Shown: one piece after another, positions 1-40,011 of the stretch | How positions within the stretch are numbered: position 1 is the first letter of the stretch | How the letters are laid out: every line of letters begins with the position of its first letter | Source: Candidatus Bathyarchaeia archaeon | Lineage (GTDB): Archaea > Thermoproteota > Bathyarchaeia > 40CM-2-53-6 | Assembly: GCA_049697135.1 (NCBI GenBank) | Contig: JBAVVE010000061.1 | Coordinates: 1-40,011 of the forward strand | Length of the DNA: 40,011 nt | Reading direction: 5' to 3' | The notes under the pieces: model-generated | The model's input: only the letters and a program-made list of their open reading frames with translations | Told to the model about the DNA's origin: nothing | Database searches by the model: none | Made by a program: the position numbers and the translations under genes

Positions 1-183
1 GCTAAAGTGAAGTGGATGGGATATGCCTACGCAGACAACGATGCCACATGGATTCTCAAGAAAGAGAGACGCTGCACGAAGTGTGGCGACCTGTTCCCGA
101 AAGCATCTTCAGTCGCCAAGTTTCTAAGCCATATCCAAGGCTGCAAGGACTCGGTTGCCATTCCCGTTCAAGAGGCTGCGTGA
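1..183 (+). CDS. C-terminal part of a small Cys/His-rich protein (5' end outside the window)
   Basis: Frame 1 is open from base 1 to TGA 181-183 (..RRCTKCGDLFPKASSVAKFLSHIQGC..). It is missing from the ORF track only because it has no start in the window. Confidence 0.4.
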   Translation, partial: AKVKWMGYAYADNDATWILKKERRCTKCGDLFPKASSVAKFLSHIQGCKDSVAIPVQEAA

Positions 184-712
184 GATGGGAAGGAAACGAG
201 TGCTGACGACGCGGGAGAAGCAATTCAATAGGACAAGAATATTGTTCGGCATGATCACGCTTGCCGTGATCGCTGGTCTGGTGGTTGCGCTTGTCTGGAC
301 TGCAGACGCTCCAAATAGGGCATGTCAAGCAGGATTACAGGTGCATGTTCTCCGGTTTCGCGTTGTGAATCATTACGATCAAGCGATCAGAGTAGACTGG
401 AATTATTCGGTGCCAGGTGTTTGGGCGGAACAATATGATGTGGCCGCGAATACTGGCATGTTCATCTACACAACAGCAAAGTTCGATCCTTCTCACTTGA
501 ATTTACTTGTGACTGTGCGAGCGCATAACACGACGACATCGAACTATCCGTGGCTTCCAGACAAGCCTCACACATTCTCTCTCACTGACCTGTCACTTGT
601 GAATGATGATGGTTACTATGCTTGGCTAAGACAGGCACCAGAAGCTACGGCGCTGCGATTCGAATGCATCAGCGCACAGGTGTATGAAGGTCCAACCATC
701 ATCTTCGGGTAA
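155..712 (+). CDS. hypothetical membrane-anchored or secreted protein
   Basis: 185-aa ORF with a basic N-terminus followed by a TM helix (ILFGMITLAVIAGLVVALVW). The likely true start is ATG 185 (MGRKRV), two bases after the upstream stop. Confidence 0.6.
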   Translation: MPFPFKRLREMGRKRVLTTREKQFNRTRILFGMITLAVIAGLVVALVWTADAPNRACQAGLQVHVLRFRVVNHYDQAIRVDWNYSVPGVWAEQYDVAANTGMFIYTTAKFDPSHLNLLVTVRAHNTTTSNYPWLPDKPHTFSLTDLSLVNDDGYYAWLRQAPEATALRFECISAQVYEGPTIIFG

Positions 713-730
713 AACACGTGAGGTACTTGA

Positions 731-862
731 ATGGCACATGAAAATGGTGACGTGCCCGATGAACCAGTCTATACTTGCCCAACAACTGGGTACAAGTGGT
801 GGACCAAGGAGGAGCACGACGAGCGATGCCCATGTGAAGGTCTGGGAAGACCGATACAATGA
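731..862 (+). CDS. small Cys-rich protein (43 aa), hypothetical
   Basis: ATG 731 to TGA 860-862: MAHENGDVPDEPVYTCPTTGYKWWTKEEHDERCPCEGLGRPIQ. It is below the ORF-track size cutoff and fills an otherwise empty gap. Confidence 0.3.
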   Translation: MAHENGDVPDEPVYTCPTTGYKWWTKEEHDERCPCEGLGRPIQ

Positions 863-893
863 GTTAATGAATCGTCTATGAGGAGGGAGGTGA

Positions 894-1236
894 CTAAAAC
901 TGTGTGAACATCCAAGCGATGAGGAAACGATAGCAATCTATCCAGTAGAAGGAGCTGTTAAGGACGGCCCTGATGAAGTATTCATTATCACGCGGGACTT
1001 TGCGAACGACAACTGTGATGGTTGTATCGAGTTCAGAAGAGAACATGGACCCAAACCGATCTACTATACGAGCCTTAATTACAGAGATGTTGCGGAAGAC
1101 TTCAAGGCCAAGCGAGTTCATGTGGGAAGATCCGTCACGCAACAGGAAGCGAAGGAGTACCTAGATCGTTTGATGATAGGGCAAGCTGAACTCTTGAAGT
1201 TCAAGCAAATATTGGAGCCAAAGGCGATTCAATAAG
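894..1236 (+). CDS. 114-codon ORF without a canonical start (possible CTG start at 900, or a decapitated gene)
   Basis: Frame is open from 894 to TAA 1234-1236 (..DEVFIITRDFANDNCDGCIEFRREHGPKPIYYTSLNYRDV..). A strong GGAGGGAGGTGA lies at 882-893. There is no ATG/GTG/TTG until near the 3' end. Its composition is more protein-like than the antisense track ORF 894-1142. Confidence 0.35.
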
Positions 1237-1246
1237 CATGGCCAGA

Positions 1247-1279
1247 GAATCTTCCGACTTCAGTCGCGGAGAGTGTCAA
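1247..1279 (+). repeat. 33-nt hairpin repeat, copy 1 (solo); same as the TnpB right-end repeat
   Basis: GAATCTTCCGACTTCAGTCGCGGAGAGTGTCAA. It is near-identical to 25740-25772 and 36000-36033. Confidence 0.75.
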
Positions 1280-1284
1280 TCGTT

Positions 1285-2286
1285 CTACGGCACTGATTTG
1301 TTCTGGTCCTCATCCTCATCTCGTTTGAAGATGCCCTCATAGTCTTTCTGGAGATCTGCTTTGTCCAAGTCTATGTAACCGATTGTGACGGATATTGATT
1401 TCTTCGTGTGCCTAGCAAGGCGGCGTGTCTTTTCGAGGTCTTTTAGTCTTCTGTAGGTTTGGGTGATGAAGGCTGCTCGTAGTCTATGTGGGCCCATCTT
1501 ATCCGCATTCGGTATGGGTGGACAGTTGCATGTGGCTTTTGGATCGTAGCGGAGTTCTCTCTCGCCCTTATCGTTGAGTATGATGCTGTAGACTGGGCAG
1601 GGGATCTGATGGAGTCTCGCCTTCAATGCTACTTCTTTGACGATGCGTTGGAGCTCTCTAGTGGAGCCTTCCGGGGTGCTGATTGGAAACAATCGGTCTT
1701 CTTTAGGGACCTTGTTGACTTCAGTGTAGTCTCTCAAGTAGGCAAGTGTGTCCGGGTCGATCGGCTGGTCTTCCGGGGGATGTCTGCCGCTTGCCCAACC
1801 TTTTCCGTGGATCATGATGCGTTTTCCGGAGTAGTCTATATCACAGGGCCGGAGTCCGGGAAGGGGTTTTCGAGGATGATCCGGAGGGATTCCGGACTTT
1901 CTCCACTCTTGACATGCCTTATGTTTGCAGCCTTTCGGAGCTTTTCCGGAGTTTGTCGGAGTTGTCCCGGAGCGTTTCGATCTGCAAGCGTGGCACCGGC
2001 AGTAGGCGAGCGAAGGCGGTTGGCATACGAGCTCTGCTTCCCGGATTCCGGTGCGGATGATTATGCGGAGCATGAGGTAGACTCTAATGGCAAACTCGTA
2101 GAATGCTGTCCGGAGGAGCGCATCGAGGACCACATCGCCAGGAGCTCCTTTCCAGCGCTGGCCTCTCTTTCCTTTCCTTCCCTTCTTGGGGGATCCAGTT
2201 GGAGGCGCAGGCGGTGGTGGAGGCGCGATCGAGAGTTGCGGATAATTCTTGGCCAGTTCGTCTAGGCCGGAGGTTGAGTTGTTCAT
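1285..2286 (-). CDS. tyrosine recombinase / integrase
   Basis: 333 aa. Box I is TGIREAEL, box II is HRLRAAF, and HTKKSISVTIGYID carries the C-terminal catalytic Tyr. The N-terminus is Pro- and Lys-rich, and there is an internal Cys/His-rich insertion (CRCHACRSK..CKHKAC). Confidence 0.85.
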   Translation of the reverse strand: MNNSTSGLDELAKNYPQLSIAPPPPPAPPTGSPKKGRKGKRGQRWKGAPGDVVLDALLRTAFYEFAIRVYLMLRIIIRTGIREAELVCQPPSLAYCRCHACRSKRSGTTPTNSGKAPKGCKHKACQEWRKSGIPPDHPRKPLPGLRPCDIDYSGKRIMIHGKGWASGRHPPEDQPIDPDTLAYLRDYTEVNKVPKEDRLFPISTPEGSTRELQRIVKEVALKARLHQIPCPVYSIILNDKGERELRYDPKATCNCPPIPNADKMGPHRLRAAFITQTYRRLKDLEKTRRLARHTKKSISVTIGYIDLDKADLQKDYEGIFKRDEDEDQNKSVP

Positions 2287-2299
2287 GAAGAGAAAATTA

Positions 2300-2553
2300 C
2301 TTGTCGTAATATTCGGAGCGCAAGCTCAGTCCGGAGATGTGACGCTTTCTGAATAGTCCATCGTGGACGGATTGAACGGACAGAATCGGATTCTGCTGGT
2401 GCAATCGGAGTAATCCGACACTGGTTCCTGCCAAGAGACCTGTTGAGCCTGACCCCTTGACCTAGTAGTTGAGGAATCGGCCTCGAACTTTTTAAAAAAA
2501 TCGAGACGGGAGGCCTATGCTTCAGCTTGTCGTAAAATTGAGATATTACGACA
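2300..2553. promoter_or_regulatory. integrase-proximal intergenic control region with repeated CTTGTCGTAA sites and a hairpin
   Basis: CTTGTCGTAA occurs at 2300-2309 and 2526-2535. The second copy forms a perfect 8-bp hairpin, TGTCGTAA(2528-2535)/TTACGACA(2546-2553). TTTTTAAAAAAA lies near 2490-2501. No ORF is present. Confidence 0.35.
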
Positions 2554-2776
2554 GTTACCCATAGCGGCTAATTCTGGCTTCTTTCAGGTTCCCGGGGCGC
2601 AGTTTGAGGCAGGTTCGAGGTCGGTCGAGCCGCCGATTTCCCCTCCATCTGTAACGGATGGCATTGATGGATCCGCCTGTTTTACGCGTACAATATATGG
2701 CTTCATACACGTGGGTGGGATGTTAACACATTGGTACGTTTACATTTTCATATTATACCAGTGGAGCATCTGAACG

Positions 2777-3295
2777 ATGGGTTTTGAGAGCGATGTTCAG
2801 ACGAGGAAGTTCCAAGCAGTCATATCTCATGTTCACAGAGGATCAAAGGAATCATCACTCGACTCTCTGCATCTCACAGAAGGAAAGAAATGGAGTGGGC
2901 GATCGCTGGGTCGAGCTTGGGTCAGATGGCCTCACCACTTCAAGGCAGGCGACCTAGTGGAGATTGAGTGGAAGATCAGCAAACTCAATGGCTCCCTGAA
3001 GCCAATGTTCCCCTATGATTCGCTTTGGAACCTTCTCTTCATGGTCCTATTCTTGCTGGGGGTATCTTGGGTTGCCGGGGTTATTGCTTCCACTCTGTAC
3101 TTCTCGACGGAAGGTGTCCAATGGGTTGCCATTTCCTCAGGACCGCCTCATATCAGTTGGATCGGTCTCATCGTGCTCATCGTAGTCTTCATTGTGCTGT
3201 GGCATCCGTTGGTCGACTACCTAGAGCGACAAGGCAGATGGGGAATATGGGCGGCGGAGCAGTTTCCCCCGCCGCTTGAGACCCCCAAGGTGTGA
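2777..3295 (+). CDS. hypothetical integral membrane protein
   Basis: 172 aa with three hydrophobic helices in the C-terminal half. An AT-rich TATA-like TTTTCATATTATAC lies about 20-30 nt upstream of ATG 2777. Confidence 0.6.
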   Translation: MGFESDVQTRKFQAVISHVHRGSKESSLDSLHLTEGKKWSGRSLGRAWVRWPHHFKAGDLVEIEWKISKLNGSLKPMFPYDSLWNLLFMVLFLLGVSWVAGVIASTLYFSTEGVQWVAISSGPPHISWIGLIVLIVVFIVLWHPLVDYLERQGRWGIWAAEQFPPPLETPKV

Positions 3296-4182
3296 TCACG
3301 ATGGATTGGCGCAAAGTATTCTCTTTGCAGACGTGGTCTCAGGATCGTGAAATCATCAAGGCTCGTCAAGTAGGCTGCCGGAAGGCAATTATTGTACCGA
3401 CATCAATTCGTCCGTTCAGAATGAATGGGCAAATGCGTGATGCACTCTGCGAATCATGCCGACCCAAAGCCGCAGAATACATTCTCACATACGACGATGC
3501 AGCAGAGCGAAGAGATGTACGCATCTTCCTGATCGGAATCTCCATTATCGCTCTACTGATCGTAGGCATGGTAGCCGGAGCGTATTTCGTCAGCTCACGC
3601 ACGGCAGTGAAGACAGTCCAAGCTTTGCCGCTTGGGTATCCTGTCAAACTGCACATGCTCTACATCAATGAGGTTGAGATTCCAGTCAAGAACTGTGCCG
3701 CTTACTATCCCAATGCAACTGGCACGTGTGATTATCTGAAGATGATAGATCCTTCTGCTGAGTCATTTGCGGCTCGAACATTGCTCGGCTTCAACGCAAA
3801 TGTCACCGACAAGACTTACTACACGAGCATCAAGGTCTATGACGACCGGAATATCATGATCGGTCAATTCGTGTGGGATCCCTTCACTACGCCCTCTACG
3901 ATGACGATTCCTGCGACTACAACTTCAACGGAGACGACTAGCACAAGCTACATGACTACGACTACAATCTCGACCACGATCTCGACGACTACAACGATGA
4001 CGGGTGGCTACTACCCATCCTGTCGAGGAGCATCACAAGTTGATTGGAGCTTGCCCTTGTATCCAACGAGCAACTCGGTCTTCGTGCATCTCCAGAGGCC
4101 GCTCGCATACGATGAATGGATCTGGGTCCGAGTGTACTACGGCAACGCGCTCATTGGTGAATGGAGCAGCTCAGTAGCATAG
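3292..4182 (+). CDS. membrane-anchored extracellular protein with a Thr/Ser-rich linker
   Basis: 296 aa. TM helix is IFLIGISIIALLIVGMVAGAYFV and the linker is TTTSTETTSTSYMTTTTISTTISTTTTMTG. The start overlaps the upstream stop (GTGTGA). Confidence 0.7.
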   Translation: MITMDWRKVFSLQTWSQDREIIKARQVGCRKAIIVPTSIRPFRMNGQMRDALCESCRPKAAEYILTYDDAAERRDVRIFLIGISIIALLIVGMVAGAYFVSSRTAVKTVQALPLGYPVKLHMLYINEVEIPVKNCAAYYPNATGTCDYLKMIDPSAESFAARTLLGFNANVTDKTYYTSIKVYDDRNIMIGQFVWDPFTTPSTMTIPATTTSTETTSTSYMTTTTISTTISTTTTMTGGYYPSCRGASQVDWSLPLYPTSNSVFVHLQRPLAYDEWIWVRVYYGNALIGEWSSSVA

Positions 4183-4216
4183 CGATCATCTCCGACAACA
4201 TACGCCTTGGAGGAAT

Positions 4217-4501
4217 GTGTCTAGCATGGTGCGCACAATATCACAGTATTACTGTGAGAAGCCTAAGTGCCACGCGCCTCCATTCGATAATGAGAAAGAA
4301 GCACTTGAGCATGAGGCGCAAGAGCATTGTGCATTGTGCGGATACGTTATGGCAGATCATCCAATGACGATGTATGAAGAGAACTCAAACGCAATTCGAT
4401 GGCGATGCGACGGCAAAGAAATCGACCACGACCCTGAGCATGAAGGCGCAAGGCTACTTGCAAAGCATAGAGCAGAAGGAGCAAGTGTGGAGATCCCTTG
4501 A
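4217..4501 (+). CDS. small zinc-finger-like protein
   Basis: 94 aa containing YYCEKPKCHAPP..HCALCGY Cys/His pairs. Its end overlaps the next ORF. Confidence 0.5.
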   Translation: MSSMVRTISQYYCEKPKCHAPPFDNEKEALEHEAQEHCALCGYVMADHPMTMYEENSNAIRWRCDGKEIDHDPEHEGARLLAKHRAEGASVEIP

Positions 4502-5277
4502 GCACACAGGTGGACACGTCACCAGTCGGAGATGCAGGCCTAACCCCAGTGAAGGATGAGATTGTTCGTCCGGATCCGCATTTCTCCAGGGACACTTATG
4601 AGAAGGCTCTCATTCGCGTGAAAGCGCTGAAGTTGAGAAGCTTCAATGAGTATGTTAACCAGCTTGTCATTGCGGATGTGACGCATCAGGCTGCCGAGAG
4701 TATTCGTGTCGAAGAACGCATGAATCAGGATGTTGTGAAGATTCGGCGGCGCAAGGACCAGCTAGGCAAAGTGATCAACAGTTGTCTGGTCACGATGGAT
4801 CCTGGCATATCGAAGGAAGTGTTGAGGGAGCAGCGTGGTGAGGTCCTTGAGGTCTTTCGTGGGCTCTATTTCTCGAAGGAAGTTGATGGAACAGTTCAGC
4901 CTTACAATATCCTAGAGGTTCTTCCGAAGCTGCGTGCGAGGGTTGAGGAGAGGAAAGACCCGGAGTTGCTTCAGCGGCTTGACGCTTTCGTGGACTTCCT
5001 ACGTGCCCAGGACAGTCTGTGGCGACTCAAGCAGGACACGATTGCAGTTCGCTTCACGCACTTGGAGCCGGAAGCTGTGAAATCTGCTGTCGATCAATTC
5101 ACTGAGGGAACACCGTTGCCACCGCCGAAGGTGACTATTCGAACCGTACATGAACCGGCAGAAGACATGCCGAGCTTGGAACCGGATCCTGAGGAGCCTC
5201 TTGCCTTTCTCTACAAGGCACCACCTGTCTCGAAAGATCGGTGGTGGGAAAAAGCTGAGAAGAAGTCAGGGAGTTAG
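4498..5277 (+). CDS. hypothetical protein with a possible N-terminal ribbon-helix-helix segment
   Basis: 259 aa. RDTYEKALIRVKALKLRSFNEYVNQLVIADV resembles an RHH (CopG/Arc-like) strand-helix-helix. The rest of the protein is unrecognised. Confidence 0.5.
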   Translation: MSTQVDTSPVGDAGLTPVKDEIVRPDPHFSRDTYEKALIRVKALKLRSFNEYVNQLVIADVTHQAAESIRVEERMNQDVVKIRRRKDQLGKVINSCLVTMDPGISKEVLREQRGEVLEVFRGLYFSKEVDGTVQPYNILEVLPKLRARVEERKDPELLQRLDAFVDFLRAQDSLWRLKQDTIAVRFTHLEPEAVKSAVDQFTEGTPLPPPKVTIRTVHEPAEDMPSLEPDPEEPLAFLYKAPPVSKDRWWEKAEKKSGS

Positions 5278-5280
5278 GCC

Positions 5281-5715
5281 TTGGAGAAGAGAAAGGGAAT
5301 CGCGCTTCTGATGCTTGGAGTGTTGCTGGGTTCTCTAGGAGCGACAGTAGTTTGGAACAATGTATGTCCGAATAGGCTCTGCCGCTATGTAATTCATCAA
5401 CCAATGAATTTGGCTCTTCTAGGAGCTAACGAACATTATCCAGCGTGGATACGGGTTACGGGATATGCTCCTTTGGAGTCTCCAATTTGGAAAGAAGTGT
5501 CGGGCAAGCTGACCGATACAGGATGGTGGGAGAGTCTTGATCACACATGGTCTTGGGACGGAAGATACGGCATAGTAGACGGCGAAATCTACGCGACTGA
5601 TTACTACATCTCAATTCAAGCTCCCGATCATTGTACAAAGTACATCATGTGGTCTCTTCCAACGAACGGAACCGAAATAGTTGTGACTTTGGAATGGGGC
5701 TGCCTACCCATTTGA
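5281..5715 (+). CDS. hypothetical secreted protein
   Basis: 144 aa with an N-terminal signal/anchor (GIALLMLGVLLGSLGATVVW). Confidence 0.55.
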   Translation: MEKRKGIALLMLGVLLGSLGATVVWNNVCPNRLCRYVIHQPMNLALLGANEHYPAWIRVTGYAPLESPIWKEVSGKLTDTGWWESLDHTWSWDGRYGIVDGEIYATDYYISIQAPDHCTKYIMWSLPTNGTEIVVTLEWGCLPI

Positions 5716-5755
5716 GCAAGTCGCTGTCGTTGTTGAAAGGAGCTGAGAAGAAGCA

Positions 5756-6535
5756 ATGATGCCGCTTCTTCTGGTGTCGTTCTTGTTCTTGTCTTCTTTG
5801 AACATGACATGGTTGCCGTTCGTGTTCATTACTGAGGTCTCTCCCGAGTCTCCGATGATCTTTGACATGGTGACGGTGACTTGGCTTGTGCAGACTGATG
5901 TTTCAGTGCCCATAACGGTGGCTCAGTGGGATTTCGGAGACGGCACTGGGGGCGTAGACGCTCAGCAGAACATGACGGGCACGTTCTACATAACGCGGGC
6001 GCATGTCTACGCGGTGCCTGGCGACTATTATGTGCGTGTAGGTGTGGTGGATGCTTTGAATCGGACTGCTCAAGATGTTATAGCGGTCACGGTTCAGCCT
6101 CGTGCAACAGTAATCACTTTCAATGTGAATCCGGTGAATGTGAACTCCAGCTATGACGAGCACTTCACATTTGAGGCGAGTCTTGCGACGGATCAAGGAG
6201 TCACGCTGGTCGGTCAGCCGGTCGCTTTCTGGTACTCTCCCGTGCCTGTGAATCAAACAGCCGATGATATCAAGTGGTACTCGGCTGGAGGAGGACTAAC
6301 GAGCAACGGTGGACGCATCATGACTTTATGGGTTGCACCCTTCGACGGACAATACATATTCAAAGCTACATTCGATGGCGGCGAACTCTATGCTCCAACC
6401 GAAACAATCTACACCATGATTTGTCAAGTCACACCTGAGTTTGCGATGCCATCAGTAGTGCTGATCATCGGGTTTCTCTCAATCGTCTTTTGCAAGAGAA
6501 TAGGGCACCGACCGTCGGCCAGCATACACCTGTAA
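5756..6535 (+). CDS. PKD-domain surface protein with a PEF-CTERM-like C-terminal sorting signal
   Basis: WDFGDGTGG..HVYAVPGDYYVRVGVVDALN is a classic PKD signature. The C-terminus is TPEF + AMPSVVLIIGFLSIVFC + KR (PEF motif, TM helix, basic cluster). Confidence 0.75.
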   Translation: MMPLLLVSFLFLSSLNMTWLPFVFITEVSPESPMIFDMVTVTWLVQTDVSVPITVAQWDFGDGTGGVDAQQNMTGTFYITRAHVYAVPGDYYVRVGVVDALNRTAQDVIAVTVQPRATVITFNVNPVNVNSSYDEHFTFEASLATDQGVTLVGQPVAFWYSPVPVNQTADDIKWYSAGGGLTSNGGRIMTLWVAPFDGQYIFKATFDGGELYAPTETIYTMICQVTPEFAMPSVVLIIGFLSIVFCKRIGHRPSASIHL

Positions 6536-6559
6536 GTTTGGCTAGAAGCCGTAAGGCTT

Positions 6560-6838
6560 ATGGGTAAGTGGTGTGGACTACTGCCCAAGGGAAAGTACAT
6601 GACAGACGGAGTAATCGTCAAGATATTGGACTATCTACGGAAGTCTGCGCCGAAGGACTTGAGCATCGAGGAGCTCGCCCAGGCGACCGGAATCCACCGC
6701 AACACCGTCTCGAAGTATGTCTATGCGCTTGAGAGAGAGGGTAAGATCATGACGGTCCGCACAGTTGGCAATGCCAAGATGTACGTTCGACTTGGGCGGA
6801 GTGCGGCTCATACTTTAGAACCGAAGAGATTGATCTGA
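6560..6838 (+). CDS. winged-helix (MarR/ArsR/TrmB-like) DNA-binding protein
   Basis: ILDYLRKSAPKDLSIEELAQATGIHRNTVSKYVYALEREGKI is a helix-turn-helix plus wing pattern. ATG 6599 is the probable start. Confidence 0.65.
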   Translation: MGKWCGLLPKGKYMTDGVIVKILDYLRKSAPKDLSIEELAQATGIHRNTVSKYVYALEREGKIMTVRTVGNAKMYVRLGRSAAHTLEPKRLI

Positions 6839-7257
6839 ACAAGAAAGAACCCAAGGGCAATCAATGGAAACGCTTCTATTGGGTGCCTCCAGAAACAGAA
6901 AACGCAACTATCGTGGAAGAATGAACTCGTGGTCGTATGCCGAGTTGCAGCGGCAGATTGAGTACAAGGAAGGCCAAATGGTTAGGTTTGCCAGTCACTA
7001 CCGTGCCTTCGCGTGGGACAAGTAGCAAGTGTTCGATATGTGACCACAAAATGAAGGTCGAAGAGAACCGAACGCTACACTGCCCCTCATGCGGGTACAT
7101 GGTAGATCGTGATGTGAACGCCGCCAAGAACATCTTGGAGGCGGGAAGGCTGAGGTTCGGCCTAGTCGAGCGTGCAGGTGAAGCGATGAAACTGTCTTGT
7201 TCAAACGAGCAAGTCGATGCACGCCAGTTACCGAAAGCGGGGCTACCCCTCACTTAA
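6834..7257 (+). pseudogene. tnpB: TnpB (IS200/IS605 OrfB) relic, 5'-truncated and frameshifted
   Basis: Frame 0 reads ..NSWSYAELQRQIEYK. After a 1-nt shift near 6967-6972 it reads KAKWLGLPVTTVPSRGTSSKCSICD..HCPSCGYMVDRDVNAAKNILEAG (zinc ribbon plus RuvC-III). The N-terminal two-thirds is absent. Confidence 0.7.
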
Positions 7258-7392
7258 GTTAACAGAACCATCGTAGGCGGATCTGCGGCAAGGATGGAGG
7301 AAGCGTCCTACCAAACACGAGAGCAAGTAATCTGTTTTGGAGGACAGTTCCAGATCGTGTGATTCATTTTCTCTACTGAGGATGACTAGCTA

Positions 7393-7422
7393 GTGTCAAC
7401 TGATCGCAGGAGGATCTACGGG
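7393..7422 (+). repeat. SSDRRxLYG module, copy A (GTG-initiated)
   Basis: GTG TCA ACT GAT CGC AGG AGG ATC TAC GGG = VSTDRRRIYG. It is preceded by CATTTTCTCTACTGAGG (7365-7381). An in-frame TAG lies 2 codons upstream. Confidence 0.7.
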
Positions 7423-7596
7423 GGCAAAGGCAAGTCTTCGGGCGCGTCGATTGAGTTCTTCAATGTCAGAAGAAGGGAGAAGGTTTCGATTCCTGAATCT
7501 GATGTGGAGATAATCAAGAAGAAGGGCCTACTAATGTACGCTGCCACGGATCCGCAAGACGGCATGAAGTTGAGGAAGATCAAGGGGCGAGCGTAG
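7393..7596 (+). CDS. small basic protein carrying the SSDRRxLYG N-terminal module; possible SH3-like (Cren7/Sul7-type) nucleic-acid binder
   Basis: 67 aa with a GTG start. The body ..KVSIPESDVEIIKKKGLLMYAATDPQDGMKLRKIKG loosely resembles the Cren7 C-terminal hairpin (..GLFKDPETGKYFRHKL). This is pattern-level only. Confidence 0.5.
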   Translation: MSTDRRRIYGGKGKSSGASIEFFNVRRREKVSIPESDVEIIKKKGLLMYAATDPQDGMKLRKIKGRA

Positions 7597-7600
7597 CAGC

Positions 7601-8014
7601 TTGCCTAAGTCGATCGTTGCCGCGCTAATCGGCTGGGTCTACATGCTCGTCGGGGCTTTCAATGTAGTCGCGGCTTTTGTTCCGGAGTTGCAGGTGTACT
7701 CGTTCCAGGCTGCGCAGTATGTTGGTTTCGGCTTGATGTCATTCTTGAACATCTCAATACTTTTCATTGGTGCGTTGATGATTCCTATCGGTTTCGCGGT
7801 TTGGAGGACATGGAAGGGTGGCTGGTGGGTGATGTTCGTTGTTCAGGTCGCCAGTTTGCTCGGCATGACCTTTATTCTGCTTCAAGCTCTTGGGAGTGGT
7901 GTTGCTGTGATTCAGACATTCATTCCGCCGATCGTGAACTTCTTTCTAATTCTGATCCTAATCGGCAAGAAAGGCACTTTCGGTAAGCGGCGAGGCCCTA
8001 TGGGTGAACACTAG
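7601..8014 (+). CDS. integral membrane protein (4 TM)
   Basis: 137 aa, almost entirely hydrophobic helices, with a basic C-terminus. Confidence 0.65.
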   Translation: MPKSIVAALIGWVYMLVGAFNVVAAFVPELQVYSFQAAQYVGFGLMSFLNISILFIGALMIPIGFAVWRTWKGGWWVMFVVQVASLLGMTFILLQALGSGVAVIQTFIPPIVNFFLILILIGKKGTFGKRRGPMGEH

Positions 8015-8040
8015 AACATGAGGGGATGAGGGGCTAAGTA

Positions 8041-8400
8041 TTGGGCTGGAAGGGCGTACTCACCGCCGTCAGTGGTTTGGTTCTGAGTTTCGTTCGTTCG
8101 TTCGTTGGGGTTGGTTCAGACATTTCTGTAGCGTACTCAGCGATTGCGGCGCCACTGAAGACCTTCATGGTTCTGCTTTTGGGTCCGCTTGGGTTTGTGG
8201 TGGGGTGGGTTCCCGCTGACTGGGTCTTGTCCGGACTGTCTTGGATTTTCTTGACGGCATTGATCTTTCTAGCGGTCTCGGCGGCTAAGGGTGTTGTCGG
8301 GTGGATAGTTGCCATCACGCTTGCTGTTGTGATAGTGGTCTTCGTTTTCGGTGGAGCATTTGCGGTTCCAGCGTTTGCGTTTCCACAACTAGGCGGATAA
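8041..8400 (+). CDS. integral membrane protein
   Basis: 119 aa, multi-TM, with a TTG start. Confidence 0.55.
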   Translation: MGWKGVLTAVSGLVLSFVRSFVGVGSDISVAYSAIAAPLKTFMVLLLGPLGFVVGWVPADWVLSGLSWIFLTALIFLAVSAAKGVVGWIVAITLAVVIVVFVFGGAFAVPAFAFPQLGG

Positions 8401-8401
8401 G

Positions 8402-8920
8402 ATGCGGCCCCCCAAGAAACAGCTGTTTGAGCTGAGTGGCCGTGATGTTGCTCTTGCGTTTGCGATAGGTGTCATAGGTTTCGTCTTCAGTACACGGACT
8501 TGGCTTCTGTTCTTGAGTGGTCTCGATGTGGTGTTGGGCTGCTTGATGTACTACATCGTCTTGTATGCCACGTTGCTCGTCTTCAGTAGGATGAAGTTGA
8601 TAGTCTTCGCTCCCAAAATTGGCAATGTGCGCGGAACAGTAGGCCTAGTGTTGTTGACATTCGCGCTGTTCGTGACAGTGAACTGGGAAAACCCATATGT
8701 GCAGTACATCACAACAGGTAGCTTCGGCGGTGCGAGTCCAATCTTGTTTCAAGCGGAAGATGGGGTAGCGTGGCTCTTCGTGACGCAAGTGCTTGGGGTG
8801 CTTGGAATAGTAGACATTGAAGTCGCACGAATCTTCGCGTTCTCCATCGTGCCCGCACTTGTGGCACTTGTGGGTCTATCCCTAATTGGCGGCAGAGTCA
8901 AACTGAATGCATTCGCATGA
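8402..8920 (+). CDS. integral membrane protein
   Basis: 172 aa, 4-5 TM helices, starting 2 nt after the upstream stop. Confidence 0.65.
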   Translation: MRPPKKQLFELSGRDVALAFAIGVIGFVFSTRTWLLFLSGLDVVLGCLMYYIVLYATLLVFSRMKLIVFAPKIGNVRGTVGLVLLTFALFVTVNWENPYVQYITTGSFGGASPILFQAEDGVAWLFVTQVLGVLGIVDIEVARIFAFSIVPALVALVGLSLIGGRVKLNAFA

Positions 8921-9866
8921 ATTTCTCGTCCTGCGCTGCGCTGTCTTACCCCAACGTCATTTTCATACTAGAGGTCGATATGTAGTGAGAAATGCTGGGG
9001 TATTCGCCCTCATTCTTGTTGTTGGAGCCGCTTTTCTAACGCAATCTAACGCACAGGTGCCTGCTTGGGAGCAGGTGTCAGTTAGTGAGCTTCTGGGCAA
9101 TCCATCGAACTATGCTGGGCATCTCGTGAGGGCAGGTGGCTATATCGTAGAATGCACATGTTCTGCTCCCAGTCTCGATTGCCCGTTCGGTTGTCCGAAA
9201 TACAGTCTCTACGAAGCCACTCACGAAGTCGCAGCAGTCATTCCAACCGATCCTAATATCGCGTTGAGTTGGTCGGAAACTGTTGATCCTCTAGTTTCGT
9301 TTGTTCAGTTCACCTATGATGGACAACAAATTGTCCAACATGCATCTGGTGTTCCGAGAACGGTCTGGATCATAGGTACGTTCCTAGACAGAGAACGAAT
9401 CATGGATGCTCCTCGATACATCATCATTGTTAGCAGCATCTCTTGGTATGAAACTGTGACGTTATGTCAGCCGAATTGTGTGTATCCGAGTGTTCCAGAC
9501 TATGAACATTGTACCTGCGTATCGCCAACTACTCAGACCACGACTCCTGCGTGTCCTCCATACCAGTGTCCAATCGGTCAAGTCTACGACGCAAGTTGCC
9601 ATTGCGTATCACCCGTTTCACTGTGTAATCCAAATTGCGCGTACCCCGCTATTCCAGACTACGAGCATTGCACATGTGTCGCCCCTTCAACGACGACAGC
9701 GGTTTCTTTATGTCAGCCGAATTGTGTGTATCCAAGTGTTCCAGACTATGAGCACTGCACTTGTGTAACGCAGACACCTAACCCGATCGTGAAGGCATGG
9801 AATGGCTTCTGGAACTCACTCCGTTGCCTCTTCCCATTCCTGGGGCCCTGCTTGCCTCAAAGTTAG
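8907..9866 (+). CDS. secreted Cys-rich repeat protein
   Basis: 319 aa with a signal/anchor (VFALILVVGAAFL). It has three copies of the module LC(Q/N)PNC(V/A)YP(S/A)(V/I)PDYEHCTCV plus a related CPPYQCPIGQVYDASCHCV. Confidence 0.7.
   Translation: MHSHEFLVLRCAVLPQRHFHTRGRYVVRNAGVFALILVVGAAFLTQSNAQVPAWEQVSVSELLGNPSNYAGHLVRAGGYIVECTCSAPSLDCPFGCPKYSLYEATHEVAAVIPTDPNIALSWSETVDPLVSFVQFTYDGQQIVQHASGVPRTVWIIGTFLDRERIMDAPRYIIIVSSISWYETVTLCQPNCVYPSVPDYEHCTCVSPTTQTTTPACPPYQCPIGQVYDASCHCVSPVSLCNPNCAYPAIPDYEHCTCVAPSTTTAVSLCQPNCVYPSVPDYEHCTCVTQTPNPIVKAWNGFWNSLRCLFPFLGPCLPQS
9462..9768 (+). repeat. in-frame DNA repeats encoding the CxPNCxYPxxPDYEHCTC module
   Basis: 9462-9522 and 9708-9768 are near-identical (TTATGTCAGCCGAATTGTGTGTATCC.AGTGTTCCAGACTATGA.CA.TG.AC.TG). 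A diverged copy lies at 9621-9683. Confidence 0.8.
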
Positions 9867-10290
9867 TGGTTTCTTCTCTCGTAGTCGCCGTCTCTCGGCT
9901 TGCTAGGTACGGGGTTTCCGCTCGTCTCTTCCGTTCAGCTTCCCCTAATTTTGTGTGTGGGGGTCGCGTCACGTGTTGCCGACTATCCGTACCTGGTAAG
10001 GGTACTCACCATCCGTACCGACCATCCGTACCCCCGCGTGTGTTCATGTTTCATGTTTCACGTGAAAGGACAGGACGACCAAGGACGACCCGCGAACCGT
10101 AGAGCGCCCACGGAAAACCAAACAAAAAACACCAAAAGGAGAACGTAGAGAGGAGAGACAACGGACGACGCTAACAGACGACGCCGACGCCGAGGCCGAG
10201 CCTATCTCTCTCTTGTCTTGTCGGTTCCAGCGTATCGAATAACTTATATGCAAACCATATACCCCTTAAGGGCATAGGCGCGAAAGGGAA
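9867..10290. promoter_or_regulatory. 424-bp non-coding region with iterons, a perfect palindrome and a pyrimidine-to-purine strand switch (candidate origin or control hub)
   Basis: ATCCGTACC x3 (9985, 10011, 10024). CATGTTT x2 in tandem (10045-10058). TTTCACGTGAAA at 10056-10067. AGGACGACC x2 (10072, 10082). Only 4 T in 10061-10200, whereas 9867-9960 is T/C-rich. TATA-like AACTTATATG near 10240. Track ORFs here are short, overlapping and low-complexity. Confidence 0.45.
10056..10067. promoter_or_regulatory. perfect 12-bp palindrome TTTCACGTGAAA (symmetric form of the TTWCA-SS-TGWAA motif)
   Basis: Read directly from the sequence. It shares both half-sites with the over-represented coding-region motif. 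Confidence 0.6.
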
Positions 10291-10896
10291 TTGAGTAGAA
10301 CCGACGCCCAGCCAGACGTAAACGTGACTCTGAAAGGTCACGTGATAGCTTATGACCTTCCGGCGGAAGACCGGACCGACTTGAAAAAAATCCCAGAAGC
10401 ATATCACAAAGTAGCCAACGCACGAATCAGAAGCACCACCGCATTACACGCGCTCGGATTATGCGCCACTCAGTCAGTAGTTCTCACAACGAAACCCGAA
10501 ACGGTCATCAAAGAGACTTTCGAGAAAGTGCATAGCTTCTATCAGGACGCGAACGCAGCCCTTAGAGTATTGGGACTTGGAGAACTTGGAGAGCCGGACC
10601 TTAGACCGATCAAGATTCTCGAAGCGCAGTACATGGATTTCAAAAGTCTAGCAGAAGCGAAGCTCTCCAAGAGCCTCGATAAGACGATAAACGAACTTGC
10701 AGCGCTCGCCCAGTCAATCGAGAACCTAACCGGGGAGGCTCTCGATAAAGTCATTGTGAGTTTGAACAGAAAAGAAAAGCCACTCACACAAGCCCAAGCA
10801 CTCGCCAAGGAATTAGGAGTGGACCTCTCCGACAAGTTTAGCCTTGTCGAACAACTCACCAAGACCGTGTACGCCAAAGCCGGGATCTCCGCATGA
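10291..10896 (+). CDS. hypothetical protein, first gene of the MoxR-VWA operon
   Basis: 201 aa, helical/coiled, with a TTG start. Its stop overlaps the next start (ATGA at 10893-10896). Confidence 0.55.
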   Translation: MSRTDAQPDVNVTLKGHVIAYDLPAEDRTDLKKIPEAYHKVANARIRSTTALHALGLCATQSVVLTTKPETVIKETFEKVHSFYQDANAALRVLGLGELGEPDLRPIKILEAQYMDFKSLAEAKLSKSLDKTINELAALAQSIENLTGEALDKVIVSLNRKEKPLTQAQALAKELGVDLSDKFSLVEQLTKTVYAKAGISA

Positions 10897-11003
10897 CCGT
10901 CGAAGACATGATACAGCGTTTTCCGGACCTGAAAACCGAATACCTAGAAATGCTAACCCCGAGAGCCCGGCGTGATCTTCAAAGGTTGGCGCGTCTCGAA
11001 TGA
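10893..11003 (+). CDS. 36-aa coupled micro-ORF
   Basis: MTVEDMIQRFPDLKTEYLEMLTPRARRDLQRLARLE. It has ATGA overlaps at both ends (10893-10896 and 11000-11003). It is below the track cutoff. Confidence 0.4.
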   Translation: MTVEDMIQRFPDLKTEYLEMLTPRARRDLQRLARLE

Positions 11004-12487
11004 TCAACAAGGACCTATACGCGAAACTCTGCGAGACTCGGAGACTGATCGAAACCGCATTTTTCCATGACGCATATTATCTTGTAACGGTCCTCGCAGC
11101 TTTTGTCAGCCGCTCACATATCTGTCTCTTAGGGACACGTGGAACCGGGAAGACTCACTTAGCGAAATGCCTCTTGCGAACCGTAGACCCCTCGATCACC
11201 GCAACGCAACAAGGGTATCTTAGCGCCGATTTCGAGCAAGTTTTGGCAGCGCCGAAAGTCGCCCAGCTGATGCTAGGAATCGAAGAAGTGACTTTTCGGA
11301 AACTTGCCACCGCTCGCCTTAAGATGATCGACGAAATTCAAAGGCTCGGAATGGCCGCACTATCCGCTTTCTTCAGAATACTAGACGACGGAGCAGTTGA
11401 GTATCTAGGCCAGGAGCGCCAAGTGGAAGAACACTTTACGATAGCGACAGCGAACCCAACAGAGAGAGACAGCGACACCCTCAATATCACAATTCCAGAG
11501 CCCCTCTGGGATCGTTTCGCCGCTGTGATCTGGGTCCCCATAGCTCGGCTCAAGGACCAAATGAAGATTAACGGTAACGTCAAGAAAGCGCTCGACGCCA
11601 TACAGCCGATATGGACCGAAAAGGACCTCTTAGCCCTCTGGAATGATGTTAGAGAGAACGTGACGGTCAGTAAGGAACTAGAGTACACTACAACCCTGAT
11701 GCTTCGTATTCCGTCGATCTGTATCAAGGGACAAGGGTTAGACGGTTCGAGCCTTGAACCTGAAAAGAAAAGAGCAAAGTGCGCAGAGTGTAACCAAAAC
11801 TATCTCTGTTCAAAAGTTCTCACACCCCCCTCGTTACGCTTGAAACTTGCATATCTCGAAATGTCGAAAGGGTTCGCCTATGTGGACGGACGGGACAGCG
11901 TCAACATGAAAGACCTTGAAGACGCTTTCCCAGTGGTTTTTTGGAAGCGCATAGTCTTCATGGACGAGGACGAGATAACGGACAGGCTCACAGCGCTCCG
12001 GGCTTTCTTCAAACTACTGACCAAGGAAATGCACGAGGCACAAGAAGCGGTGGAACTTGCCTATGAACTGAAACAGAAATACACAGCTGCGAAAATGCAG
12101 GAGCTAGAGACAGCAGCGAAGGCGAAAGTTTGGCTTATTGAGGCAGTAGATGACGTGAAAAGTCACCAAGAACACCTTAGAGCCCAGCTGAAAACGAGAC
12201 ACGCACAAGCGAAACAGAAGAATGACTCAGAGGAATTAAGCAAGATTAGCGACCTAGCCAGCGAAGTATTACCCCCGCAAGACGCTAAAGCCTTTCATCA
12301 CAACGAACCCCAGACGATCACCCTAACCGCTCAGACAGTCGCAGGACTCGCAGCGGTAGACCTTGAACTCTTCAAGCGTGCAAAAGCCGCATTTGACGCC
12401 AAACAGACAACCATGACCCTAACCGACGAAGAGGCCCGGCGAGTACGAGCAAAGCGCACGAAACCAAGCAAACAAAAAGCCAAGTGA
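11000..12487 (+). CDS. MoxR-like AAA+ ATPase with a C-terminal coiled-coil extension
   Basis: Walker A is LLGTRGTGKTHLAK, Walker B is LKMIDEIQRL, and sensor-1 is FTIATANPTE. The order and spacing are typical of MoxR/AAA_3-AAA_5. About 170 aa of the C-terminus is Lys/Glu/Ala-rich. Confidence 0.85.
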   Translation: MINKDLYAKLCETRRLIETAFFHDAYYLVTVLAAFVSRSHICLLGTRGTGKTHLAKCLLRTVDPSITATQQGYLSADFEQVLAAPKVAQLMLGIEEVTFRKLATARLKMIDEIQRLGMAALSAFFRILDDGAVEYLGQERQVEEHFTIATANPTERDSDTLNITIPEPLWDRFAAVIWVPIARLKDQMKINGNVKKALDAIQPIWTEKDLLALWNDVRENVTVSKELEYTTTLMLRIPSICIKGQGLDGSSLEPEKKRAKCAECNQNYLCSKVLTPPSLRLKLAYLEMSKGFAYVDGRDSVNMKDLEDAFPVVFWKRIVFMDEDEITDRLTALRAFFKLLTKEMHEAQEAVELAYELKQKYTAAKMQELETAAKAKVWLIEAVDDVKSHQEHLRAQLKTRHAQAKQKNDSEELSKISDLASEVLPPQDAKAFHHNEPQTITLTAQTVAGLAAVDLELFKRAKAAFDAKQTTMTLTDEEARRVRAKRTKPSKQKAK

Positions 12488-12493
12488 TCAAGA

Positions 12494-12814
12494 ATGAGTA
12501 GCCAAAACGCAGAGCAAGCCAACACGAAACACGCAGACGAGCTGAGAAAGCTCGGTGAAATATTCGGGCCCTTTATGCCAAGTATGCCCCGCTACAACTA
12601 TTGGACGCTAAACCTTGGAAAAGGAAAGGCAACCTACGCATTTGGCTGGACGACTGAAAGAGACTCGGACGGGAAATTCTCGGCTTTCATCTACCGAATA
12701 GTGAAGAAAGGCAAGACCTGGAAGCTATTGAAGTCTCTGAGCTACCGCAGACGAAAGGTTGCGAAAGCCAAAGCCTTGTCTTGGTACGAGAGCCGCCGCA
12801 AGACCTTGGACTGA
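12494..12814 (+). CDS. hypothetical small basic protein
   Basis: 106 aa, lying between the ATPase and the VWA gene on the same strand, with a 6-nt gap. Confidence 0.55.
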   Translation: MSSQNAEQANTKHADELRKLGEIFGPFMPSMPRYNYWTLNLGKGKATYAFGWTTERDSDGKFSAFIYRIVKKGKTWKLLKSLSYRRRKVAKAKALSWYESRRKTLD

Positions 12815-12844
12815 GAGCACGGAAGGAAGGAGAGACAAGCCCCT

Positions 12845-14683
12845 ATGATTCTTGATAACGATTTCCCAGAATACACCGAGACCGCCGAGAAGATAGATCG
12901 AGAACTCGCATACGTCAACTTCATTATTAGAAGACTCAACGAGGACAAGGTGCCTTATGTCCGGAACGGGATTATCTACATCCCAGAAAAGAAAGGCCCA
13001 GGTAGATTCAGCGCCGACATAACCCACGAAGGCGCCCACCTTGTCCGGGACCCAATCACCTACCCGGATTATGCAGAAGGGATTCACGCGATACACTCAC
13101 TTGTATGTCCCAATGACATGCGCGAAGCGGCAGACCTCGCTAATCGAGCCTCAGACCTCATTATCGAGAACTGGATTAGCCGCAGAAGTAAGACGCTCCG
13201 GGAAATTATGTTACCGGATATTCTCGCGTTATGGCGTGCGCACTCTTCTAACAAGGACCCGAAATGGCTCGCCCTCATGCAAGCATACGGGCAAATATAC
13301 GGACTTCGAGAAATTCCGCTTACTATGCCTGATTTCTGGGAAAAGATCAAGACCGCACTAAGAGACCCGGATCGTCTCAGCAAGTACGTTAAGATCGCTC
13401 AAGCTTTCACAGAATTACCGAGCACCCCAGCCCCGCCCCCAGAAGACGAGAAGCCACAAGAGAACCAGTCCGGAGAAGGCGAGCAGGAGCAGAGTCAGGA
13501 TCAGCAGCAGAGCGGAAGCGGACAGAGCAAGGACGAAGACAAGGGCCAAGACGAACAAGGGTCCGGCGACGAAGAAGAGGACACGGACGCAGACGACGAC
13601 AAAGACGGAGAGGACGAAGACGGAGAAGGCGACCGACAAGAAAAACAAAAAACAAAACACCAAAGCGAAAGCGAACAGACAGAAGAAGAGGACAAAGGAG
13701 AATATGAGGCCCGCCCCGCAGAACCAGACGCCCCGATCAATCCCACTCACGAAGACATGCAAACCGCTATTGAGACCGCTATGCAGAACAGTCAAGACGA
13801 TAGCGAGCTTAGAGAACGACTTGAAGAACTCAGCGCGATAGGTGCAGGTGTCGGAGCGGAAGAACTTCAAGAACTCCAGAACGATCAGTGGTTGAGGATT
13901 CTCCGATTCTACGAGACGAAAGCCGCGAAGATCACGTTAGCTATAGATTTTCCGAAGAGAGCAAGCCGCACAGCAACCGAGTTATCCACTCGGAAATGGC
14001 GCTTTAGCGATGGACTTCAAGCGATAGATCACGCAGCCACGATAATGAAGAAAGGCATTAACGTGCCTCTTGTCACAGCGCAGACCCCGCAGACCTTCAA
14101 CCGTGTAAGGCTTGATCGGAGAGGCCGAGAATCCCGCCCCTTAATCATGTCTTTTGATTGCTCCGGCTCAACCGGGCCACGTTTCGGAACTATGCGAGAG
14201 ATTAGGGACTGGGAAGCGATAACATTCTTAGCGATTCTTCGCCAAGCGAGGAAACTCGGTCAACAGATCGGATTTGATTTCTGGCATGACTACTTAGCGA
14301 AAGAAGCGAAGCCAACAGACCCCCGACAATTCACAGAGCTAAAGCGCCAATTCTTCCAGAACTACCCGGGCCCAATGTACGGAACCAGCATCACCCCAGC
14401 CCTACACAAAATAAAACAAAAACCAGACGAGGCATTCATGCTCATTACAGACGGAATAATCTCAGAGGGACGCGAACAACTCAGCAACGAAGCTAGAGGC
14501 ATATCAAATACGCTCGTTCTAATCTTCGCTCAGTTTGACCCGGACGCAGCCCAAAACCAAAGAGACGAGTACGTGCCAGCGTTTCAAGAAGCATTTGGCG
14601 CTAACCGGGTCCTCTTCATCGAGAAACTAACCGACTTGCCTAAGATCGCGTTAAAGTCTTGGAGGGACTGGTTTTGGGCGTGA
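12845..14683 (+). CDS. HExxH metallopeptidase-like N-domain + acidic linker + VWA (MIDAS) domain protein
   Basis: HEGAH motif (ITHEGAHLVRD). About 100 aa of D/E/Q/G/S low complexity (nt ~13430-13720). The C-terminal LIMSFDCSGSTG (DxSxS MIDAS) and MLITDGII resemble the DUF2201-type partner of MoxR ATPases. Confidence 0.8.
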   Translation: MILDNDFPEYTETAEKIDRELAYVNFIIRRLNEDKVPYVRNGIIYIPEKKGPGRFSADITHEGAHLVRDPITYPDYAEGIHAIHSLVCPNDMREAADLANRASDLIIENWISRRSKTLREIMLPDILALWRAHSSNKDPKWLALMQAYGQIYGLREIPLTMPDFWEKIKTALRDPDRLSKYVKIAQAFTELPSTPAPPPEDEKPQENQSGEGEQEQSQDQQQSGSGQSKDEDKGQDEQGSGDEEEDTDADDDKDGEDEDGEGDRQEKQKTKHQSESEQTEEEDKGEYEARPAEPDAPINPTHEDMQTAIETAMQNSQDDSELRERLEELSAIGAGVGAEELQELQNDQWLRILRFYETKAAKITLAIDFPKRASRTATELSTRKWRFSDGLQAIDHAATIMKKGINVPLVTAQTPQTFNRVRLDRRGRESRPLIMSFDCSGSTGPRFGTMREIRDWEAITFLAILRQARKLGQQIGFDFWHDYLAKEAKPTDPRQFTELKRQFFQNYPGPMYGTSITPALHKIKQKPDEAFMLITDGIISEGREQLSNEARGISNTLVLIFAQFDPDAAQNQRDEYVPAFQEAFGANRVLFIEKLTDLPKIALKSWRDWFWA

Positions 14684-15039
14684 GAAGGCTTTCAGGTGTA
14701 ATTGCGACCGAGTGCCAGTGGTGCTCTCTGGTGCGGTCTTGCCCGGCCTCAAAATTAGAGACACCTGACCATATTCGCTTGGCGTTCGATGATTGGCTAA
14801 CCCGGCTCCGGTTGGGTTCTGAGATCGAAAAGGTTCAGTTGCCGGGTGCTGTTGCGGCAGACCATAAACTAAACTCGCAAGACCTGATACGGTTCTTCCG
14901 GTTGGTGCTCAAAGCCGAGGATTCGCTTTCACCTGTAAATATGCTACCGTACCGAGAAAAGCAGCCACAGATTCCAACACTTACACCTGAAATTGGGCAT
15001 CTTCTCGGGCAACTGTTTCTAGGAGAGGCTGTCGCATGA
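14659..15039 (+). CDS. hypothetical protein
   Basis: 126-aa track ORF. The probable start is GTG 14680, overlapping the VWA stop (GTGA). Its stop overlaps the next start (ATGA 15036-15039). It contains three copies of the dyad motif. Confidence 0.5.
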   Translation: MEGLVLGVRRLSGVIATECQWCSLVRSCPASKLETPDHIRLAFDDWLTRLRLGSEIEKVQLPGAVAADHKLNSQDLIRFFRLVLKAEDSLSPVNMLPYREKQPQIPTLTPEIGHLLGQLFLGEAVA

Positions 15040-15434
15040 ATGTCACTCAGATTTCAATCCCAGTGGCAGAACAGCAATACTATGTCTGTAAATGGGAAGT
15101 GCCGAGTTTCAGTGATCCAAGCAAAGCCTACACTGTGAGCAAGACCGTCTCAGGAGACTATCAGTGCAGTTGTCCGCGCTGGACCAAATCGAAGCTGTAT
15201 CGTCGTCAGCAATGTAAGCACATTGATACTGTGCTGGGTCATCTTCCCCCGTCGCCGCCGCCTCAAAATAAGAGGCAGCCACGAGCGAAGCCCCGAGCGC
15301 CGAAGGCTCCCGTTAGGGTTACACCTGAAAGTGCAGTTGATCCTACCGAGACCGGACGCTTGTTTGGAAAACTGTTTGCGGACGAGGAAGTTCACGAGAC
15401 GACACGGAGAGCAAAGAACACAGTAGAGGCATGA
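15036..15434 (+). CDS. SWIM zinc-finger protein
   Basis: YQCSCPRWTKSKLYRRQQCKHI matches the CxCx(n)CxH SWIM signature. The tail is basic and Pro-rich. Confidence 0.75.
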   Translation: MNVTQISIPVAEQQYYVCKWEVPSFSDPSKAYTVSKTVSGDYQCSCPRWTKSKLYRRQQCKHIDTVLGHLPPSPPPQNKRQPRAKPRAPKAPVRVTPESAVDPTETGRLFGKLFADEEVHETTRRAKNTVEA

Positions 15435-15577
15435 GCAAACATGACTGAGCTATTGGGGGGAAGGCTTATTTCCACGCAAGCCCATTTGGGGTATAGCACA
15501 AAATTAGGGAGAGAATACATCATGTGACCAATAGGCCCGGGCAATCACCCTGACGAGGCCCGGCGAAACTCCCGAGT

Positions 15578-16393
15578 GTGGAGTTGGTGAAAGGTATGAG
15601 TAAAACAGAAACCGTAACCGTGACGCAGCCGCCCGATACTGAGCAGCTACGTCAAGAACTTGAACAGAAATTGTCCGGTGAACAGAAAGGCCAAAAAGGA
15701 AAAAAGGCGTTCGCCGGGTTCGATCTCAAACTCTCTTATGGAAGCAGAAGCGTCAACGTCGATACAGTCGTGAAGTTTGAGAAGCTGGACAGCAAAGAGA
15801 TAGACCAGCGCCTACAAAGCGAAATCTTCGCGGAAGCGGTCTTACCAGACGGTGCTCACGTGTCCGTACATAATGGGTACGCTCCGAAAGGCATGTCTCG
15901 TAAGGCATGGTGGAACCCAGACGAGACACAAGACTATCCAGAAACGATGATACACTGGTTCCAGGAGACAAGCGACGGCAAGTTCGAGGTAACACCGCCC
16001 CCACGCACTACCGAGCTTCAAGGAAAAGACGCTGAGACAATTCCAATGACGCAAGTTGAAGAATGGCTGTCTGAAAGCGAATACACGATATGGGCACACC
16101 CGAAGAAAGGCTCAGTCTCAGCACTCTGGGCAATCGCGGAAGACATGATAAAGACCGATACAGCGCGGAAGTGCGGCCCTTTCAGTTTCGGAGTCAAAAA
16201 CAGCTTCCGTGAATGCTGGGCTATCCTCTATCCGGTGAAGCGTGACGGAGAGTTCCTTCTGAAGATGCGCTTGGCCCGGGTTCACGTACACCTGAAACAT
16301 TTCATGCCAATGCCAATAACGAACGGTACACCAGCCCCGGTCCCGGTCGGTCCGAAGACAACACGGAAAGCCAAACACACACTAGAGGCATAA
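15578..16393 (+). CDS. hypothetical protein (weak Ku-like pattern), first gene of the ligase module
   Basis: 271-aa track ORF. The probable start is ATG 15596 (MSKTETV), behind GGTGAAAGG. The C-terminal half ..SALWAIAEDMIKTDTARKCGPFSFGVKNSFRECWAILYPVKRDGEFLLKMRL.. loosely parallels the bacterial Ku core. This is unverified. Confidence 0.6.
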   Translation: MELVKGMSKTETVTVTQPPDTEQLRQELEQKLSGEQKGQKGKKAFAGFDLKLSYGSRSVNVDTVVKFEKLDSKEIDQRLQSEIFAEAVLPDGAHVSVHNGYAPKGMSRKAWWNPDETQDYPETMIHWFQETSDGKFEVTPPPRTTELQGKDAETIPMTQVEEWLSESEYTIWAHPKKGSVSALWAIAEDMIKTDTARKCGPFSFGVKNSFRECWAILYPVKRDGEFLLKMRLARVHVHLKHFMPMPITNGTPAPVPVGPKTTRKAKHTLEA

Positions 16394-16398
16394 GCAAA

Positions 16399-16755
16399 TT
16401 GGCATTTGTGACAATCGGCCTATCAGGTGGCCTACTAGACTACGTGGAAGCATGGGCAAGCGAGGACTTAGCGAATAAAGACGCGGACCGGATCGCTCGG
16501 ATGTATGGCATTGACCCGAAAGGGAAAAACAGTTGGCACGACGACGACTCAGACGTGTACGTCAATGAGATTCAGCTAGAACCCGAACGCATGACTTCTG
16601 AAGAATGGGGGTTCTTCACGAATTGCTGGCTTGAAGGCATGAAGAAAGTGCGCCTCAGTGACAGTTGGGATTCAAACGATGAATCGCAACGACTACTCAA
16701 CGAAGTGGATCGGAAGCTCCTGAAACTGAAACCCCTACAGGTGAAAGCAGCATGA
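16399..16755 (+). CDS. hypothetical acidic protein
   Basis: 118 aa. Its stop overlaps the next start (ATGA 16752-16755). Confidence 0.55.
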   Translation: MAFVTIGLSGGLLDYVEAWASEDLANKDADRIARMYGIDPKGKNSWHDDDSDVYVNEIQLEPERMTSEEWGFFTNCWLEGMKKVRLSDSWDSNDESQRLLNEVDRKLLKLKPLQVKAA

Positions 16756-17177
16756 CGCTTGAACCTATCTCTGATCCGCTAGAGGCTGTGGATCGGGAGC
16801 TTGCGGAGAATGTTGCTAAGTGGATTCAGTTACGCGGTTCAGAGTTGCCCTACGATCCGACTAATCCCCCGCTGGACATGGACGGAGACGGAGAACCCTG
16901 TGAGGATGCGGCTTGCATGACCGCGCAGATCACAATACCAGTGGCTAAGTGCTATTCATGCGGAGCCGTATTCCCGGCAGGTATCGTGTCGAGGCCGATC
17001 TACTGTCCGGAATGTGGCACAATGAACAGCCGAGCACAAGCGATCAAACGTGCAGACGTACAGGTGTCGGAAATGGGTCTGTGTCTCTCAGAGTACTACA
17101 AGTGGCTAACAGGTCGAGAACCGCCCGAAGGCTGGACTCAGATAGACTTCGAGGAATACTTCCGAGCCGTGTGTTGA
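16752..17177 (+). CDS. zinc-ribbon protein
   Basis: 141 aa with the CYSCGAVF..YCPECG pair. Confidence 0.6.
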   Translation: MTLEPISDPLEAVDRELAENVAKWIQLRGSELPYDPTNPPLDMDGDGEPCEDAACMTAQITIPVAKCYSCGAVFPAGIVSRPIYCPECGTMNSRAQAIKRADVQVSEMGLCLSEYYKWLTGREPPEGWTQIDFEEYFRAVC

Positions 17178-17184
17178 AGTACAG

Positions 17185-17481
17185 GTGAATGATTTGCCAA
17201 CCTATACGACAGTAACGCATGTGGTAGAGTGCGACTCTTGTCCAGCAAAAGAGGGTCGCATTTCTACGACCACACTAGAAGACAACACGGGCGACCAGAT
17301 CAACACTGAATGTATCAAGTTCTATGAAGAGCTTCGCGGTAAAGGCTGGTGGATTGAAGACGACGGTACACTTTGTCCCAACTGTGGCGAGAATGAGGAA
17401 CTGCCGCTCGTAGCGAAGATCATGGGAAAGTCAAGCGCTCCGCAAACTTTGAGCAAGGTGGAGCTTTCAGGTGTAGGTTGA
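17185..17481 (+). CDS. zinc-ribbon protein
   Basis: 98 aa with ECDSCPAK..LCPNCG. GTG start. Its stop overlaps the ligase start (TTGA 17478-17481). Confidence 0.55.
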   Translation: MNDLPTYTTVTHVVECDSCPAKEGRISTTTLEDNTGDQINTECIKFYEELRGKGWWIEDDGTLCPNCGENEELPLVAKIMGKSSAPQTLSKVELSGVG

Positions 17482-18395
17482 TGCTTTCGTCTGTTGTGGT
17501 TCAGGCGACTGTTCCGAAAGTCAGTGAGGAACCGCTTAAGACATGGCTTGCGAAGAATCGACTCGGGCCCTACGCGGTTGAGCGGAAGATTGATGGTGAA
17601 AGGCTCCAGGTTGAAGTCTCCGCAAAAGTTGTGTCCTACGCGAACCGTCACACATTCCTAGCCTCCAACGGTGACTTGCCGAAGCTGTCTAAGGCGATCC
17701 TTGAGGCTACGCATGGTGAGGATTGCTGGCTTGACGGTGAGCTGACTACAGGTGTAAGTAGCGAGTTCTACGGCGAGAACGGGTACTTGGCGAATCGGGC
17801 GAACCGTGATGAGATGATCTATGTCGTCTTCGATATTCTCGGCTTGAACGGTGAAGATCTGCGGTTGAAATCGTACAGTGAGCGGAGACAGATTCTCGAA
17901 ACGACCTTGCGTGCGAATGAGAAGGTTCAGCTGGTCGAGGCGTGGACTTGTGAGACCGAGCAGAAGATCTTGCAGGTGTATGATCGAGTAGTCGCGGAAG
18001 GCGGCGAAGGCGTCATGGTGAAGCCGCACCCCAGTATCTACGCGAACAATGCTTGGGTGAAAATGAAGCATACTGCTACCGCTGATCTGGTGATCTTGGG
18101 TGTGATGAAGACGAAGGAGAGTTTCCTGATCGGTCATTACAGGTGTACGGAACCAGCCGGGTTCATCCGGTACGGGCGTGTTTCCGCGCATGGTTGGGAA
18201 GTTGTGAAAGAGACGGTTCTGAAAGCTGTGACTGGGGAAGACGCACAATTCTGGTACGTGCAGCCGTTCGTTGCTGTGGAGATCCGGCATAACGGCCTCA
18301 TCGAAACCTCAGAGGGCAAAACGTACCGTCATCCCCGAATCCTTCGCTTGAGGTTCGACAAATCCGTGAAAGACTGTGAGGCGCACAAAACTTGA
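17478..18395 (+). CDS. minimal ATP-dependent DNA ligase
   Basis: Motif I is AVERKIDGERLQV (KxDGxR), III is WLDGEL, IIIa is YVVFDIL, IV is EGVMVK and V is AWVKMK. At 305 aa it is nucleotidyltransferase plus OB only. Confidence 0.9.
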   Translation: MMLSSVVVQATVPKVSEEPLKTWLAKNRLGPYAVERKIDGERLQVEVSAKVVSYANRHTFLASNGDLPKLSKAILEATHGEDCWLDGELTTGVSSEFYGENGYLANRANRDEMIYVVFDILGLNGEDLRLKSYSERRQILETTLRANEKVQLVEAWTCETEQKILQVYDRVVAEGGEGVMVKPHPSIYANNAWVKMKHTATADLVILGVMKTKESFLIGHYRCTEPAGFIRYGRVSAHGWEVVKETVLKAVTGEDAQFWYVQPFVAVEIRHNGLIETSEGKTYRHPRILRLRFDKSVKDCEAHKT

Positions 18396-18706
18396 GCAAG
18401 AGCTCGGTGACTGATAAACCAACAAATGAAGCTGCGGCTCTAATCCAACTGTTCAATAGTAGTGAGCACCAAATCGAGAGAATTAGCGATAGGACCGATA
18501 AGGCGATTGAGCAACTTGAAGAAGAGGAACAGAAAATCTGGAACAGATACAATGCGGCAAACAGAATTGCGGAAACAGCTAAGATAAAAGCGCTTGAAAG
18601 ACTCCACAAGAAAGAGGAAACTCTGAACGCACAGAAGATGAAAGAGTGCGCGCCTTTTGACGCTAACCGTACGAAAGTAATCTCAAGAAGGATTGTGAAT
18701 GTCTAA
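18392..18706 (+). CDS. hypothetical coiled-coil protein
   Basis: 104 aa. TTG start overlapping the ligase stop (TTGA). Confidence 0.5.
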   Translation: MSKSSVTDKPTNEAAALIQLFNSSEHQIERISDRTDKAIEQLEEEEQKIWNRYNAANRIAETAKIKALERLHKKEETLNAQKMKECAPFDANRTKVISRRIVNV

Positions 18707-18876
18707 TGGCGCTTGAAGTAATTGCGAGGATTATCGACAAGGTTCCAGAATGCCCTTGCAGACGCAGTCAATACGGGCGCAGCCGCCATTACTATGGGGG
18801 CGGAAAGCGATGCCTCTATTGTGGGTACGAGAAGGGAACTGGGACGTTCTTGGCGAGAGAGGTAATCTCATCTTGA
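18706..18876 (+). CDS. 56-aa zinc-ribbon micro-ORF
   Basis: MALEVIARIIDKVPECPCRRSQYGRSRHYYGGGKRCLYCGYEKGTGTFLAREVISS. Its start overlaps the upstream stop (TAATG). Its stop overlaps an in-frame TTG of the methyltransferase (TTGA 18873-18876). Confidence 0.4.
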   Translation: MALEVIARIIDKVPECPCRRSQYGRSRHYYGGGKRCLYCGYEKGTGTFLAREVISS

Positions 18877-19790
18877 AAGATCGTGAAACTCTTTTCGAGC
18901 CATATTGTGGCGCTGGAGGCATGGGCTCGGGCTTCGCACGCTACTTCCAGATCAGCTACGCTGTAGACGTGCTTCCGGAGGCCGTCGCAACCTATTCCGC
19001 GAACTTCCCAAGAGCCGATGTGCAGATCCGAGACATCCATGCTCTTTCAGGTGTAAGAGGCGACTTCGACGGAATCGCAGGCGTAATCGGCGGCCCTCCG
19101 TGCCAGAGTTGGAGTATCATCAACGTCAAACGTGGTGTCGGTGTGGACCCACGTCGAGAGCTCTGCCAAGAGTTCATGCGTCTCGTAGTGGAGATCCGGC
19201 CACGCTTCTTTGTGCTCGAAAATGTGCCGTTCGTGCCGAAACAGGTGAAGGAGACCTGTCGGAAAATTGGTCTCGATAATCATTACACCTGTAAGACTGA
19301 GTACCTTGACGCGAGCGATTACGGATCTGCCCAAACACGGAAACGCTGGCTTCTAATCGGCCTCAGAAACGGAACGATGCGAGAGCCACGGAGAACTCAG
19401 AGCAAGACCGTTCGTGATGCCTTCCAAGGGCTGCACAAAAATTGGGGCATGATGCAGTCAAGCCCTGACATGCTCGCTCGTCTTTCAGGTGTAAAGTCCT
19501 GTGAGTGGGTGCCGATCTCCCAGGGAGGTTTCAGGAACGCCTGTCGCCTCAACTGGGATAGGCCATCTCCTACGGTTGTGAATCTCAAGAAGGTCTACAT
19601 GGTTCACCCAGATGAGGATCGGAACATCTCATTGGCGGAAGCGGCGGCTCTACAGGGATTCCGAGCTGGCTTCACATGGAAGGGCACTGAGTCGAAGATC
19701 GCTCAAATGATCGCCAATGCGATGCCTGTCCAACTCGCGGAAGCAATCGCGGAATCGCTATCGCTCAATGAGGGGCGAATGGAAACATGA
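18750..19790 (+). CDS. DNA (cytosine-5) methyltransferase
   Basis: Motif I is FEPYCGAGGMGSGF, IV is GGPPCQSWS, VI is FVLENVP, VIII is SAQTRKRWLLIG and X is IANAMPVQLAEAI. The real start is probably TTG 18873 (MKDRETLFEPYCGAGG). Confidence 0.9.
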   Translation: MPLQTQSIRAQPPLLWGRKAMPLLWVREGNWDVLGERGNLILKDRETLFEPYCGAGGMGSGFARYFQISYAVDVLPEAVATYSANFPRADVQIRDIHALSGVRGDFDGIAGVIGGPPCQSWSIINVKRGVGVDPRRELCQEFMRLVVEIRPRFFVLENVPFVPKQVKETCRKIGLDNHYTCKTEYLDASDYGSAQTRKRWLLIGLRNGTMREPRRTQSKTVRDAFQGLHKNWGMMQSSPDMLARLSGVKSCEWVPISQGGFRNACRLNWDRPSPTVVNLKKVYMVHPDEDRNISLAEAAALQGFRAGFTWKGTESKIAQMIANAMPVQLAEAIAESLSLNEGRMET

Positions 19791-20080
19791 GTCTGCTTCT
19801 TCCCTCTTTTGTCGGGTTGCCTTCGCGTCTGCGCTGCTTCTTCTGTGGAGCGATAAGAGAGCGCCTCGCAATCCTTGAGAATTGCAGTGGCGTGATCATC
19901 TACCTTTGCTTTCACGGATGCCAGCATTTTCCTGAACCATTCCGCGATACGGGCCTAGTGGATGATTGGACGCGAATTGATCCGTGGCAGAACGTGAAAC
20001 GCCATCAGCCCAAATTACAGAAACAGTTCAGGAATTGGCAGGAATTGGCGAGGCAACGAAGCATTGGTGACGTGTCATGA
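19787..20080 (+). CDS. hypothetical protein
   Basis: 97 aa with ATGA overlaps to both neighbours (19787-19790 and 20077-20080). Confidence 0.5.
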   Translation: MSLLLPSFVGLPSRLRCFFCGAIRERLAILENCSGVIIYLCFHGCQHFPEPFRDTGLVDDWTRIDPWQNVKRHQPKLQKQFRNWQELARQRSIGDVS

Positions 20081-20727
20081 GTGACGCAATGCGGTACTTC
20101 TACTGTGCCAAGTGTGAGAAGCCTGTGGATTCTCCGAACGGGGAACATTTCCGGTCACATGGATACGATCTAGGATCTGCGCTTCGAGCAGGTCTAGCCG
20201 ATCAGTTGACTGAAACTGATTACAGGAGACTTACGCTTGCAGACGAGCGACGGGAAGCAAAGCTGCAAGCCTACAACTATCGCGCAAAGCACTCGCTAGC
20301 AGAGCCTACAGCATGGTCCATAGTTGTTGATGTCTGGAACAAGTTGAAGGAGGAGCAGCTCAAGAGGAATCCGTGGCACCACCACTTCTGGATGCCGCCG
20401 ATCAAAGCAGGACAACGTAAGGATGCAAGATTCTATCGTGCTCTACAGACCGTTCTCTGGGATACTCGCAGTGTGCCCGAGGACGAGCACACGGTAATTG
20501 TGCTTGCGGGTGCTCCTTCACATGTATGTGAGAGGGATGGGCTATTCTTCTCGGATCGCAAGGGAGCACCACCGCGCCTATGGGTGTACTTCAACATCGA
20601 CAACGAGAGGAGGGCGCGGGAGCGAGCGTTACAGGTGAAAGTGCCCATTGAGGGTATAACCTTAAGACATGCAACAGCCGAAGCCTATTCGATTACGGGG
20701 GCTCATCTTGGCAAAGGAGGAGAATAG
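20077..20727 (+). CDS. hypothetical protein with an N-terminal CxxC
   Basis: 216 aa with YFYCAKCEKPV. The C-terminal ERALQVKVP segment shares 27 identical nt with ORF 21848. Confidence 0.6.
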   Translation: MSDAMRYFYCAKCEKPVDSPNGEHFRSHGYDLGSALRAGLADQLTETDYRRLTLADERREAKLQAYNYRAKHSLAEPTAWSIVVDVWNKLKEEQLKRNPWHHHFWMPPIKAGQRKDARFYRALQTVLWDTRSVPEDEHTVIVLAGAPSHVCERDGLFFSDRKGAPPRLWVYFNIDNERRARERALQVKVPIEGITLRHATAEAYSITGAHLGKGGE

Positions 20728-20728
20728 T

Positions 20729-21154
20729 TTGGGTAAGGCTCAGATGCTCACGGAACGGTACGCGCCGTTTCTTGTTGGGTTCTTGACGCCAATCGTGATC
20801 ACAATCACAGTTGCAATCAATACTTGGGCTTGGGATGTGCGACACTACGCTGATCCAGTTGCGGTCTTCTTAGCAACATACGAGACGCCAGCACTCTTGG
20901 GTTTCATCGCCATCTATGCAGGAATGGGCGTAGTTGTGCATTTCCTCAGTCGAGGACTTGGCAAGGTGCCGCTGATGGCGAAGTTGACAATCAGTGTTGC
21001 GGTTACAGTAGCATTGGTGACATCGTACAACTCGATTCTTGGTCTGCCGCCTCTCATTCAGGATCTTGCCTTCAACACCATCGTTGCCCTTTGCATCGCA
21101 ACTATCCTCGTACTGGTCGCAGGGTGGGGTTCAAAGAACATTGAAGAACATTGA
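20729..21154 (+). CDS. integral membrane protein
   Basis: Track ORF 20669-21154. TTG 20729 lies 8 nt after AAGGAGG and 1 nt after the upstream stop. It has four TM helices. Confidence 0.6.
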   Translation: MGKAQMLTERYAPFLVGFLTPIVITITVAINTWAWDVRHYADPVAVFLATYETPALLGFIAIYAGMGVVVHFLSRGLGKVPLMAKLTISVAVTVALVTSYNSILGLPPLIQDLAFNTIVALCIATILVLVAGWGSKNIEEH

Positions 21155-21242
21155 AGAGAAGAGGCTCATTCAAGGCCTATTCTTCATCGCCTATGTGGCC
21201 AAAGAGCATCAACTCAAAGTTTGTGAGGTTAAGGTGTAGAAG

Positions 21243-21449
21243 TTGGGTCGTCAGAGAGTTCATCGTGAGGCACGGAGTGGAGTCGTCGCATTGCGTGTTC
21301 TTGTGCAGGAACGAGGCCGCTTCACCATTCCTGAGGAGATCCGGAGGGTCTCTAAGATAGAGCCAGGTACGCTCGTCGTCGTGGAAGCGAACCGTAAGGA
21401 CCCCGGCCACATCCACATACGTGTACTACAAGTCAAGGATGAGAAATGA
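21243..21449 (+). CDS. AbrB/SpoVT/MazE-family DNA-binding protein
   Basis: VVALRVLVQERGRFTIPEEIRRVSKIEPGTLVVVEA shows the typical swapped-hairpin signature (..tIPkeiR..l.i..G..v.v). Confidence 0.7.
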   Translation: MGRQRVHREARSGVVALRVLVQERGRFTIPEEIRRVSKIEPGTLVVVEANRKDPGHIHIRVLQVKDEK

Positions 21450-21678
21450 AGCGATCATGACTAAGCCAACCATCTCAGATGAACTGCTTACGAAAGTAGG
21501 GCTGCAAATGGTTACACATGTTAACCTGTGGTGATATGCTACATGGAAATGGGCTCTGGAAGAAGACAAGGGAGTTGTAGCAGCAAGTGCAATTCAATCC
21601 TAAATGTATCGCCCAGAGACTTTCACCTGTAATTCACGGCTGGCATAGGCTTATCTAGTCCGATGCCCACAATGGGTA

Positions 21679-21765
21679 TTGGTGAAAGGCGTGAGTAGAG
21701 AATCAACCCCTACCTTGTCGGAGCCGCCGCGTGTGCAGCTCCCTGGAGCTATCAACTGCGGAGGC
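21679..21765 (+). pseudogene. relic of a paralogue of the 15578 gene start
   Basis: TTGGTGAAAGGCGTGAGTAGAGAATCAACCCCTACC.. aligns with TTGGTGAAAGGTATGAGTAAAACAGAAACCGTAACC.. at 15584. VSRESTPTLSEPPRVQL corresponds to MSKTETVTVTQPPDTEQL. It terminates after 27 codons. Confidence 0.5.
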
Positions 21766-21847
21766 AAGCTGACTTGAACTTGGAAGAGATTCTCCAAATC
21801 AGCGCATACCAGAAGCGACGGAATCTGCGTAGACTCTTTTCGTTACT

Positions 21848-22123
21848 GTGGTGACGCAGACAATGAGCGAAGATAAGAAGATCCCGGTAATCTTAACCGT
21901 CAAGGAGCGAGCGTTACAGGTGAAAGTGCCGGTTACGCGGACAAGCGATTTGGATGACTTGGAGGGGGAGCCGCAGCCGGAAGCGAAGGACATCGGCAGA
22001 ATCTTCTACGAGAACGGTCAAGCCTGGACTGTAACTACAGGTGCAGATTCCGAGCTCGTATGGAAGCCTTTGACTTTAACCGAAGTCGGAGATATGGTAC
22101 GGGGGAAACCAAGCCAATGCTGA
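21848..22123 (+). CDS. hypothetical mosaic protein
   Basis: 91 aa. The N-terminal part shares ERALQVKVP (27 nt) with ORF 20077. The middle shares EAKDIGRIFYENGQA with the partial ORF at the window end. Confidence 0.5.
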   Translation: MVTQTMSEDKKIPVILTVKERALQVKVPVTRTSDLDDLEGEPQPEAKDIGRIFYENGQAWTVTTGADSELVWKPLTLTEVGDMVRGKPSQC

Positions 22124-22338
22124 TGAGGAATCTGCGAGACCTAGTTATGATCTCGCTCGGAATTGCGATCTTTGTTGCCAGTTTCACGGTAATTCCTCTT
22201 ATTGCATTCAATCAATACTTGGAAATGGGGTCAATCGCTCTAGCGATATACTTGCCTTTGTTAATTCCCGGTGGGCTACTACTCCCTGATCTCATTGCTG
22301 ATATAAGAAAATTGAGGCAAGCGCGAAAGGAGGGTTGA
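22117..22338 (+). CDS. small membrane protein (2 TM)
   Basis: ATG 22117 overlaps the upstream stop (ATGCTGA). Sequence: MLMRNLRDLVMISLGIAIFVASFTVIPLIAF.. Confidence 0.55.
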   Translation: MLMRNLRDLVMISLGIAIFVASFTVIPLIAFNQYLEMGSIALAIYLPLLIPGGLLLPDLIADIRKLRQARKEG

Positions 22339-22344
22339 GGGCAA

Positions 22345-22851
22345 ATGGGGCGGATTTTGGATTACAAAGGGTTCGCTGTAGTAGTCGATGAGCATTCAGG
22401 TGTATTTTTCGCCTACTCGATAGATCATACAACTCACACGTATGGACCTGATGAGATTGCAGAGGCAAGCAACCTGCCTGATCTGAAGAGCAAGCTCGAT
22501 CAAATATCAAAGGGCAGTCTTGGGCAGACTTGTCTAATTCTCGCAAGGTACTTGCATTCGAACAGTGAAGACCAGGTGTTCTTCAAGGGAAAGGTTACTT
22601 CCATCAAAGAAGAATCATCATTGGGAACAACCTTCCGAGTAGCCTTCAAGGAGGGCGACCATTTTGGCCGACAAGAATTACATGCCGGACAGATTTTCAA
22701 AGACAACGAACCGAACCAGAAGATCATGCTTGAACTTCAACAGATCGAACACGAAGTCACGGAGCTAGAGAAACGTAGAGAAGCTCTGACGAGGACACTA
22801 GAACCGTTCACAGAAAAAGAGCTCCAGGAAGCTAGTCGGGTGAAAGCGTGA
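22345..22851 (+). CDS. hypothetical protein
   Basis: 168 aa. Its stop overlaps the next start (GTGATGG). Confidence 0.55.
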   Translation: MGRILDYKGFAVVVDEHSGVFFAYSIDHTTHTYGPDEIAEASNLPDLKSKLDQISKGSLGQTCLILARYLHSNSEDQVFFKGKVTSIKEESSLGTTFRVAFKEGDHFGRQELHAGQIFKDNEPNQKIMLELQQIEHEVTELEKRREALTRTLEPFTEKELQEASRVKA

Positions 22852-23510
22852 TGGCGACCGGGCCGACAGGGCAGCTTTTTTGGTGGATTCGTTGTCCAAA
22901 CCCAGACTGCCGACGAGAAATACATGTCGTAGATGCTGGATACGAGGCTGTATATGAGGGTCAGCGGGTTCACTGGAAATGTGACAAGTGCTGGGCACAT
23001 ATTGAGAAGATCGTTGGCAAAGACATGGGCCGGATCCTCGTAGAGGGCCCCAAGCAAGACTTCAACCCACACTTCGGTTTGATTAGCCACTGTGATCGGT
23101 GCGGCAGAATGGTGACGACCTCACCGACATTCGTGTTATGTGCACCCTGCCGTAAGCGGTACGTTCGGCTTATCACTGGTCTTGCGGTGGAAGGGCTTGT
23201 GAAGTTCTGTTTCATGTGCGGTCGAGCTCTTGCTCTTGAAGCGCATTGGTGCGACAGATGCGGAAGAAATCAGAAGGATCAGGAGGCTCCCGTGGTTGGT
23301 CTCTGGTTGGGTTTTCATCTGATGTTTCAAATTGACCCGAAGATAAGCTACGCAAGTGGTGTAGCTGTCGGGGCTCTCATAGGGTGTCTAGGGGAACCAG
23401 TCTGGAAGTTTCTGGACAAGTATGTGGATCAGGTGCTTGAGAAAATTGGCCCGAATGATTCATTACATCAAACGGGCGATTGTCAGATAGGTGAAAGGAT
23501 ACGCGAGTAG
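22848..23510 (+). CDS. multi-zinc-ribbon protein
   Basis: Three CxxC pair sets: CPNPDC..KCDKC, HCDRCG..CAPC and FCFMCG..WCDRCG. There is a hydrophobic segment near the C-terminus. Confidence 0.65.
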   Translation: MMATGPTGQLFWWIRCPNPDCRREIHVVDAGYEAVYEGQRVHWKCDKCWAHIEKIVGKDMGRILVEGPKQDFNPHFGLISHCDRCGRMVTTSPTFVLCAPCRKRYVRLITGLAVEGLVKFCFMCGRALALEAHWCDRCGRNQKDQEAPVVGLWLGFHLMFQIDPKISYASGVAVGALIGCLGEPVWKFLDKYVDQVLEKIGPNDSLHQTGDCQIGERIRE

Positions 23511-23533
23511 TTTCTAGTGTCGGGAATGGGTAC

Positions 23534-24337
23534 TTGAACTCAAAGTTTGAGTGGAGACGGAGAGGCTCCTCTACTCAGGAGTGCTTACCTTTCACCCTTC
23601 TCACATGTGCTGTCCCCGGGCACCGTGAACCCACCGAGAACGCTGCAAGAAACTACTCACGTTCACACTTGATCGCCTTTCTATTTCTTGGATTGATCGT
23701 AAGTGCATGTCTCGGCGGGTTAGCTGTTTATTCTGCTTTTCCCAAGACTCCCGAGAGCGATAAGTGCGTCTTGTATCTGCCGGTGGTTTTCGAGGTTACG
23801 ATTGATGGAATCAGCGGAAATGTGACGCATGGGGTTTGGGCTAGTCTCGGCAGCAAATGGACGTTTTCAGAACAGTACACGCCAAGTCGGATTAGGCTAA
23901 CATGGGCAAGTGAGGACTCAGAGGACGACTGGACAGTCTACGTTGTTGTAACATACAACGCTACAGAGCGATGGAAGGCGGTCGATTGGAAGATTCTGGG
24001 TGAGAATGGCCGCAATGGACGGTGCTTCTTCCTAATGATTCCTACGGAGAAGACGATCACGATCGTAGCGCAATTCACAACCAAACATGTGCGAACAGAA
24101 GAGAAGGCCGCAAGAGCTTTCGTGGAGCGGTATCTTGCCCCAGAGCAAGAACAGCTCGAATATCTATCGAAGTGGAGTTGCTCGCTGTGGGTGCTACTTG
24201 CAGTCGCGCTACTTGCAGTCGTAGTGGTGCTGTGCATCCACATCACGAAAGCGCAGCAGTGGCTTCGTGATCAGGATCCCGAGATTAAGCTCAGAGAAGC
24301 GTCTGCGAGACAATACGGAGAACTACCCCATGAATAA
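23534..24337 (+). CDS. hypothetical membrane protein
   Basis: 267 aa with an internal TM (LIAFLFLGLIVSACLGGLAVY) and a C-proximal TM (LWVLLAVALLAVVVVLCI). Confidence 0.55.
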   Translation: MNSKFEWRRRGSSTQECLPFTLLTCAVPGHREPTENAARNYSRSHLIAFLFLGLIVSACLGGLAVYSAFPKTPESDKCVLYLPVVFEVTIDGISGNVTHGVWASLGSKWTFSEQYTPSRIRLTWASEDSEDDWTVYVVVTYNATERWKAVDWKILGENGRNGRCFFLMIPTEKTITIVAQFTTKHVRTEEKAARAFVERYLAPEQEQLEYLSKWSCSLWVLLAVALLAVVVVLCIHITKAQQWLRDQDPEIKLREASARQYGELPHE

Positions 24338-24487
24338 GGTTGAATGGGACTCAAAGAGGGCGGCTTGGATGAGTTTCTTTAGCAAACTTGCGGAGCATCT
24401 AGGTGAGACATCAGCTGGGAATCTGAGGGCGAATCTAAGCGAGCCCTCAGTAGTTTTAAAGGAGCACTTTCAGAGGCAGAGCAAGAA

Positions 24488-25732
24488 ATGAATCGAACCA
24501 ACACGATTCTACTTACGCCAACCCATGAACAAGAGCAGCAGCTCCGCAGCCTCGCGGAAGCATCAGCGCGACTATGGAACATGGCAAACTATGAGCGACG
24601 ACAAGCCCTCTTCAAAAGCCAGCGAAACCTCACCTACGCGCAACAATGCAAACGCCTCAAAGACGCGGACGCATTCAAGCAGCTCGGCACATGCAAAGCC
24701 CAAGCCGTCCTCATGAAACTACGAGAAGCATGGGGAAGCTACCATACATTGAAGAGGCTGCAAAGGAACGGCCAACTGCCACCCCACATTAAGCGCGTTT
24801 CTCCACCACGCTACATGAAAGACCGCCAGACGCGAAGGCTTACGGCAAACACAATCTATGTCCGCAACGACGGATACAGGCAAGAGGACGATACGCTGAT
24901 CCTCTCGAAGAGCCTCGGTGTTCCCTTCAAGGCAGGCGACCTCTGGCTTGGAAAGCAAGGTAGACTTGAACTCCACTACGACTCGCTACGCAAGAGATGG
25001 TGCGGTCATATTCCAGTGAAGGTTAAGTGGCCCCGTAAGGGTAAACCACATCATTCGACGCGGAAACGTGCGTCCATCGACCTTGGAATATGCAACCTAG
25101 CCACATGCGTAATCGAAGATAGCGGCAAAGCCTACGTGTACTCTGGACGCGCCGTATTGAGCGACTGGCGGTACTGGACGAAACTTATCGCCGCAGTCGA
25201 AAGCGAACTGAAGAAGACGAATGGGCGGGACAGTTCGAAGCGTCTCAGCAGACTCTATCGGACACGCAGACGACGGCTGGACCATGCAGTGAAAGCGATG
25301 CTTCGAGACCTCTACGAGCAGCTAGAAAACGAGTGCGTCACCGATCTCGTCGTAGGCGACTTGAAGCATATCCGAGACAACGCGAACCACGGCAAAGTCG
25401 GGAACCAGAAGCTGCACAATTTCTGGCCGTTCGCGCAGATCCGCCAACGAATCCATGAACTCAGCGAAGAATCCGGCATACGGGTACGGTTCAAGTCGGA
25501 GCGGGGCACATCGAAACATTGCTCTCTATGTGGAGAGAAGCACAAGAACGGACGAGTGAAACGTGGACTCTACAAATGCGCCAAAACGGGCACGACACTC
25601 AATGCGGATGTGAACGGCGCAACCAACATCCTCTATGGGCGAAAAGTAGCCGCAGTTAGCGGTAGCAGGCCACTGGCATGGCCTATGCTTCTGAAGTGGA
25701 ACTCTCAGAAATGGGAAGTGTCCGCAGCATGA
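24488..25732 (+). CDS. tnpB: TnpB / IS605 OrfB RNA-guided endonuclease family protein
   Basis: 414 aa. The N-terminus is LLTPTHEQEQQLRSLAEASARLWN. RuvC-I is RASIDLGICNLA. LVVGDLKHI follows. The zinc ribbon is TSKHCSLCGEK..YKC. RuvC-III is NADVNGATNIL. Confidence 0.9.
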   Translation: MNRTNTILLTPTHEQEQQLRSLAEASARLWNMANYERRQALFKSQRNLTYAQQCKRLKDADAFKQLGTCKAQAVLMKLREAWGSYHTLKRLQRNGQLPPHIKRVSPPRYMKDRQTRRLTANTIYVRNDGYRQEDDTLILSKSLGVPFKAGDLWLGKQGRLELHYDSLRKRWCGHIPVKVKWPRKGKPHHSTRKRASIDLGICNLATCVIEDSGKAYVYSGRAVLSDWRYWTKLIAAVESELKKTNGRDSSKRLSRLYRTRRRRLDHAVKAMLRDLYEQLENECVTDLVVGDLKHIRDNANHGKVGNQKLHNFWPFAQIRQRIHELSEESGIRVRFKSERGTSKHCSLCGEKHKNGRVKRGLYKCAKTGTTLNADVNGATNILYGRKVAAVSGSRPLAWPMLLKWNSQKWEVSAA

Positions 25733-25772
25733 GAAGCATGAATCTCCCGACTTCAGTTGCGGAGAGTGTCAA
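25640..25772 (+). ncRNA. putative omega-RNA (reRNA) scaffold of the TnpB element; terminal hairpin is repeat copy 2 (25740-25772)
   Basis: By analogy with TnpB systems, the guide RNA overlaps the tnpB 3' end and stops at the right end. GAATCTCCCGACTTCAGTTGCGGAGAGTGTCAA folds as UCUCC(C)GAC-uuca-GUUG(C)GGAGA. The 5' limit is a guess. Confidence 0.35.
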
Positions 25773-26835
25773 ATTGGAGACCGTTGTTCATAATGTGGTG
25801 GGGGAGCCGCGTTGCCCACATTGCCTTGTGTGGAGTCCGAAGGATGCAGACTACTGTGCGAATTGCGGCTTGAAGTTCGCTCCTGCGCCTGTGAGGGATG
25901 CAGCTTGGTTTGCGGCTGTGAGAACGAACACTCGACATTTCTATGATTCTCTTCATTTGCCACCGCTTAGTCTTCTGATGCAGGTGCCAGAAGGCGATGA
26001 TGAGATCGCCACTGACCAGAGAATATTGCTTTGTGTCGGCGAGGCTGCCAGTGGGAAAACCGCGAAGACCAACCGAATCATCCGTTATCTCGTACAGGTC
26101 TATGGTGCGGAGAATGTGGCTGTGCTCAGCGCGAACGGTGAAGAGTTCCGTCAAATCATGGCGGGTCCGTGGCCTCACTGCCTCGTGATCGTTATCAGAA
26201 TGGAGGATGCTACGGAAGTCAAGTTCACGCATGAGGAGATTCGTGATTTCTTCCGTAGCCGTCACATCATGCACGAACGCACAGGCCAGAGAAACGGCTT
26301 GGTGGTTTTGATGTTCACGGTTCATAACCTGTATGATGTTCAGAAGGAGTTGCGAACGAAGGTTCCTCTGCTGCTTCTGTCGGATGTGCCTACGAATACG
26401 TGGGATCTGCGTGACACACGCACCTATCTGATTCCAGATAAGAAGGATGAGGAGTGTCTCAGACAGCTTAGTTTAGAGCGGTTGGTGGATCGTGATCTGC
26501 GACGGTACTGCTATTTCATCGAATCCGGTCGACCTGTCGGGATCGTGGATCTACCTCGGGTTCCTCCTGCACCTCCACCACAGCGGAAGCCCACTCATCG
26601 GATTTTCCGCCTGTTTCATGGGAAGCCACACACTGAAACTAGAAGCCAGCCGCCTGCAACTCTTACAACTCTTACACCTGTACGTCCACCACTGCGTCCA
26701 GTTGAGAATCCCGCTAGATCGTCCGGAGAGCAGGAAACGCAGCGAAAGAAATGGCATTATGGTTTGCTCGCACTTTTTCTCATAGGCGTAGCTGCATTCG
26801 TTTTGCGCTTGCTGCTCCCGGTGCTGATCCCCTAG
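25678..26835 (+). CDS. zinc-ribbon + P-loop NTPase with a Pro-rich linker and C-terminal TM anchor
   Basis: CPHCLVWSPKDADYCANCG. Walker A-like is VGEAASGKTAKT. The hydrophobic strand before an acidic residue is CLVIVIRMED. The C-terminus is PPAPPPQRKP.. then GLLALFLIGVAAFVLRLLLPVLIP. The real start is probably TTG 25774 or GTG 25795, after the IS end. Confidence 0.6.
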   Translation: MAYASEVELSEMGSVRSMRSMNLPTSVAESVKLETVVHNVVGEPRCPHCLVWSPKDADYCANCGLKFAPAPVRDAAWFAAVRTNTRHFYDSLHLPPLSLLMQVPEGDDEIATDQRILLCVGEAASGKTAKTNRIIRYLVQVYGAENVAVLSANGEEFRQIMAGPWPHCLVIVIRMEDATEVKFTHEEIRDFFRSRHIMHERTGQRNGLVVLMFTVHNLYDVQKELRTKVPLLLLSDVPTNTWDLRDTRTYLIPDKKDEECLRQLSLERLVDRDLRRYCYFIESGRPVGIVDLPRVPPAPPPQRKPTHRIFRLFHGKPHTETRSQPPATLTTLTPVRPPLRPVENPARSSGEQETQRKKWHYGLLALFLIGVAAFVLRLLLPVLIP

Positions 26836-26852
26836 TCGAAGGCTGAGAAGAT

Positions 26853-27143
26853 ATGAAGTGGCCTTGGAGAAGGAAACCCAGAGACGATAAAAGTCGAAGT
26901 ATCACATCGTCACCTTTCGGTAGGCCGATAAAGCCGCTAGTAGGTGTGCCTCCGACTGACTACAATGTCACCGTTTGTGCCTTGAACATTGCTAATCATG
27001 TGGGGCATGAACTCACTCTGACAAACATCGATGGAAGAGTGAGGCTGATCTGTCTAAGCGACAGTCCTTGCAGTGAGCCGGTGAAAGCAGTGTTCAGTCC
27101 AATCAGCAGACGTAAGAAAGTGTCAGGTTCCAGGCAGGCCTAG
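26853..27143 (+). CDS. hypothetical protein
   Basis: 96 aa with ATG behind GGCTGAGAAG. No recognisable motif. Confidence 0.45.
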   Translation: MKWPWRRKPRDDKSRSITSSPFGRPIKPLVGVPPTDYNVTVCALNIANHVGHELTLTNIDGRVRLICLSDSPCSEPVKAVFSPISRRKKVSGSRQA

Positions 27144-27212
27144 CCGCCCGCCTCTGAAACATGATCTAGCCTTGCGTTGAGTTGTGTGAGGCATTTTCTC
27201 TATTGATGGAGA

Positions 27213-27677
27213 ATGGGTAAGAGACAGAAGTCGCCAATGGCTCCGCTGGAAGCCCAGTTTGCGATGGGTACGATGCCGTTTCTCATCATTTTGGCCCTTC
27301 TCACGTTTTGTCTGGCTGCTCTAGTGAACGGTCTCGGTATAAGTGAGCTTCTAACCCGTGTGAGCATTATGGCGATGCTAGTCGGTGGTGTTGGTTTGGC
27401 TTGGTGGCGTATCGCTTTCAAGAGTCCGCAGTGGCGGATGGGTACGCAAGCATCAATGGTTCTGGTCGTGTTAGCTTTCATTTCATTCTTCATTATCGCG
27501 CCGAAAATTGAGGGAATGATACCTTCCTCGCTTCGGTTCCAACTTGTGCCGTTGCTCGCTCTCACCGGACAAACCAGCCAAGTCGCAGGTATGTCCCTCA
27601 GCATCGTCGGAATCGTCGCCTTGCTTCTCGTCGGCCTAATAGTGGCCTTCTTCAAGAGACCGCATCGTAAGTGGTAG
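27213..27677 (+). CDS. integral membrane protein (4 TM)
   Basis: 154 aa. CATTTTCTCTATTGATGG box at 27192-27209. It is clearly hydrophobic, unlike the antisense track ORF 27200-27799. Confidence 0.65.
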   Translation: MGKRQKSPMAPLEAQFAMGTMPFLIILALLTFCLAALVNGLGISELLTRVSIMAMLVGGVGLAWWRIAFKSPQWRMGTQASMVLVVLAFISFFIIAPKIEGMIPSSLRFQLVPLLALTGQTSQVAGMSLSIVGIVALLLVGLIVAFFKRPHRKW

Positions 27678-27687
27678 GAGCGAGCCT

Positions 27688-27762
27688 TTGTCCTCTGACC
27701 GGCGCCGCCTCTACGATGGGGAAAGGGGCGCATCATACTTTCAGGCGTCTCTGGAGCATTAA
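27688..27762 (+). repeat. SSDRRxLYG module, copy B: a 24-codon stub ending in TAA, in frame with the TnpB-like ORF
   Basis: TTG TCC TCT GAC CGG CGC CGC CTC TAC GAT = LSSDRRRLYD. TAA lies at 27760-27762. 27799 minus 27688 is 111, a multiple of 3. Confidence 0.6.
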
Positions 27763-27798
27763 AGGCAGAACCGCATAGGTTCCAGGAGAGGAACAGCA

Positions 27799-29043
27799 TT
27801 GGTGGCAGTTGTCGCGGTTCCCGGCTTCGTTGAAGGCATCAACGATGATGTGGAACAGCTTATGCGTAAGTTTGGGAACTGTCGACGCCGCGCGTACGTG
27901 ATGAAGCAGAAGGGCAGGGATAGGCTGGAGATACTAAAGCAGCTGCACCGCGAAACTGAGCTGCCAGTACGCTACGTCTACACGGCCTACGACACAATCA
28001 AGGCCCTACCCTCACATGTCACATTCGGCGGTCTCAGACTTCAGAGACTCCGAGAAAGCGGCCAGGTCCCCAAAGAGGAGTACCATGCCCGTAGGAACCG
28101 TATGCTTGCTTGCAGAGGCGACCGCAGCCGCGAAGGCAACCTCTGTCTCAGAATCAAAGACAACAAGCTCCGCATCTGCATCGGCCCGCATCAGTGGATT
28201 CATGTGCCGCTCTCAGTTCCTGAGAAGTATCGTAAGCGATACCAAGCACTTCTGGACGGCTCGAAACCCTACACCATCATACTGCGACGACGACTTGATG
28301 GACGTGGCTACGACGCCAAGATCATAATCCCTGTTGAATCGCCCACTACTCCGGAACCGAAACGCGTCATGGCTTTGGACATAAACTCAGGCCACGTGGA
28401 CTTCGCAGTCGCCGAGAAGACAAGCCTGAAGCCTGTAGTGTTTGGCAAAGTGAACTGCTCCGAACTCGTCAACGCTGGACACGGCAAGAAAGAGATCTTA
28501 GCTCAGAAGCTTGTGAACAAGGTTGGAAACATCGCTAAGCATTACGGCGCTGAGGTTGTGGCGGGCAAACTGAGAACTCTTCACTGCAAGGGCCATAGAC
28601 ACTTAAACCGTAAAACTCAAGGCATGAACCAATACCGCATGCGACAGATTCTACGATACAAGCTTCCACTACGCGGCATACGATACCGCGACATGTCCGA
28701 AGCATACACCACACAAGTAGGCAAGAAGCTCTCTAAGCCTCTCGGGGTCGACGTGCATAAGGCAGCCGCGTACGCGTTCTCTGTTAAGGTGATCGACTAT
28801 CCGTCGTTCACATTCCTCCGCAGTGTCCATGCAAATGAAGACGATGGAAGCCTCAGCATGTGGCTAAACGGAGGAAGCGAGCCAACAGCTCCACACCAGG
28901 CCAACCGTAACGGCCTGATGTGCAATGACTCACATGCGCTCGCATGTGAGGAGGCTACGCCCAACCTTCAAGCAACCGATTTTCCAATGCGGCGATTTCA
29001 ATCGTTTGGGTGTCAACTTCGCGCGTCATCATTTTCCTTCTGA
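27799..29043 (+). CDS. TnpB-like protein lacking the zinc ribbon (possibly nuclease-impaired)
   Basis: 414 aa. RuvC-I is VMALDINSGHVDFAV. The ..GAEVVAGKLRTL segment has no acidic residue where the intact copy has VVGDL. SEAYTTQVGKKLSKPLGVDVHKAAAYAF joins the TSQ-like motif directly to a RuvC-III-like motif, with no CxxC pairs. Confidence 0.7.
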   Translation: MVAVVAVPGFVEGINDDVEQLMRKFGNCRRRAYVMKQKGRDRLEILKQLHRETELPVRYVYTAYDTIKALPSHVTFGGLRLQRLRESGQVPKEEYHARRNRMLACRGDRSREGNLCLRIKDNKLRICIGPHQWIHVPLSVPEKYRKRYQALLDGSKPYTIILRRRLDGRGYDAKIIIPVESPTTPEPKRVMALDINSGHVDFAVAEKTSLKPVVFGKVNCSELVNAGHGKKEILAQKLVNKVGNIAKHYGAEVVAGKLRTLHCKGHRHLNRKTQGMNQYRMRQILRYKLPLRGIRYRDMSEAYTTQVGKKLSKPLGVDVHKAAAYAFSVKVIDYPSFTFLRSVHANEDDGSLSMWLNGGSEPTAPHQANRNGLMCNDSHALACEEATPNLQATDFPMRRFQSFGCQLRASSFSF

Positions 29044-29082
29044 GGCTCAGCCTTGTCTTCTGATCGGCGGAATCTCTACGGC
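29027..29082 (+). repeat. SSDRRxLYG module, copy C, with conserved leader
   Basis: CATCATTTTCCTTCTGAGGCTCAGCC TTG TCT TCT GAT CGG CGG AAT CTC TAC GGC. 42 of the first 43 nt are identical to copy E. Confidence 0.75.
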
Positions 29083-31041
29083 AGAGGACAGCGCACTCAC
29101 GCGCGTCTTCGAGAGCCAGTTGGCAAGGCAGCGCTGAGGTTCAAGCAGCCGCGTCGTATGCCCTTCACGTTGAGGAACATCAAGGCTTTGCCTGAACGGC
29201 GACCCGGCGTTTACTACTTCTACGACAAGCATGGAAATCGAATCTACACAGGATCAGCTGCCGAACGCGGAGTCAAGGCCCGACTAGAGGACACATTCTA
29301 CTCGGTGGACGGTAATGAGACAATTCTTGTCAAGCAAAGCATAGAGACGCAAACCAAGATCGCGCGACTTAGAATCAGTGAATTTGTTGATTCATTCTAC
29401 AAAGAGAATGAAGACAATGCCCAACCCATACCCCTCGCTCGTCCAGCATGGTGTCTATCGGCAGCATGGATGTCACCAGGCGCATCAGATCTCTTGCAGC
29501 TAGGCTGGCGTAGAATCCAGGCTGTCTTCAGACACAAACTCGAACCGGGTGAGAAACTTCTACGTTTCTCAACGGGGACAGGTCGTTCAGTTGCTGTTAC
29601 GAAGGGGCACAGTCTGATGATCTTCAAACAAGGGCGAATTGTCTCCTTTCCAGCCAAAGAACTGAAGCGAGAAGACATGCTGATTATCCCGCGTGTTATT
29701 CCCGCACTCACTTCTGTCCCCTCCAAGACATTGCCGTTCACTCTCATCACCGGCAGACAAAAAGTCAAGATCCATCAGAGGAATGTTCCCGTAGATGACA
29801 AGTTGATGCGGTTGCTAGGCTTTTTCGTCTCTGACGGCTCCTACATGTCTAGCGTACAATCAGGACGCTTCCAAGGATTGAACTTTGATTTCGGGCTTCA
29901 AGAAGAACATCTTTTCAACCAACTGAATGAAGCATGTCTGCATCTCTTTGGAGCAGCGCCTAAGAAGAAATATCCCGAAGATAAGAAAGCAATTAGAGGG
30001 ATACTCAACTCTGCTTTCGCACAAGCCTTCTTAGAAGAAGGTCTGCATGTCTCGCGTGGAGCGCATAACAAGTCGGTCCCAGATGTTGTTTGGAACGCGC
30101 CAGCTGACTACCAAAGGATATTCATGCAAGGGCTGTGGGACGGTGATCGCGGAGCGACTGTCAGTCCTCAACTCGCATCCGACATGCTATACTTGACTTC
30201 AATGTCACTTGACTGCTCCGGCTCTATAGACATCCGCCATGAAAAAGCACGCTTTAGAGGTCTGGGTTTTCCATATCGACCCTGCACGATGTATCATCTC
30301 GTTGTGCCACCGCCAAACCGAGCAGAACCCTATAGGCGACGGTTCGAATTGGGTCCGCCTATTATCGAGGTCTTGAAAGTCTTCGATGAGCTAGTCCCAT
30401 TCAGAGGCACGGGACTACACAAGGGACAAGACGATTGGGTGAAGCATTGGCGAAATGGGCCTCGAAGACACGCAACGGAGAGGGACATTAGGAACTTCTG
30501 CATGACGCGTTCGCGCCGTCTGCTCTATGAGCGGCTTTCCGCATTTGGGAATGGCCGTCAGCGATGGTGGACAACGAAGGAACTCACTGGGGCATGGGGA
30601 ATGGCTCGTCGAGAACAAGTATCGGACTATTTGAGAAAGAGCCCAATTTTGGAGACAAACATGCTCCAAGTAAGAGGCAGAGCAACAAAAGAGTATCAAT
30701 TAGACGATAGTACCTGCGACATAATGGAACGAATCCGATTTACAATGAGAGCATGTTCGTCAAACCGTGGAGTGGATTTTGACATCATCGAGAAGATTAC
30801 CGAAGTTGAGCCATCAAGCTCTTACGTGTATGATCTAATTGTTCCAGAAACAGAATGCTTCATTGCAGGCTTTGGGGGGATCCTCGTACACAATTCACGT
30901 GGTGACTATGCCACGATCCCGAAGAAACGTGAACTTCGCAAGAAAATCGCTAAGGTCGACATTCAATGGGGCAAGAACGTCTACGATAACCGCGAGATCG
31001 AACTGAAACAGAAACAAGGGCTTGTTGGAAACACTCGTTAG
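29053..31041 (+). CDS. GIY-YIG nuclease-domain protein interrupted by an intein; carries the SSDRRxLYG N-terminal module
   Basis: The extein has PGVYYFYDKHGNRIYTGSA (GIY..YIG) and, after the intein, ..NREIELKQKQGLVGN (Glu/Asn helix). The exteins are 133 + 48 aa. TTG start. Confidence 0.85.
   Translation: MSSDRRNLYGRGQRTHARLREPVGKAALRFKQPRRMPFTLRNIKALPERRPGVYYFYDKHGNRIYTGSAAERGVKARLEDTFYSVDGNETILVKQSIETQTKIARLRISEFVDSFYKENEDNAQPIPLARPAWCLSAAWMSPGASDLLQLGWRRIQAVFRHKLEPGEKLLRFSTGTGRSVAVTKGHSLMIFKQGRIVSFPAKELKREDMLIIPRVIPALTSVPSKTLPFTLITGRQKVKIHQRNVPVDDKLMRLLGFFVSDGSYMSSVQSGRFQGLNFDFGLQEEHLFNQLNEACLHLFGAAPKKKYPEDKKAIRGILNSAFAQAFLEEGLHVSRGAHNKSVPDVVWNAPADYQRIFMQGLWDGDRGATVSPQLASDMLYLTSMSLDCSGSIDIRHEKARFRGLGFPYRPCTMYHLVVPPPNRAEPYRRRFELGPPIIEVLKVFDELVPFRGTGLHKGQDDWVKHWRNGPRRHATERDIRNFCMTRSRRLLYERLSAFGNGRQRWWTTKELTGAWGMARREQVSDYLRKSPILETNMLQVRGRATKEYQLDDSTCDIMERIRFTMRACSSNRGVDFDIIEKITEVEPSSSYVYDLIVPETECFIAGFGGILVHNSRGDYATIPKKRELRKKIAKVDIQWGKNVYDNREIELKQKQGLVGNTR
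29452..30894 (+). mobile_element. 481-aa intein with a LAGLIDADG homing-endonuclease domain
   Basis: It begins with Cys (AW|CLSAAW; TGT 29452-29454). Block B is VTKGHSL. The LAGLIDADG motifs are LLGFFVSDGSY and FMQGLWDGDRGA. The C-terminus is YVYDLIVPETECFIAGFGGILVHN|S (AAT 30892-30894, +1 Ser). Confidence 0.8.
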
Positions 31042-31077
31042 AGTGCTTACACCTGAAAGAGCCCTACATTTTCTCTA

Positions 31078-31563
31078 GTGAGGAAATCGGTTTTGTCTTC
31101 TGACCGGCGCAGCCTATACGGTGGACGCAAGCGTAGAGGTATGCGGCATGTTGTAGTTGCGGTGCCTCGTCCACGTCCTGGGCAACATCACCTGAAAGGG
31201 ATCGTTGTGGAGGCGCCGCCTGAATTGAGGCGTTTCAAGGAAGCAGGGCTTGACAATCCGAAAACACTGGACCCTGCTAAGTTGAGGGGAGGAGAAACAA
31301 CTGCCTACACCTACCGTGGATACAATCCGAAGAAGTATAACCCAAAGGATCCGGGGCGTACAGGTGTAAGGGACATAAAGACTGTGCCCTCCTCACAGAT
31401 ACGAGAGTTGCAGAAGGAAGTGAGAGGCGACTTAGGTGGTGCCTTGAGTGCAAGCGCGGAATCCAGCCATGAGCCTCGTAGATACGTTCAACGGACCGTC
31501 AAAACGCCTAAAGGGATACGTCACCGCCCGGCGATAAGTGTCCGCAAATTCCTCGAATTATAG
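31078..31563 (+). CDS. basic hypothetical protein carrying the SSDRRxLYG module
   Basis: 161 aa with a GTG 31078 or TTG 31093 start. The ..GGRKRRGMRHVVVAVPRPRPG.. segment resembles the VAVVAVPGF N-terminus of the TnpB-like ORF. Confidence 0.5.
   Translation: MRKSVLSSDRRSLYGGRKRRGMRHVVVAVPRPRPGQHHLKGIVVEAPPELRRFKEAGLDNPKTLDPAKLRGGETTAYTYRGYNPKKYNPKDPGRTGVRDIKTVPSSQIRELQKEVRGDLGGALSASAESSHEPRRYVQRTVKTPKGIRHRPAISVRKFLEL
31093..31122 (+). repeat. SSDRRxLYG module, copy D
   Basis: TTG TCT TCT GAC CGG CGC AGC CTA TAC GGT = LSSDRRSLYG. CATTTTCTCTAGTGAGG box at 31067-31083. Confidence 0.7.
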
Positions 31564-31594
31564 GAATGAATTGTGTGGCTGGCCAATCTCCACA

Positions 31595-31650
31595 CATCAT
31601 TTTCCTTCTGAGGGTCAGCCTTGTCTTCTGATCGGCGCAAGCTCTACGGT
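31595..31650 (+). repeat. SSDRRxLYG module, copy E, with conserved leader
   Basis: CATCATTTTCCTTCTGAGGGTCAGCC TTG TCT TCT GAT CGG CGC AAG CTC TAC GGT. Confidence 0.75.
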
Positions 31651-31941
31651 AACGGAGGCTCTGGCAGAGGATTTCTTGGCCTTAGAAAAAAGACAGCCAA
31701 ATCCTCTATGCCGCAGCAGTCGCGTGTACCGACGAACATTATGATTGTCGTAGTGTCTCCGCCGGTAGCCAATCCCAAAGCAGTGCCTACAGGTGTAAGA
31801 GGACAGAAGCCAAGCCTCGAAATGGCGCAAGAGAAGACGACTGAAGAAACATCGGTCAACCATAAGGGCGATGAGCCCCAGCCCCAGCCCCAGGATGAGC
31901 AACGACGCAAAGGCATAGGTAGGTTTCTGAGGGCCGACTAA
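31621..31941 (+). CDS. hypothetical protein carrying the SSDRRxLYG module
   Basis: 106 aa with a TTG start, a Gly/Arg tail (GNGGSGRGFLGLRKK) and an acidic, Gln-rich C-terminus. Confidence 0.5.
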   Translation: MSSDRRKLYGNGGSGRGFLGLRKKTAKSSMPQQSRVPTNIMIVVVSPPVANPKAVPTGVRGQKPSLEMAQEKTTEETSVNHKGDEPQPQPQDEQRRKGIGRFLRAD

Positions 31942-34001
31942 TGCGAGGACCGAGCAAAACGAGTGTGCTCAAGACTGTTCTTATTCTAGTCGTTCTTACT
32001 TTGAGTGTTCTTTCAGTAGCGCCGTTTGTGACTGAGTATCCAACTCAAGTCTATGCAACTGTACCCGCTAACGATTTTGGAATTGAATTGAGCCCGGCCA
32101 GTTTGTCGTTTTCACAGGGAGTAACTAGCACAAAGACATTTTCCGTATCTATGACCAATAACCATGCTACTGGTTGTACCGGCGGTGCTTGCCCGAATGA
32201 GCTGCTTGGGCTATTCACTCTTGAGACCGCGTATGTCTCTTTAGCAGTATCTTCTGACTCGCCACAAGTAACGGCAGGATTCATTGTGAACTTCTTTCCG
32301 AGCTATTTCGAAATTCCTGGTGGCCAAAGCAAGACTGTTCAAGGCTCGGTTAATGTAGCAAGTTCAGTTGCTACAGGTTCATACCATTTCACAATCATAG
32401 CAAGTGTGAGCTGGCCGAGTCTTACAGGACCAACAAAGTATCAGGCAGGTCTCAGCGTTGGCGTGAATATTCCACCGCCGCTTCCACCTACATCGCTGCC
32501 AAGCCAAGTGAATGTCGGTCAGACTTGGAGTGAGATGACGATCCATTTCAAGGACGGCTCACAACAGACTTTGAAGTCGTCGCAATCTGTTGTAGCGAAA
32601 CGGATAGCCCTGTACCAGTTGGCGAGATTGCCTCAGAGCATTGACTTCTACGTGAAGGCAGTCAATGTGCCGCAGTTGCCGCGACCCAGTTATGTGAGAT
32701 GGGATGGCACCACCCATACGGCAGCCGGATTCATTCTGAAAGTCACCACTAACGTCCGGATCCTCGTAAATGGCATGATCGTCTACACAAGCCCAAGCAA
32801 CGGCGTGAATATGTACTGGTCTCAAGAGGACTACGGTCTAATTCCTGAACTAGCTGGGTTCAAATCGTTTGGGTGGGGGCAACAGGCAGTTCAGTTCAGC
32901 ATGACAGGCTGGAATGCAGATAATTACTTGTCAAAGAGCCAGTCAACCACATTCGAATACTACTACACGCAGGACTGGTCTGTGTACGGTGTTTGGACTG
33001 AAGTTCATCTCGCTATTGGCGCACCCAGCTCAACGGTATGCGGAGGCTTAACTGACTGTGTCGATCGGATGAAACCTGTTTGGAGTGCGCATATCAATCA
33101 AGAGCCAATCACGACGACTGTACCCGCAGAAGAGGTCACAGTAGGTAAGCCGTTCTTCAAGGTCGGTGTCTCTCCGCTCTCCGCCACCATCGGCGTAAGC
33201 AGTGGGACAGTTCGAACCTTCCAAGTCCAAGCGCAAGGATTCTACGGGTTCAACTCAGAGATCACATTCTCCACGCAGAACTTGCCGACGGGAATCAGTG
33301 GTTCATGGGCGAAGCTAAAGGATACTCCTACGCAAGCGAACGGTTGGATTGCAAGTACGCAACTTACGATAACCACGTCTTCAGGAGCTAAACTGGGCGC
33401 ATACAACTTCGACATCGTGGGCTCCGGAGGAGGACTCACAAGTTCGGTCACAGTGAGTTTGACAGTGGAGCAGACAGCAGGACCGGATGAAACGGAAGGA
33501 AAGATCACGGCCTACGTCCATGTTAGTGTCGATCAAAGTGCGTATCAGCCGGGTGCACGGATCAAGGTCACAGGCTCAGTCAGTGATTACAACGGAAATG
33601 GGCTGCCGAATGTTCCTGTGAGTTTAACCTCGACCTTCAACTTCACTCAAGCCGTCACGACCGATTCTCACGGAACCTTCCAAGCCTCAACCGATGCGCC
33701 GACGACGGAGGGAAGATATTCTGTGACAGCCAGCTTCGCAGGTGACACATCAAAGTATGCAGGAGCCGAAGACACCGCGACATTCCAAGTAAGCGCCGAG
33801 GCCGGATCATCTCTGTGCAGCATACCACTGCTAGGCGCGATCCTTTGCGGAAACTGGCAGGGCCTACTTGACTGGCTATCAGCGAACTGGATCCTAGTCG
33901 TCATCGTCGTCGTAGGCCTGTATGTGCTCTATCGCGTCATTCGCTACTTCACCAGGCCGAAGTATCAGCAGTTTCGGCGGCAGTATGGCTCTTATCGTTG
34001 A
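31941..34001 (+). CDS. large cell-surface or envelope protein (Ig-like/CARDB-type repeats, C-terminal TM anchor)
   Basis: 686 aa with a signal/anchor (VLKTVLILVVLTLSVLSVAPF). The beta-rich repeats include FKVGVSPLSATIGVSSGTVRTFQV.. and a CarboxypepD_reg-like segment (VTTDSHGTFQASTDAP). The C-terminal TM is ILVVIVVVGLYVLY plus a basic tail. Confidence 0.7.
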   Translation: MRGPSKTSVLKTVLILVVLTLSVLSVAPFVTEYPTQVYATVPANDFGIELSPASLSFSQGVTSTKTFSVSMTNNHATGCTGGACPNELLGLFTLETAYVSLAVSSDSPQVTAGFIVNFFPSYFEIPGGQSKTVQGSVNVASSVATGSYHFTIIASVSWPSLTGPTKYQAGLSVGVNIPPPLPPTSLPSQVNVGQTWSEMTIHFKDGSQQTLKSSQSVVAKRIALYQLARLPQSIDFYVKAVNVPQLPRPSYVRWDGTTHTAAGFILKVTTNVRILVNGMIVYTSPSNGVNMYWSQEDYGLIPELAGFKSFGWGQQAVQFSMTGWNADNYLSKSQSTTFEYYYTQDWSVYGVWTEVHLAIGAPSSTVCGGLTDCVDRMKPVWSAHINQEPITTTVPAEEVTVGKPFFKVGVSPLSATIGVSSGTVRTFQVQAQGFYGFNSEITFSTQNLPTGISGSWAKLKDTPTQANGWIASTQLTITTSSGAKLGAYNFDIVGSGGGLTSSVTVSLTVEQTAGPDETEGKITAYVHVSVDQSAYQPGARIKVTGSVSDYNGNGLPNVPVSLTSTFNFTQAVTTDSHGTFQASTDAPTTEGRYSVTASFAGDTSKYAGAEDTATFQVSAEAGSSLCSIPLLGAILCGNWQGLLDWLSANWILVVIVVVGLYVLYRVIRYFTRPKYQQFRRQYGSYR

Positions 34002-34044
34002 GTATTTTCATGTTGAGGCCCAATGAGGGCCAGGAAAATAGAAA

Positions 34045-34524
34045 ATGCGTATTCCTTCAGGGAAAAGGATCTTCGCAGACGTCTTCTTCACAGGGCTATG
34101 GATTGTATTCTTGCCACTGATGCCGTTGCTAGGTAGGGTTTGGTGGGGAATTGGGTTCCTGCCGATCTATCTTCAGAGCATTGTTCTTGACATTTACATC
34201 ATTCCACGTCTACTTGTAGCTGTCTTTGTGCTTGGCATTCTAGGCAACTTCTCTTACCTCTGGTTCCGCAAGATCAACTGGTTCCTAGACTTCCTGTTTA
34301 CAGGTGGACTAGGATTCGTCGTCTTCGTCGCCTTCACTGTGAGACTCATCTACCTGCTACCCTTCGTCATTAACTTGGGATTCGTTGATTGGACAGACGC
34401 AGTTTCAACCTTCATCGGACTCATCATCCTCGGCGCAATCCTCAACGTCACACACAGACTCATCGATAGCCAGCTAGACAAGCGCCTCGCACAGGGCTTC
34501 CAGGGCATGCAGAGCCAAATCTGA
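34045..34524 (+). CDS. integral membrane protein
   Basis: 159 aa with 4-5 TM helices. TATTTTCATGTTGAGG box at 34003-34018. Confidence 0.6.
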   Translation: MRIPSGKRIFADVFFTGLWIVFLPLMPLLGRVWWGIGFLPIYLQSIVLDIYIIPRLLVAVFVLGILGNFSYLWFRKINWFLDFLFTGGLGFVVFVAFTVRLIYLLPFVINLGFVDWTDAVSTFIGLIILGAILNVTHRLIDSQLDKRLAQGFQGMQSQI

Positions 34525-34576
34525 CCGCATTTTCATGTTGAGGTAAAGAAGCCTCGCAAATAGGTGAAAATAGGAA

Positions 34577-35845
34577 TTGAAGACCTCGCGTAAGACGCTC
34601 AGGCTCAACACTTCGGGAATATCAACTCTAGGCATAGCAGCGATTGCCATCATCCTCTTGATAGGCTCAATCGTAGTGGCTGGCGTTGCCACTAATCAGA
34701 TCAGCTTGACCGGCGGAGAAACACCTCCGTGTGGTGCAGGAACTCAATGGAATGGCAGTGAGTGTGTTGCAACCGGAACACCACCACCACCACCTGTCAC
34801 AGGTCTCGGCAGCCCAACTTCAGCTCTCTACAGGGTCGGCGTAACCGACCTTTACGGTGCAGCATTGATCACCGCTGCCACAGGTGTGGACGTGATCAGC
34901 CAGAGTAACCTTGACACGAGACATGACAATGTGGTAATGACTGCTACAGCAACGGCGGGAGCACAGGCGCTCGCTTCAGGTGCCAACCTATACTTCCACG
35001 TGTACTCAACAGCAGGCAACGGATACTACAATCGCTGGTTCAAAGTGACCGATCTCAAGGTCGGAGCAGCCGTTGAATTGATGACCCCGGTTTGGCATGA
35101 TGCGCAGCCAATCGGAACGTGGGACTACAGCTACATGTCTATTGGCAATGTCGAGTACCTTGCGGGTGCAACTCCATATTGGCTCTTTCCAACATTCCCC
35201 TTGATTCAGCGGTCCACAGCGGCCAATGTGGGCTACGCAGCGCAATGGGCTGGTGCAACAACAGTTTCAGCGACAGGTGCATCATCGACAACGTATGCCA
35301 GTGGTCTGAAGTACAATGCTACAGGGCCAACTTTCAAGATGAAGTTTGAGATCAGCACTGCCGCTGTGAGCACAAGTATCGGTCAGCCGATGCTTGTATT
35401 GACTTCCACGCTACCAAGACAATTCAGGGCATTATTCTTCATCCTGTGGTTCAGCTTGAACAATACTCAGTGCATTGACAGTGACGGTCCATTCGTGAAC
35501 GGCTTCCACAAAGTACCATTCAGCTCAACAGTCTACAGTGTCTACTACAAAGTCATCAACGCCGTAACCAGCACCCAGAACAGCGGTGGCAACCGCGCTG
35601 AAGAAATCAGCATGAACACTTCGCCAGTCGGAGGACTTGTCTTTATCCAAGTCAAGTTCTGGTGCACTGACTTGCAATCACCAACCGATGCAGCAGGCGG
35701 CGCATCTGACAACTATCCACTACCCTACGGTGGCATGACCGCGATCGGAACAGGAACAAGCCTAATCGATGCTAACGGCTTCCAATACGCCGCTGCCGTA
35801 CCAGCGAACGAATGCTGCTACACAAACATAGAAACCAGCGCCTAG
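34577..35845 (+). CDS. secreted or structural protein with a possible class III (pilin-like) signal peptide
   Basis: 422 aa with a TTG start behind GGTGA. Basic N-terminus, then ..NTSG|ISTLGIAAIAIILLIGSIVVAGVA and a PPPPP linker. CATTTTCATGTTGAGG box at 34528-34543. Confidence 0.6.
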   Translation: MKTSRKTLRLNTSGISTLGIAAIAIILLIGSIVVAGVATNQISLTGGETPPCGAGTQWNGSECVATGTPPPPPVTGLGSPTSALYRVGVTDLYGAALITAATGVDVISQSNLDTRHDNVVMTATATAGAQALASGANLYFHVYSTAGNGYYNRWFKVTDLKVGAAVELMTPVWHDAQPIGTWDYSYMSIGNVEYLAGATPYWLFPTFPLIQRSTAANVGYAAQWAGATTVSATGASSTTYASGLKYNATGPTFKMKFEISTAAVSTSIGQPMLVLTSTLPRQFRALFFILWFSLNNTQCIDSDGPFVNGFHKVPFSSTVYSVYYKVINAVTSTQNSGGNRAEEISMNTSPVGGLVFIQVKFWCTDLQSPTDAAGGASDNYPLPYGGMTAIGTGTSLIDANGFQYAAAVPANECCYTNIETSA

Positions 35846-35999
35846 TCACACCATAGCGCCATCAGTCGCCTAGTATTGGCGTAAGAAGTGAAGAAGTCCA
35901 AGTCTGAGCGAAGAGGAAAAGGCGACACAACTCGACGATGAAGCCCCAGTTGGCTGATGTCGATCCCCTTTTTGGCAAGATTCCGGTAAAGAATACTAA

Positions 36000-36033
36000 G
36001 AATCTCCCGACTTTCAGTCGCGGAGAGAGTCAA
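36000..36033 (+). repeat. 33-nt hairpin repeat, copy 3 (solo)
   Basis: GAATCTCCCGACTTTCAGTCGCGGAGAGAGTCAA. No tnpB-like coding sequence lies upstream. Confidence 0.7.
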
Positions 36034-36070
36034 GAGTTCTTCTGAGAACTATTTTCTTAATGAACACTCC

Positions 36071-37024
36071 TTGTTTCCCGCAACCACGGACATTCTAACG
36101 AACTTCATCAGCTTCGGGTTCTACGCGGACTTTGCATGGAATGGAGAAGAACGTTTCGAGCATATTCTGGCACGTTTGGAGGATGTTCTGGATCAGGTCG
36201 TGAATGGTTGGCAGGAGGGCAGACAGAGAACTGGTACGGGTCGTGGCCGGAAGCATAAGCCGCGAGAGAAGACGCATGTTGCGGACATTGAGCTTTTTCA
36301 AGCGTTGTCGTTGCTGTTCTTCTTCATGTATTTTGGTTTGAATACGGTAAATATTGCGGCGCAGTTCAACCGTTTTGTCTTCTACGGTATGCTTCTCTTA
36401 GGCTCGTTGGTGTCGCTGAATACGACGATGATTCGGCATGGCTTACCGATGCCAGGTAAGAATGTTCCAGATTGGGATGAGAACTTTGAGTGGTGGCATC
36501 TCGGCATCATCATGGCTAGTGTAAGCGCAATCTACGCCCTCAACACCCTTTTTCTGGGGCCACTATCAACCGCTTTCCCGGAGCCGATGTCAGGCACACT
36601 TGCTCCCATAGCGTTTGCGTTGATTCCTCAGGTGTGGGCGAACCTGATTCAGCAGATATTATGGCAAACTTTCGTAGTCGCATTCGCGGAAGAAACATTG
36701 AAGATAGCTGTGATTTTGCCGTTCTCGCGGCGCTGGCAGCTTGAGTTCATCATGGCACCAGTAGTGATAGGAATCTGGGCAGAGGGCCACAGCGTACTCG
36801 CCTACGGAGGCGCATTTTGGCCTCTGGTCGCAGCATTCGCAGGAGGCATAATCATCTACGCAATCATCCGCATCACACGAAACCTGCTCACAGGGGTCAT
36901 CGCCCACGCCGGCATAAATTTGATTTCTCTGGTACCAATGATGAGTAATTTGTTACCAACTGTGAGAGTTGCTACCGCAGGAGTGCTCATCAGCTACCTC
37001 TCTCCTCTCCTTGTGTCCCCTTAA
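36071..37024 (+). CDS. CPBP (CAAX protease / Abi, PF02517-like) intramembrane metalloprotease candidate
   Basis: 317 aa, multi-TM. It has FAEETLKIAV (EE motif), WAEGHSVLAY and VIAHAGINLI (HxxxN). The first motif lacks the usual Arg. Confidence 0.5.
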   Translation: MFPATTDILTNFISFGFYADFAWNGEERFEHILARLEDVLDQVVNGWQEGRQRTGTGRGRKHKPREKTHVADIELFQALSLLFFFMYFGLNTVNIAAQFNRFVFYGMLLLGSLVSLNTTMIRHGLPMPGKNVPDWDENFEWWHLGIIMASVSAIYALNTLFLGPLSTAFPEPMSGTLAPIAFALIPQVWANLIQQILWQTFVVAFAEETLKIAVILPFSRRWQLEFIMAPVVIGIWAEGHSVLAYGGAFWPLVAAFAGGIIIYAIIRITRNLLTGVIAHAGINLISLVPMMSNLLPTVRVATAGVLISYLSPLLVSP

Positions 37025-37170
37025 GCGAAGCGCTCATGACACCTTCCTTGGCACCGTCGGCCTTGAGGCATCTCTTTTTCCTCTCGTTCGACTCGGTCCT
37101 CCCCCGGACTGAATTGCTCCAACCCACTGCCAGCGATGATGGCACATACATTTTCCTATTATAGTGAGCT

Positions 37171-38586
37171 TTGATGGCTAGGTCGGGTTCAATCTTTCGT
37201 TTCATCGCTATTCTCGCGGCTGTGCTGTTGTTGGGGATTTTGTTTGTTTCGCCTTTCAAAGAAAGTTTCGGCTGGAGCACAAGCACGCAGGCAGGCACTG
37301 GCGTGTTTGTGGCAACTCGTACATTCGTCTTCACGACGACTGATCAGTATGGAAACCTAGTCACGTCCACTATGACTAGCACATACCTCACCACTTCTCA
37401 GACAACATCCGGGACGGCTACTGCTTGCGCGGTAGGGTCCATACTTGTGAATGGTAACTGCGTGAAACCCGGCCAAGCCTACCTGACACTCACATTGACC
37501 GGAACGACTGTTCTGCTTGACAAGGACGGGAATGCGCTTTCCACGAGGACCATCGAAATTGTTCCCGCCACTGGTGGTGCAGCCGCATCCAAGTACGGCT
37601 TCACTCTTGACGCGACTGTGGCAGGTGTCGGCATTCAATGGGACACCCTACAAGTGATTGTTTCCTTGGGCGGCGTAGTTGGTCAGCCAAGTCTGACTGA
37701 CCCGAACAAGGCGGACATCGTCAACGATGCGGGCATAGTGAAACATGTGACCTCGAATCAGAAGACAAGCCACGTCACGGGCGACATCACTATTGATCAA
37801 TTACTCGGTGGAAAATCATGGGATCACGGACGGTATTTAATGCCGGCGCTTGGAGTCGTCGCAACCGCGACGGCGAAAATTGCTCCAGGCTACACTTACG
37901 AACTCGCAGGAACTCCGACTGACACAGTCGGGATAATCACATCTCCAGTGGTTTCGCTTGCGAGCCTCAAATGGTATCAGCCTCCCACGCCTACGCCTAC
38001 ACAGACAGGTGTAATGACCGCTGCACAGACAACTGTAAGGACCGAGGGACGTGAAACAACCGAAACAACCCAAAGAGCAACCGAAACAACCGAAAGAGCA
38101 ACCGAAACAACCGAAAGAACAACCGAAGCGCCCGAAGCAACCAAACCGCCAGTCGCAACATTCGGTCCTTTCACGGCTAATGTGGTTACTGTTCCTGCGC
38201 TTCTTCCAGTGTCGACTGTGACGAAAGCCGTTGTTGTGGAGGAGGCCGCTAAGACCGTTAGGGAGATCGCAATCAGAGAAGCGACAACAAAAGAGCCAAC
38301 GGTGAAGTTTCCTGACAAACCGTTGCCTGCGGAGAAGAAAGTGATCAAGGTCGTCAATAAGATCGGCGGCACCGGAGCGACGTACATGGAGCAGCTTCTA
38401 GGAGCCCCAACCCTAATCGAGATTTGGAGCGAAGTCGGAAGCAACATCCAACTAGGATCCTCTGGGCGACTCCCAATGCTCCTCATCTCCATTACCCTAA
38501 TGGTAGTGGCTGTAGTTTGGGTTCTAAGTGACAGAAATGCCAAGAAACGGTTCAAGCATCTAAGCGGATGGTTCTCAAACATCTAG
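37171..38586 (+). CDS. surface protein with a Thr/Glu-rich tandem-repeat stalk and C-terminal TM anchor
   Basis: 471 aa with a signal/anchor (FIAILAAVLLLGILFV). Repeats are TETTQRA/TETTERA/TETTERT. The C-terminus is LPMLLISITLMVVAVVWVL plus KKR. Confidence 0.7.
   Translation: MMARSGSIFRFIAILAAVLLLGILFVSPFKESFGWSTSTQAGTGVFVATRTFVFTTTDQYGNLVTSTMTSTYLTTSQTTSGTATACAVGSILVNGNCVKPGQAYLTLTLTGTTVLLDKDGNALSTRTIEIVPATGGAAASKYGFTLDATVAGVGIQWDTLQVIVSLGGVVGQPSLTDPNKADIVNDAGIVKHVTSNQKTSHVTGDITIDQLLGGKSWDHGRYLMPALGVVATATAKIAPGYTYELAGTPTDTVGIITSPVVSLASLKWYQPPTPTPTQTGVMTAAQTTVRTEGRETTETTQRATETTERATETTERTTEAPEATKPPVATFGPFTANVVTVPALLPVSTVTKAVVVEEAAKTVREIAIREATTKEPTVKFPDKPLPAEKKVIKVVNKIGGTGATYMEQLLGAPTLIEIWSEVGSNIQLGSSGRLPMLLISITLMVVAVVWVLSDRNAKKRFKHLSGWFSNI
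38059..38121 (+). repeat. three tandem 21-bp in-frame repeats
   Basis: ACCGAAACAACC(C/G)AAAGA(G/A)CA x3 at 38059, 38080 and 38101. Confidence 0.85.
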
Positions 38587-38597
38587 GGTTCGCTGGC

Positions 38598-39368
38598 TCA
38601 AGTAGTCAAGATGATCTGGAACCTTCTTGCATTAGTCTGGATACGAGCGAACCAAGCAATCGGAATTATGTTTGTGTAATCGAAACCTGTCATCTTTGAT
38701 AGTTCTTTCTCGCTGAATCCTAGAACATGAAGTAGCTCATGAGATAGGACATGTTCGTTGACATAGTTCGCATCCAATGCGATCACATGATTCACTTCGC
38801 AACCGGCGATCTCACCTATCTTGCCTTTTCCGAGATCCGAGAATATGCCTACTGGGATGTCTCTTACTGAATAGAGCTTCAACGCTCTATCTATCCAAGC
38901 ACCTTGGCAGTAGTGATCAGTCGTCAAAGGCATGAATGCTTGGGGCTCCGCATGATAGATGAAGTAGTAGACTTGGAATCTGTCCCAGATCGCATCATTC
39001 ATTCTCTGAACTACATGCTCAATCTCGTGAATATTGACAGAAGCGTTTGGAGCCCATAACAACGTCAAACCGACTGTGATGTAACTTGCGCGTTTCAACT
39101 GTTCGCGTAGCGTCTGGATTTCTTGTTCTTGAGCATTGAGTCGTTTCTCAAGTTCCACAACACGAGCCTGAGTTTGACTCAGTTGCCATCCTTGGTCTGA
39201 GAGACGCAATTCTTGAAGCGAAAGTTGGAGTGCTTGTTTTGAGAGCCGATTCTTGAGTTGAGTGTTCTCGGCGGTGAGCTGCTGGTTTCGACTGTATTCG
39301 TAGATGTTGAAGATTCCCATGCCAGAAACGAGAAGAATGACGAAGATGACGGGAACTAGACGGTTCAT
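38598..39368 (-). CDS. membrane-anchored coiled-coil protein with a C-terminal HExxH zinc-peptidase motif
   Basis: 256 aa. N-terminal TM is LVPVIFVILLVSGMGIF. Heptad-rich segment is QALQLSLQELRLSDQGWQLSQTQARVVELEKRL. The peptidase motif is SHELLHVLGF. Confidence 0.65.
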   Translation of the reverse strand: MNRLVPVIFVILLVSGMGIFNIYEYSRNQQLTAENTQLKNRLSKQALQLSLQELRLSDQGWQLSQTQARVVELEKRLNAQEQEIQTLREQLKRASYITVGLTLLWAPNASVNIHEIEHVVQRMNDAIWDRFQVYYFIYHAEPQAFMPLTTDHYCQGAWIDRALKLYSVRDIPVGIFSDLGKGKIGEIAGCEVNHVIALDANYVNEHVLSHELLHVLGFSEKELSKMTGFDYTNIIPIAWFARIQTNARRFQIILTT

Positions 39369-39435
39369 GTGGCCACCCCAGGGTATTTCTCGACCACTTT
39401 GACTCGGATTTTACCGTATAGTGCCAAGGTAGCAT

Positions 39436-39594
39436 CTACACCTTCTCGATAACGAGACGTTCGCCATCAATGCGTACTTTGACTTTTCCTTTCTTGCCCC
39501 TGAGTGGGCAAGCGGAATCGTTGGCTATCGTAGCAGGTAAGTAGACGTAGGCTTTGCCATCAGTTCGCCAATAGCGTCCTTCAGCTTCTAACAT
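39436..39594 (-). CDS. 52-aa AbrB/SpoVT-like protein
   Basis: The reverse strand reads MLEAEGRYWRTDGKAYVYLPATIANDSACPLRGKKGKVKVRIDGERLVIEKV. It is below the track cutoff and shows the ..vylPa.ia..l.l..G..v.v..dg..lvi pattern. Confidence 0.45.
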   Translation of the reverse strand: MLEAEGRYWRTDGKAYVYLPATIANDSACPLRGKKGKVKVRIDGERLVIEKV

Positions 39595-39633
39595 AGGTAT
39601 GCCCTAAAGTATTCCCTGCCGACAGACCTATAT

Positions 39634-39939
39634 ATGGCTACCGCAATAGTCTGCCTCACAGAAAGACATACAGGTGTATGCGGGATGATCGGGAAAAACG
39701 ATGGCGGAAAGATCAAGGGGACAGGTGTTGTGCGTGTGTGTTTGTGGGTTCCGAAGGGGCTTCTTGGCTTTCTAGGTGATCTCTTGAAGGTCACAGGGTC
39801 TGAGATGACGGTGACGGAGGTTCTGGAGAAGGAGCTGTCTATGTGTCCAGACGCGATTCTCAGTGAACTGCCAGACAACTGGTTCAATCCGCAACGCATC
39901 CGCAAGAAGTACAATCTGCCGGAACCAGAAGACTGCTAG
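39634..39939 (+). CDS. hypothetical protein
   Basis: 101 aa, divergent from the AbrB-like ORF. Confidence 0.45.
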   Translation: MATAIVCLTERHTGVCGMIGKNDGGKIKGTGVVRVCLWVPKGLLGFLGDLLKVTGSEMTVTEVLEKELSMCPDAILSELPDNWFNPQRIRKKYNLPEPEDC

Positions 39940-39952
39940 GGCGTGGAGAATT

Positions 39953-40011
39953 GTGGAACCGGAGCCTCAGGCGAAGGATATTGGCAGAATCTTCTACGAG
40001 AACGGTCAAGC
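39953..40011 (+). CDS. 5' part of a paralogue of ORF 21848 (runs off the window)
   Basis: GTG 39953 then EPEPQAKDIGRIFYENGQ. 39971-40011 matches 21983-22023 at 39 of 41 nt. Confidence 0.45.
   Translation, partial: MEPEPQAKDIGRIFYENGQ

Follow-up and report, generated by a model that had tools for sequence, protein, structure and literature searches.

A MoxR-class ATPase and a HExxH–VWA protein form a conserved three-gene module with a third partner in virus-like elements of uncultivated archaea

The 40,011-nt stretch of DNA analysed here (the window) holds, between positions 10291 and 15434, seven tightly packed ORFs that all lie on the + strand according to the ORF list of the window: g1 (10291–10896, 201 aa, TTG start), g2 (10893–11003, 36 aa), g3 (11000–12487, 495 aa), g4 (12494–12814, 106 aa), g5 (12845–14683, 612 aa), g6 (from a TTG at 14659 or a GTG at 14680 to 15039, 119–126 aa) and g7 (15036–15434, 132 aa). 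The genes are co-directional and translationally coupled, and the virus-like archaeal element that carries them is uncultivated and comes from freshwater sediment. Direct reading of the sequence places ATGA overlaps at 10893 (g1/g2), 11000 (g2/g3) and 15036 (g6/g7), a GTGA at 14680 (g5/g6) and a 6-nt gap at 12488–12493 (g3/g4), and together with the ORF list it confirms the seven-ORF layout and the junctions of an initial annotation of this DNA. Missing from that annotation was the 30-nt purine-rich gap (12815–12844) that separates g4 from g5. The cluster is preceded by 424 non-coding nt (9867–10290) and followed by a 143-nt gap (15435–15577). A putative archaeal promoter (10243–10272, + strand), predicted to act from 19–48 nt 5' of the g1 start, comprises a TATA-like CTTATAT (10243–10249) and the perfect palindrome CCCTTAAGGG (10263–10272), and both elements are kept in four diverged relatives in which the flanks differ. 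The repeated motif TTTCAGGTGTA begins at 14690, 7 nt past the g5 stop, and pairs as an inverted copy with 14982–14992; it is not a dyad on its own, and the earlier description of a dyad motif starting exactly at the VWA stop has to be corrected on both counts.

Sequence motifs and a structural model predict that g3 is a catalytically intact AAA+ ATPase of the MoxR/RavA class. Walker A (G45–T52, nt 11132–11155) and Walker B (D111–E112, nt 11330–11335; both + strand), sensor 1 (N152), the arginine finger (R172) and sensor 2 (R280) are invariant among 22 aligned sequences, and 41 full-length homologues were found at 39–48% identity. The protein scores 31 bits against Pfam AAA_5 (cut-off 22) and falls just under the cut-offs of AAA_3 (25.1 bits vs. 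27) and AAA_lid_2 (22.4 bits vs. 22.7), while most of its relatives have precomputed matches to both AAA_5 and AAA_lid_2. The confident AF2 model (pLDDT 88.3) finds its best PDB match in MoxR (2R44; E 5e-15, TMt 0.76), followed by RavA, MCM and BchI, and the initial assignment to the MoxR class stands on these matches. Additional strands (83–85 and 97–99) between beta2 and beta3 and a hairpin (132–141) ahead of beta4 are placed in the model as would be expected for the helix-2 insert and the pre-sensor-1 hairpin of the MoxR clade. Four cysteines in the lid (C241/C261/C264/C270, nt 11720–11809, + strand) form a family-specific cluster that probably binds zinc. The part of the protein previously described as a long Lys/Glu coiled-coil tail is a conserved, confidently folded helical C-terminal domain (aa ~329–487), and only the last ~9 residues make up a disordered basic tail.

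The g5 product consists of an N-terminal domain (aa 1–192) with an HExxH motif (HEGAH, aa 61–65, nt 13025–13039) and an N100/D104 motif, a disordered polyacidic linker (aa 195–292, nt 13427–13720, pLDDT <50), a helical region (aa ~300–365) and a VWA domain (aa ~430–612). The MIDAS residues of the latter are D438-x-S440-x-S442 (DCSGS, aa 438–442, nt 14156–14170), T514 (nt 14384–14386) and D536 (nt 14450–14452) within a TDG at aa 535–537, all of these features being encoded on the + strand. Conservation was counted over 61 unique family sequences, with D438, S440 and S442 retained in 48/48, T514 in 46/46 and D536 in 46/49 (E in the rest), and the HExxH motif in 58–59 of 59–60. The AF2 model has a pLDDT of 79 overall and of about 90 or above in both domains, and the top 50 matches of its fold search against the PDB are all VWA domains, including those of NorD and the midasin MIDAS domain. 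Window g5 itself has no Pfam match at E ≤ 1; six of 23 family members match Pfam VWA_CoxE (best 2e-7, 31.1 bits, cut-off 26.4) and VWA_2. Conserved residues and fold agree with the initial reading of g5, which gave it an HExxH motif together with a VWA domain that bears MIDAS. The HExxH motif is modelled at the end of a helix (52–64) that follows strands 27–31, 38–40 and 43–47, and the conserved N100 and D104 are candidates for further metal ligands. Neither profile nor fold searches matched the HExxH domain to a known peptidase, and VWA matches dominate the fold lists.

A further label, that of a DUF2201-type protein, could not be upheld for g5. Searches for PF13203 and PF09967 came back empty with window g5 at E ≤ 1, with 23 family members at E ≤ 0.1 and with the most distant relatives, and the VWA domain of the family is nearest to VWA_CoxE and VWA_2. 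The likeness to DUF2201_N + DUF2201 proteins is one of design, an HExxH domain combined with a VWA-like domain beside a MoxR ATPase, and BFVD entries named 'VWA-like domain containing protein' and 'Metallopeptidase domain protein' are found among the weaker fold matches of g5 (ranks 28, 40 and 49). The D/E/Q/G linker (23 E, 17 D, 15 Q and 11 G in 110 residues) had been singled out as extreme, but both linker and architecture are common to tailed-virus VWA proteins such as HVTV-1 gp57 and are therefore not exceptional. The g5 VWA family is small, with only 28 clusters at 50% identity among 1.84 billion proteins.

g1 encodes an N-terminal domain of ~80 aa with a YDLPxE...LG...T/SxSV motif, followed by a long helical C-terminal part, and has no significant match in Pfam, PHROG, NCBIfam or the PDB. 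Its start position is conserved, being an ATG in relatives and a TTG in the window. Any role ascribed to g1 is a guess because the protein lacks a recognisable fold or family.

A synteny survey covered 58 related loci from 33 ATPase lineages and found a single co-conserved set, the trio of g1, the ATPase and g5, which keeps its order and is tightly coupled. Homologues of g1 lie directly 5' of the ATPase wherever the contig reaches far enough upstream, and the trio keeps the same order and strand wherever the locus has room; the sole exception to both is L012, the most distant locus (25% ATPase identity), in which g1 was not detected. Start/stop overlaps of 0–4 nt recur in distant lineages. In several lineages no other gene cluster on the contig lies further out than the trio, whereas in the window's own lineage it is not terminal but sits 10 kb inside the contig end. 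The initial annotation had treated a SWIM finger protein, a micro-ORF and three uncharacterised proteins as fixed partners of the MoxR–VWA pair, and a seven-gene machine of that kind would fit the way in which all ORFs, bounded by two non-coding stretches, overlap or are separated by short gaps, as well as the retention of g2, g6 and g7 in five close relatives. The ATPases of these relatives are 93–98% identical to that of the window, however, which makes the retention little informative; the five near-identical relatives are the only one of the 33 lineages to which g2, g6 and g7 are confined, even they lack g4, and g2, g4, g6 and g7 are all absent from the 32 other lineages. Contradicted in this way by synteny, the seven-gene machine is extremely unlikely: four of the seven genes are not co-conserved with the MoxR–VWA pair, an outcome that the initial annotation had itself named as refuting its proposal. 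Judged from the sequences compared, the functional core is predicted to be the three-gene module g1–g3–g5, with g2, g4, g6 and g7 as lineage-specific passengers that share its transcription unit. Close packing within a single genome is insufficient to define a seven-gene system.

Relatives of the locus have been binned as Nezhaarchaeales, Methanomethylicota and Culexmicrobium, a close relative encodes PCNA, and the window contains matches to archaeal-type inteins, all of which supports the archaeal mobile-element setting suggested at the outset. PHROG searches of the element returned no matches to structural genes, and a role in virion assembly specifically is therefore not anchored.

We favour, with moderate confidence, a reading in which the module works as a MoxR–VWA machine for remodelling, has a putative zincin tethered to it and includes g1 as a third partner peculiar to the family; it would probably act in the assembly or maturation of the element itself. 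What was established directly is the gene content, the folds, the conservation of motifs and the synteny. By analogy with characterised MoxR–VWA pairs, g3 would assemble as a hexameric ring on which the VWA domain of g5 may dock, the MIDAS metal would grip an acidic peptide of the target, and ATP hydrolysis would lead to remodelling or release of that target. The tethered HExxH domain probably cleaves the target or binds it via a metal, and g1 may act as a dedicated adaptor or substrate. The process served is most likely the life cycle of the element, in which a virion or a replication complex would be assembled or matured, since the trio is fixed in 33 diverged lineages and forms the outermost cluster in several. 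Charged linkers allow MoxR to transmit conformational change to its vWA partner and to the peptide bound there (PMC7159879), and in ATV, p618 binds p892, which stimulates the ATPase activity of p618 (PMC4124505).

The MoxR–VWA pair as a chaperone design is already known and has been recorded in archaeal viruses (ATV) and in tailed viruses. New are the compact, sequence-isolated family with its fixed third partner g1, the four-cysteine insert in the ATPase lid and the conserved HExxH domain, and also the occurrence of this family in mobile elements attributed to little-studied archaea. The ATV pair likewise combines an archaeal-virus MoxR ATPase that has extra C-terminal helices with a VWA partner, and the AAA cores of p618 and g3 align with an hhalign probability of 95.6%, including the RavA-like segment between Walker A and B. 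Outside the AAA core and the MIDAS region, however, nothing aligns, the g5 profile matching p892 in its VWA region (aa 715–832) alone. The p618 and p892 genes are not adjacent, and p618 is a clear member of Pfam bpMoxR (1.5e-24), which the window ATPase is not. Cellular pairs (RavA–ViaA, NorQ–NorD, CbbQ–CbbO and BchI–BchD) share the combination of a helix-2-insert ATPase with an adjacently encoded VWA/MIDAS cofactor, and RavA, BchI and NorD in the NorQD complex are among the structural matches of g3 and g5. The family described here differs from these pairs in having no sequence-level membership in any of their subfamilies and no target enzyme encoded nearby, and it goes beyond them with the Cys4 lid cluster of g3, the HExxH domain of g5 and the g1 partner.

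The closest counterparts of g5 in viruses bear on another explanation, in which the ATPase and g5 would act as a CobS/CobT-like auxiliary chelatase that hijacks a host subunit of the CobN/ChlH type for the insertion of metal into tetrapyrroles. Similar hijacking has been proposed for the cobST clusters of tailed viruses, and chelatase D/T subunits typically have an acidic linker joining the N-domain to the VWA domain, a layout that g5 resembles. Among viral proteins, g5 is best matched in fold by phage proteins annotated as 'CobT VWA domain' or VWFA and by HVTV-1 gp57, with full-length Foldseek matches in BFVD (E 1e-9 to 1e-7) that are better than the VWA-only PDB matches at ~1e-5. The layout of gp57 from halovirus HVTV-1 is that of g5: its N-domain carries HExxH (HECGH) and then N..A.D..IE, a polyacidic linker of great length leads on to a helical region, and a VWA domain with MIDAS ends the protein. 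Its gene and that for the AAA_5 ATPase gp59 exemplify the AAA+/VWA gene pairs of tailed viruses annotated cobS/cobT; gp57 is encoded downstream of gp59, with a small ORF in between. Over the middle region and VWA domain, gp57 and g5 align with an hhalign probability of 78%. Homology of their N-domains, by contrast, is not significant (hhalign probability 3%), and the ATPases are not specifically related, the family ATPase and gp59 being alike only at the P-loop (hhalign probability 0.2%). No family member matches the Pfam CobT (CobT/CobT_C) or CobS models, and gp57 itself matches only VWA and VWA_2. Chelatases have no counterpart of the conserved HExxH motif or of the obligatory g1, and we regard this function as very unlikely. 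HVTV-1-type pairs further differ from the module in having no known g1 equivalent and in being carried by tailed Caudoviricetes, whereas the element here lacks PHROG structural matches.

A defence or counter-defence role, also suggested initially, would make the module an NTP-dependent vWA–MoxR ternary conflict system with g1 as third component and the HExxH domain as effector, and its trigger would be a competing virus or the immunity of the host. Systems with this three-component logic (MoxR, vWA and a further conserved protein) are on record, occasionally with metallopeptidase effectors, and some of their vWA proteins are fused to peptidase domains (Kaur et al. 2020, PMC7159879). The module also rides on mobile elements, and several family ATPases have precomputed matches to Pfam bpMoxR (PF20030). 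The window ATPase, however, reaches only 13.9 bits against that model (cut-off 27), and g1 has no significant family match and is not a VMAP, iSTAND, FtsH or beta-propeller protein. No known defence system was matched by PADLOC, in which g1, g4, g5, g6 and g7 had no match and the ATPase only weak generic P-loop matches. Effectors are C-terminal to the vWA domain in the described systems (PMC7159879), whereas the peptidase-like domain is N-terminal here; those systems display many vWA architectures, whereas the composition of the trio is constant in 33 lineages, with no effector swapping or diversity; and they are bacterial and tied to a multicellular habit, whereas the setting here is one of archaeal mobile elements. 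Membership in the ternary conflict systems was rejected on these grounds, and the defence reading appears unlikely.

In addition to the remodelling machine that we favour, a more far-reaching proposal can be made, namely that the trio is both the signature outermost module of a new group of archaeal viruses or plasmids that are linear and may have hairpin ends, and a new split ATP-dependent protease, although we consider this combination improbable. If true, the group would extend across Methanomethylicia, Culexarchaeia, Nezhaarchaeales and sediment archaea, and the protease would consist of a MoxR ring holding a zincin, docked through MIDAS and tethered by the linker, which would process either g1 or a protein of the host when the infection or replication cycle starts. 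The trio can be used as a sequence marker to find and group these elements, and it offers a small three-protein system for testing the cooperation of a MoxR ring with a MIDAS domain and a tethered metal site.

The frame and length of g2 and both of its ATGA overlaps are preserved in four distinct sequence versions, and its coding constraint is weak, given that variable sites are distributed 6/5/8 by codon position; in all distant lineages g2 is absent and g1 abuts the ATPase directly. g6 belongs to no known family and has homologues (~73% identical) only in L008, L009, L010 and L013. For g7, with homologues only in the five near-identical relatives, the reported SWIM finger is borne out in part: the SWIM-like signature C44-x-C46-x13-C60-x-H62 (nt 15165–15221) is there, followed by a Pro/Lys-rich tail, but the match to Pfam SWIM (PF04434; E 0.0019) remains at 18.1 bits, under the cut-off of 19.6. 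g4, which belongs to no known family and has no homologue in any of the 58 loci, close relatives included, resides in an insertion of 351 nt (12490–12840, + strand) together with a purine-rich leader for g5. The ATPase stop is joined straight to the g5 start in L008 and L010, where this insertion is lacking, and contigs from three other samples skip exactly 350–351 nt at the site. In sample X2, a g4-like fragment was found in a different context.

The cluster is a three-gene MoxR–VWA module plus lineage-specific passengers. The pairing of a MoxR ATPase with a VWA protein proposed in the initial annotation holds, but the seven-gene unit in which it was placed does not. The seven plus-strand ORFs themselves were confirmed at exactly matching coordinates: the small helical protein g1 (10291-10896, 201 aa), the micro-ORF g2 (10893-11003, 36 aa), the AAA+ ATPase g3 (11000-12487, 495 aa), g4 (12494-12814, 106 aa), the HExxH–VWA protein g5 (12845-14683, 612 aa), g6 (starting at 14659 or 14680 and ending at 15039, 126 or 119 aa) and the SWIM-like protein g7 (15036-15434, 132 aa). 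Successive genes meet at ATGA (10893, 11000 and 15036), at GTGA (14680) or across a 6-nt gap (12488-12493), and a purine-rich gap of 30 nt lies between g4 and g5. Non-coding flanks extend 424 nt upstream and 143 nt downstream of the cluster. A TATA-like CTTATAT and the perfect palindrome CCCTTAAGGG precede g1, and both are kept in four relatives; the g1 start codon is TTG in the window, whereas these relatives use ATG.

Gene order was compared across 58 fetched related loci, scanned with HMMs of g1, the ATPase and g5; the homologue sets of g1, g4, g6 and g7 were drawn exclusively from these loci, and a chimeric query combining g1, linker-less g5, g4, g6 and g7 recovered g5 only. The ATPases of the 58 loci fall into 33 lineages at <85% identity. 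The order g1-ATPase-g5 is maintained on one strand in all sufficiently long contigs except L012, where the ATPase is 25% identical and g1 was not detected, and adjacent genes called in distant lineages either overlap or are spaced by 0-4 nt. Homologues of g2, g6 and g7 were confined to five loci with ATPases 93-98% identical to that of the window, and none of the 58 loci contained a g4 homologue. Given this synteny, the proposed co-conservation of all seven genes fails for four of them (g2, g4, g6 and g7), which are absent outside close relatives or everywhere, but stands for g1.

In DNA alignments, a 351-nt block containing g4 (12490-12840) falls where the relatives pass from the ATPase stop codon to the g5 start codon, and exactly 350-351 nt are missing here from contigs of three other samples. 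The insertion carries a single gene with CAAG on either flank, and a ~87% identical fragment of the g4 3' half lies amid different surrounding sequence in one of these samples, the sediment sample X2; g4 behaves like a mobile moron gene. The frame and length of g2 and both of its ATGA overlaps are kept in four sequence versions, with 6, 5 and 8 substitutions at the three codon positions, so that third-position bias is not clear.

Other genes accompany the module elsewhere. Directly 3' of g5, five lineages carry a fourth gene of ~186-195 aa without Pfam family or window counterpart (L011, 3885-4445; L030, 12647-13213, where it is duplicated; L041, L045, L047, L052 and L055). A separate ~180-aa family, starting MGTR...DGYPD, lies a few genes downstream in L001, L007, L011, L016 and L028. 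In L012, a Woesearchaeota MAG contig, the distant pair (75-6392) comprises the ATPase and, after it, a 577-aa protein resembling VWA_CoxE; in place of g1, the upstream position is taken by a classical AAA (PF00004) ATPase, and a 585-aa ORFan lies downstream.

The ATPase exceeds the Pfam cut-off for AAA_5 and falls slightly under those for AAA_3 and AAA_lid_2. A collection of 5.8 billion proteins yielded 41 full-length homologues at 39-48% identity, a few of them binned as Nezhaarchaeales or Methanomethylicota. Among 22 aligned family ATPases, the Walker A residues G45, R47, G50 and K51 are invariant and T52 nearly so; Walker B D111 and E112, sensor 1 N152, the Arg finger R172 and sensor 2 R280 are likewise invariant. 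The same holds for four cysteines in the lid region (C241, C261, C264 and C270; C-x19-C-x2-C-x5-C, nt 11720-11809; 22/22), which make up a probable zinc site inserted in the lid. To our knowledge, no Cys4 lid zinc site has been described for characterised MoxR proteins. The AlphaFold2 (AF2) model (pLDDT 88.3) is closest in Foldseek to MoxR 2R44 (E 5e-15, TMt 0.76), followed by RavA, MCM and BchI. It predicts a conserved, folded helical domain, not a low-complexity tail, at residues ~329-487, with disorder limited to the last ~9 residues. The AAA core also aligns with that of p618, the MoxR ATPase of Acidianus two-tailed virus (ATV; hhalign probability 95.6%), including the RavA-like segment between Walker A and Walker B.

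The window g5 gave no Pfam hit, and 6/23 family members matched VWA_CoxE and VWA_2; DUF2201 and DUF2201_N matched none of the members tested. When all 1.84 billion representatives were scanned by HMMER with the C-terminal half (aa 296-612), only 28 clusters emerged, which marks the family as small and isolated. A four-sequence alignment used as profile query retrieved only three proteins, the candidate list most likely being filled by acidic low-complexity words. Both motifs are conserved among 61 unique sequences: the MIDAS residues D438, S440 and S442 (each 48/48), T514 (46/46) and D536 (46/49), and the HExxH residues H61 (59/60), E62 (59/60) and H65 (58/59), together with N100 (55/59) and D104 (58/59). 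In the AF2 model (pLDDT 79 overall, >90 in the domains, <50 at aa 195-292), an alpha/beta N-domain is followed by a disordered linker, a helical region and a VWA fold. VWA domains make up all of the 50 best PDB fold matches, among them that of NorD in NorQD complexes and the MIDAS domain of midasin. Among viral models the top matches are phage ‘VWFA / CobT VWA’ proteins of 600-750 aa, which align from end to end (E 1e-9 to 1e-7), with HVTV-1 gp57, a halovirus VWA protein, at rank 8 and ATV ORF892 at rank 18.

The linker had been singled out as extreme and unusual. It is the most variable part of the family, ranging from a few residues in some members to ~100 aa in the window and ~130 aa in close relatives, and HVTV-1 gp57 carries the same arrangement: HECGH, an N..A.D..IE motif, a ~200-aa polyacidic linker and a MIDAS VWA domain, encoded downstream of an AAA_5 ATPase from which a 61-aa ORF separates it. 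The linker and layout of g5 are thus a recurring design rather than an oddity. Between the two N-domains, hhalign covers the HExxH helix only (probability 3%), which gives no significant support for their homology.

The third partner, g1, has a conserved N-terminal part of ~80 residues with invariant D22, P24, R45, G56, S62 and V63, and a long, helical C-terminal part terminating in a conserved KELGI motif. Pfam, PHROG, NCBIfam, PADLOC and PDB profiles gave no credible match. A candidate Cas2-like ferredoxin fold, suggested by the pattern YDLP...SVVLV, found no support in Pfam and PDB profiles, and PDB sequence searches with single g1 and g5 sequences and with profiles returned coiled-coil or low-complexity noise only. 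The position of g1, always directly before the ATPase and often overlapping it, argues that it may act as an adaptor or substrate.

A MoxR–VWA remodelling machine is the best-supported reading of the trio. In the published vWA–MoxR scheme, a peptide is captured by the vWA MIDAS site, and hexameric MoxR then alters the conformation of the bound protein via helical and charged linker regions (PMC7159879); in ATV, the VWA partner p892 binds p618 and stimulates its ATPase activity (PMC4124505). The conserved HExxH domain of g5 would probably add a proteolytic or metal-binding step, and g1 may represent a specific partner added to the machine. New here are the sequence families, g1 as a partner and the Cys4 insert in the lid; the principle of the design and the succession of HExxH domain, acidic linker and VWA domain have been seen elsewhere.

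Two other roles were weighed against remodelling. A defence module, as entertained in the initial annotation, is a weak candidate: PADLOC produced no match, the composition of the trio is fixed and lacks effector diversity, and its domain order is unlike that of described conflict systems. A CobST-type chelatase is suggested only by the likeness between g5 and phage proteins that bear a CobT label, and we regard it as improbable: no CobT or CobS profile matched and the family ATPase is unrelated to its HVTV-1 counterpart.

The window is an entire contig of 40,011 bp from a freshwater sediment metagenome, with nearly every gene on the same strand; the relatives derive from sediment and groundwater samples. 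It contains no tRNA genes, Rfam matches or direct or inverted terminal repeats, and lacking the latter, it shows no sign of circularity or completeness. PHROGs matched no structural family for the putative structural genes and gave nothing for g1, g2, g4, g6 and g7; the g5 matches are marginal (E > 0.02) and cover the acidic linker. PADLOC and NCBIfam returned nothing specific, IMG/VR contained no relatives, and INPHARED yielded neither DNA nor protein matches at default thresholds and, at E <= 1, weak P-loop-level hits only, ATV not among them.

Most neighbours of the trio in distant loci are ORFans. Two of the related contigs, L006 (9248 bp) and L030 (16926 bp), are perfect palindromes, 100% identical to their own reverse complements, in which the trio starts ~385 and ~520 bp from the centre, respectively. 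On four further contigs of 25-48 kb (L011, L055, L052 and L045) the trio lies <=1.3 kb from the contig end and reads inward. The palindromes and the end position suggest that the genomes are linear, end in hairpins or fold-backs and carry the module terminally; alternatively, they may be artefacts of assembly.

Other products of the window are a weak integrase-like protein, a PKD-domain protein and, downstream of the cluster, an ATP-dependent DNA ligase (17478-18395) and a C5 cytosine DNA methyltransferase (18750-19790). The close relative L008 has a PCNA gene that is missing from the matching part of the window. The pair of ORFs at 24488-25732 and 27799-29043 comprises one of TnpB/OrfB_IS605 type (OrfB_IS605 2.5e-26, with a Cas12f1-like TNB domain) and a second, of 414 aa, with a weak TNB/transposase match only. 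An ORF of 662 aa (29053-31041) contains an intein (Pfam Intein_splicing) in a short extein of ~150 aa, with PDB matches to archaeal TFIIB, PI-PkoII, RadA and CDC21 inteins. Directly 5' of the cluster, a 319-aa protein (8907-9866) contains three near-identical Cys-rich repeats (LCQPNCVYPSVPDYEHCTCV); it is diverging fast, as the version in close relatives is just 51% identical.

The 11-mer TTTCAGGTGTA, probably the ‘dyad motif’ of the initial annotation, occurs in 14 copies at <=1 mismatch against 0.58 expected. Copies lie mainly within 14690-19493 and also at 6525, 7688, 22394 and 31048, in both orientations and within coding regions too, and their flanks are not conserved; g6 is bracketed by copies at 14690(+) and 14982(-). 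The products of g7 and g8 share the C-terminal peptide TTR[RK]AK.T.EA, and a 43-nt stretch, 84% identical, spans the stop codons of both genes (15397-15439 and 16356-16398), with a weaker copy at 17278-17307. The shared stretch represents either a common C-terminal tag or a 3' element.

Follow-up and report, generated by a model that had tools for sequence, protein, structure and literature searches.

In the multi-operator immunity systems of temperate phages, the occupancy of an array of sites governs the expression of the genes around it. Stoperators are asymmetric sites which lie mostly in one orientation relative to transcription and have a monomeric repressor as their reader (PMC6550527, PMC9283540). 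In replication, the core of the euryarchaeal ORB is GTTCCAGTGGAAAC (PMC1868953), and the 13-bp mini-ORBs of Pyrococcus are clustered, with some located within the dp1 coding sequence (PMC1904270).

The window (the whole stretch of DNA analysed, 40,011 nt) belongs to an uncultivated virus-like element, which is probably archaeal. Like stoperators, its sites are numerous, lineage-specific and spread across a co-directional gene block; unlike them, they are pseudo-palindromic and oriented 14+/9- over one transcription direction. This random orientation excludes the strict stoperator class, and thus the analogy drawn in the first-pass annotation fits in function but not in membership.

Enrichment and distribution of the sites

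The 10-mer TWCAGGTGWA has 23 copies in the window against 0.13 expected, and TTWCASSTGWAA has 12 against 0.06, the same total of variants as counted earlier by eye. The 11-mer TTTCAGGTGTA was again found eight times, with 0.00 expected from dinucleotide shuffles. Every near-copy previously listed was recovered at most 1-2 nt from its given position, the 27-nt identity of 20619-20645 and 21904-21930 is exact, and the symmetric form TTTCACGTGAAA is present at 10056.

In the coding control, synonymous codons were shuffled within genes for 1000 rounds. The enrichment survives: TWCAGGTGWA averaged 4.8 copies after shuffling with a maximum of 9, and the residual copies (~4-5) are mostly in intergenic sequence that was left unshuffled. 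The 12-mer (12 observed, mean 3.2) and the hexamer (55 observed, mean 26) were also in excess. The motif is real, and a coding artefact is ruled out as its source.

The full site is 14 bp long (C-T-T-W-C-A-G-G-T-G-W-A-A-G), with no conservation beyond this length. Its centre is GG/CC in 23 cases and CG in one; GC is never seen, and the SS centre proposed earlier is to that extent too broad. Complementary W positions are confined to 8 of the 23 copies.

As the first-pass annotation had claimed, the copies concentrate in the DNA-metabolism module, where 17 of the 23 fall within 14600-22500 (7.9 kb, binomial p=3e-8). Each genome retains about 23 copies, and the co-directional early / DNA-metabolism block of ~8 kb holds three quarters of these. 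Their orientations follow one another at random (10 runs vs 11.95 expected, P=0.26). The copies of the module are the following:

14689..14702, + strand: copy CTTTCAGGTGTAAT, 6 nt past the stop of the 612-aa gene and within the 5' end of ORF 14674-15039; unchanged in L126, L004, L134, L129 and L002
14926..14939, - strand (CAGGTG on this strand): within ORF 14674-15039; the sole difference in relatives is W-to-W, and ~90 bp around it are swapped in L004-type alleles
14980..14993, - strand: right edge of a block divergent vs L134 and L004
15318..15331, - strand: within the SWIM-like ORF 15036-15434, in its proline/arginine-rich linker; the L125 homologue has copies within the corresponding linker
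16285..16298, - strand: close to the 3' end of ORF 15596-16393
16734..16747, + strand: 6-15 nt upstream of ATG 16752, also Shine-Dalgarno-like (AGGTG); relatives show a 6-nt indel immediately after it
17057..17070, + strand: degenerate copy CGTACAGGTGTCGG, left end of a segment missing in L004/L126
17178..17191, + strand: junction of ORFs 16752-17177 and 17185-17481, right end of the 121-125-bp segment missing in L004/L126
17464..17477, + strand: directly upstream of the ligase start; orthologous copy in L125, L132 and L133
17745..17758, + strand: ligase codon ~90; orthologous in 5/5 ligase genes, with lineage-specific flanks
17969..17982, + strand: degenerate copy CTTGCAGGTGTATG, ligase codon ~165; a full copy in L126/L004, core flipped (CACCTG) in L125, lost (CATCTG) in L133
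18136..18149, + strand: ligase codon ~221, window lineage only
19044..19057, + strand: within the accessory C5-methylase gene 18750-19790
19282..19295, - strand: within the same C5-methylase gene
19482..19495, + strand: within the same C5-methylase gene
20628..20641, + strand: centre of the 27-nt exact direct repeat 20619-20645
21620..21633, - strand: in spacer 21450-21847; L126 homology restarts exactly at this copy
21913..21926, + strand: centre of the second 27-nt repeat 21904-21930; divides a 79.7% from a 92.7% identity block vs L126, with an indel (165 bp in L126, 25 bp in the window)
22393..22406, + strand: copy CATTCAGGTGTATT, within ORF 22345-22851

The outlying copies, and a single symmetric one, are located as follows:

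6523..6536, - strand: overlaps the stop of a PKD-domain gene and precedes the wHTH gene 6560-6838 by 26-35 nt; retained in L004 and L129
10056..10067, no strand: fully symmetric, the only copy centred on CACGTG, inside the non-coding control region 9867-10290
26671..26684, - strand: within ORF 25678-26835, conserved in L126
31046..31059, - strand: follows the stop of the intein-containing gene by 5 nt and precedes ORF 31078 by 19-32 nt
31357..31370, + strand: within ORF 31078-31563
31786..31799, + strand: within ORF 31621-31941
39667..39680, + strand: near the end of the window

The symmetric copy (TTCACGTGAAA) is retained in place in L002, L003, L004 and L129, while the region around it is otherwise variable. 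The same non-coding region also holds three iteron-like ATCCGTACC repeats.

With respect to genes, 17 copies are intra-ORF, in several reading frames, and for six of the 23 an ORF end is no more than 15 bp away (1.5 expected; p=0.003 in the whole window, p=0.065 within the module). The concentration at gene boundaries reported earlier was therefore overstated, and a weak excess near ORF ends is what stands of it. The distant relative L125 has half of its copies between genes (10 of 20), where 24% would be expected (p=0.011). The 612-aa protein preceding the first copy of the module had been labelled VWA; it has no match in Pfam, PHROG, NCBIfam or PDB.

Conservation and a predicted dimeric reader

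Of 150 motif positions compared between the window and L126 (9.5% diverged), one is mismatched where 14.3 mismatches would be expected (p=5e-6). The adjoining 10-bp flanks are hypervariable (15% diverged, p=0.0014). Substitutions within the sites of all relatives are exclusively W-to-W, in + and - copies alike. The site is under purifying selection in both orientations, independently of coding.

A distant lineage (L125/L132/L133, ligase 66-69% identical) carries CGTACAGGTGTACG at comparable density in the corresponding module, in part at orthologous positions; GTACAGGTGTA occurs 11 times in 20.9 kb where 0 are expected. Comparison of the logos shows the lineages to diverge at the mirror positions -5/+6 (T..A to G..C); past 14 bp neither logo carries information. 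Both symmetric flank positions have changed in concert at all copies of a lineage, which is an indication of a two-fold symmetric DNA-binding protein. At ligase codon ~165, the flipped core alters the amino acids (LQV vs VHL), and thus the constraint is on DNA and not on protein. The architecture of a dimeric-protein site, already proposed from the window, is supported by this paired change, by the random orientation and by the lack of folding.

We tentatively regard the motif as a predicted pseudo-palindromic 14-bp site array of a two-fold symmetric (dimeric) protein that sets early-block expression, a reading which is quite possible. Judging from sequence, the site is predicted to be bound by a sequence-specific protein; CTTWCAGGTGWAAG would be the target of this two-fold symmetric binder, most likely element-encoded. 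By analogy with the phage immunity systems, array occupancy would set the expression state of the early / DNA-metabolism block. The output would be transcriptional control of the early module, which may act by temporal control or by silencing during a carrier or lysogenic state, through roadblock or occlusion. A symmetric reader predicts random copy orientation, as is observed. Intragenic copies would be tolerated only where the protein permits them, at gene junctions, in linkers and at termini. A side effect of the repeated 10-14-bp identity would be microhomology where relatives gain, lose or swap short segments.

One gene of the module is a candidate source of the binder:

21243..21449, + strand: AbrB/SpoVT-like gene, 68 aa, inferred candidate binder

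Its product, with the signature RFTIPEEIR..I.PG, is conserved within the module of both lineages and is the sole recognisable DNA-binding-fold protein of the module common to both, which makes it the best candidate. No motif copy is found directly upstream of this gene. The strong wHTH gene 6560-6838 does have a copy upstream, but the gene is missing from relatives which retain that copy.

Some features of the sites count against an operator array. The strictly non-palindromic GG centre is not required by a simple homodimer, and operators do not usually lie inside genes, where the majority of these copies are found. No TATA-like promoter element was found at a fixed distance from the sites, leaving promoter occlusion unproven.

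Recombination, replication and other readings

Since breakpoints are enriched and some copies sit in exact extended repeats, recombination might instead be the primary role, although we consider this unlikely. The sites would then be crossovers of a site-specific recombinase, or microhomology joints, by which co-infecting relatives swap small genes or segments. The shuffling of cassettes would be integron-, shufflon- or PeSL-like, with gene segments inserted, deleted, inverted or exchanged, and polarity would come from the asymmetric GG that separates the inverted half-sites, acting as crossover dinucleotide as in serine-recombinase sites.

The first-pass annotation had suggested module-junction recombination, and the comparison with five relatives is suggestive of it: for 8 of 47 homology breakpoints a site lies no more than 20 bp away (3.2 expected, P about 0.012), a modest enrichment. 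For instance, segment 17071-17176, flanked by two TACAGGTG copies, is missing in all relatives, segment 17192-17462 between copies varies in presence, mini-segment 14940-14978 has been swapped between two copies, and the identity border with its indel falls on copy 21913..21926. To these are added the hypervariable flanks, the 27-nt direct repeat of the window, a 48-nt exact inverted repeat of L125 (also centred on copies, arms 2986 nt apart) and a tyrosine recombinase gene at 1285-2286.

Other mosaic blocks, however, are not bounded by sites. For the 235-bp indel preceding the ligase, the junction is a CAAAC repeat and a copy lies internally, the divergent block 16398-16590 has a gene start as its border, and the 39-nt insert at 15037 carries its copy in the middle. 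Since gene ends are favoured by sites and by breakpoints alike, the link between the two may be indirect. None of the ORFs scanned showed a resolvase/invertase domain, and tyrosine recombinases fit poorly with a 2-bp spacer. A 14-bp site is short for either the tyrosine or the serine class. Nor does this reading explain why intragenic copies without rearrangement are strongly conserved.

It is rather improbable that a host or replication/segregation factor, and not a regulator, binds the sites, either as mini-ORB-like boxes for Orc1/Cdc6 or as centromere-like (parS/NBS-type) sites of a partition or nucleoid protein. Different hosts would in that case account for the lineage-specific flanks. 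The half-site is similar to known boxes, but identity with the euryarchaeal ORB core, which may not be that of the host, is 8-9/14 positions, with a 2-bp instead of a 1-bp dyad centre and no G-string. The CACGTG-centred copy reads TGTTTCACGTGAAA, which we take to match the bacterial parS consensus at 14/16 positions, and this conserved copy shares its region with the three iteron-like repeats. The sites also surround replication genes (ligase, and PCNA in relative L002). On the other hand, they are scattered across 8 kb of coding DNA and not clustered at a single intergenic origin, a strongly AT-rich unwinding element is missing from the module (AT maxima of the window are <=65% and mostly outside the module, the top one at 2486-2757), and no Orc1/Cdc6, MCM, ParA or ParB domains were detected in about 50 scanned ORFs.

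A function in RNA, as an extended Shine-Dalgarno/translational operator or a small hairpin at intercistronic processing sites, is very improbable. Copies on the + strand are often 5-12 nt upstream of starts (at 16752, at the ligase in every lineage, and in L125, where an ATG comes after many of the copies), and AGGTG is the 3' part of the Shine-Dalgarno consensus. Nevertheless, the non-coding strand of the co-directional block carries 9 of the 23 copies, and these are conserved equally well, which largely refutes this reading, and most genes have ribosome-binding sites of GGAGG/GAGG type. L125-type copies could form a 5-bp hairpin (-5.1 to -5.6 kcal/mol), but the W positions seldom pair, 5 of 6 tested sequences, including three window copies, fold at 0 kcal/mol, and Rfam gave no match. 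Hence there is no conserved hairpin, and copies of the window lineage do not fold.

Equally remote is a DNA modification or restriction target with an epigenetic or self/non-self role, for example CACCTG for the C5 cytosine methyltransferase of the element (Pfam E=9.5e-44), whose gene lies in the module and contains three copies: restriction targets are usually depleted, not enriched 100-fold, a methylase site fits poorly with the 14-bp length and the symmetric flank co-variation, and the examined part of the L125 lineage showed no methylase. The restriction-modification proposal of the earlier reading fails in L126/L127, where the methylase gene is gone save for its last 24 codons and 15 of 15 aligned copies are kept, with one W-to-W change.

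An array of 14-bp dyad sites

A dyad motif had been reported as strongly over-represented in the window by the first-pass annotation, and all of its counts hold: TTTCAGGTGTA is found 8 times (0.00 expected from dinucleotide-preserving shuffles), TTWCASSTGWAA 12 times (0.06 expected), and the near-copies lie within 1–2 nt of where it had placed them. TWCAGGTGWA is a better description of the motif, with 23 copies in the window and 0.13 expected. The logo of all copies, aligned on the CAGGTG strand, covers 14 bp (C-T-T-W-C-A-G-G-T-G-W-A-A-G), and information is absent outside these positions. In detail, the centre of the site is GG/CC in 23 of the 23 main copies, CG is met once (10056) and GC never. 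Seventeen of the 23 copies are located within 14.6–22.5 kb (p = 3e-8), that is, in a co-directional block of early and DNA-metabolism genes, hereafter the module.

As a coding control, synonymous codons were shuffled 1000 times inside each gene, preserving both the protein sequences and the codon usage. TWCAGGTGWA then occurs 4.8 times on average and 9 times at most, mainly as intergenic copies which were left unshuffled, compared with the 23 observed; for the hexamer the shuffles average 26 occurrences, and 55 are observed. An explanation of the motif as a coding artefact is therefore not supported. The array of 14-bp dyad sites is real, selected and lineage-specific, as the comparison with relatives also indicates.

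The element and its relatives

The window is an array of genes lying nearly all on the + strand, with the following annotated features:

1285–2286, XerA-like tyrosine recombinase (match below threshold)
6560–6838, wHTH protein
11000–12487, MoxR-like AAA protein
17478–18395, ATP-dependent DNA ligase
18750–19790, C5 methylase
elsewhere in the window annotation, TnpB copies and an intein-containing gene
21243–21449 and 39436–39594, AbrB-like proteins
15036–15434, SWIM-like protein
16752–17177, Zn-ribbon protein

We take the element to be an uncultivated virus or an integrative element, and the XerA-like integrase, together with a PCNA encoded by a close relative, hints at an archaeal affiliation. 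A megablast search with 22 kb gave zero matches among 50,697 phage records. By tblastn among phage records, a 385-aa protein had no match and the ligase only matches of ~24% identity, while the AAA protein had no match in IMG/VR. Just a handful of relatives were found in the protein database, and a ligase profile search retrieved no provirus from 185,579 genomes and only four further metagenome contigs.

The relatives form two lineages. The close lineage (L002–L004, L126–L131, L134 and L135) shares ~90% DNA identity with the window and has the same motif in the same places. In the distant lineage (L125, L132 and L133), where ligase identity is 66–69%, CGTACAGGTGTACG is found in the same module at equal density, and GTACAGGTGTA occurs 11 times in 20.9 kb with 0 expected. 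Beyond these, a two-copy pattern scan of viral contigs had no hits other than Gly-X-Y repeats of the collagen type and a conserved gene of marine phages, and a three-copy scan of genome contigs gave no provirus, only unrelated collagen-like or tandem repeats. Two tandem arrays share the same core. The one, in a Methanosarcinaceae MAG (L204, 1669–1750), has six 14-bp units of TTACAGGTGAATAA preceded by a TACAGTTGAA variant; the second, in a Methanolobus MAG (L159, 4391–4540), is a coding array of the 15-bp unit TCTACAGGTGTATCA. Both are probably unrelated to the motif, since no cdc6 gene adjoins them in the 8 kb examined.

The AF2 model of a conserved 261-aa module protein has a mean pLDDT of 47.5, the predicted fold of a 201-aa protein consists of long helices (pLDDT 62.8), and PDB sequence searches with four proteins returned nothing useful.

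Upstream of the module, the two lineages differ by a non-homologous replacement. A classic AAA ATPase (PF00004) with DUF1257 and DUF2997 in L125 (5649–8025) occupies the same genomic position as window 11000–14683, where a MoxR-like AAA_5 protein and an unannotatable 612-aa protein are encoded.

Several other repeats are present in the window. A 33-nt repeat, GAATCTyCCGACTTCAGTyGCGGAGAGTGTCAA, is found three times (1247–1279, 25740–25772 and 36001–36033); one copy begins 8 nt past a TnpB stop (25732), like a transposon right end or an omega-RNA scaffold, and another abuts the integrase gene. TnpB fragments lie at 6937–7257 and 27799–29043. A 62-nt repeat (29027–29088 and 31595–31656) covers the start of two genes, from upstream sequence into their first codons; a shared 41-nt 5′ end (TTGTCTTCTGATCGGCG...) is found in four places, those at 27688 and 31093 included. 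These repeats mark a small paralogous gene family with one intein-bearing member (29053–31041). A 57-nt direct repeat (88% identical; 21967–22023 and 39955–40011) reaches the window end, a hint that a gene has been duplicated or that another related module follows past this point. Inside ORFs there are a 9-nt periodic repeat, CAACCGAAA, at 38048–38145 (ORF 37171–38586) and three 64-nt cysteine-codon-rich repeats at 9462–9771 (ORF 8907–9866).

Constraint on the sites and their putative reader

Between the window and L126, a close relative diverged by 9.5% overall, there is a single difference in 150 aligned motif positions, where 14.3 are expected (p = 5e-6). The 10-bp flanks on each side diverge above average (44 of 290 positions, p = 0.0014). 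In all relatives, substitutions within copies of both strands are limited to T/A exchanges at the two degenerate positions. The ligase codon alignment adds further observations. One copy precedes the start codon in every lineage, and another is placed around codon 90 in every lineage within lineage-specific flanks. Around codon 165, CAGGTG is found in the window lineage and L132, and the copy has disappeared from L133 (CATCTG). In L125 the flanks are unchanged and enclose CACCTG, which places the site on the opposite strand, and VHL is encoded in place of LQV. It is therefore the DNA site, rather than the peptide, which is under constraint.

Most copies in the window are intragenic and all usable frames are represented. 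The claim that they are concentrated at gene boundaries is thus only partly right, because the enrichment at gene ends is modest: 6 of the 23 copies lie ≤15 bp from an ORF end compared with 1.5 expected, with p = 0.003 for the whole window but p = 0.065 in the module. In L125, 6 of 20 copies are ≤15 bp from a gene end (p = 0.0045) and 10 of 20 are intergenic, with 24% expected (p = 0.011). Copies in the SWIM-like gene fall in a proline/arginine-rich linker in both lineages, as would be expected if sites become established at positions where the protein can accommodate them. In this way a dense array of sites coexists with coding sequence, its copies being found in linkers and termini and able to change strand with altered amino acids. 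The C5 methylase gene is accessory (present in L134 and L135, absent from L126 and L127) and already carries three copies in the window; therefore, genes resident in the module acquire or retain sites.

At the mirror positions −5 and +6, every copy is T..A in the one lineage and G..C in the other. The sequence evidence points to a putative reader which is a two-fold symmetric DNA-binding protein co-evolving with its sites. The dimeric-protein site architecture proposed from the window remains the predicted one, as the mirror flanks co-vary, strand choice is random and the site is not a hairpin. In detail, copies are oriented 14+/9− on the + strand gene block and form 10 runs with 11.95 expected (P = 0.26), a random strand order by which an orientation switch or fork-trap pattern is ruled out. 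Helical phasing was rejected by inspection, close pairs being spaced 33–68 bp apart and out of phase. Similarly, a hairpin or structured RNA is discarded: window copies have 0 kcal/mol, only copies of the L125 type fold, and weakly, the W positions are complementary in just 8 of 23 copies, and an Rfam search gave no match to the motif. A general Shine-Dalgarno role is also rejected, the ribosome-binding site here being GGAGG/GAGG, even if a start region is overlapped by some + strand copies.

The only recognizable DNA-binding-fold module protein common to both lineages is an AbrB/SpoVT-like protein of 64–68 aa, which is a candidate binder. The wHTH gene has a copy 26–35 nt upstream of its start, but relatives which lack the gene retain that copy, and its product is excluded as a universal binder. 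The change from T..A to G..C would represent a natural specificity switch between two lineages, with which simple in-vitro assays and co-variation could identify the binder.

Possible roles of the array

The sites of the array most likely bind a protein and serve regulation, with a secondary part in mosaicism, both the binder and the function being inferred. Taken on its own, regulation as the function is a tentative reading, which may well be correct. One protein acting on many operator-like sites of a long co-directional block would silence or time that block, and the parallel is with multi-operator phage immunity systems, which work in the same way.

The resemblance to stoperators, suggested in the first-pass annotation, can be kept as an analogy of organization. 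As in the Cluster A mycobacteriophages, there are dozens of copies at gene junctions and in gene interiors, the consensus is lineage-specific and shifted between groups (23 copies in the window, 20 in L125), and the probable role is the silencing of long co-directional transcription units. In Cluster A, the site consensus shifts between lineages along with the repressor (PMC6550527). On the contrary, membership of the stoperator family fails, because the stoperators of L5 and Bxb1 are asymmetric 13–14-bp words which mostly point the same way with respect to transcription, and their reader is a monomeric repressor with two domains (PMC6550527, PMC9283540). This HTH immunity repressor blocks elongation. 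Unlike the asymmetric 13-bp stoperators, the sites described here are 14-bp pseudo-dyads with mirror positions co-varying between lineages; their orientation is random (14+/9−), they are concentrated in one module rather than genome-wide, and the element is apparently archaeal.

Another comparison is with immunity systems whose multiple operators are palindromic or dispersed. The conserved inverted repeats of the Streptomyces phage phiC31 and the C1 operators of phage P1 comprise ~17–20 copies of a 17-bp site read by one repressor, concentrated in or scattered over early genes, and the phiC31 site has dyad symmetry. Most of those operators belong to intergenic promoters and have known binders, whereas most copies in this element are intragenic, promoter association is not visible and the binder is a candidate. 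We know of no previous description of such a genome-wide operator array in viruses or plasmids of archaea. If true, the regulatory reading would extend multi-operator control of the stoperator/phiC31 type to an uncultivated, apparently archaeal mobile element.

The main rival is recombination as the primary role, which is unlikely. Indels and replaced segments distinguish the relatives, and copies bound some of these: 17055–17179 lies between two TACAGGTG copies, 17192–17462 and 14940–14978 (the latter a replaced segment) each between two copies, and an identity step with an indel is located at 21915. Of 47 homology breakpoints, 8 are ≤20 bp from a site compared with 3.2 expected, an enrichment with P about 0.012, and exact extended repeats surround some copies, like the 27-nt direct repeat in the window. 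The asymmetric GG between inverted half-sites also looks like a crossover dinucleotide. However, several junctions fall outside sites, sites as well as junctions tend to lie at gene ends, and a suitable recombinase was not found: the scanned ORFs contain no resolvase domain and one XerA-like tyrosine recombinase (1285–2286), which is below threshold. The support for the junction-recombination proposal of the earlier annotation is suggestive. In L125, the arms of an exact inverted repeat of 48 nt (11649–11696 and 14683–14730), centred on a copy, enclose a 2986-nt segment; the segment could be invertible, or the repeat could result from recent gene conversion or from the assembly.

Repeated boundary elements which mediate gene shuffling are known as PeSL cassettes in T4-type phages and as "boundary sequences" in lambdoid phages. 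As in those systems, a short repeated sequence near gene ends, here putatively regulatory, coincides with the points where whole small genes distinguish the relatives. In contrast to PeSLs, which are intergenic promoter-plus-stem-loop units, the predicted 14-bp protein-type site is often intragenic and coincides with only part of the junctions. Under the regulatory reading, recombination is likely a by-product of the array, whose association with indel and mosaic junctions suggests a contribution of regulatory repeats to the gene shuffling of these genomes.

An origin or centromere function of the sites is quite unlikely. The half-site resembles that of ORB boxes (PMC1868953, PMC1904270), and both ORB and mini-ORB are short TTxCA..TGxAA-type dyads in multiple copies and both orientations; a mini-ORB cluster can even sit within a coding gene, as in Pyrococcus dp1 (PMC1904270). 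The ORB consensus is GTTCCAGTGGAAAC followed by a G-string (PMC1868953). The present sites differ in geometry, matching it at 8–9 of 14 positions with a 2-bp instead of a 1-bp centre, and they have no G-string or other information beyond ±7. Their copies are dispersed over 8 kb and mostly intragenic, and not gathered around an AT-rich unwinding element by orc1/cdc6; no strongly AT-rich stretch is present in the module, and the search for Orc1/Cdc6 among the scanned ORFs gave nothing beyond a P-loop match. The Methanothermobacter mini-ORB, which may resemble TTACAGTTGAAA, was not used as evidence.

The half-site is similarly close to that of parS, a 16-bp palindrome (TGTTNCACGTGAAACA) of the essentially bacterial ParABS system. 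The ParB and Noc sites (parS, NBS) are 14–16-bp palindromes with the half-site (G)TTTCAC in several dispersed intragenic copies, and TGTTTCACGTGAAAGG at 10053–10068 agrees with the parS consensus at 14 of 16 positions. The abundant form of the 23 main copies, on the other hand, has a GG centre and C instead of G at the outer position; neither ParA-type nor ParBc proteins were matched among the scanned ORFs.

An unrecognized recombination system using the dyad, with the invariant, asymmetric GG at its centre, as crossover site is very unlikely; its integron- or shufflon-like cassettes, with sites within reading frames, would let short coding segments and whole small genes of the early module be moved, inverted or deleted within and between these archaeal virus-like genomes. 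The proposal stays alive because GG resembles a crossover dinucleotide. The suggestion of a restriction-modification target is dismissed, as is dependence on the methylase, since the sites are retained in L126 and L127, from which the methylase gene is missing.

The single CACGTG-centred copy is conserved within the otherwise variable non-coding region 9867–10290 (~420 bp). Besides three ATCCGTACC repeats (9985, 10011 and 10024) and the conserved palindrome TTCACGTGAAA, this region has GGACGAC repeats and an A-rich tract. A TATA-like TTATATGCAAACCATATA precedes by ~40 nt the gene of the 201-aa protein (10291–10896), which is very conserved (96–98% identity among relatives). The copy may be a special primary site, or the region may be part of an origin or a master control region; the segment 9883–10113 is replaced in relatives.

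Follow-up and report, generated by a model that had tools for sequence, protein, structure and literature searches.

Does a nine-residue peptide that opens several dissimilar genes around a TnpB-like ORF serve the proteins that carry it, or is it the coding trace of a DNA or RNA element? The question is raised by a 40,011-nt window (the whole stretch of DNA analysed), which holds five copies, A to E, of this peptide, here termed the head. The repeats are probably the 5′ ends of a small gene-cassette family; the mobile element that carries them, a virus or a plasmid, is rare, uncultivated and probably archaeal. From the interpretation given in a preliminary description, selection on the peptide and a cassette-like add-on are retained; chaining in one frame, a TnpB-centred family and a DNA/RNA element are not. 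The account of the anatomy and evolution of the heads is held with high confidence, and the explanation as a whole, in which anatomy, evolution and function are blended, has a somewhat better than even chance of being right.

Head copies and cassette anatomy

The head genes of the window and their leaders are:

7365–7392, forward strand: leader of copy A, with the CATTTTCTCT box and a GAGGA Shine–Dalgarno-like site; an in-frame TAG lies two codons before the start
7393–7596, forward strand: gene A, 67 aa, pI 10.4; head GTG-STDRRRIYGG (7393–7422), Gly/Lys arm and five-strand β-barrel (residues 18–67)
27688–27720, forward strand: copy B, orphan head TTG-SSDRRRLYDG, 11 codons
29027–29052, forward strand: leader of copy C (CATCATTTTCCTTCTGAGGCTCAGCC), 25/26 nt as in the leader of E
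29053–31041, forward strand: gene C; head TTG-SSDRRNLYG (29053–29082), basic arm and GIY-YIG-like nuclease
29302–30894, forward strand: intein in gene C, 531 aa, two LAGLIDADG motifs
31067–31092, forward strand: leader of copy D (CATTTTCTCTAGTGAGGAAATCGGTT)
31093–31563, forward strand: gene D, 156 aa, pI 11.0; head TTG-SSDRRSLYGG
31595–31620, forward strand: leader of copy E
31621–31941, forward strand: gene E, 106 aa, pI 10.5; head TTG-SSDRRKLYG; the stop overlaps the next ATG (TAATG)

The five copies had been placed correctly, in coordinates (7393, 27688, 29053, 31093 and 31621) and codons, as had the 42/43-nt identity of C and E from CATCATTTTCC to GATCGGCG. All stand far above chance. A peptide PSSM gave exactly five matches over the window (32–36 bits), with a runner-up of 13.5 and a maximum of 17.4 in 20 shuffles; the matrix is partly circular because the five copies are its own training set, but the score gap is large nonetheless. 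With a degenerate DNA pattern, six matches were obtained versus 0.78 expected, and 0/100 shuffles gave six. The sixth match, at 3552 inside ORF 3292–4182, is attributed to chance, since it is out of frame and has no flank in common with the copies. Five related metagenome contigs hold 16 further copies, for a total of 21 copies on six contigs, distributed over at least five body types; these contigs form one narrow lineage and many copies are orthologous, so that independent observations are few.

The cassette is ordered as a CATTTTCY box, a GAGG/GGAG Shine–Dalgarno site (7–10 nt 5′ of the head start), a TTG or GTG start, the head, a Gly/Arg/Lys arm and a basic body. The nine-residue peptide SSDRRxLY-G opens all head proteins, its general form being S-(S/T)-D-R-R-x-(L/I)-Y-(G), and the Gly/Arg/Lys tail noted earlier is evident in the first 30 residues of each protein (8–10 Lys/Arg and 3–6 Gly). 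B-type heads (window B and the C genes of the relatives L028 and L031) have no CATTTTC box, and their start lies 8 nt past the stop of the upstream gene; the head is thus separable from the leader.

That no copy uses ATG holds throughout: the start is TTG or GTG in 21/21 copies, and T and G are exchanged at the first base, never to ATG. It is less remarkable than first thought, because roughly half of the genes in this element (by a crude caller) have non-ATG starts, TTG being very common. The in-frame stops that precede A, C and E by 2–4 codons were confirmed. Initiation at the TTG/GTG of the head, as originally favoured, fits the comparative data better than initiation at a downstream ATG: the ATG at 31141 in D is CTG (Leu) in all orthologues, and the stretch from the head of C to Met36 has accumulated six synonymous changes versus one non-synonymous. 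Some leaders of types II and III contain another in-frame start five codons before that of the head (ATG in L027 D, GTG in window D), so the head is perhaps not always the extreme N-terminus. The 161 aa first given for D count from GTG 31078, which overlaps the Shine–Dalgarno site; from TTG 31093, the protein has 156 aa.

All window copies, A included, do lie in the same frame. The chaining read into this did not hold up: between C and D there are two stops, the frames in relatives are 0, 0, 2, 1 and others, and the common frame, not kept there, is a coincidence.

Selection on the head peptide

Among 18 unique heads, the seven fixed codons are variable at position 2 in 0/7, at position 1 in 4/7 and at position 3 in 7/7. 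The position-1 variation consists of Arg CGN/AGR, Ser/Thr and Leu/Ile, and overall some 14 synonymous alternative codons compare with three conservative replacements. Asp and Tyr are unchanged in all copies and the Arg-Arg pair is invariant; the Ser3 codon is TCT, with ACT (Thr) in A and AGT in L037. The basic arm behind the head varies freely and the nine head residues do not, while residue 10 is Gly but also Asp, Ala, Ser or Ile.

Folding of the head region gave z-scores of −0.02 to −0.92, that is, no stable RNA structure. The proposed covariation check returned −0.64 kcal/mol and zero covarying pairs (RNAalifold), and a search of Rfam gave no match. Purifying selection therefore acts on the head peptide, with the nucleotides free of it; the original claim to this effect is borne out across the 21 copies from six contigs, in which position 2 is invariant and position 3 free.

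Head-protein bodies and gene context

The bodies behind the heads are not homologous to each other and have pI values of 10.4–11.7. The unrelated bodies and cassette-like add-on described earlier are reflected in a GIY-YIG-like C, a Sac7d/Cren7-like barrel in A and the absence of a confident fold in D (structure model, pLDDT 31). D, E and X, a sixth body present in relatives only, have no recognisable fold. D and E contain a loosely similar stretch past the arm (hVVVAVPRP and IMIVVVSPP).

The AF2 model of A has a pLDDT of about 91 in the barrel and below 50 at residues 4–6 and 8–14. The head is thus the low-confidence region of the only usable structure model, and is predicted to be a disordered tag followed by a flexible Gly/Arg/Lys arm. 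The best PDB folds for A are Sac7d (probability 0.95, E 0.13) and Cren7 (probability 0.90, TM 0.60), and 17 of the top 20 matches of the barrel are Sac7d/Cren7-type chains, with Foldseek E values of 0.13–0.76; by sequence, A shows no significant similarity to Sac7d or Cren7. The likeness to Sac7d/Sso7d and Cren7 concerns the body of A, a basic SH3-like barrel of about 50 residues and five strands with a D-P-x-x-G turn; Sac7d and Cren7 have no SSDRRxLY head. A diverged orthologue of A, P0132 on L037, retains the head. Three multi-TM proteins are encoded after A, and two features precede it:

6937–7257, forward strand: remnant of a canonical zinc-finger TnpB, last 95 aa; complete in L037 (87% identity, E 1e-58)
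7270–7293, forward strand: decayed head fragment ATCGTAGGCGGATCTGCGGCAAGG, reading DRRRI-C-GK, shortly 3′ of the TnpB remnant; by-eye comparison with head A

Intein-free orthologues of C are found in L028, L029 and L031 (126–132 aa). One of them matched the GIY-YIG profile over positions 2–73 of 78 with 18.5 bits and E 0.0025, so the identity first assigned to C has a profile match, yet one under the Pfam cut-off of 22.6 bits. The head genes B to E are flanked by:

27213–27677, forward strand: four-TM membrane protein gene (context); in relatives, 8 nt separate its stop from the TTG that starts the first head gene
31941–34001, forward strand: 686-aa surface protein (context) with one TM at each terminus and Ig-like domains; follows E in syntenic position in L028 and L031

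The syntenic order is membrane protein, C, X, D, E, surface protein, and the head genes sit within membrane- and surface-protein operons.

An insertion sequence at copy B

Copy B is followed by one feature that bears on the role of TnpB:

27721–28970, forward strand: IS of the SSO2105_N (PF27229) TnpB-like family, left end GAAAGGGGCGCATCATACTTTCAGG, ORF 27799–29043

The label 'TnpB-like' needs refinement: only a TNB domain was matched in the ORF, at 18.7 bits versus a cut-off of 26.3, and the precomputed Pfam assignment is PF27229, SSO2105_N. In the alignment of this family D194, E252 and D318 are kept, and the CxxC pairs are absent. Upstream, copy B is collinear up to 27720 with the GIY-YIG gene of L031 and L028, in which the head is intact (114/131 identity), and a sharp break follows at 27720/27721. 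The family homology ends at 28970, so that the right end of the IS and the last ~24 codons are missing. The TAA at 27760, 12 codons before TTG 27799, and the TGA plus three codons between the ORF and C are where they were said to be; the TAA, assigned to stub B, is part of the conserved left end of the IS.

These comparisons indicate that the TnpB-like gene stands outside the head system: an IS, now truncated at its 3′ end, landed after codon 11 of copy B and left B an orphan head. In five other copies of the IS family (L022, L023, L026, L035 and L036), both the left and the right end are conserved and no head motif lies nearby. Nor is the head family organised around TnpB, as had been suggested: in the cleanest relatives the array is present without TnpB (four heads in L031, two in L028). 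The ORF is a decaying IS, outside any guide-RNA system with the head genes. Copy C is a replacement head with the leader of E. In the proposed order of events, the IS would have landed in the head of B and later lost its 3′ end, with C as the new head; that the gene regained a complete head after the insertion suggests that the tag is needed.

Exchange of leaders and cassettes

Leaders have been shuffled relative to bodies: a type-III leader precedes E in L027 and D in L029, and the leader of E precedes C in the window. Cassette X is present or absent among relatives, with the junction at the CATTTTC box. The head has thus been moved between bodies and leaders by recombination, and the repeated leaders and heads themselves act as recombination sites for leader swaps and for cassette gain and loss.

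Canonical TnpB IS adjoin heads at three other places. The head DNA, TCTTCTGAY↓CGN, is similar to what appears to be the landing motif of these IS, which would explain why heads were hit repeatedly. In L029, the 16 nt directly past the right end of the IS (...GAGAGTCAA) are CGACGCAGCCTATACG, head codons 5–10. The window holds a copy of the same IS family, whose target site, empty in L031, reads TTCTGAC↓ATTGGAGACC; in L037 the order is orphan head, TnpB, head remnant, new head. The head DNA is thus a recurrent insertion target of TnpB IS, a link to TnpB that is real but indirect. In IS200/IS605-type TnpB elements the guide is encoded at the right end (bioRxiv 10.1101/2023.03.14.532601). The likeness lies in the right end of the L029 IS, followed by head DNA, and in empty and filled sites that suggest a TGAC/TGAT-type landing motif contained in the head; the difference is that the head here is a target and not part of the element, the flanks of other IS copies being unrelated. 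The locus is a clean natural case of a short repeated coding motif that became a hotspot for IS landing, leader swapping and cassette gain and loss.

Proposed function and alternatives

A docking or processing-tag function is proposed tentatively, at rather less than even confidence. The head would be a short linear motif that docks all head proteins, most of them probably DNA-binding, to one common partner and so to a common fate, the likeliest being recruitment into the nucleoprotein or particle of the element; the tag might then be removed at L-Y-G-(G). The window revealed no capsid hallmark, which makes the particle an assumption, and no partner, particle protein or protease for the head was identified. 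A fixed cleavage site is made less likely by residue 10, which is also Asp, Ala, Ser or Ile.

The likeliest of the alternatives, though itself unlikely, is that head and basic arm form an arginine-rich arm that tethers each protein to DNA or RNA, with neither protein partner nor processing. It accords with the Lys/Arg and Gly content and the pI range given above, with two bodies that are likely DNA binders or cutters, the remainder being strongly basic, and with the low model confidence of the head of A. For such an arm composition would suffice, yet S-S-D-R-R-x-L-Y is invariant while the following arm varies, and the constancy of the acidic Asp and of the Tyr suggests a surface for specific recognition.

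It is considerably less probable that the head has a dual role, its peptide being a portable loading signal that brings a changing set of probably DNA-binding proteins and a nuclease into the nucleoprotein or particle, and its DNA a TnpB landing site and guide target. The same 17–25 nt would then be the guide target, and RNA-guided cuts would drive conversion, swapping, loss and gain of cassettes. Marginally lower is the probability that the conserved N-terminus acts in cis, as a nascent peptide tuning initiation or elongation at weak TTG/GTG starts. The consistent avoidance of ATG and the 2–3 consecutive Arg codons after the start would agree with this, but TTG starts are very common in the element anyway, known regulatory peptides are usually separate short ORFs rather than the N-termini of five proteins, and C regained a full head after the insertion, not merely any start.

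The heads could also be relics of old paralogues whose bodies diverged beyond recognition, the N-terminus being kept with no special role. The similar stretch in D and E and the tiny size of the family are compatible with this very improbable reading; the β-barrel of A and the GIY-YIG domain of C are different folds, so that fusion accounts for at least some of the heads, the head is under strong purifying selection while the neighbouring arm drifts, and leaders and heads have demonstrably been exchanged.

A TnpB-tied DNA or RNA element that happens to stay open, such as an IS end, an omega-RNA scaffold or guide, or a recombination site, was the alternative first offered. It is already largely refuted, and its probability is slighter still. 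B and C do flank the TnpB-like ORF, the near-identity of C and E includes the non-coding leader, and head fragments adjoin canonical TnpB right ends, where the guide is encoded; such fragments are expected if an IS lands in a head. The variation is codon-structured, with Arg and Ser codon-family switches, the five same-family IS copies have conserved ends without the motif, heads occur in L031 and L028 without TnpB, and neither a stable or covarying RNA structure nor an Rfam match was found.

Least probable of all is that the head directs export of its proteins, as a Tat or double-glycine-leader secretion signal would: D-R-R-x-L-Y recalls the Tat motif S/T-R-R-x-F-L-K in its N-terminal R-R-x-hydrophobic-hydrophobic preceded by Ser/Thr, many heads end in G-G, and membrane-protein genes and an Rce1/CPBP-like protease (36071–37024) are neighbours, but the fit is only partial, the head of about 11 residues leads into a highly charged arm instead of a hydrophobic h-region (the uncharged run after RR in A, C, X, D and E is at most 5–8 residues, versus at least 13 for Tat), a C39-peptidase transporter was not seen among the ORFs scanned, and at least two cargos look DNA-directed (nuclease-like and chromatin-like).

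Comparison with known systems

The adenovirus core precursors pVII and pre-mu are cleaved at (M/I/L)-x-G-G↓x or (M/I/L)-x-G-x↓G. The docking or processing tag proposed here resembles them in pattern only: the precursors are basic, condense DNA and have a short propeptide at the N-terminus, and L-Y-G-G↓R, I-Y-G-G↓K and L-Y-G-N↓G of most heads fit the cleavage pattern; residue 10 differs (Asp, Ala, Ser or Ile) in several heads, and the scanned ORFs yielded no clan-CE protease.

We know of no earlier description of a portable docking or loading signal in archaeal mobile elements. The head, should it prove to have this function, would be the first, and a natural handle deciding which proteins accompany the DNA.

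The closer parallel may be the CTS of phage T4, a short N-terminal peptide carried by IPI, IPII and IPIII, whose cargo is swappable (PMC3012670). In both systems a conserved short N-terminal peptide is the sole shared part of diverse, fast-evolving small basic proteins. The tags themselves have no sequence similarity: the T4 tag is cut at L/I-x-E by the prohead protease, this motif is absent past the head in every copy, Pfam and PHROG scans gave no sign of an HK97-type capsid, a scaffold or a prohead protease, and the host here is probably archaeal. The T4 internal proteins travel with the DNA, and we infer a comparable fate for the head proteins from the genes alone; if this is correct, the head could in principle be used to load foreign cargo, as with the T4 tag.

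Head copies in the window and in related contigs

The head, an N-terminal peptide of the form S-(S/T)-D-R-R-x-(L/I)-Y-(G), occurs at five sites in the window, copies A (7393), B (27688), C (29053), D (31093) and E (31621), with codons exactly as given in the preliminary description. The identity of C and E over 42/43 nt, the stops shortly before the starts of A, C and E, the TAA 12 codons ahead of the TnpB-like start and the TGA plus three codons ahead of C were likewise confirmed. A peptide PSSM applied to all six frames of the window returned exactly these five matches (32–36 bits, with the next best at 13.5) and never rose above 17.4 bits on 20 shuffles. With a degenerate DNA pattern, six matches were obtained against 0.78 expected; the sixth, at 3552, is out of frame within ORF 3292–4182, has flanks not shared with the other copies and was treated as a chance match.

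Three related metagenome contigs (L027–L029) were retrieved with a leader-plus-head DNA pattern and three others (L030, L031 and L037) were added through protein look-ups; with the window copies included, the total comes to 21 head copies and three decayed fragments. L031 preserves the undisturbed gene order: a four-TM membrane protein, C (126 aa, without an intein), X (103 aa, a head-bearing cassette found only in the relatives), D, E and a 694-aa surface protein, with four consecutive head-bearing genes. L028 is syntenic, and no TnpB adjoins its heads. In L028 (5314–5673, reverse strand; 5697–6596, forward strand), a 299-aa Cys-rich, secreted-looking gene on the opposite strand takes the place of cassette X and of the head of D, so that D lacks a head and starts at an internal ATG.

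Scanning IMG/VR for an exact 17-mer produced 21 matches, all in unrelated genes and at chance level. Codon-degenerate head patterns had no match in GTDB genomes and three chance matches in IMG/VR, each with in-frame stops. A profile of the five heads was run against 1.84 billion representative proteins and returned only A, a D ortholog, one diverged A ortholog and a low-complexity false match, but missed E itself; the search is therefore blind to head-only matches and silent on absence elsewhere. Among 5.8 billion proteins, relatives were limited to five for D and four for C.

Codon variation and RNA folding

Codon usage was compared across 18 unique heads at the codons for S, S, D, R, R, L and Y. 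Of these seven fixed codons, none varies at position 2 and all vary at position 3; four vary at position 1, through a synonymous Arg exchange (CGN/AGR) and through Ser/Thr and Leu/Ile replacements. Arg5 is encoded by CGG, CGC, CGA, CGT or AGA and Arg6 by CGC, CGG, AGG or AGA, and the alternative codons overall comprise about 14 synonymous versus 3 conservative replacements. At Ser3 most copies use TCT, A has ACT (Thr) and the diverged A ortholog of L037 has AGT (Ser); these codons trace the two-step route from one serine codon family to the other. Residue 7 varies freely (R, N, S, K, H, M), and Gly predominates at residue 10. This pattern bears out the earlier proposal of peptide-level selection, and the evidence points to selection acting on the peptide, not on the nucleic acid.

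A DNA- or RNA-level element that happens to stay open, the alternative raised at the outset, is disfavoured by the folding data: single-sequence RNA folds of the heads vary from copy to copy, with z-scores between −0.02 and −0.92, and the alignment fold has an energy of −0.64 kcal/mol with zero covarying pairs. A C/D-box sRNA built on CUGA motifs was rejected, as no C box is suitably placed and Rfam gave no match.

Proteins carrying the head

The head-bearing proteins are all strongly basic (pI 10.4–11.7), with 8–10 Lys/Arg and 3–6 Gly in their first 30 residues. The body of A is predicted to form a five-strand barrel (AF2, pLDDT of about 91), and residues 4–6 and 8–14 of its head have pLDDT <50. 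The best PDB folds for A are nearly all Sac7d/Sso7d and Cren7 (probabilities of 0.95 and 0.90, TM up to 0.60, r.m.s.d. of 2.4 Å and E-values of 0.13–0.76); this predicted resemblance is suggestive only, and sequence comparison with Sac7d/Cren7 adds no support. The body of C, previously called a GIY-YIG nuclease, is GIY-YIG-like, but its match to the family profile (18.5 bits) lies below the cut-off. Its intein was recovered as described:

29302–30894: intein of 531 aa inside the GIY-YIG-like gene C, with two LAGLIDADG motifs (LLGFFVSDGS and FMQGLWDGDRG)

The first residue of the intein is Ser and its end reads VHN|S; the C orthologs in L028, L029 and L031 are without it. No confident fold was obtained for D (AF2, pLDDT 31), and E and X have no family match. 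Because the predicted folds of A and C differ, at least some heads appear to have spread by fusion and not to have been retained through divergence.

Translation starts, leaders and reading frame

A GAGG or GGAG motif is positioned 7–10 nt ahead of the TTG or GTG in every copy. In A and in the C/E and B types, a stop or the absence of another start forces initiation at the head codon, and the downstream ATG of D (31141) is CTG in all orthologs. Between the head and Met36, C differs from its L031 counterpart by six synonymous changes and one non-synonymous change. In some type-II and type-III leaders, another in-frame start (ATG in the D gene of L027) lies five codons ahead of the head. The non-ATG starts are not special to the heads, because TTG is a common start in the element: it is apparently used with unusual frequency (about 18 of 49 window genes with a crude Shine–Dalgarno-based caller) and often has a good GGAG/GAGG site.

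The leader carries a CATTTTCY box 20–26 nt ahead of the start, eight on the forward strand and one on the reverse strand:

CATTTTCY boxes in the window: 2743, 7365, 27192, 29030, 31067, 31598 and 37149; also 36050 and 34528

The box also precedes the head-less genes at 27213, 37171 and 2777 and therefore serves the element as a general signal for expression, perhaps one that is promoter-proximal or lies in the 5′ UTR. B-type heads, which are without the box, are coupled to the membrane gene that precedes them, so head and leader are separable. Leaders are also shuffled relative to bodies, with a type-III leader on E of L027 and on D of L029, and the type-I leader of E on C in the window. Neither the window nor L027 has cassette X, and the junction lies at the CATTTTCY box. 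In type-II leaders the box can pair with the Shine–Dalgarno site, with a fold that is not significant.

The chaining of the copies in one reading frame did not hold up: the five copies in the window share frame 1, but the frames are 0,0,2,1 in L031, 0,1,0,1 in L029 and 2,2 in L028, and two stops lie between C and D. The shared frame in the window is a coincidence, and stop-codon read-through joining the ORFs was rejected on the same observations.

The insertion sequence at copy B

The TnpB-like ORF (27799–29043) is a member of PF27229 (SSO2105_N), a family of >150 members in which the candidate RuvC residues D194, E252 and D318 are kept and the zinc finger is missing. Homologs in this family (P0002–P0120) have well-conserved element ends. 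The ends defined by five other copies of the insertion sequence are GAARG..GCCGCATCATACTTTCAGG on the left and ..CCACATCCTACAGGTGAAAGTATGATGCAGGGTTCC on the right; none of the five has a head nearby, contrary to the suggestion that the head is an insertion-sequence end.

Collinearity between the window and L031 extends to 27720 (head codon 11), where the left end of the insertion sequence abruptly takes over. B is therefore an orphan head, closed by a TAA that the insertion sequence supplies. Family homology ends at 28970, and the insertion sequence is therefore without its right end and its final ~24 codons. Downstream, C has a complete head, the leader of E and a linker like that of C in L029. 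Either the head of C would have been rebuilt after the insertion, or B would derive from a lost neighbouring cassette. A TldR-like dead-TnpB repressor with a head-targeting guide was rejected, since the ORF is a 3′-truncated mobile-family member that keeps its D/E/D residues, and heads are present without it.

Heads as probable landing sites of canonical TnpB elements

The proposed link to TnpB survives in another form: the TnpB-like ORF belongs to an insertion sequence within B, but heads repeatedly adjoin canonical TnpB elements. One canonical family comprises the window copy (24488), the second TnpB of L029 (L029b) and a copy in L022, with the right end ..GAGAGTCAA.

About 24436–25772: canonical TnpB insertion sequence (OrfB_IS605 and zinc-finger TNB)

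The right end of this window element (...GAGAGTGTCAA) lies 1 nt before the TTG start of a 344–385-aa gene, and its left end is apparently truncated relative to the L029 and L022 copies. In L029, the 16 nt after the TnpB right end, CGACGCAGCCTATACG, correspond to head codons 5–10 (15/16 identical to D of the window) and occupy the guide-encoding position. The site of the window copy, empty in L031, is TTCTGAC|ATTGGAGACC and resembles TCTTCTGAC|CGG of the head. The head DNA TCTTCTGAC|CGGCGCAGCCTATACG may be a guide target of the TnpB in L029 and at window 24488. L037 contains a complete copy of a second, unrelated TnpB, preceded by an orphan leader and head; this TnpB is present in the window as a remnant (6937–7257) followed by a head fragment (7270–7293). 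Judged from three junctions and one empty site, heads are recurrent landing sites of TnpB elements, probably because SSD is spelled TCT TCT GAY.

At L029 5086–5125, the TnpB right end gives way to the 16 nt of head DNA and then, across an ATACG microhomology, to 26 nt that repeat the 3′ end of gene D; a type-III leader and an intact D come next. The arrangement is a footprint of illegitimate recombination. A conserved 60–64-aa ORF, oriented divergently, stands beside two unrelated canonical TnpB genes (L029 2366–2548, forward strand; L037 7912–8106, reverse strand) and is possibly an accessory gene of those insertion sequences.

The element and its host

The window is a complete metagenome contig of 40,011 nt with almost all genes on the forward strand. 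Recognizable products are an integrase, AAA ATPase (11000–12487), DNA ligase, methyltransferase, canonical TnpB (24488–25732), PKD and Ig-like surface proteins and an Rce1-like protease; the remaining genes are ORFan in Pfam and PHROG scans. These scans of about 45 ORFs detected no capsid, portal, terminase or suitable protease, and neither a capsid hallmark nor a tRNA nor an Rfam family was found in the window. A terminal repeat indicating a circular genome was not found in the window; the final 57 nt (39955–40011) match an internal stretch (21967–22023) at 50/57 nt and are the start of a paralog of ORF 21848–22123, cut by the contig end.

Both head-gene loci are flanked by small multi-TM proteins (three to six predicted segments; 7601–8920, 27213–27677 and 34045–34524) that have no family match and are candidate envelope or capsid components of a non-tailed archaeal virus. 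Relatives of the element were found only in a few metagenomes, and none in GTDB genomes or IMG/VR, which makes host assignment impossible. An archaeal host is likely, because the insertion-sequence family carried by the window also occurs in Bathyarchaeia and Hadesarchaea assemblies.

Proposed role of the head

The head is an N-terminal peptide that is apparently disordered, evolves under purifying selection and can move between basic bodies that are not homologous; confidence in this structural and evolutionary account is high. The genes that bear it are encoded inside membrane or surface-protein operons. More tentatively, the head could act as a short linear motif docking its proteins to one common partner; docking would most likely bring them into the nucleoprotein or particle of the element, perhaps with cleavage at L-Y-G-(G).

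The motif matched no described family in family scans, the head-profile search and a literature search, and literature searches on 'SSDRR' and on SSO2105 found nothing relevant. Phages provide a precedent for the logic, in which exchangeable cargo proteins share one N-terminal tag. The head system is a clean example, perhaps the first to be described in an archaeal element, and comes from a tiny lineage with an uncultivated host. Its closest analogue is the capsid-targeting sequence of T4, which is all that is conserved among the diverse internal proteins of that phage (PMC3012670).
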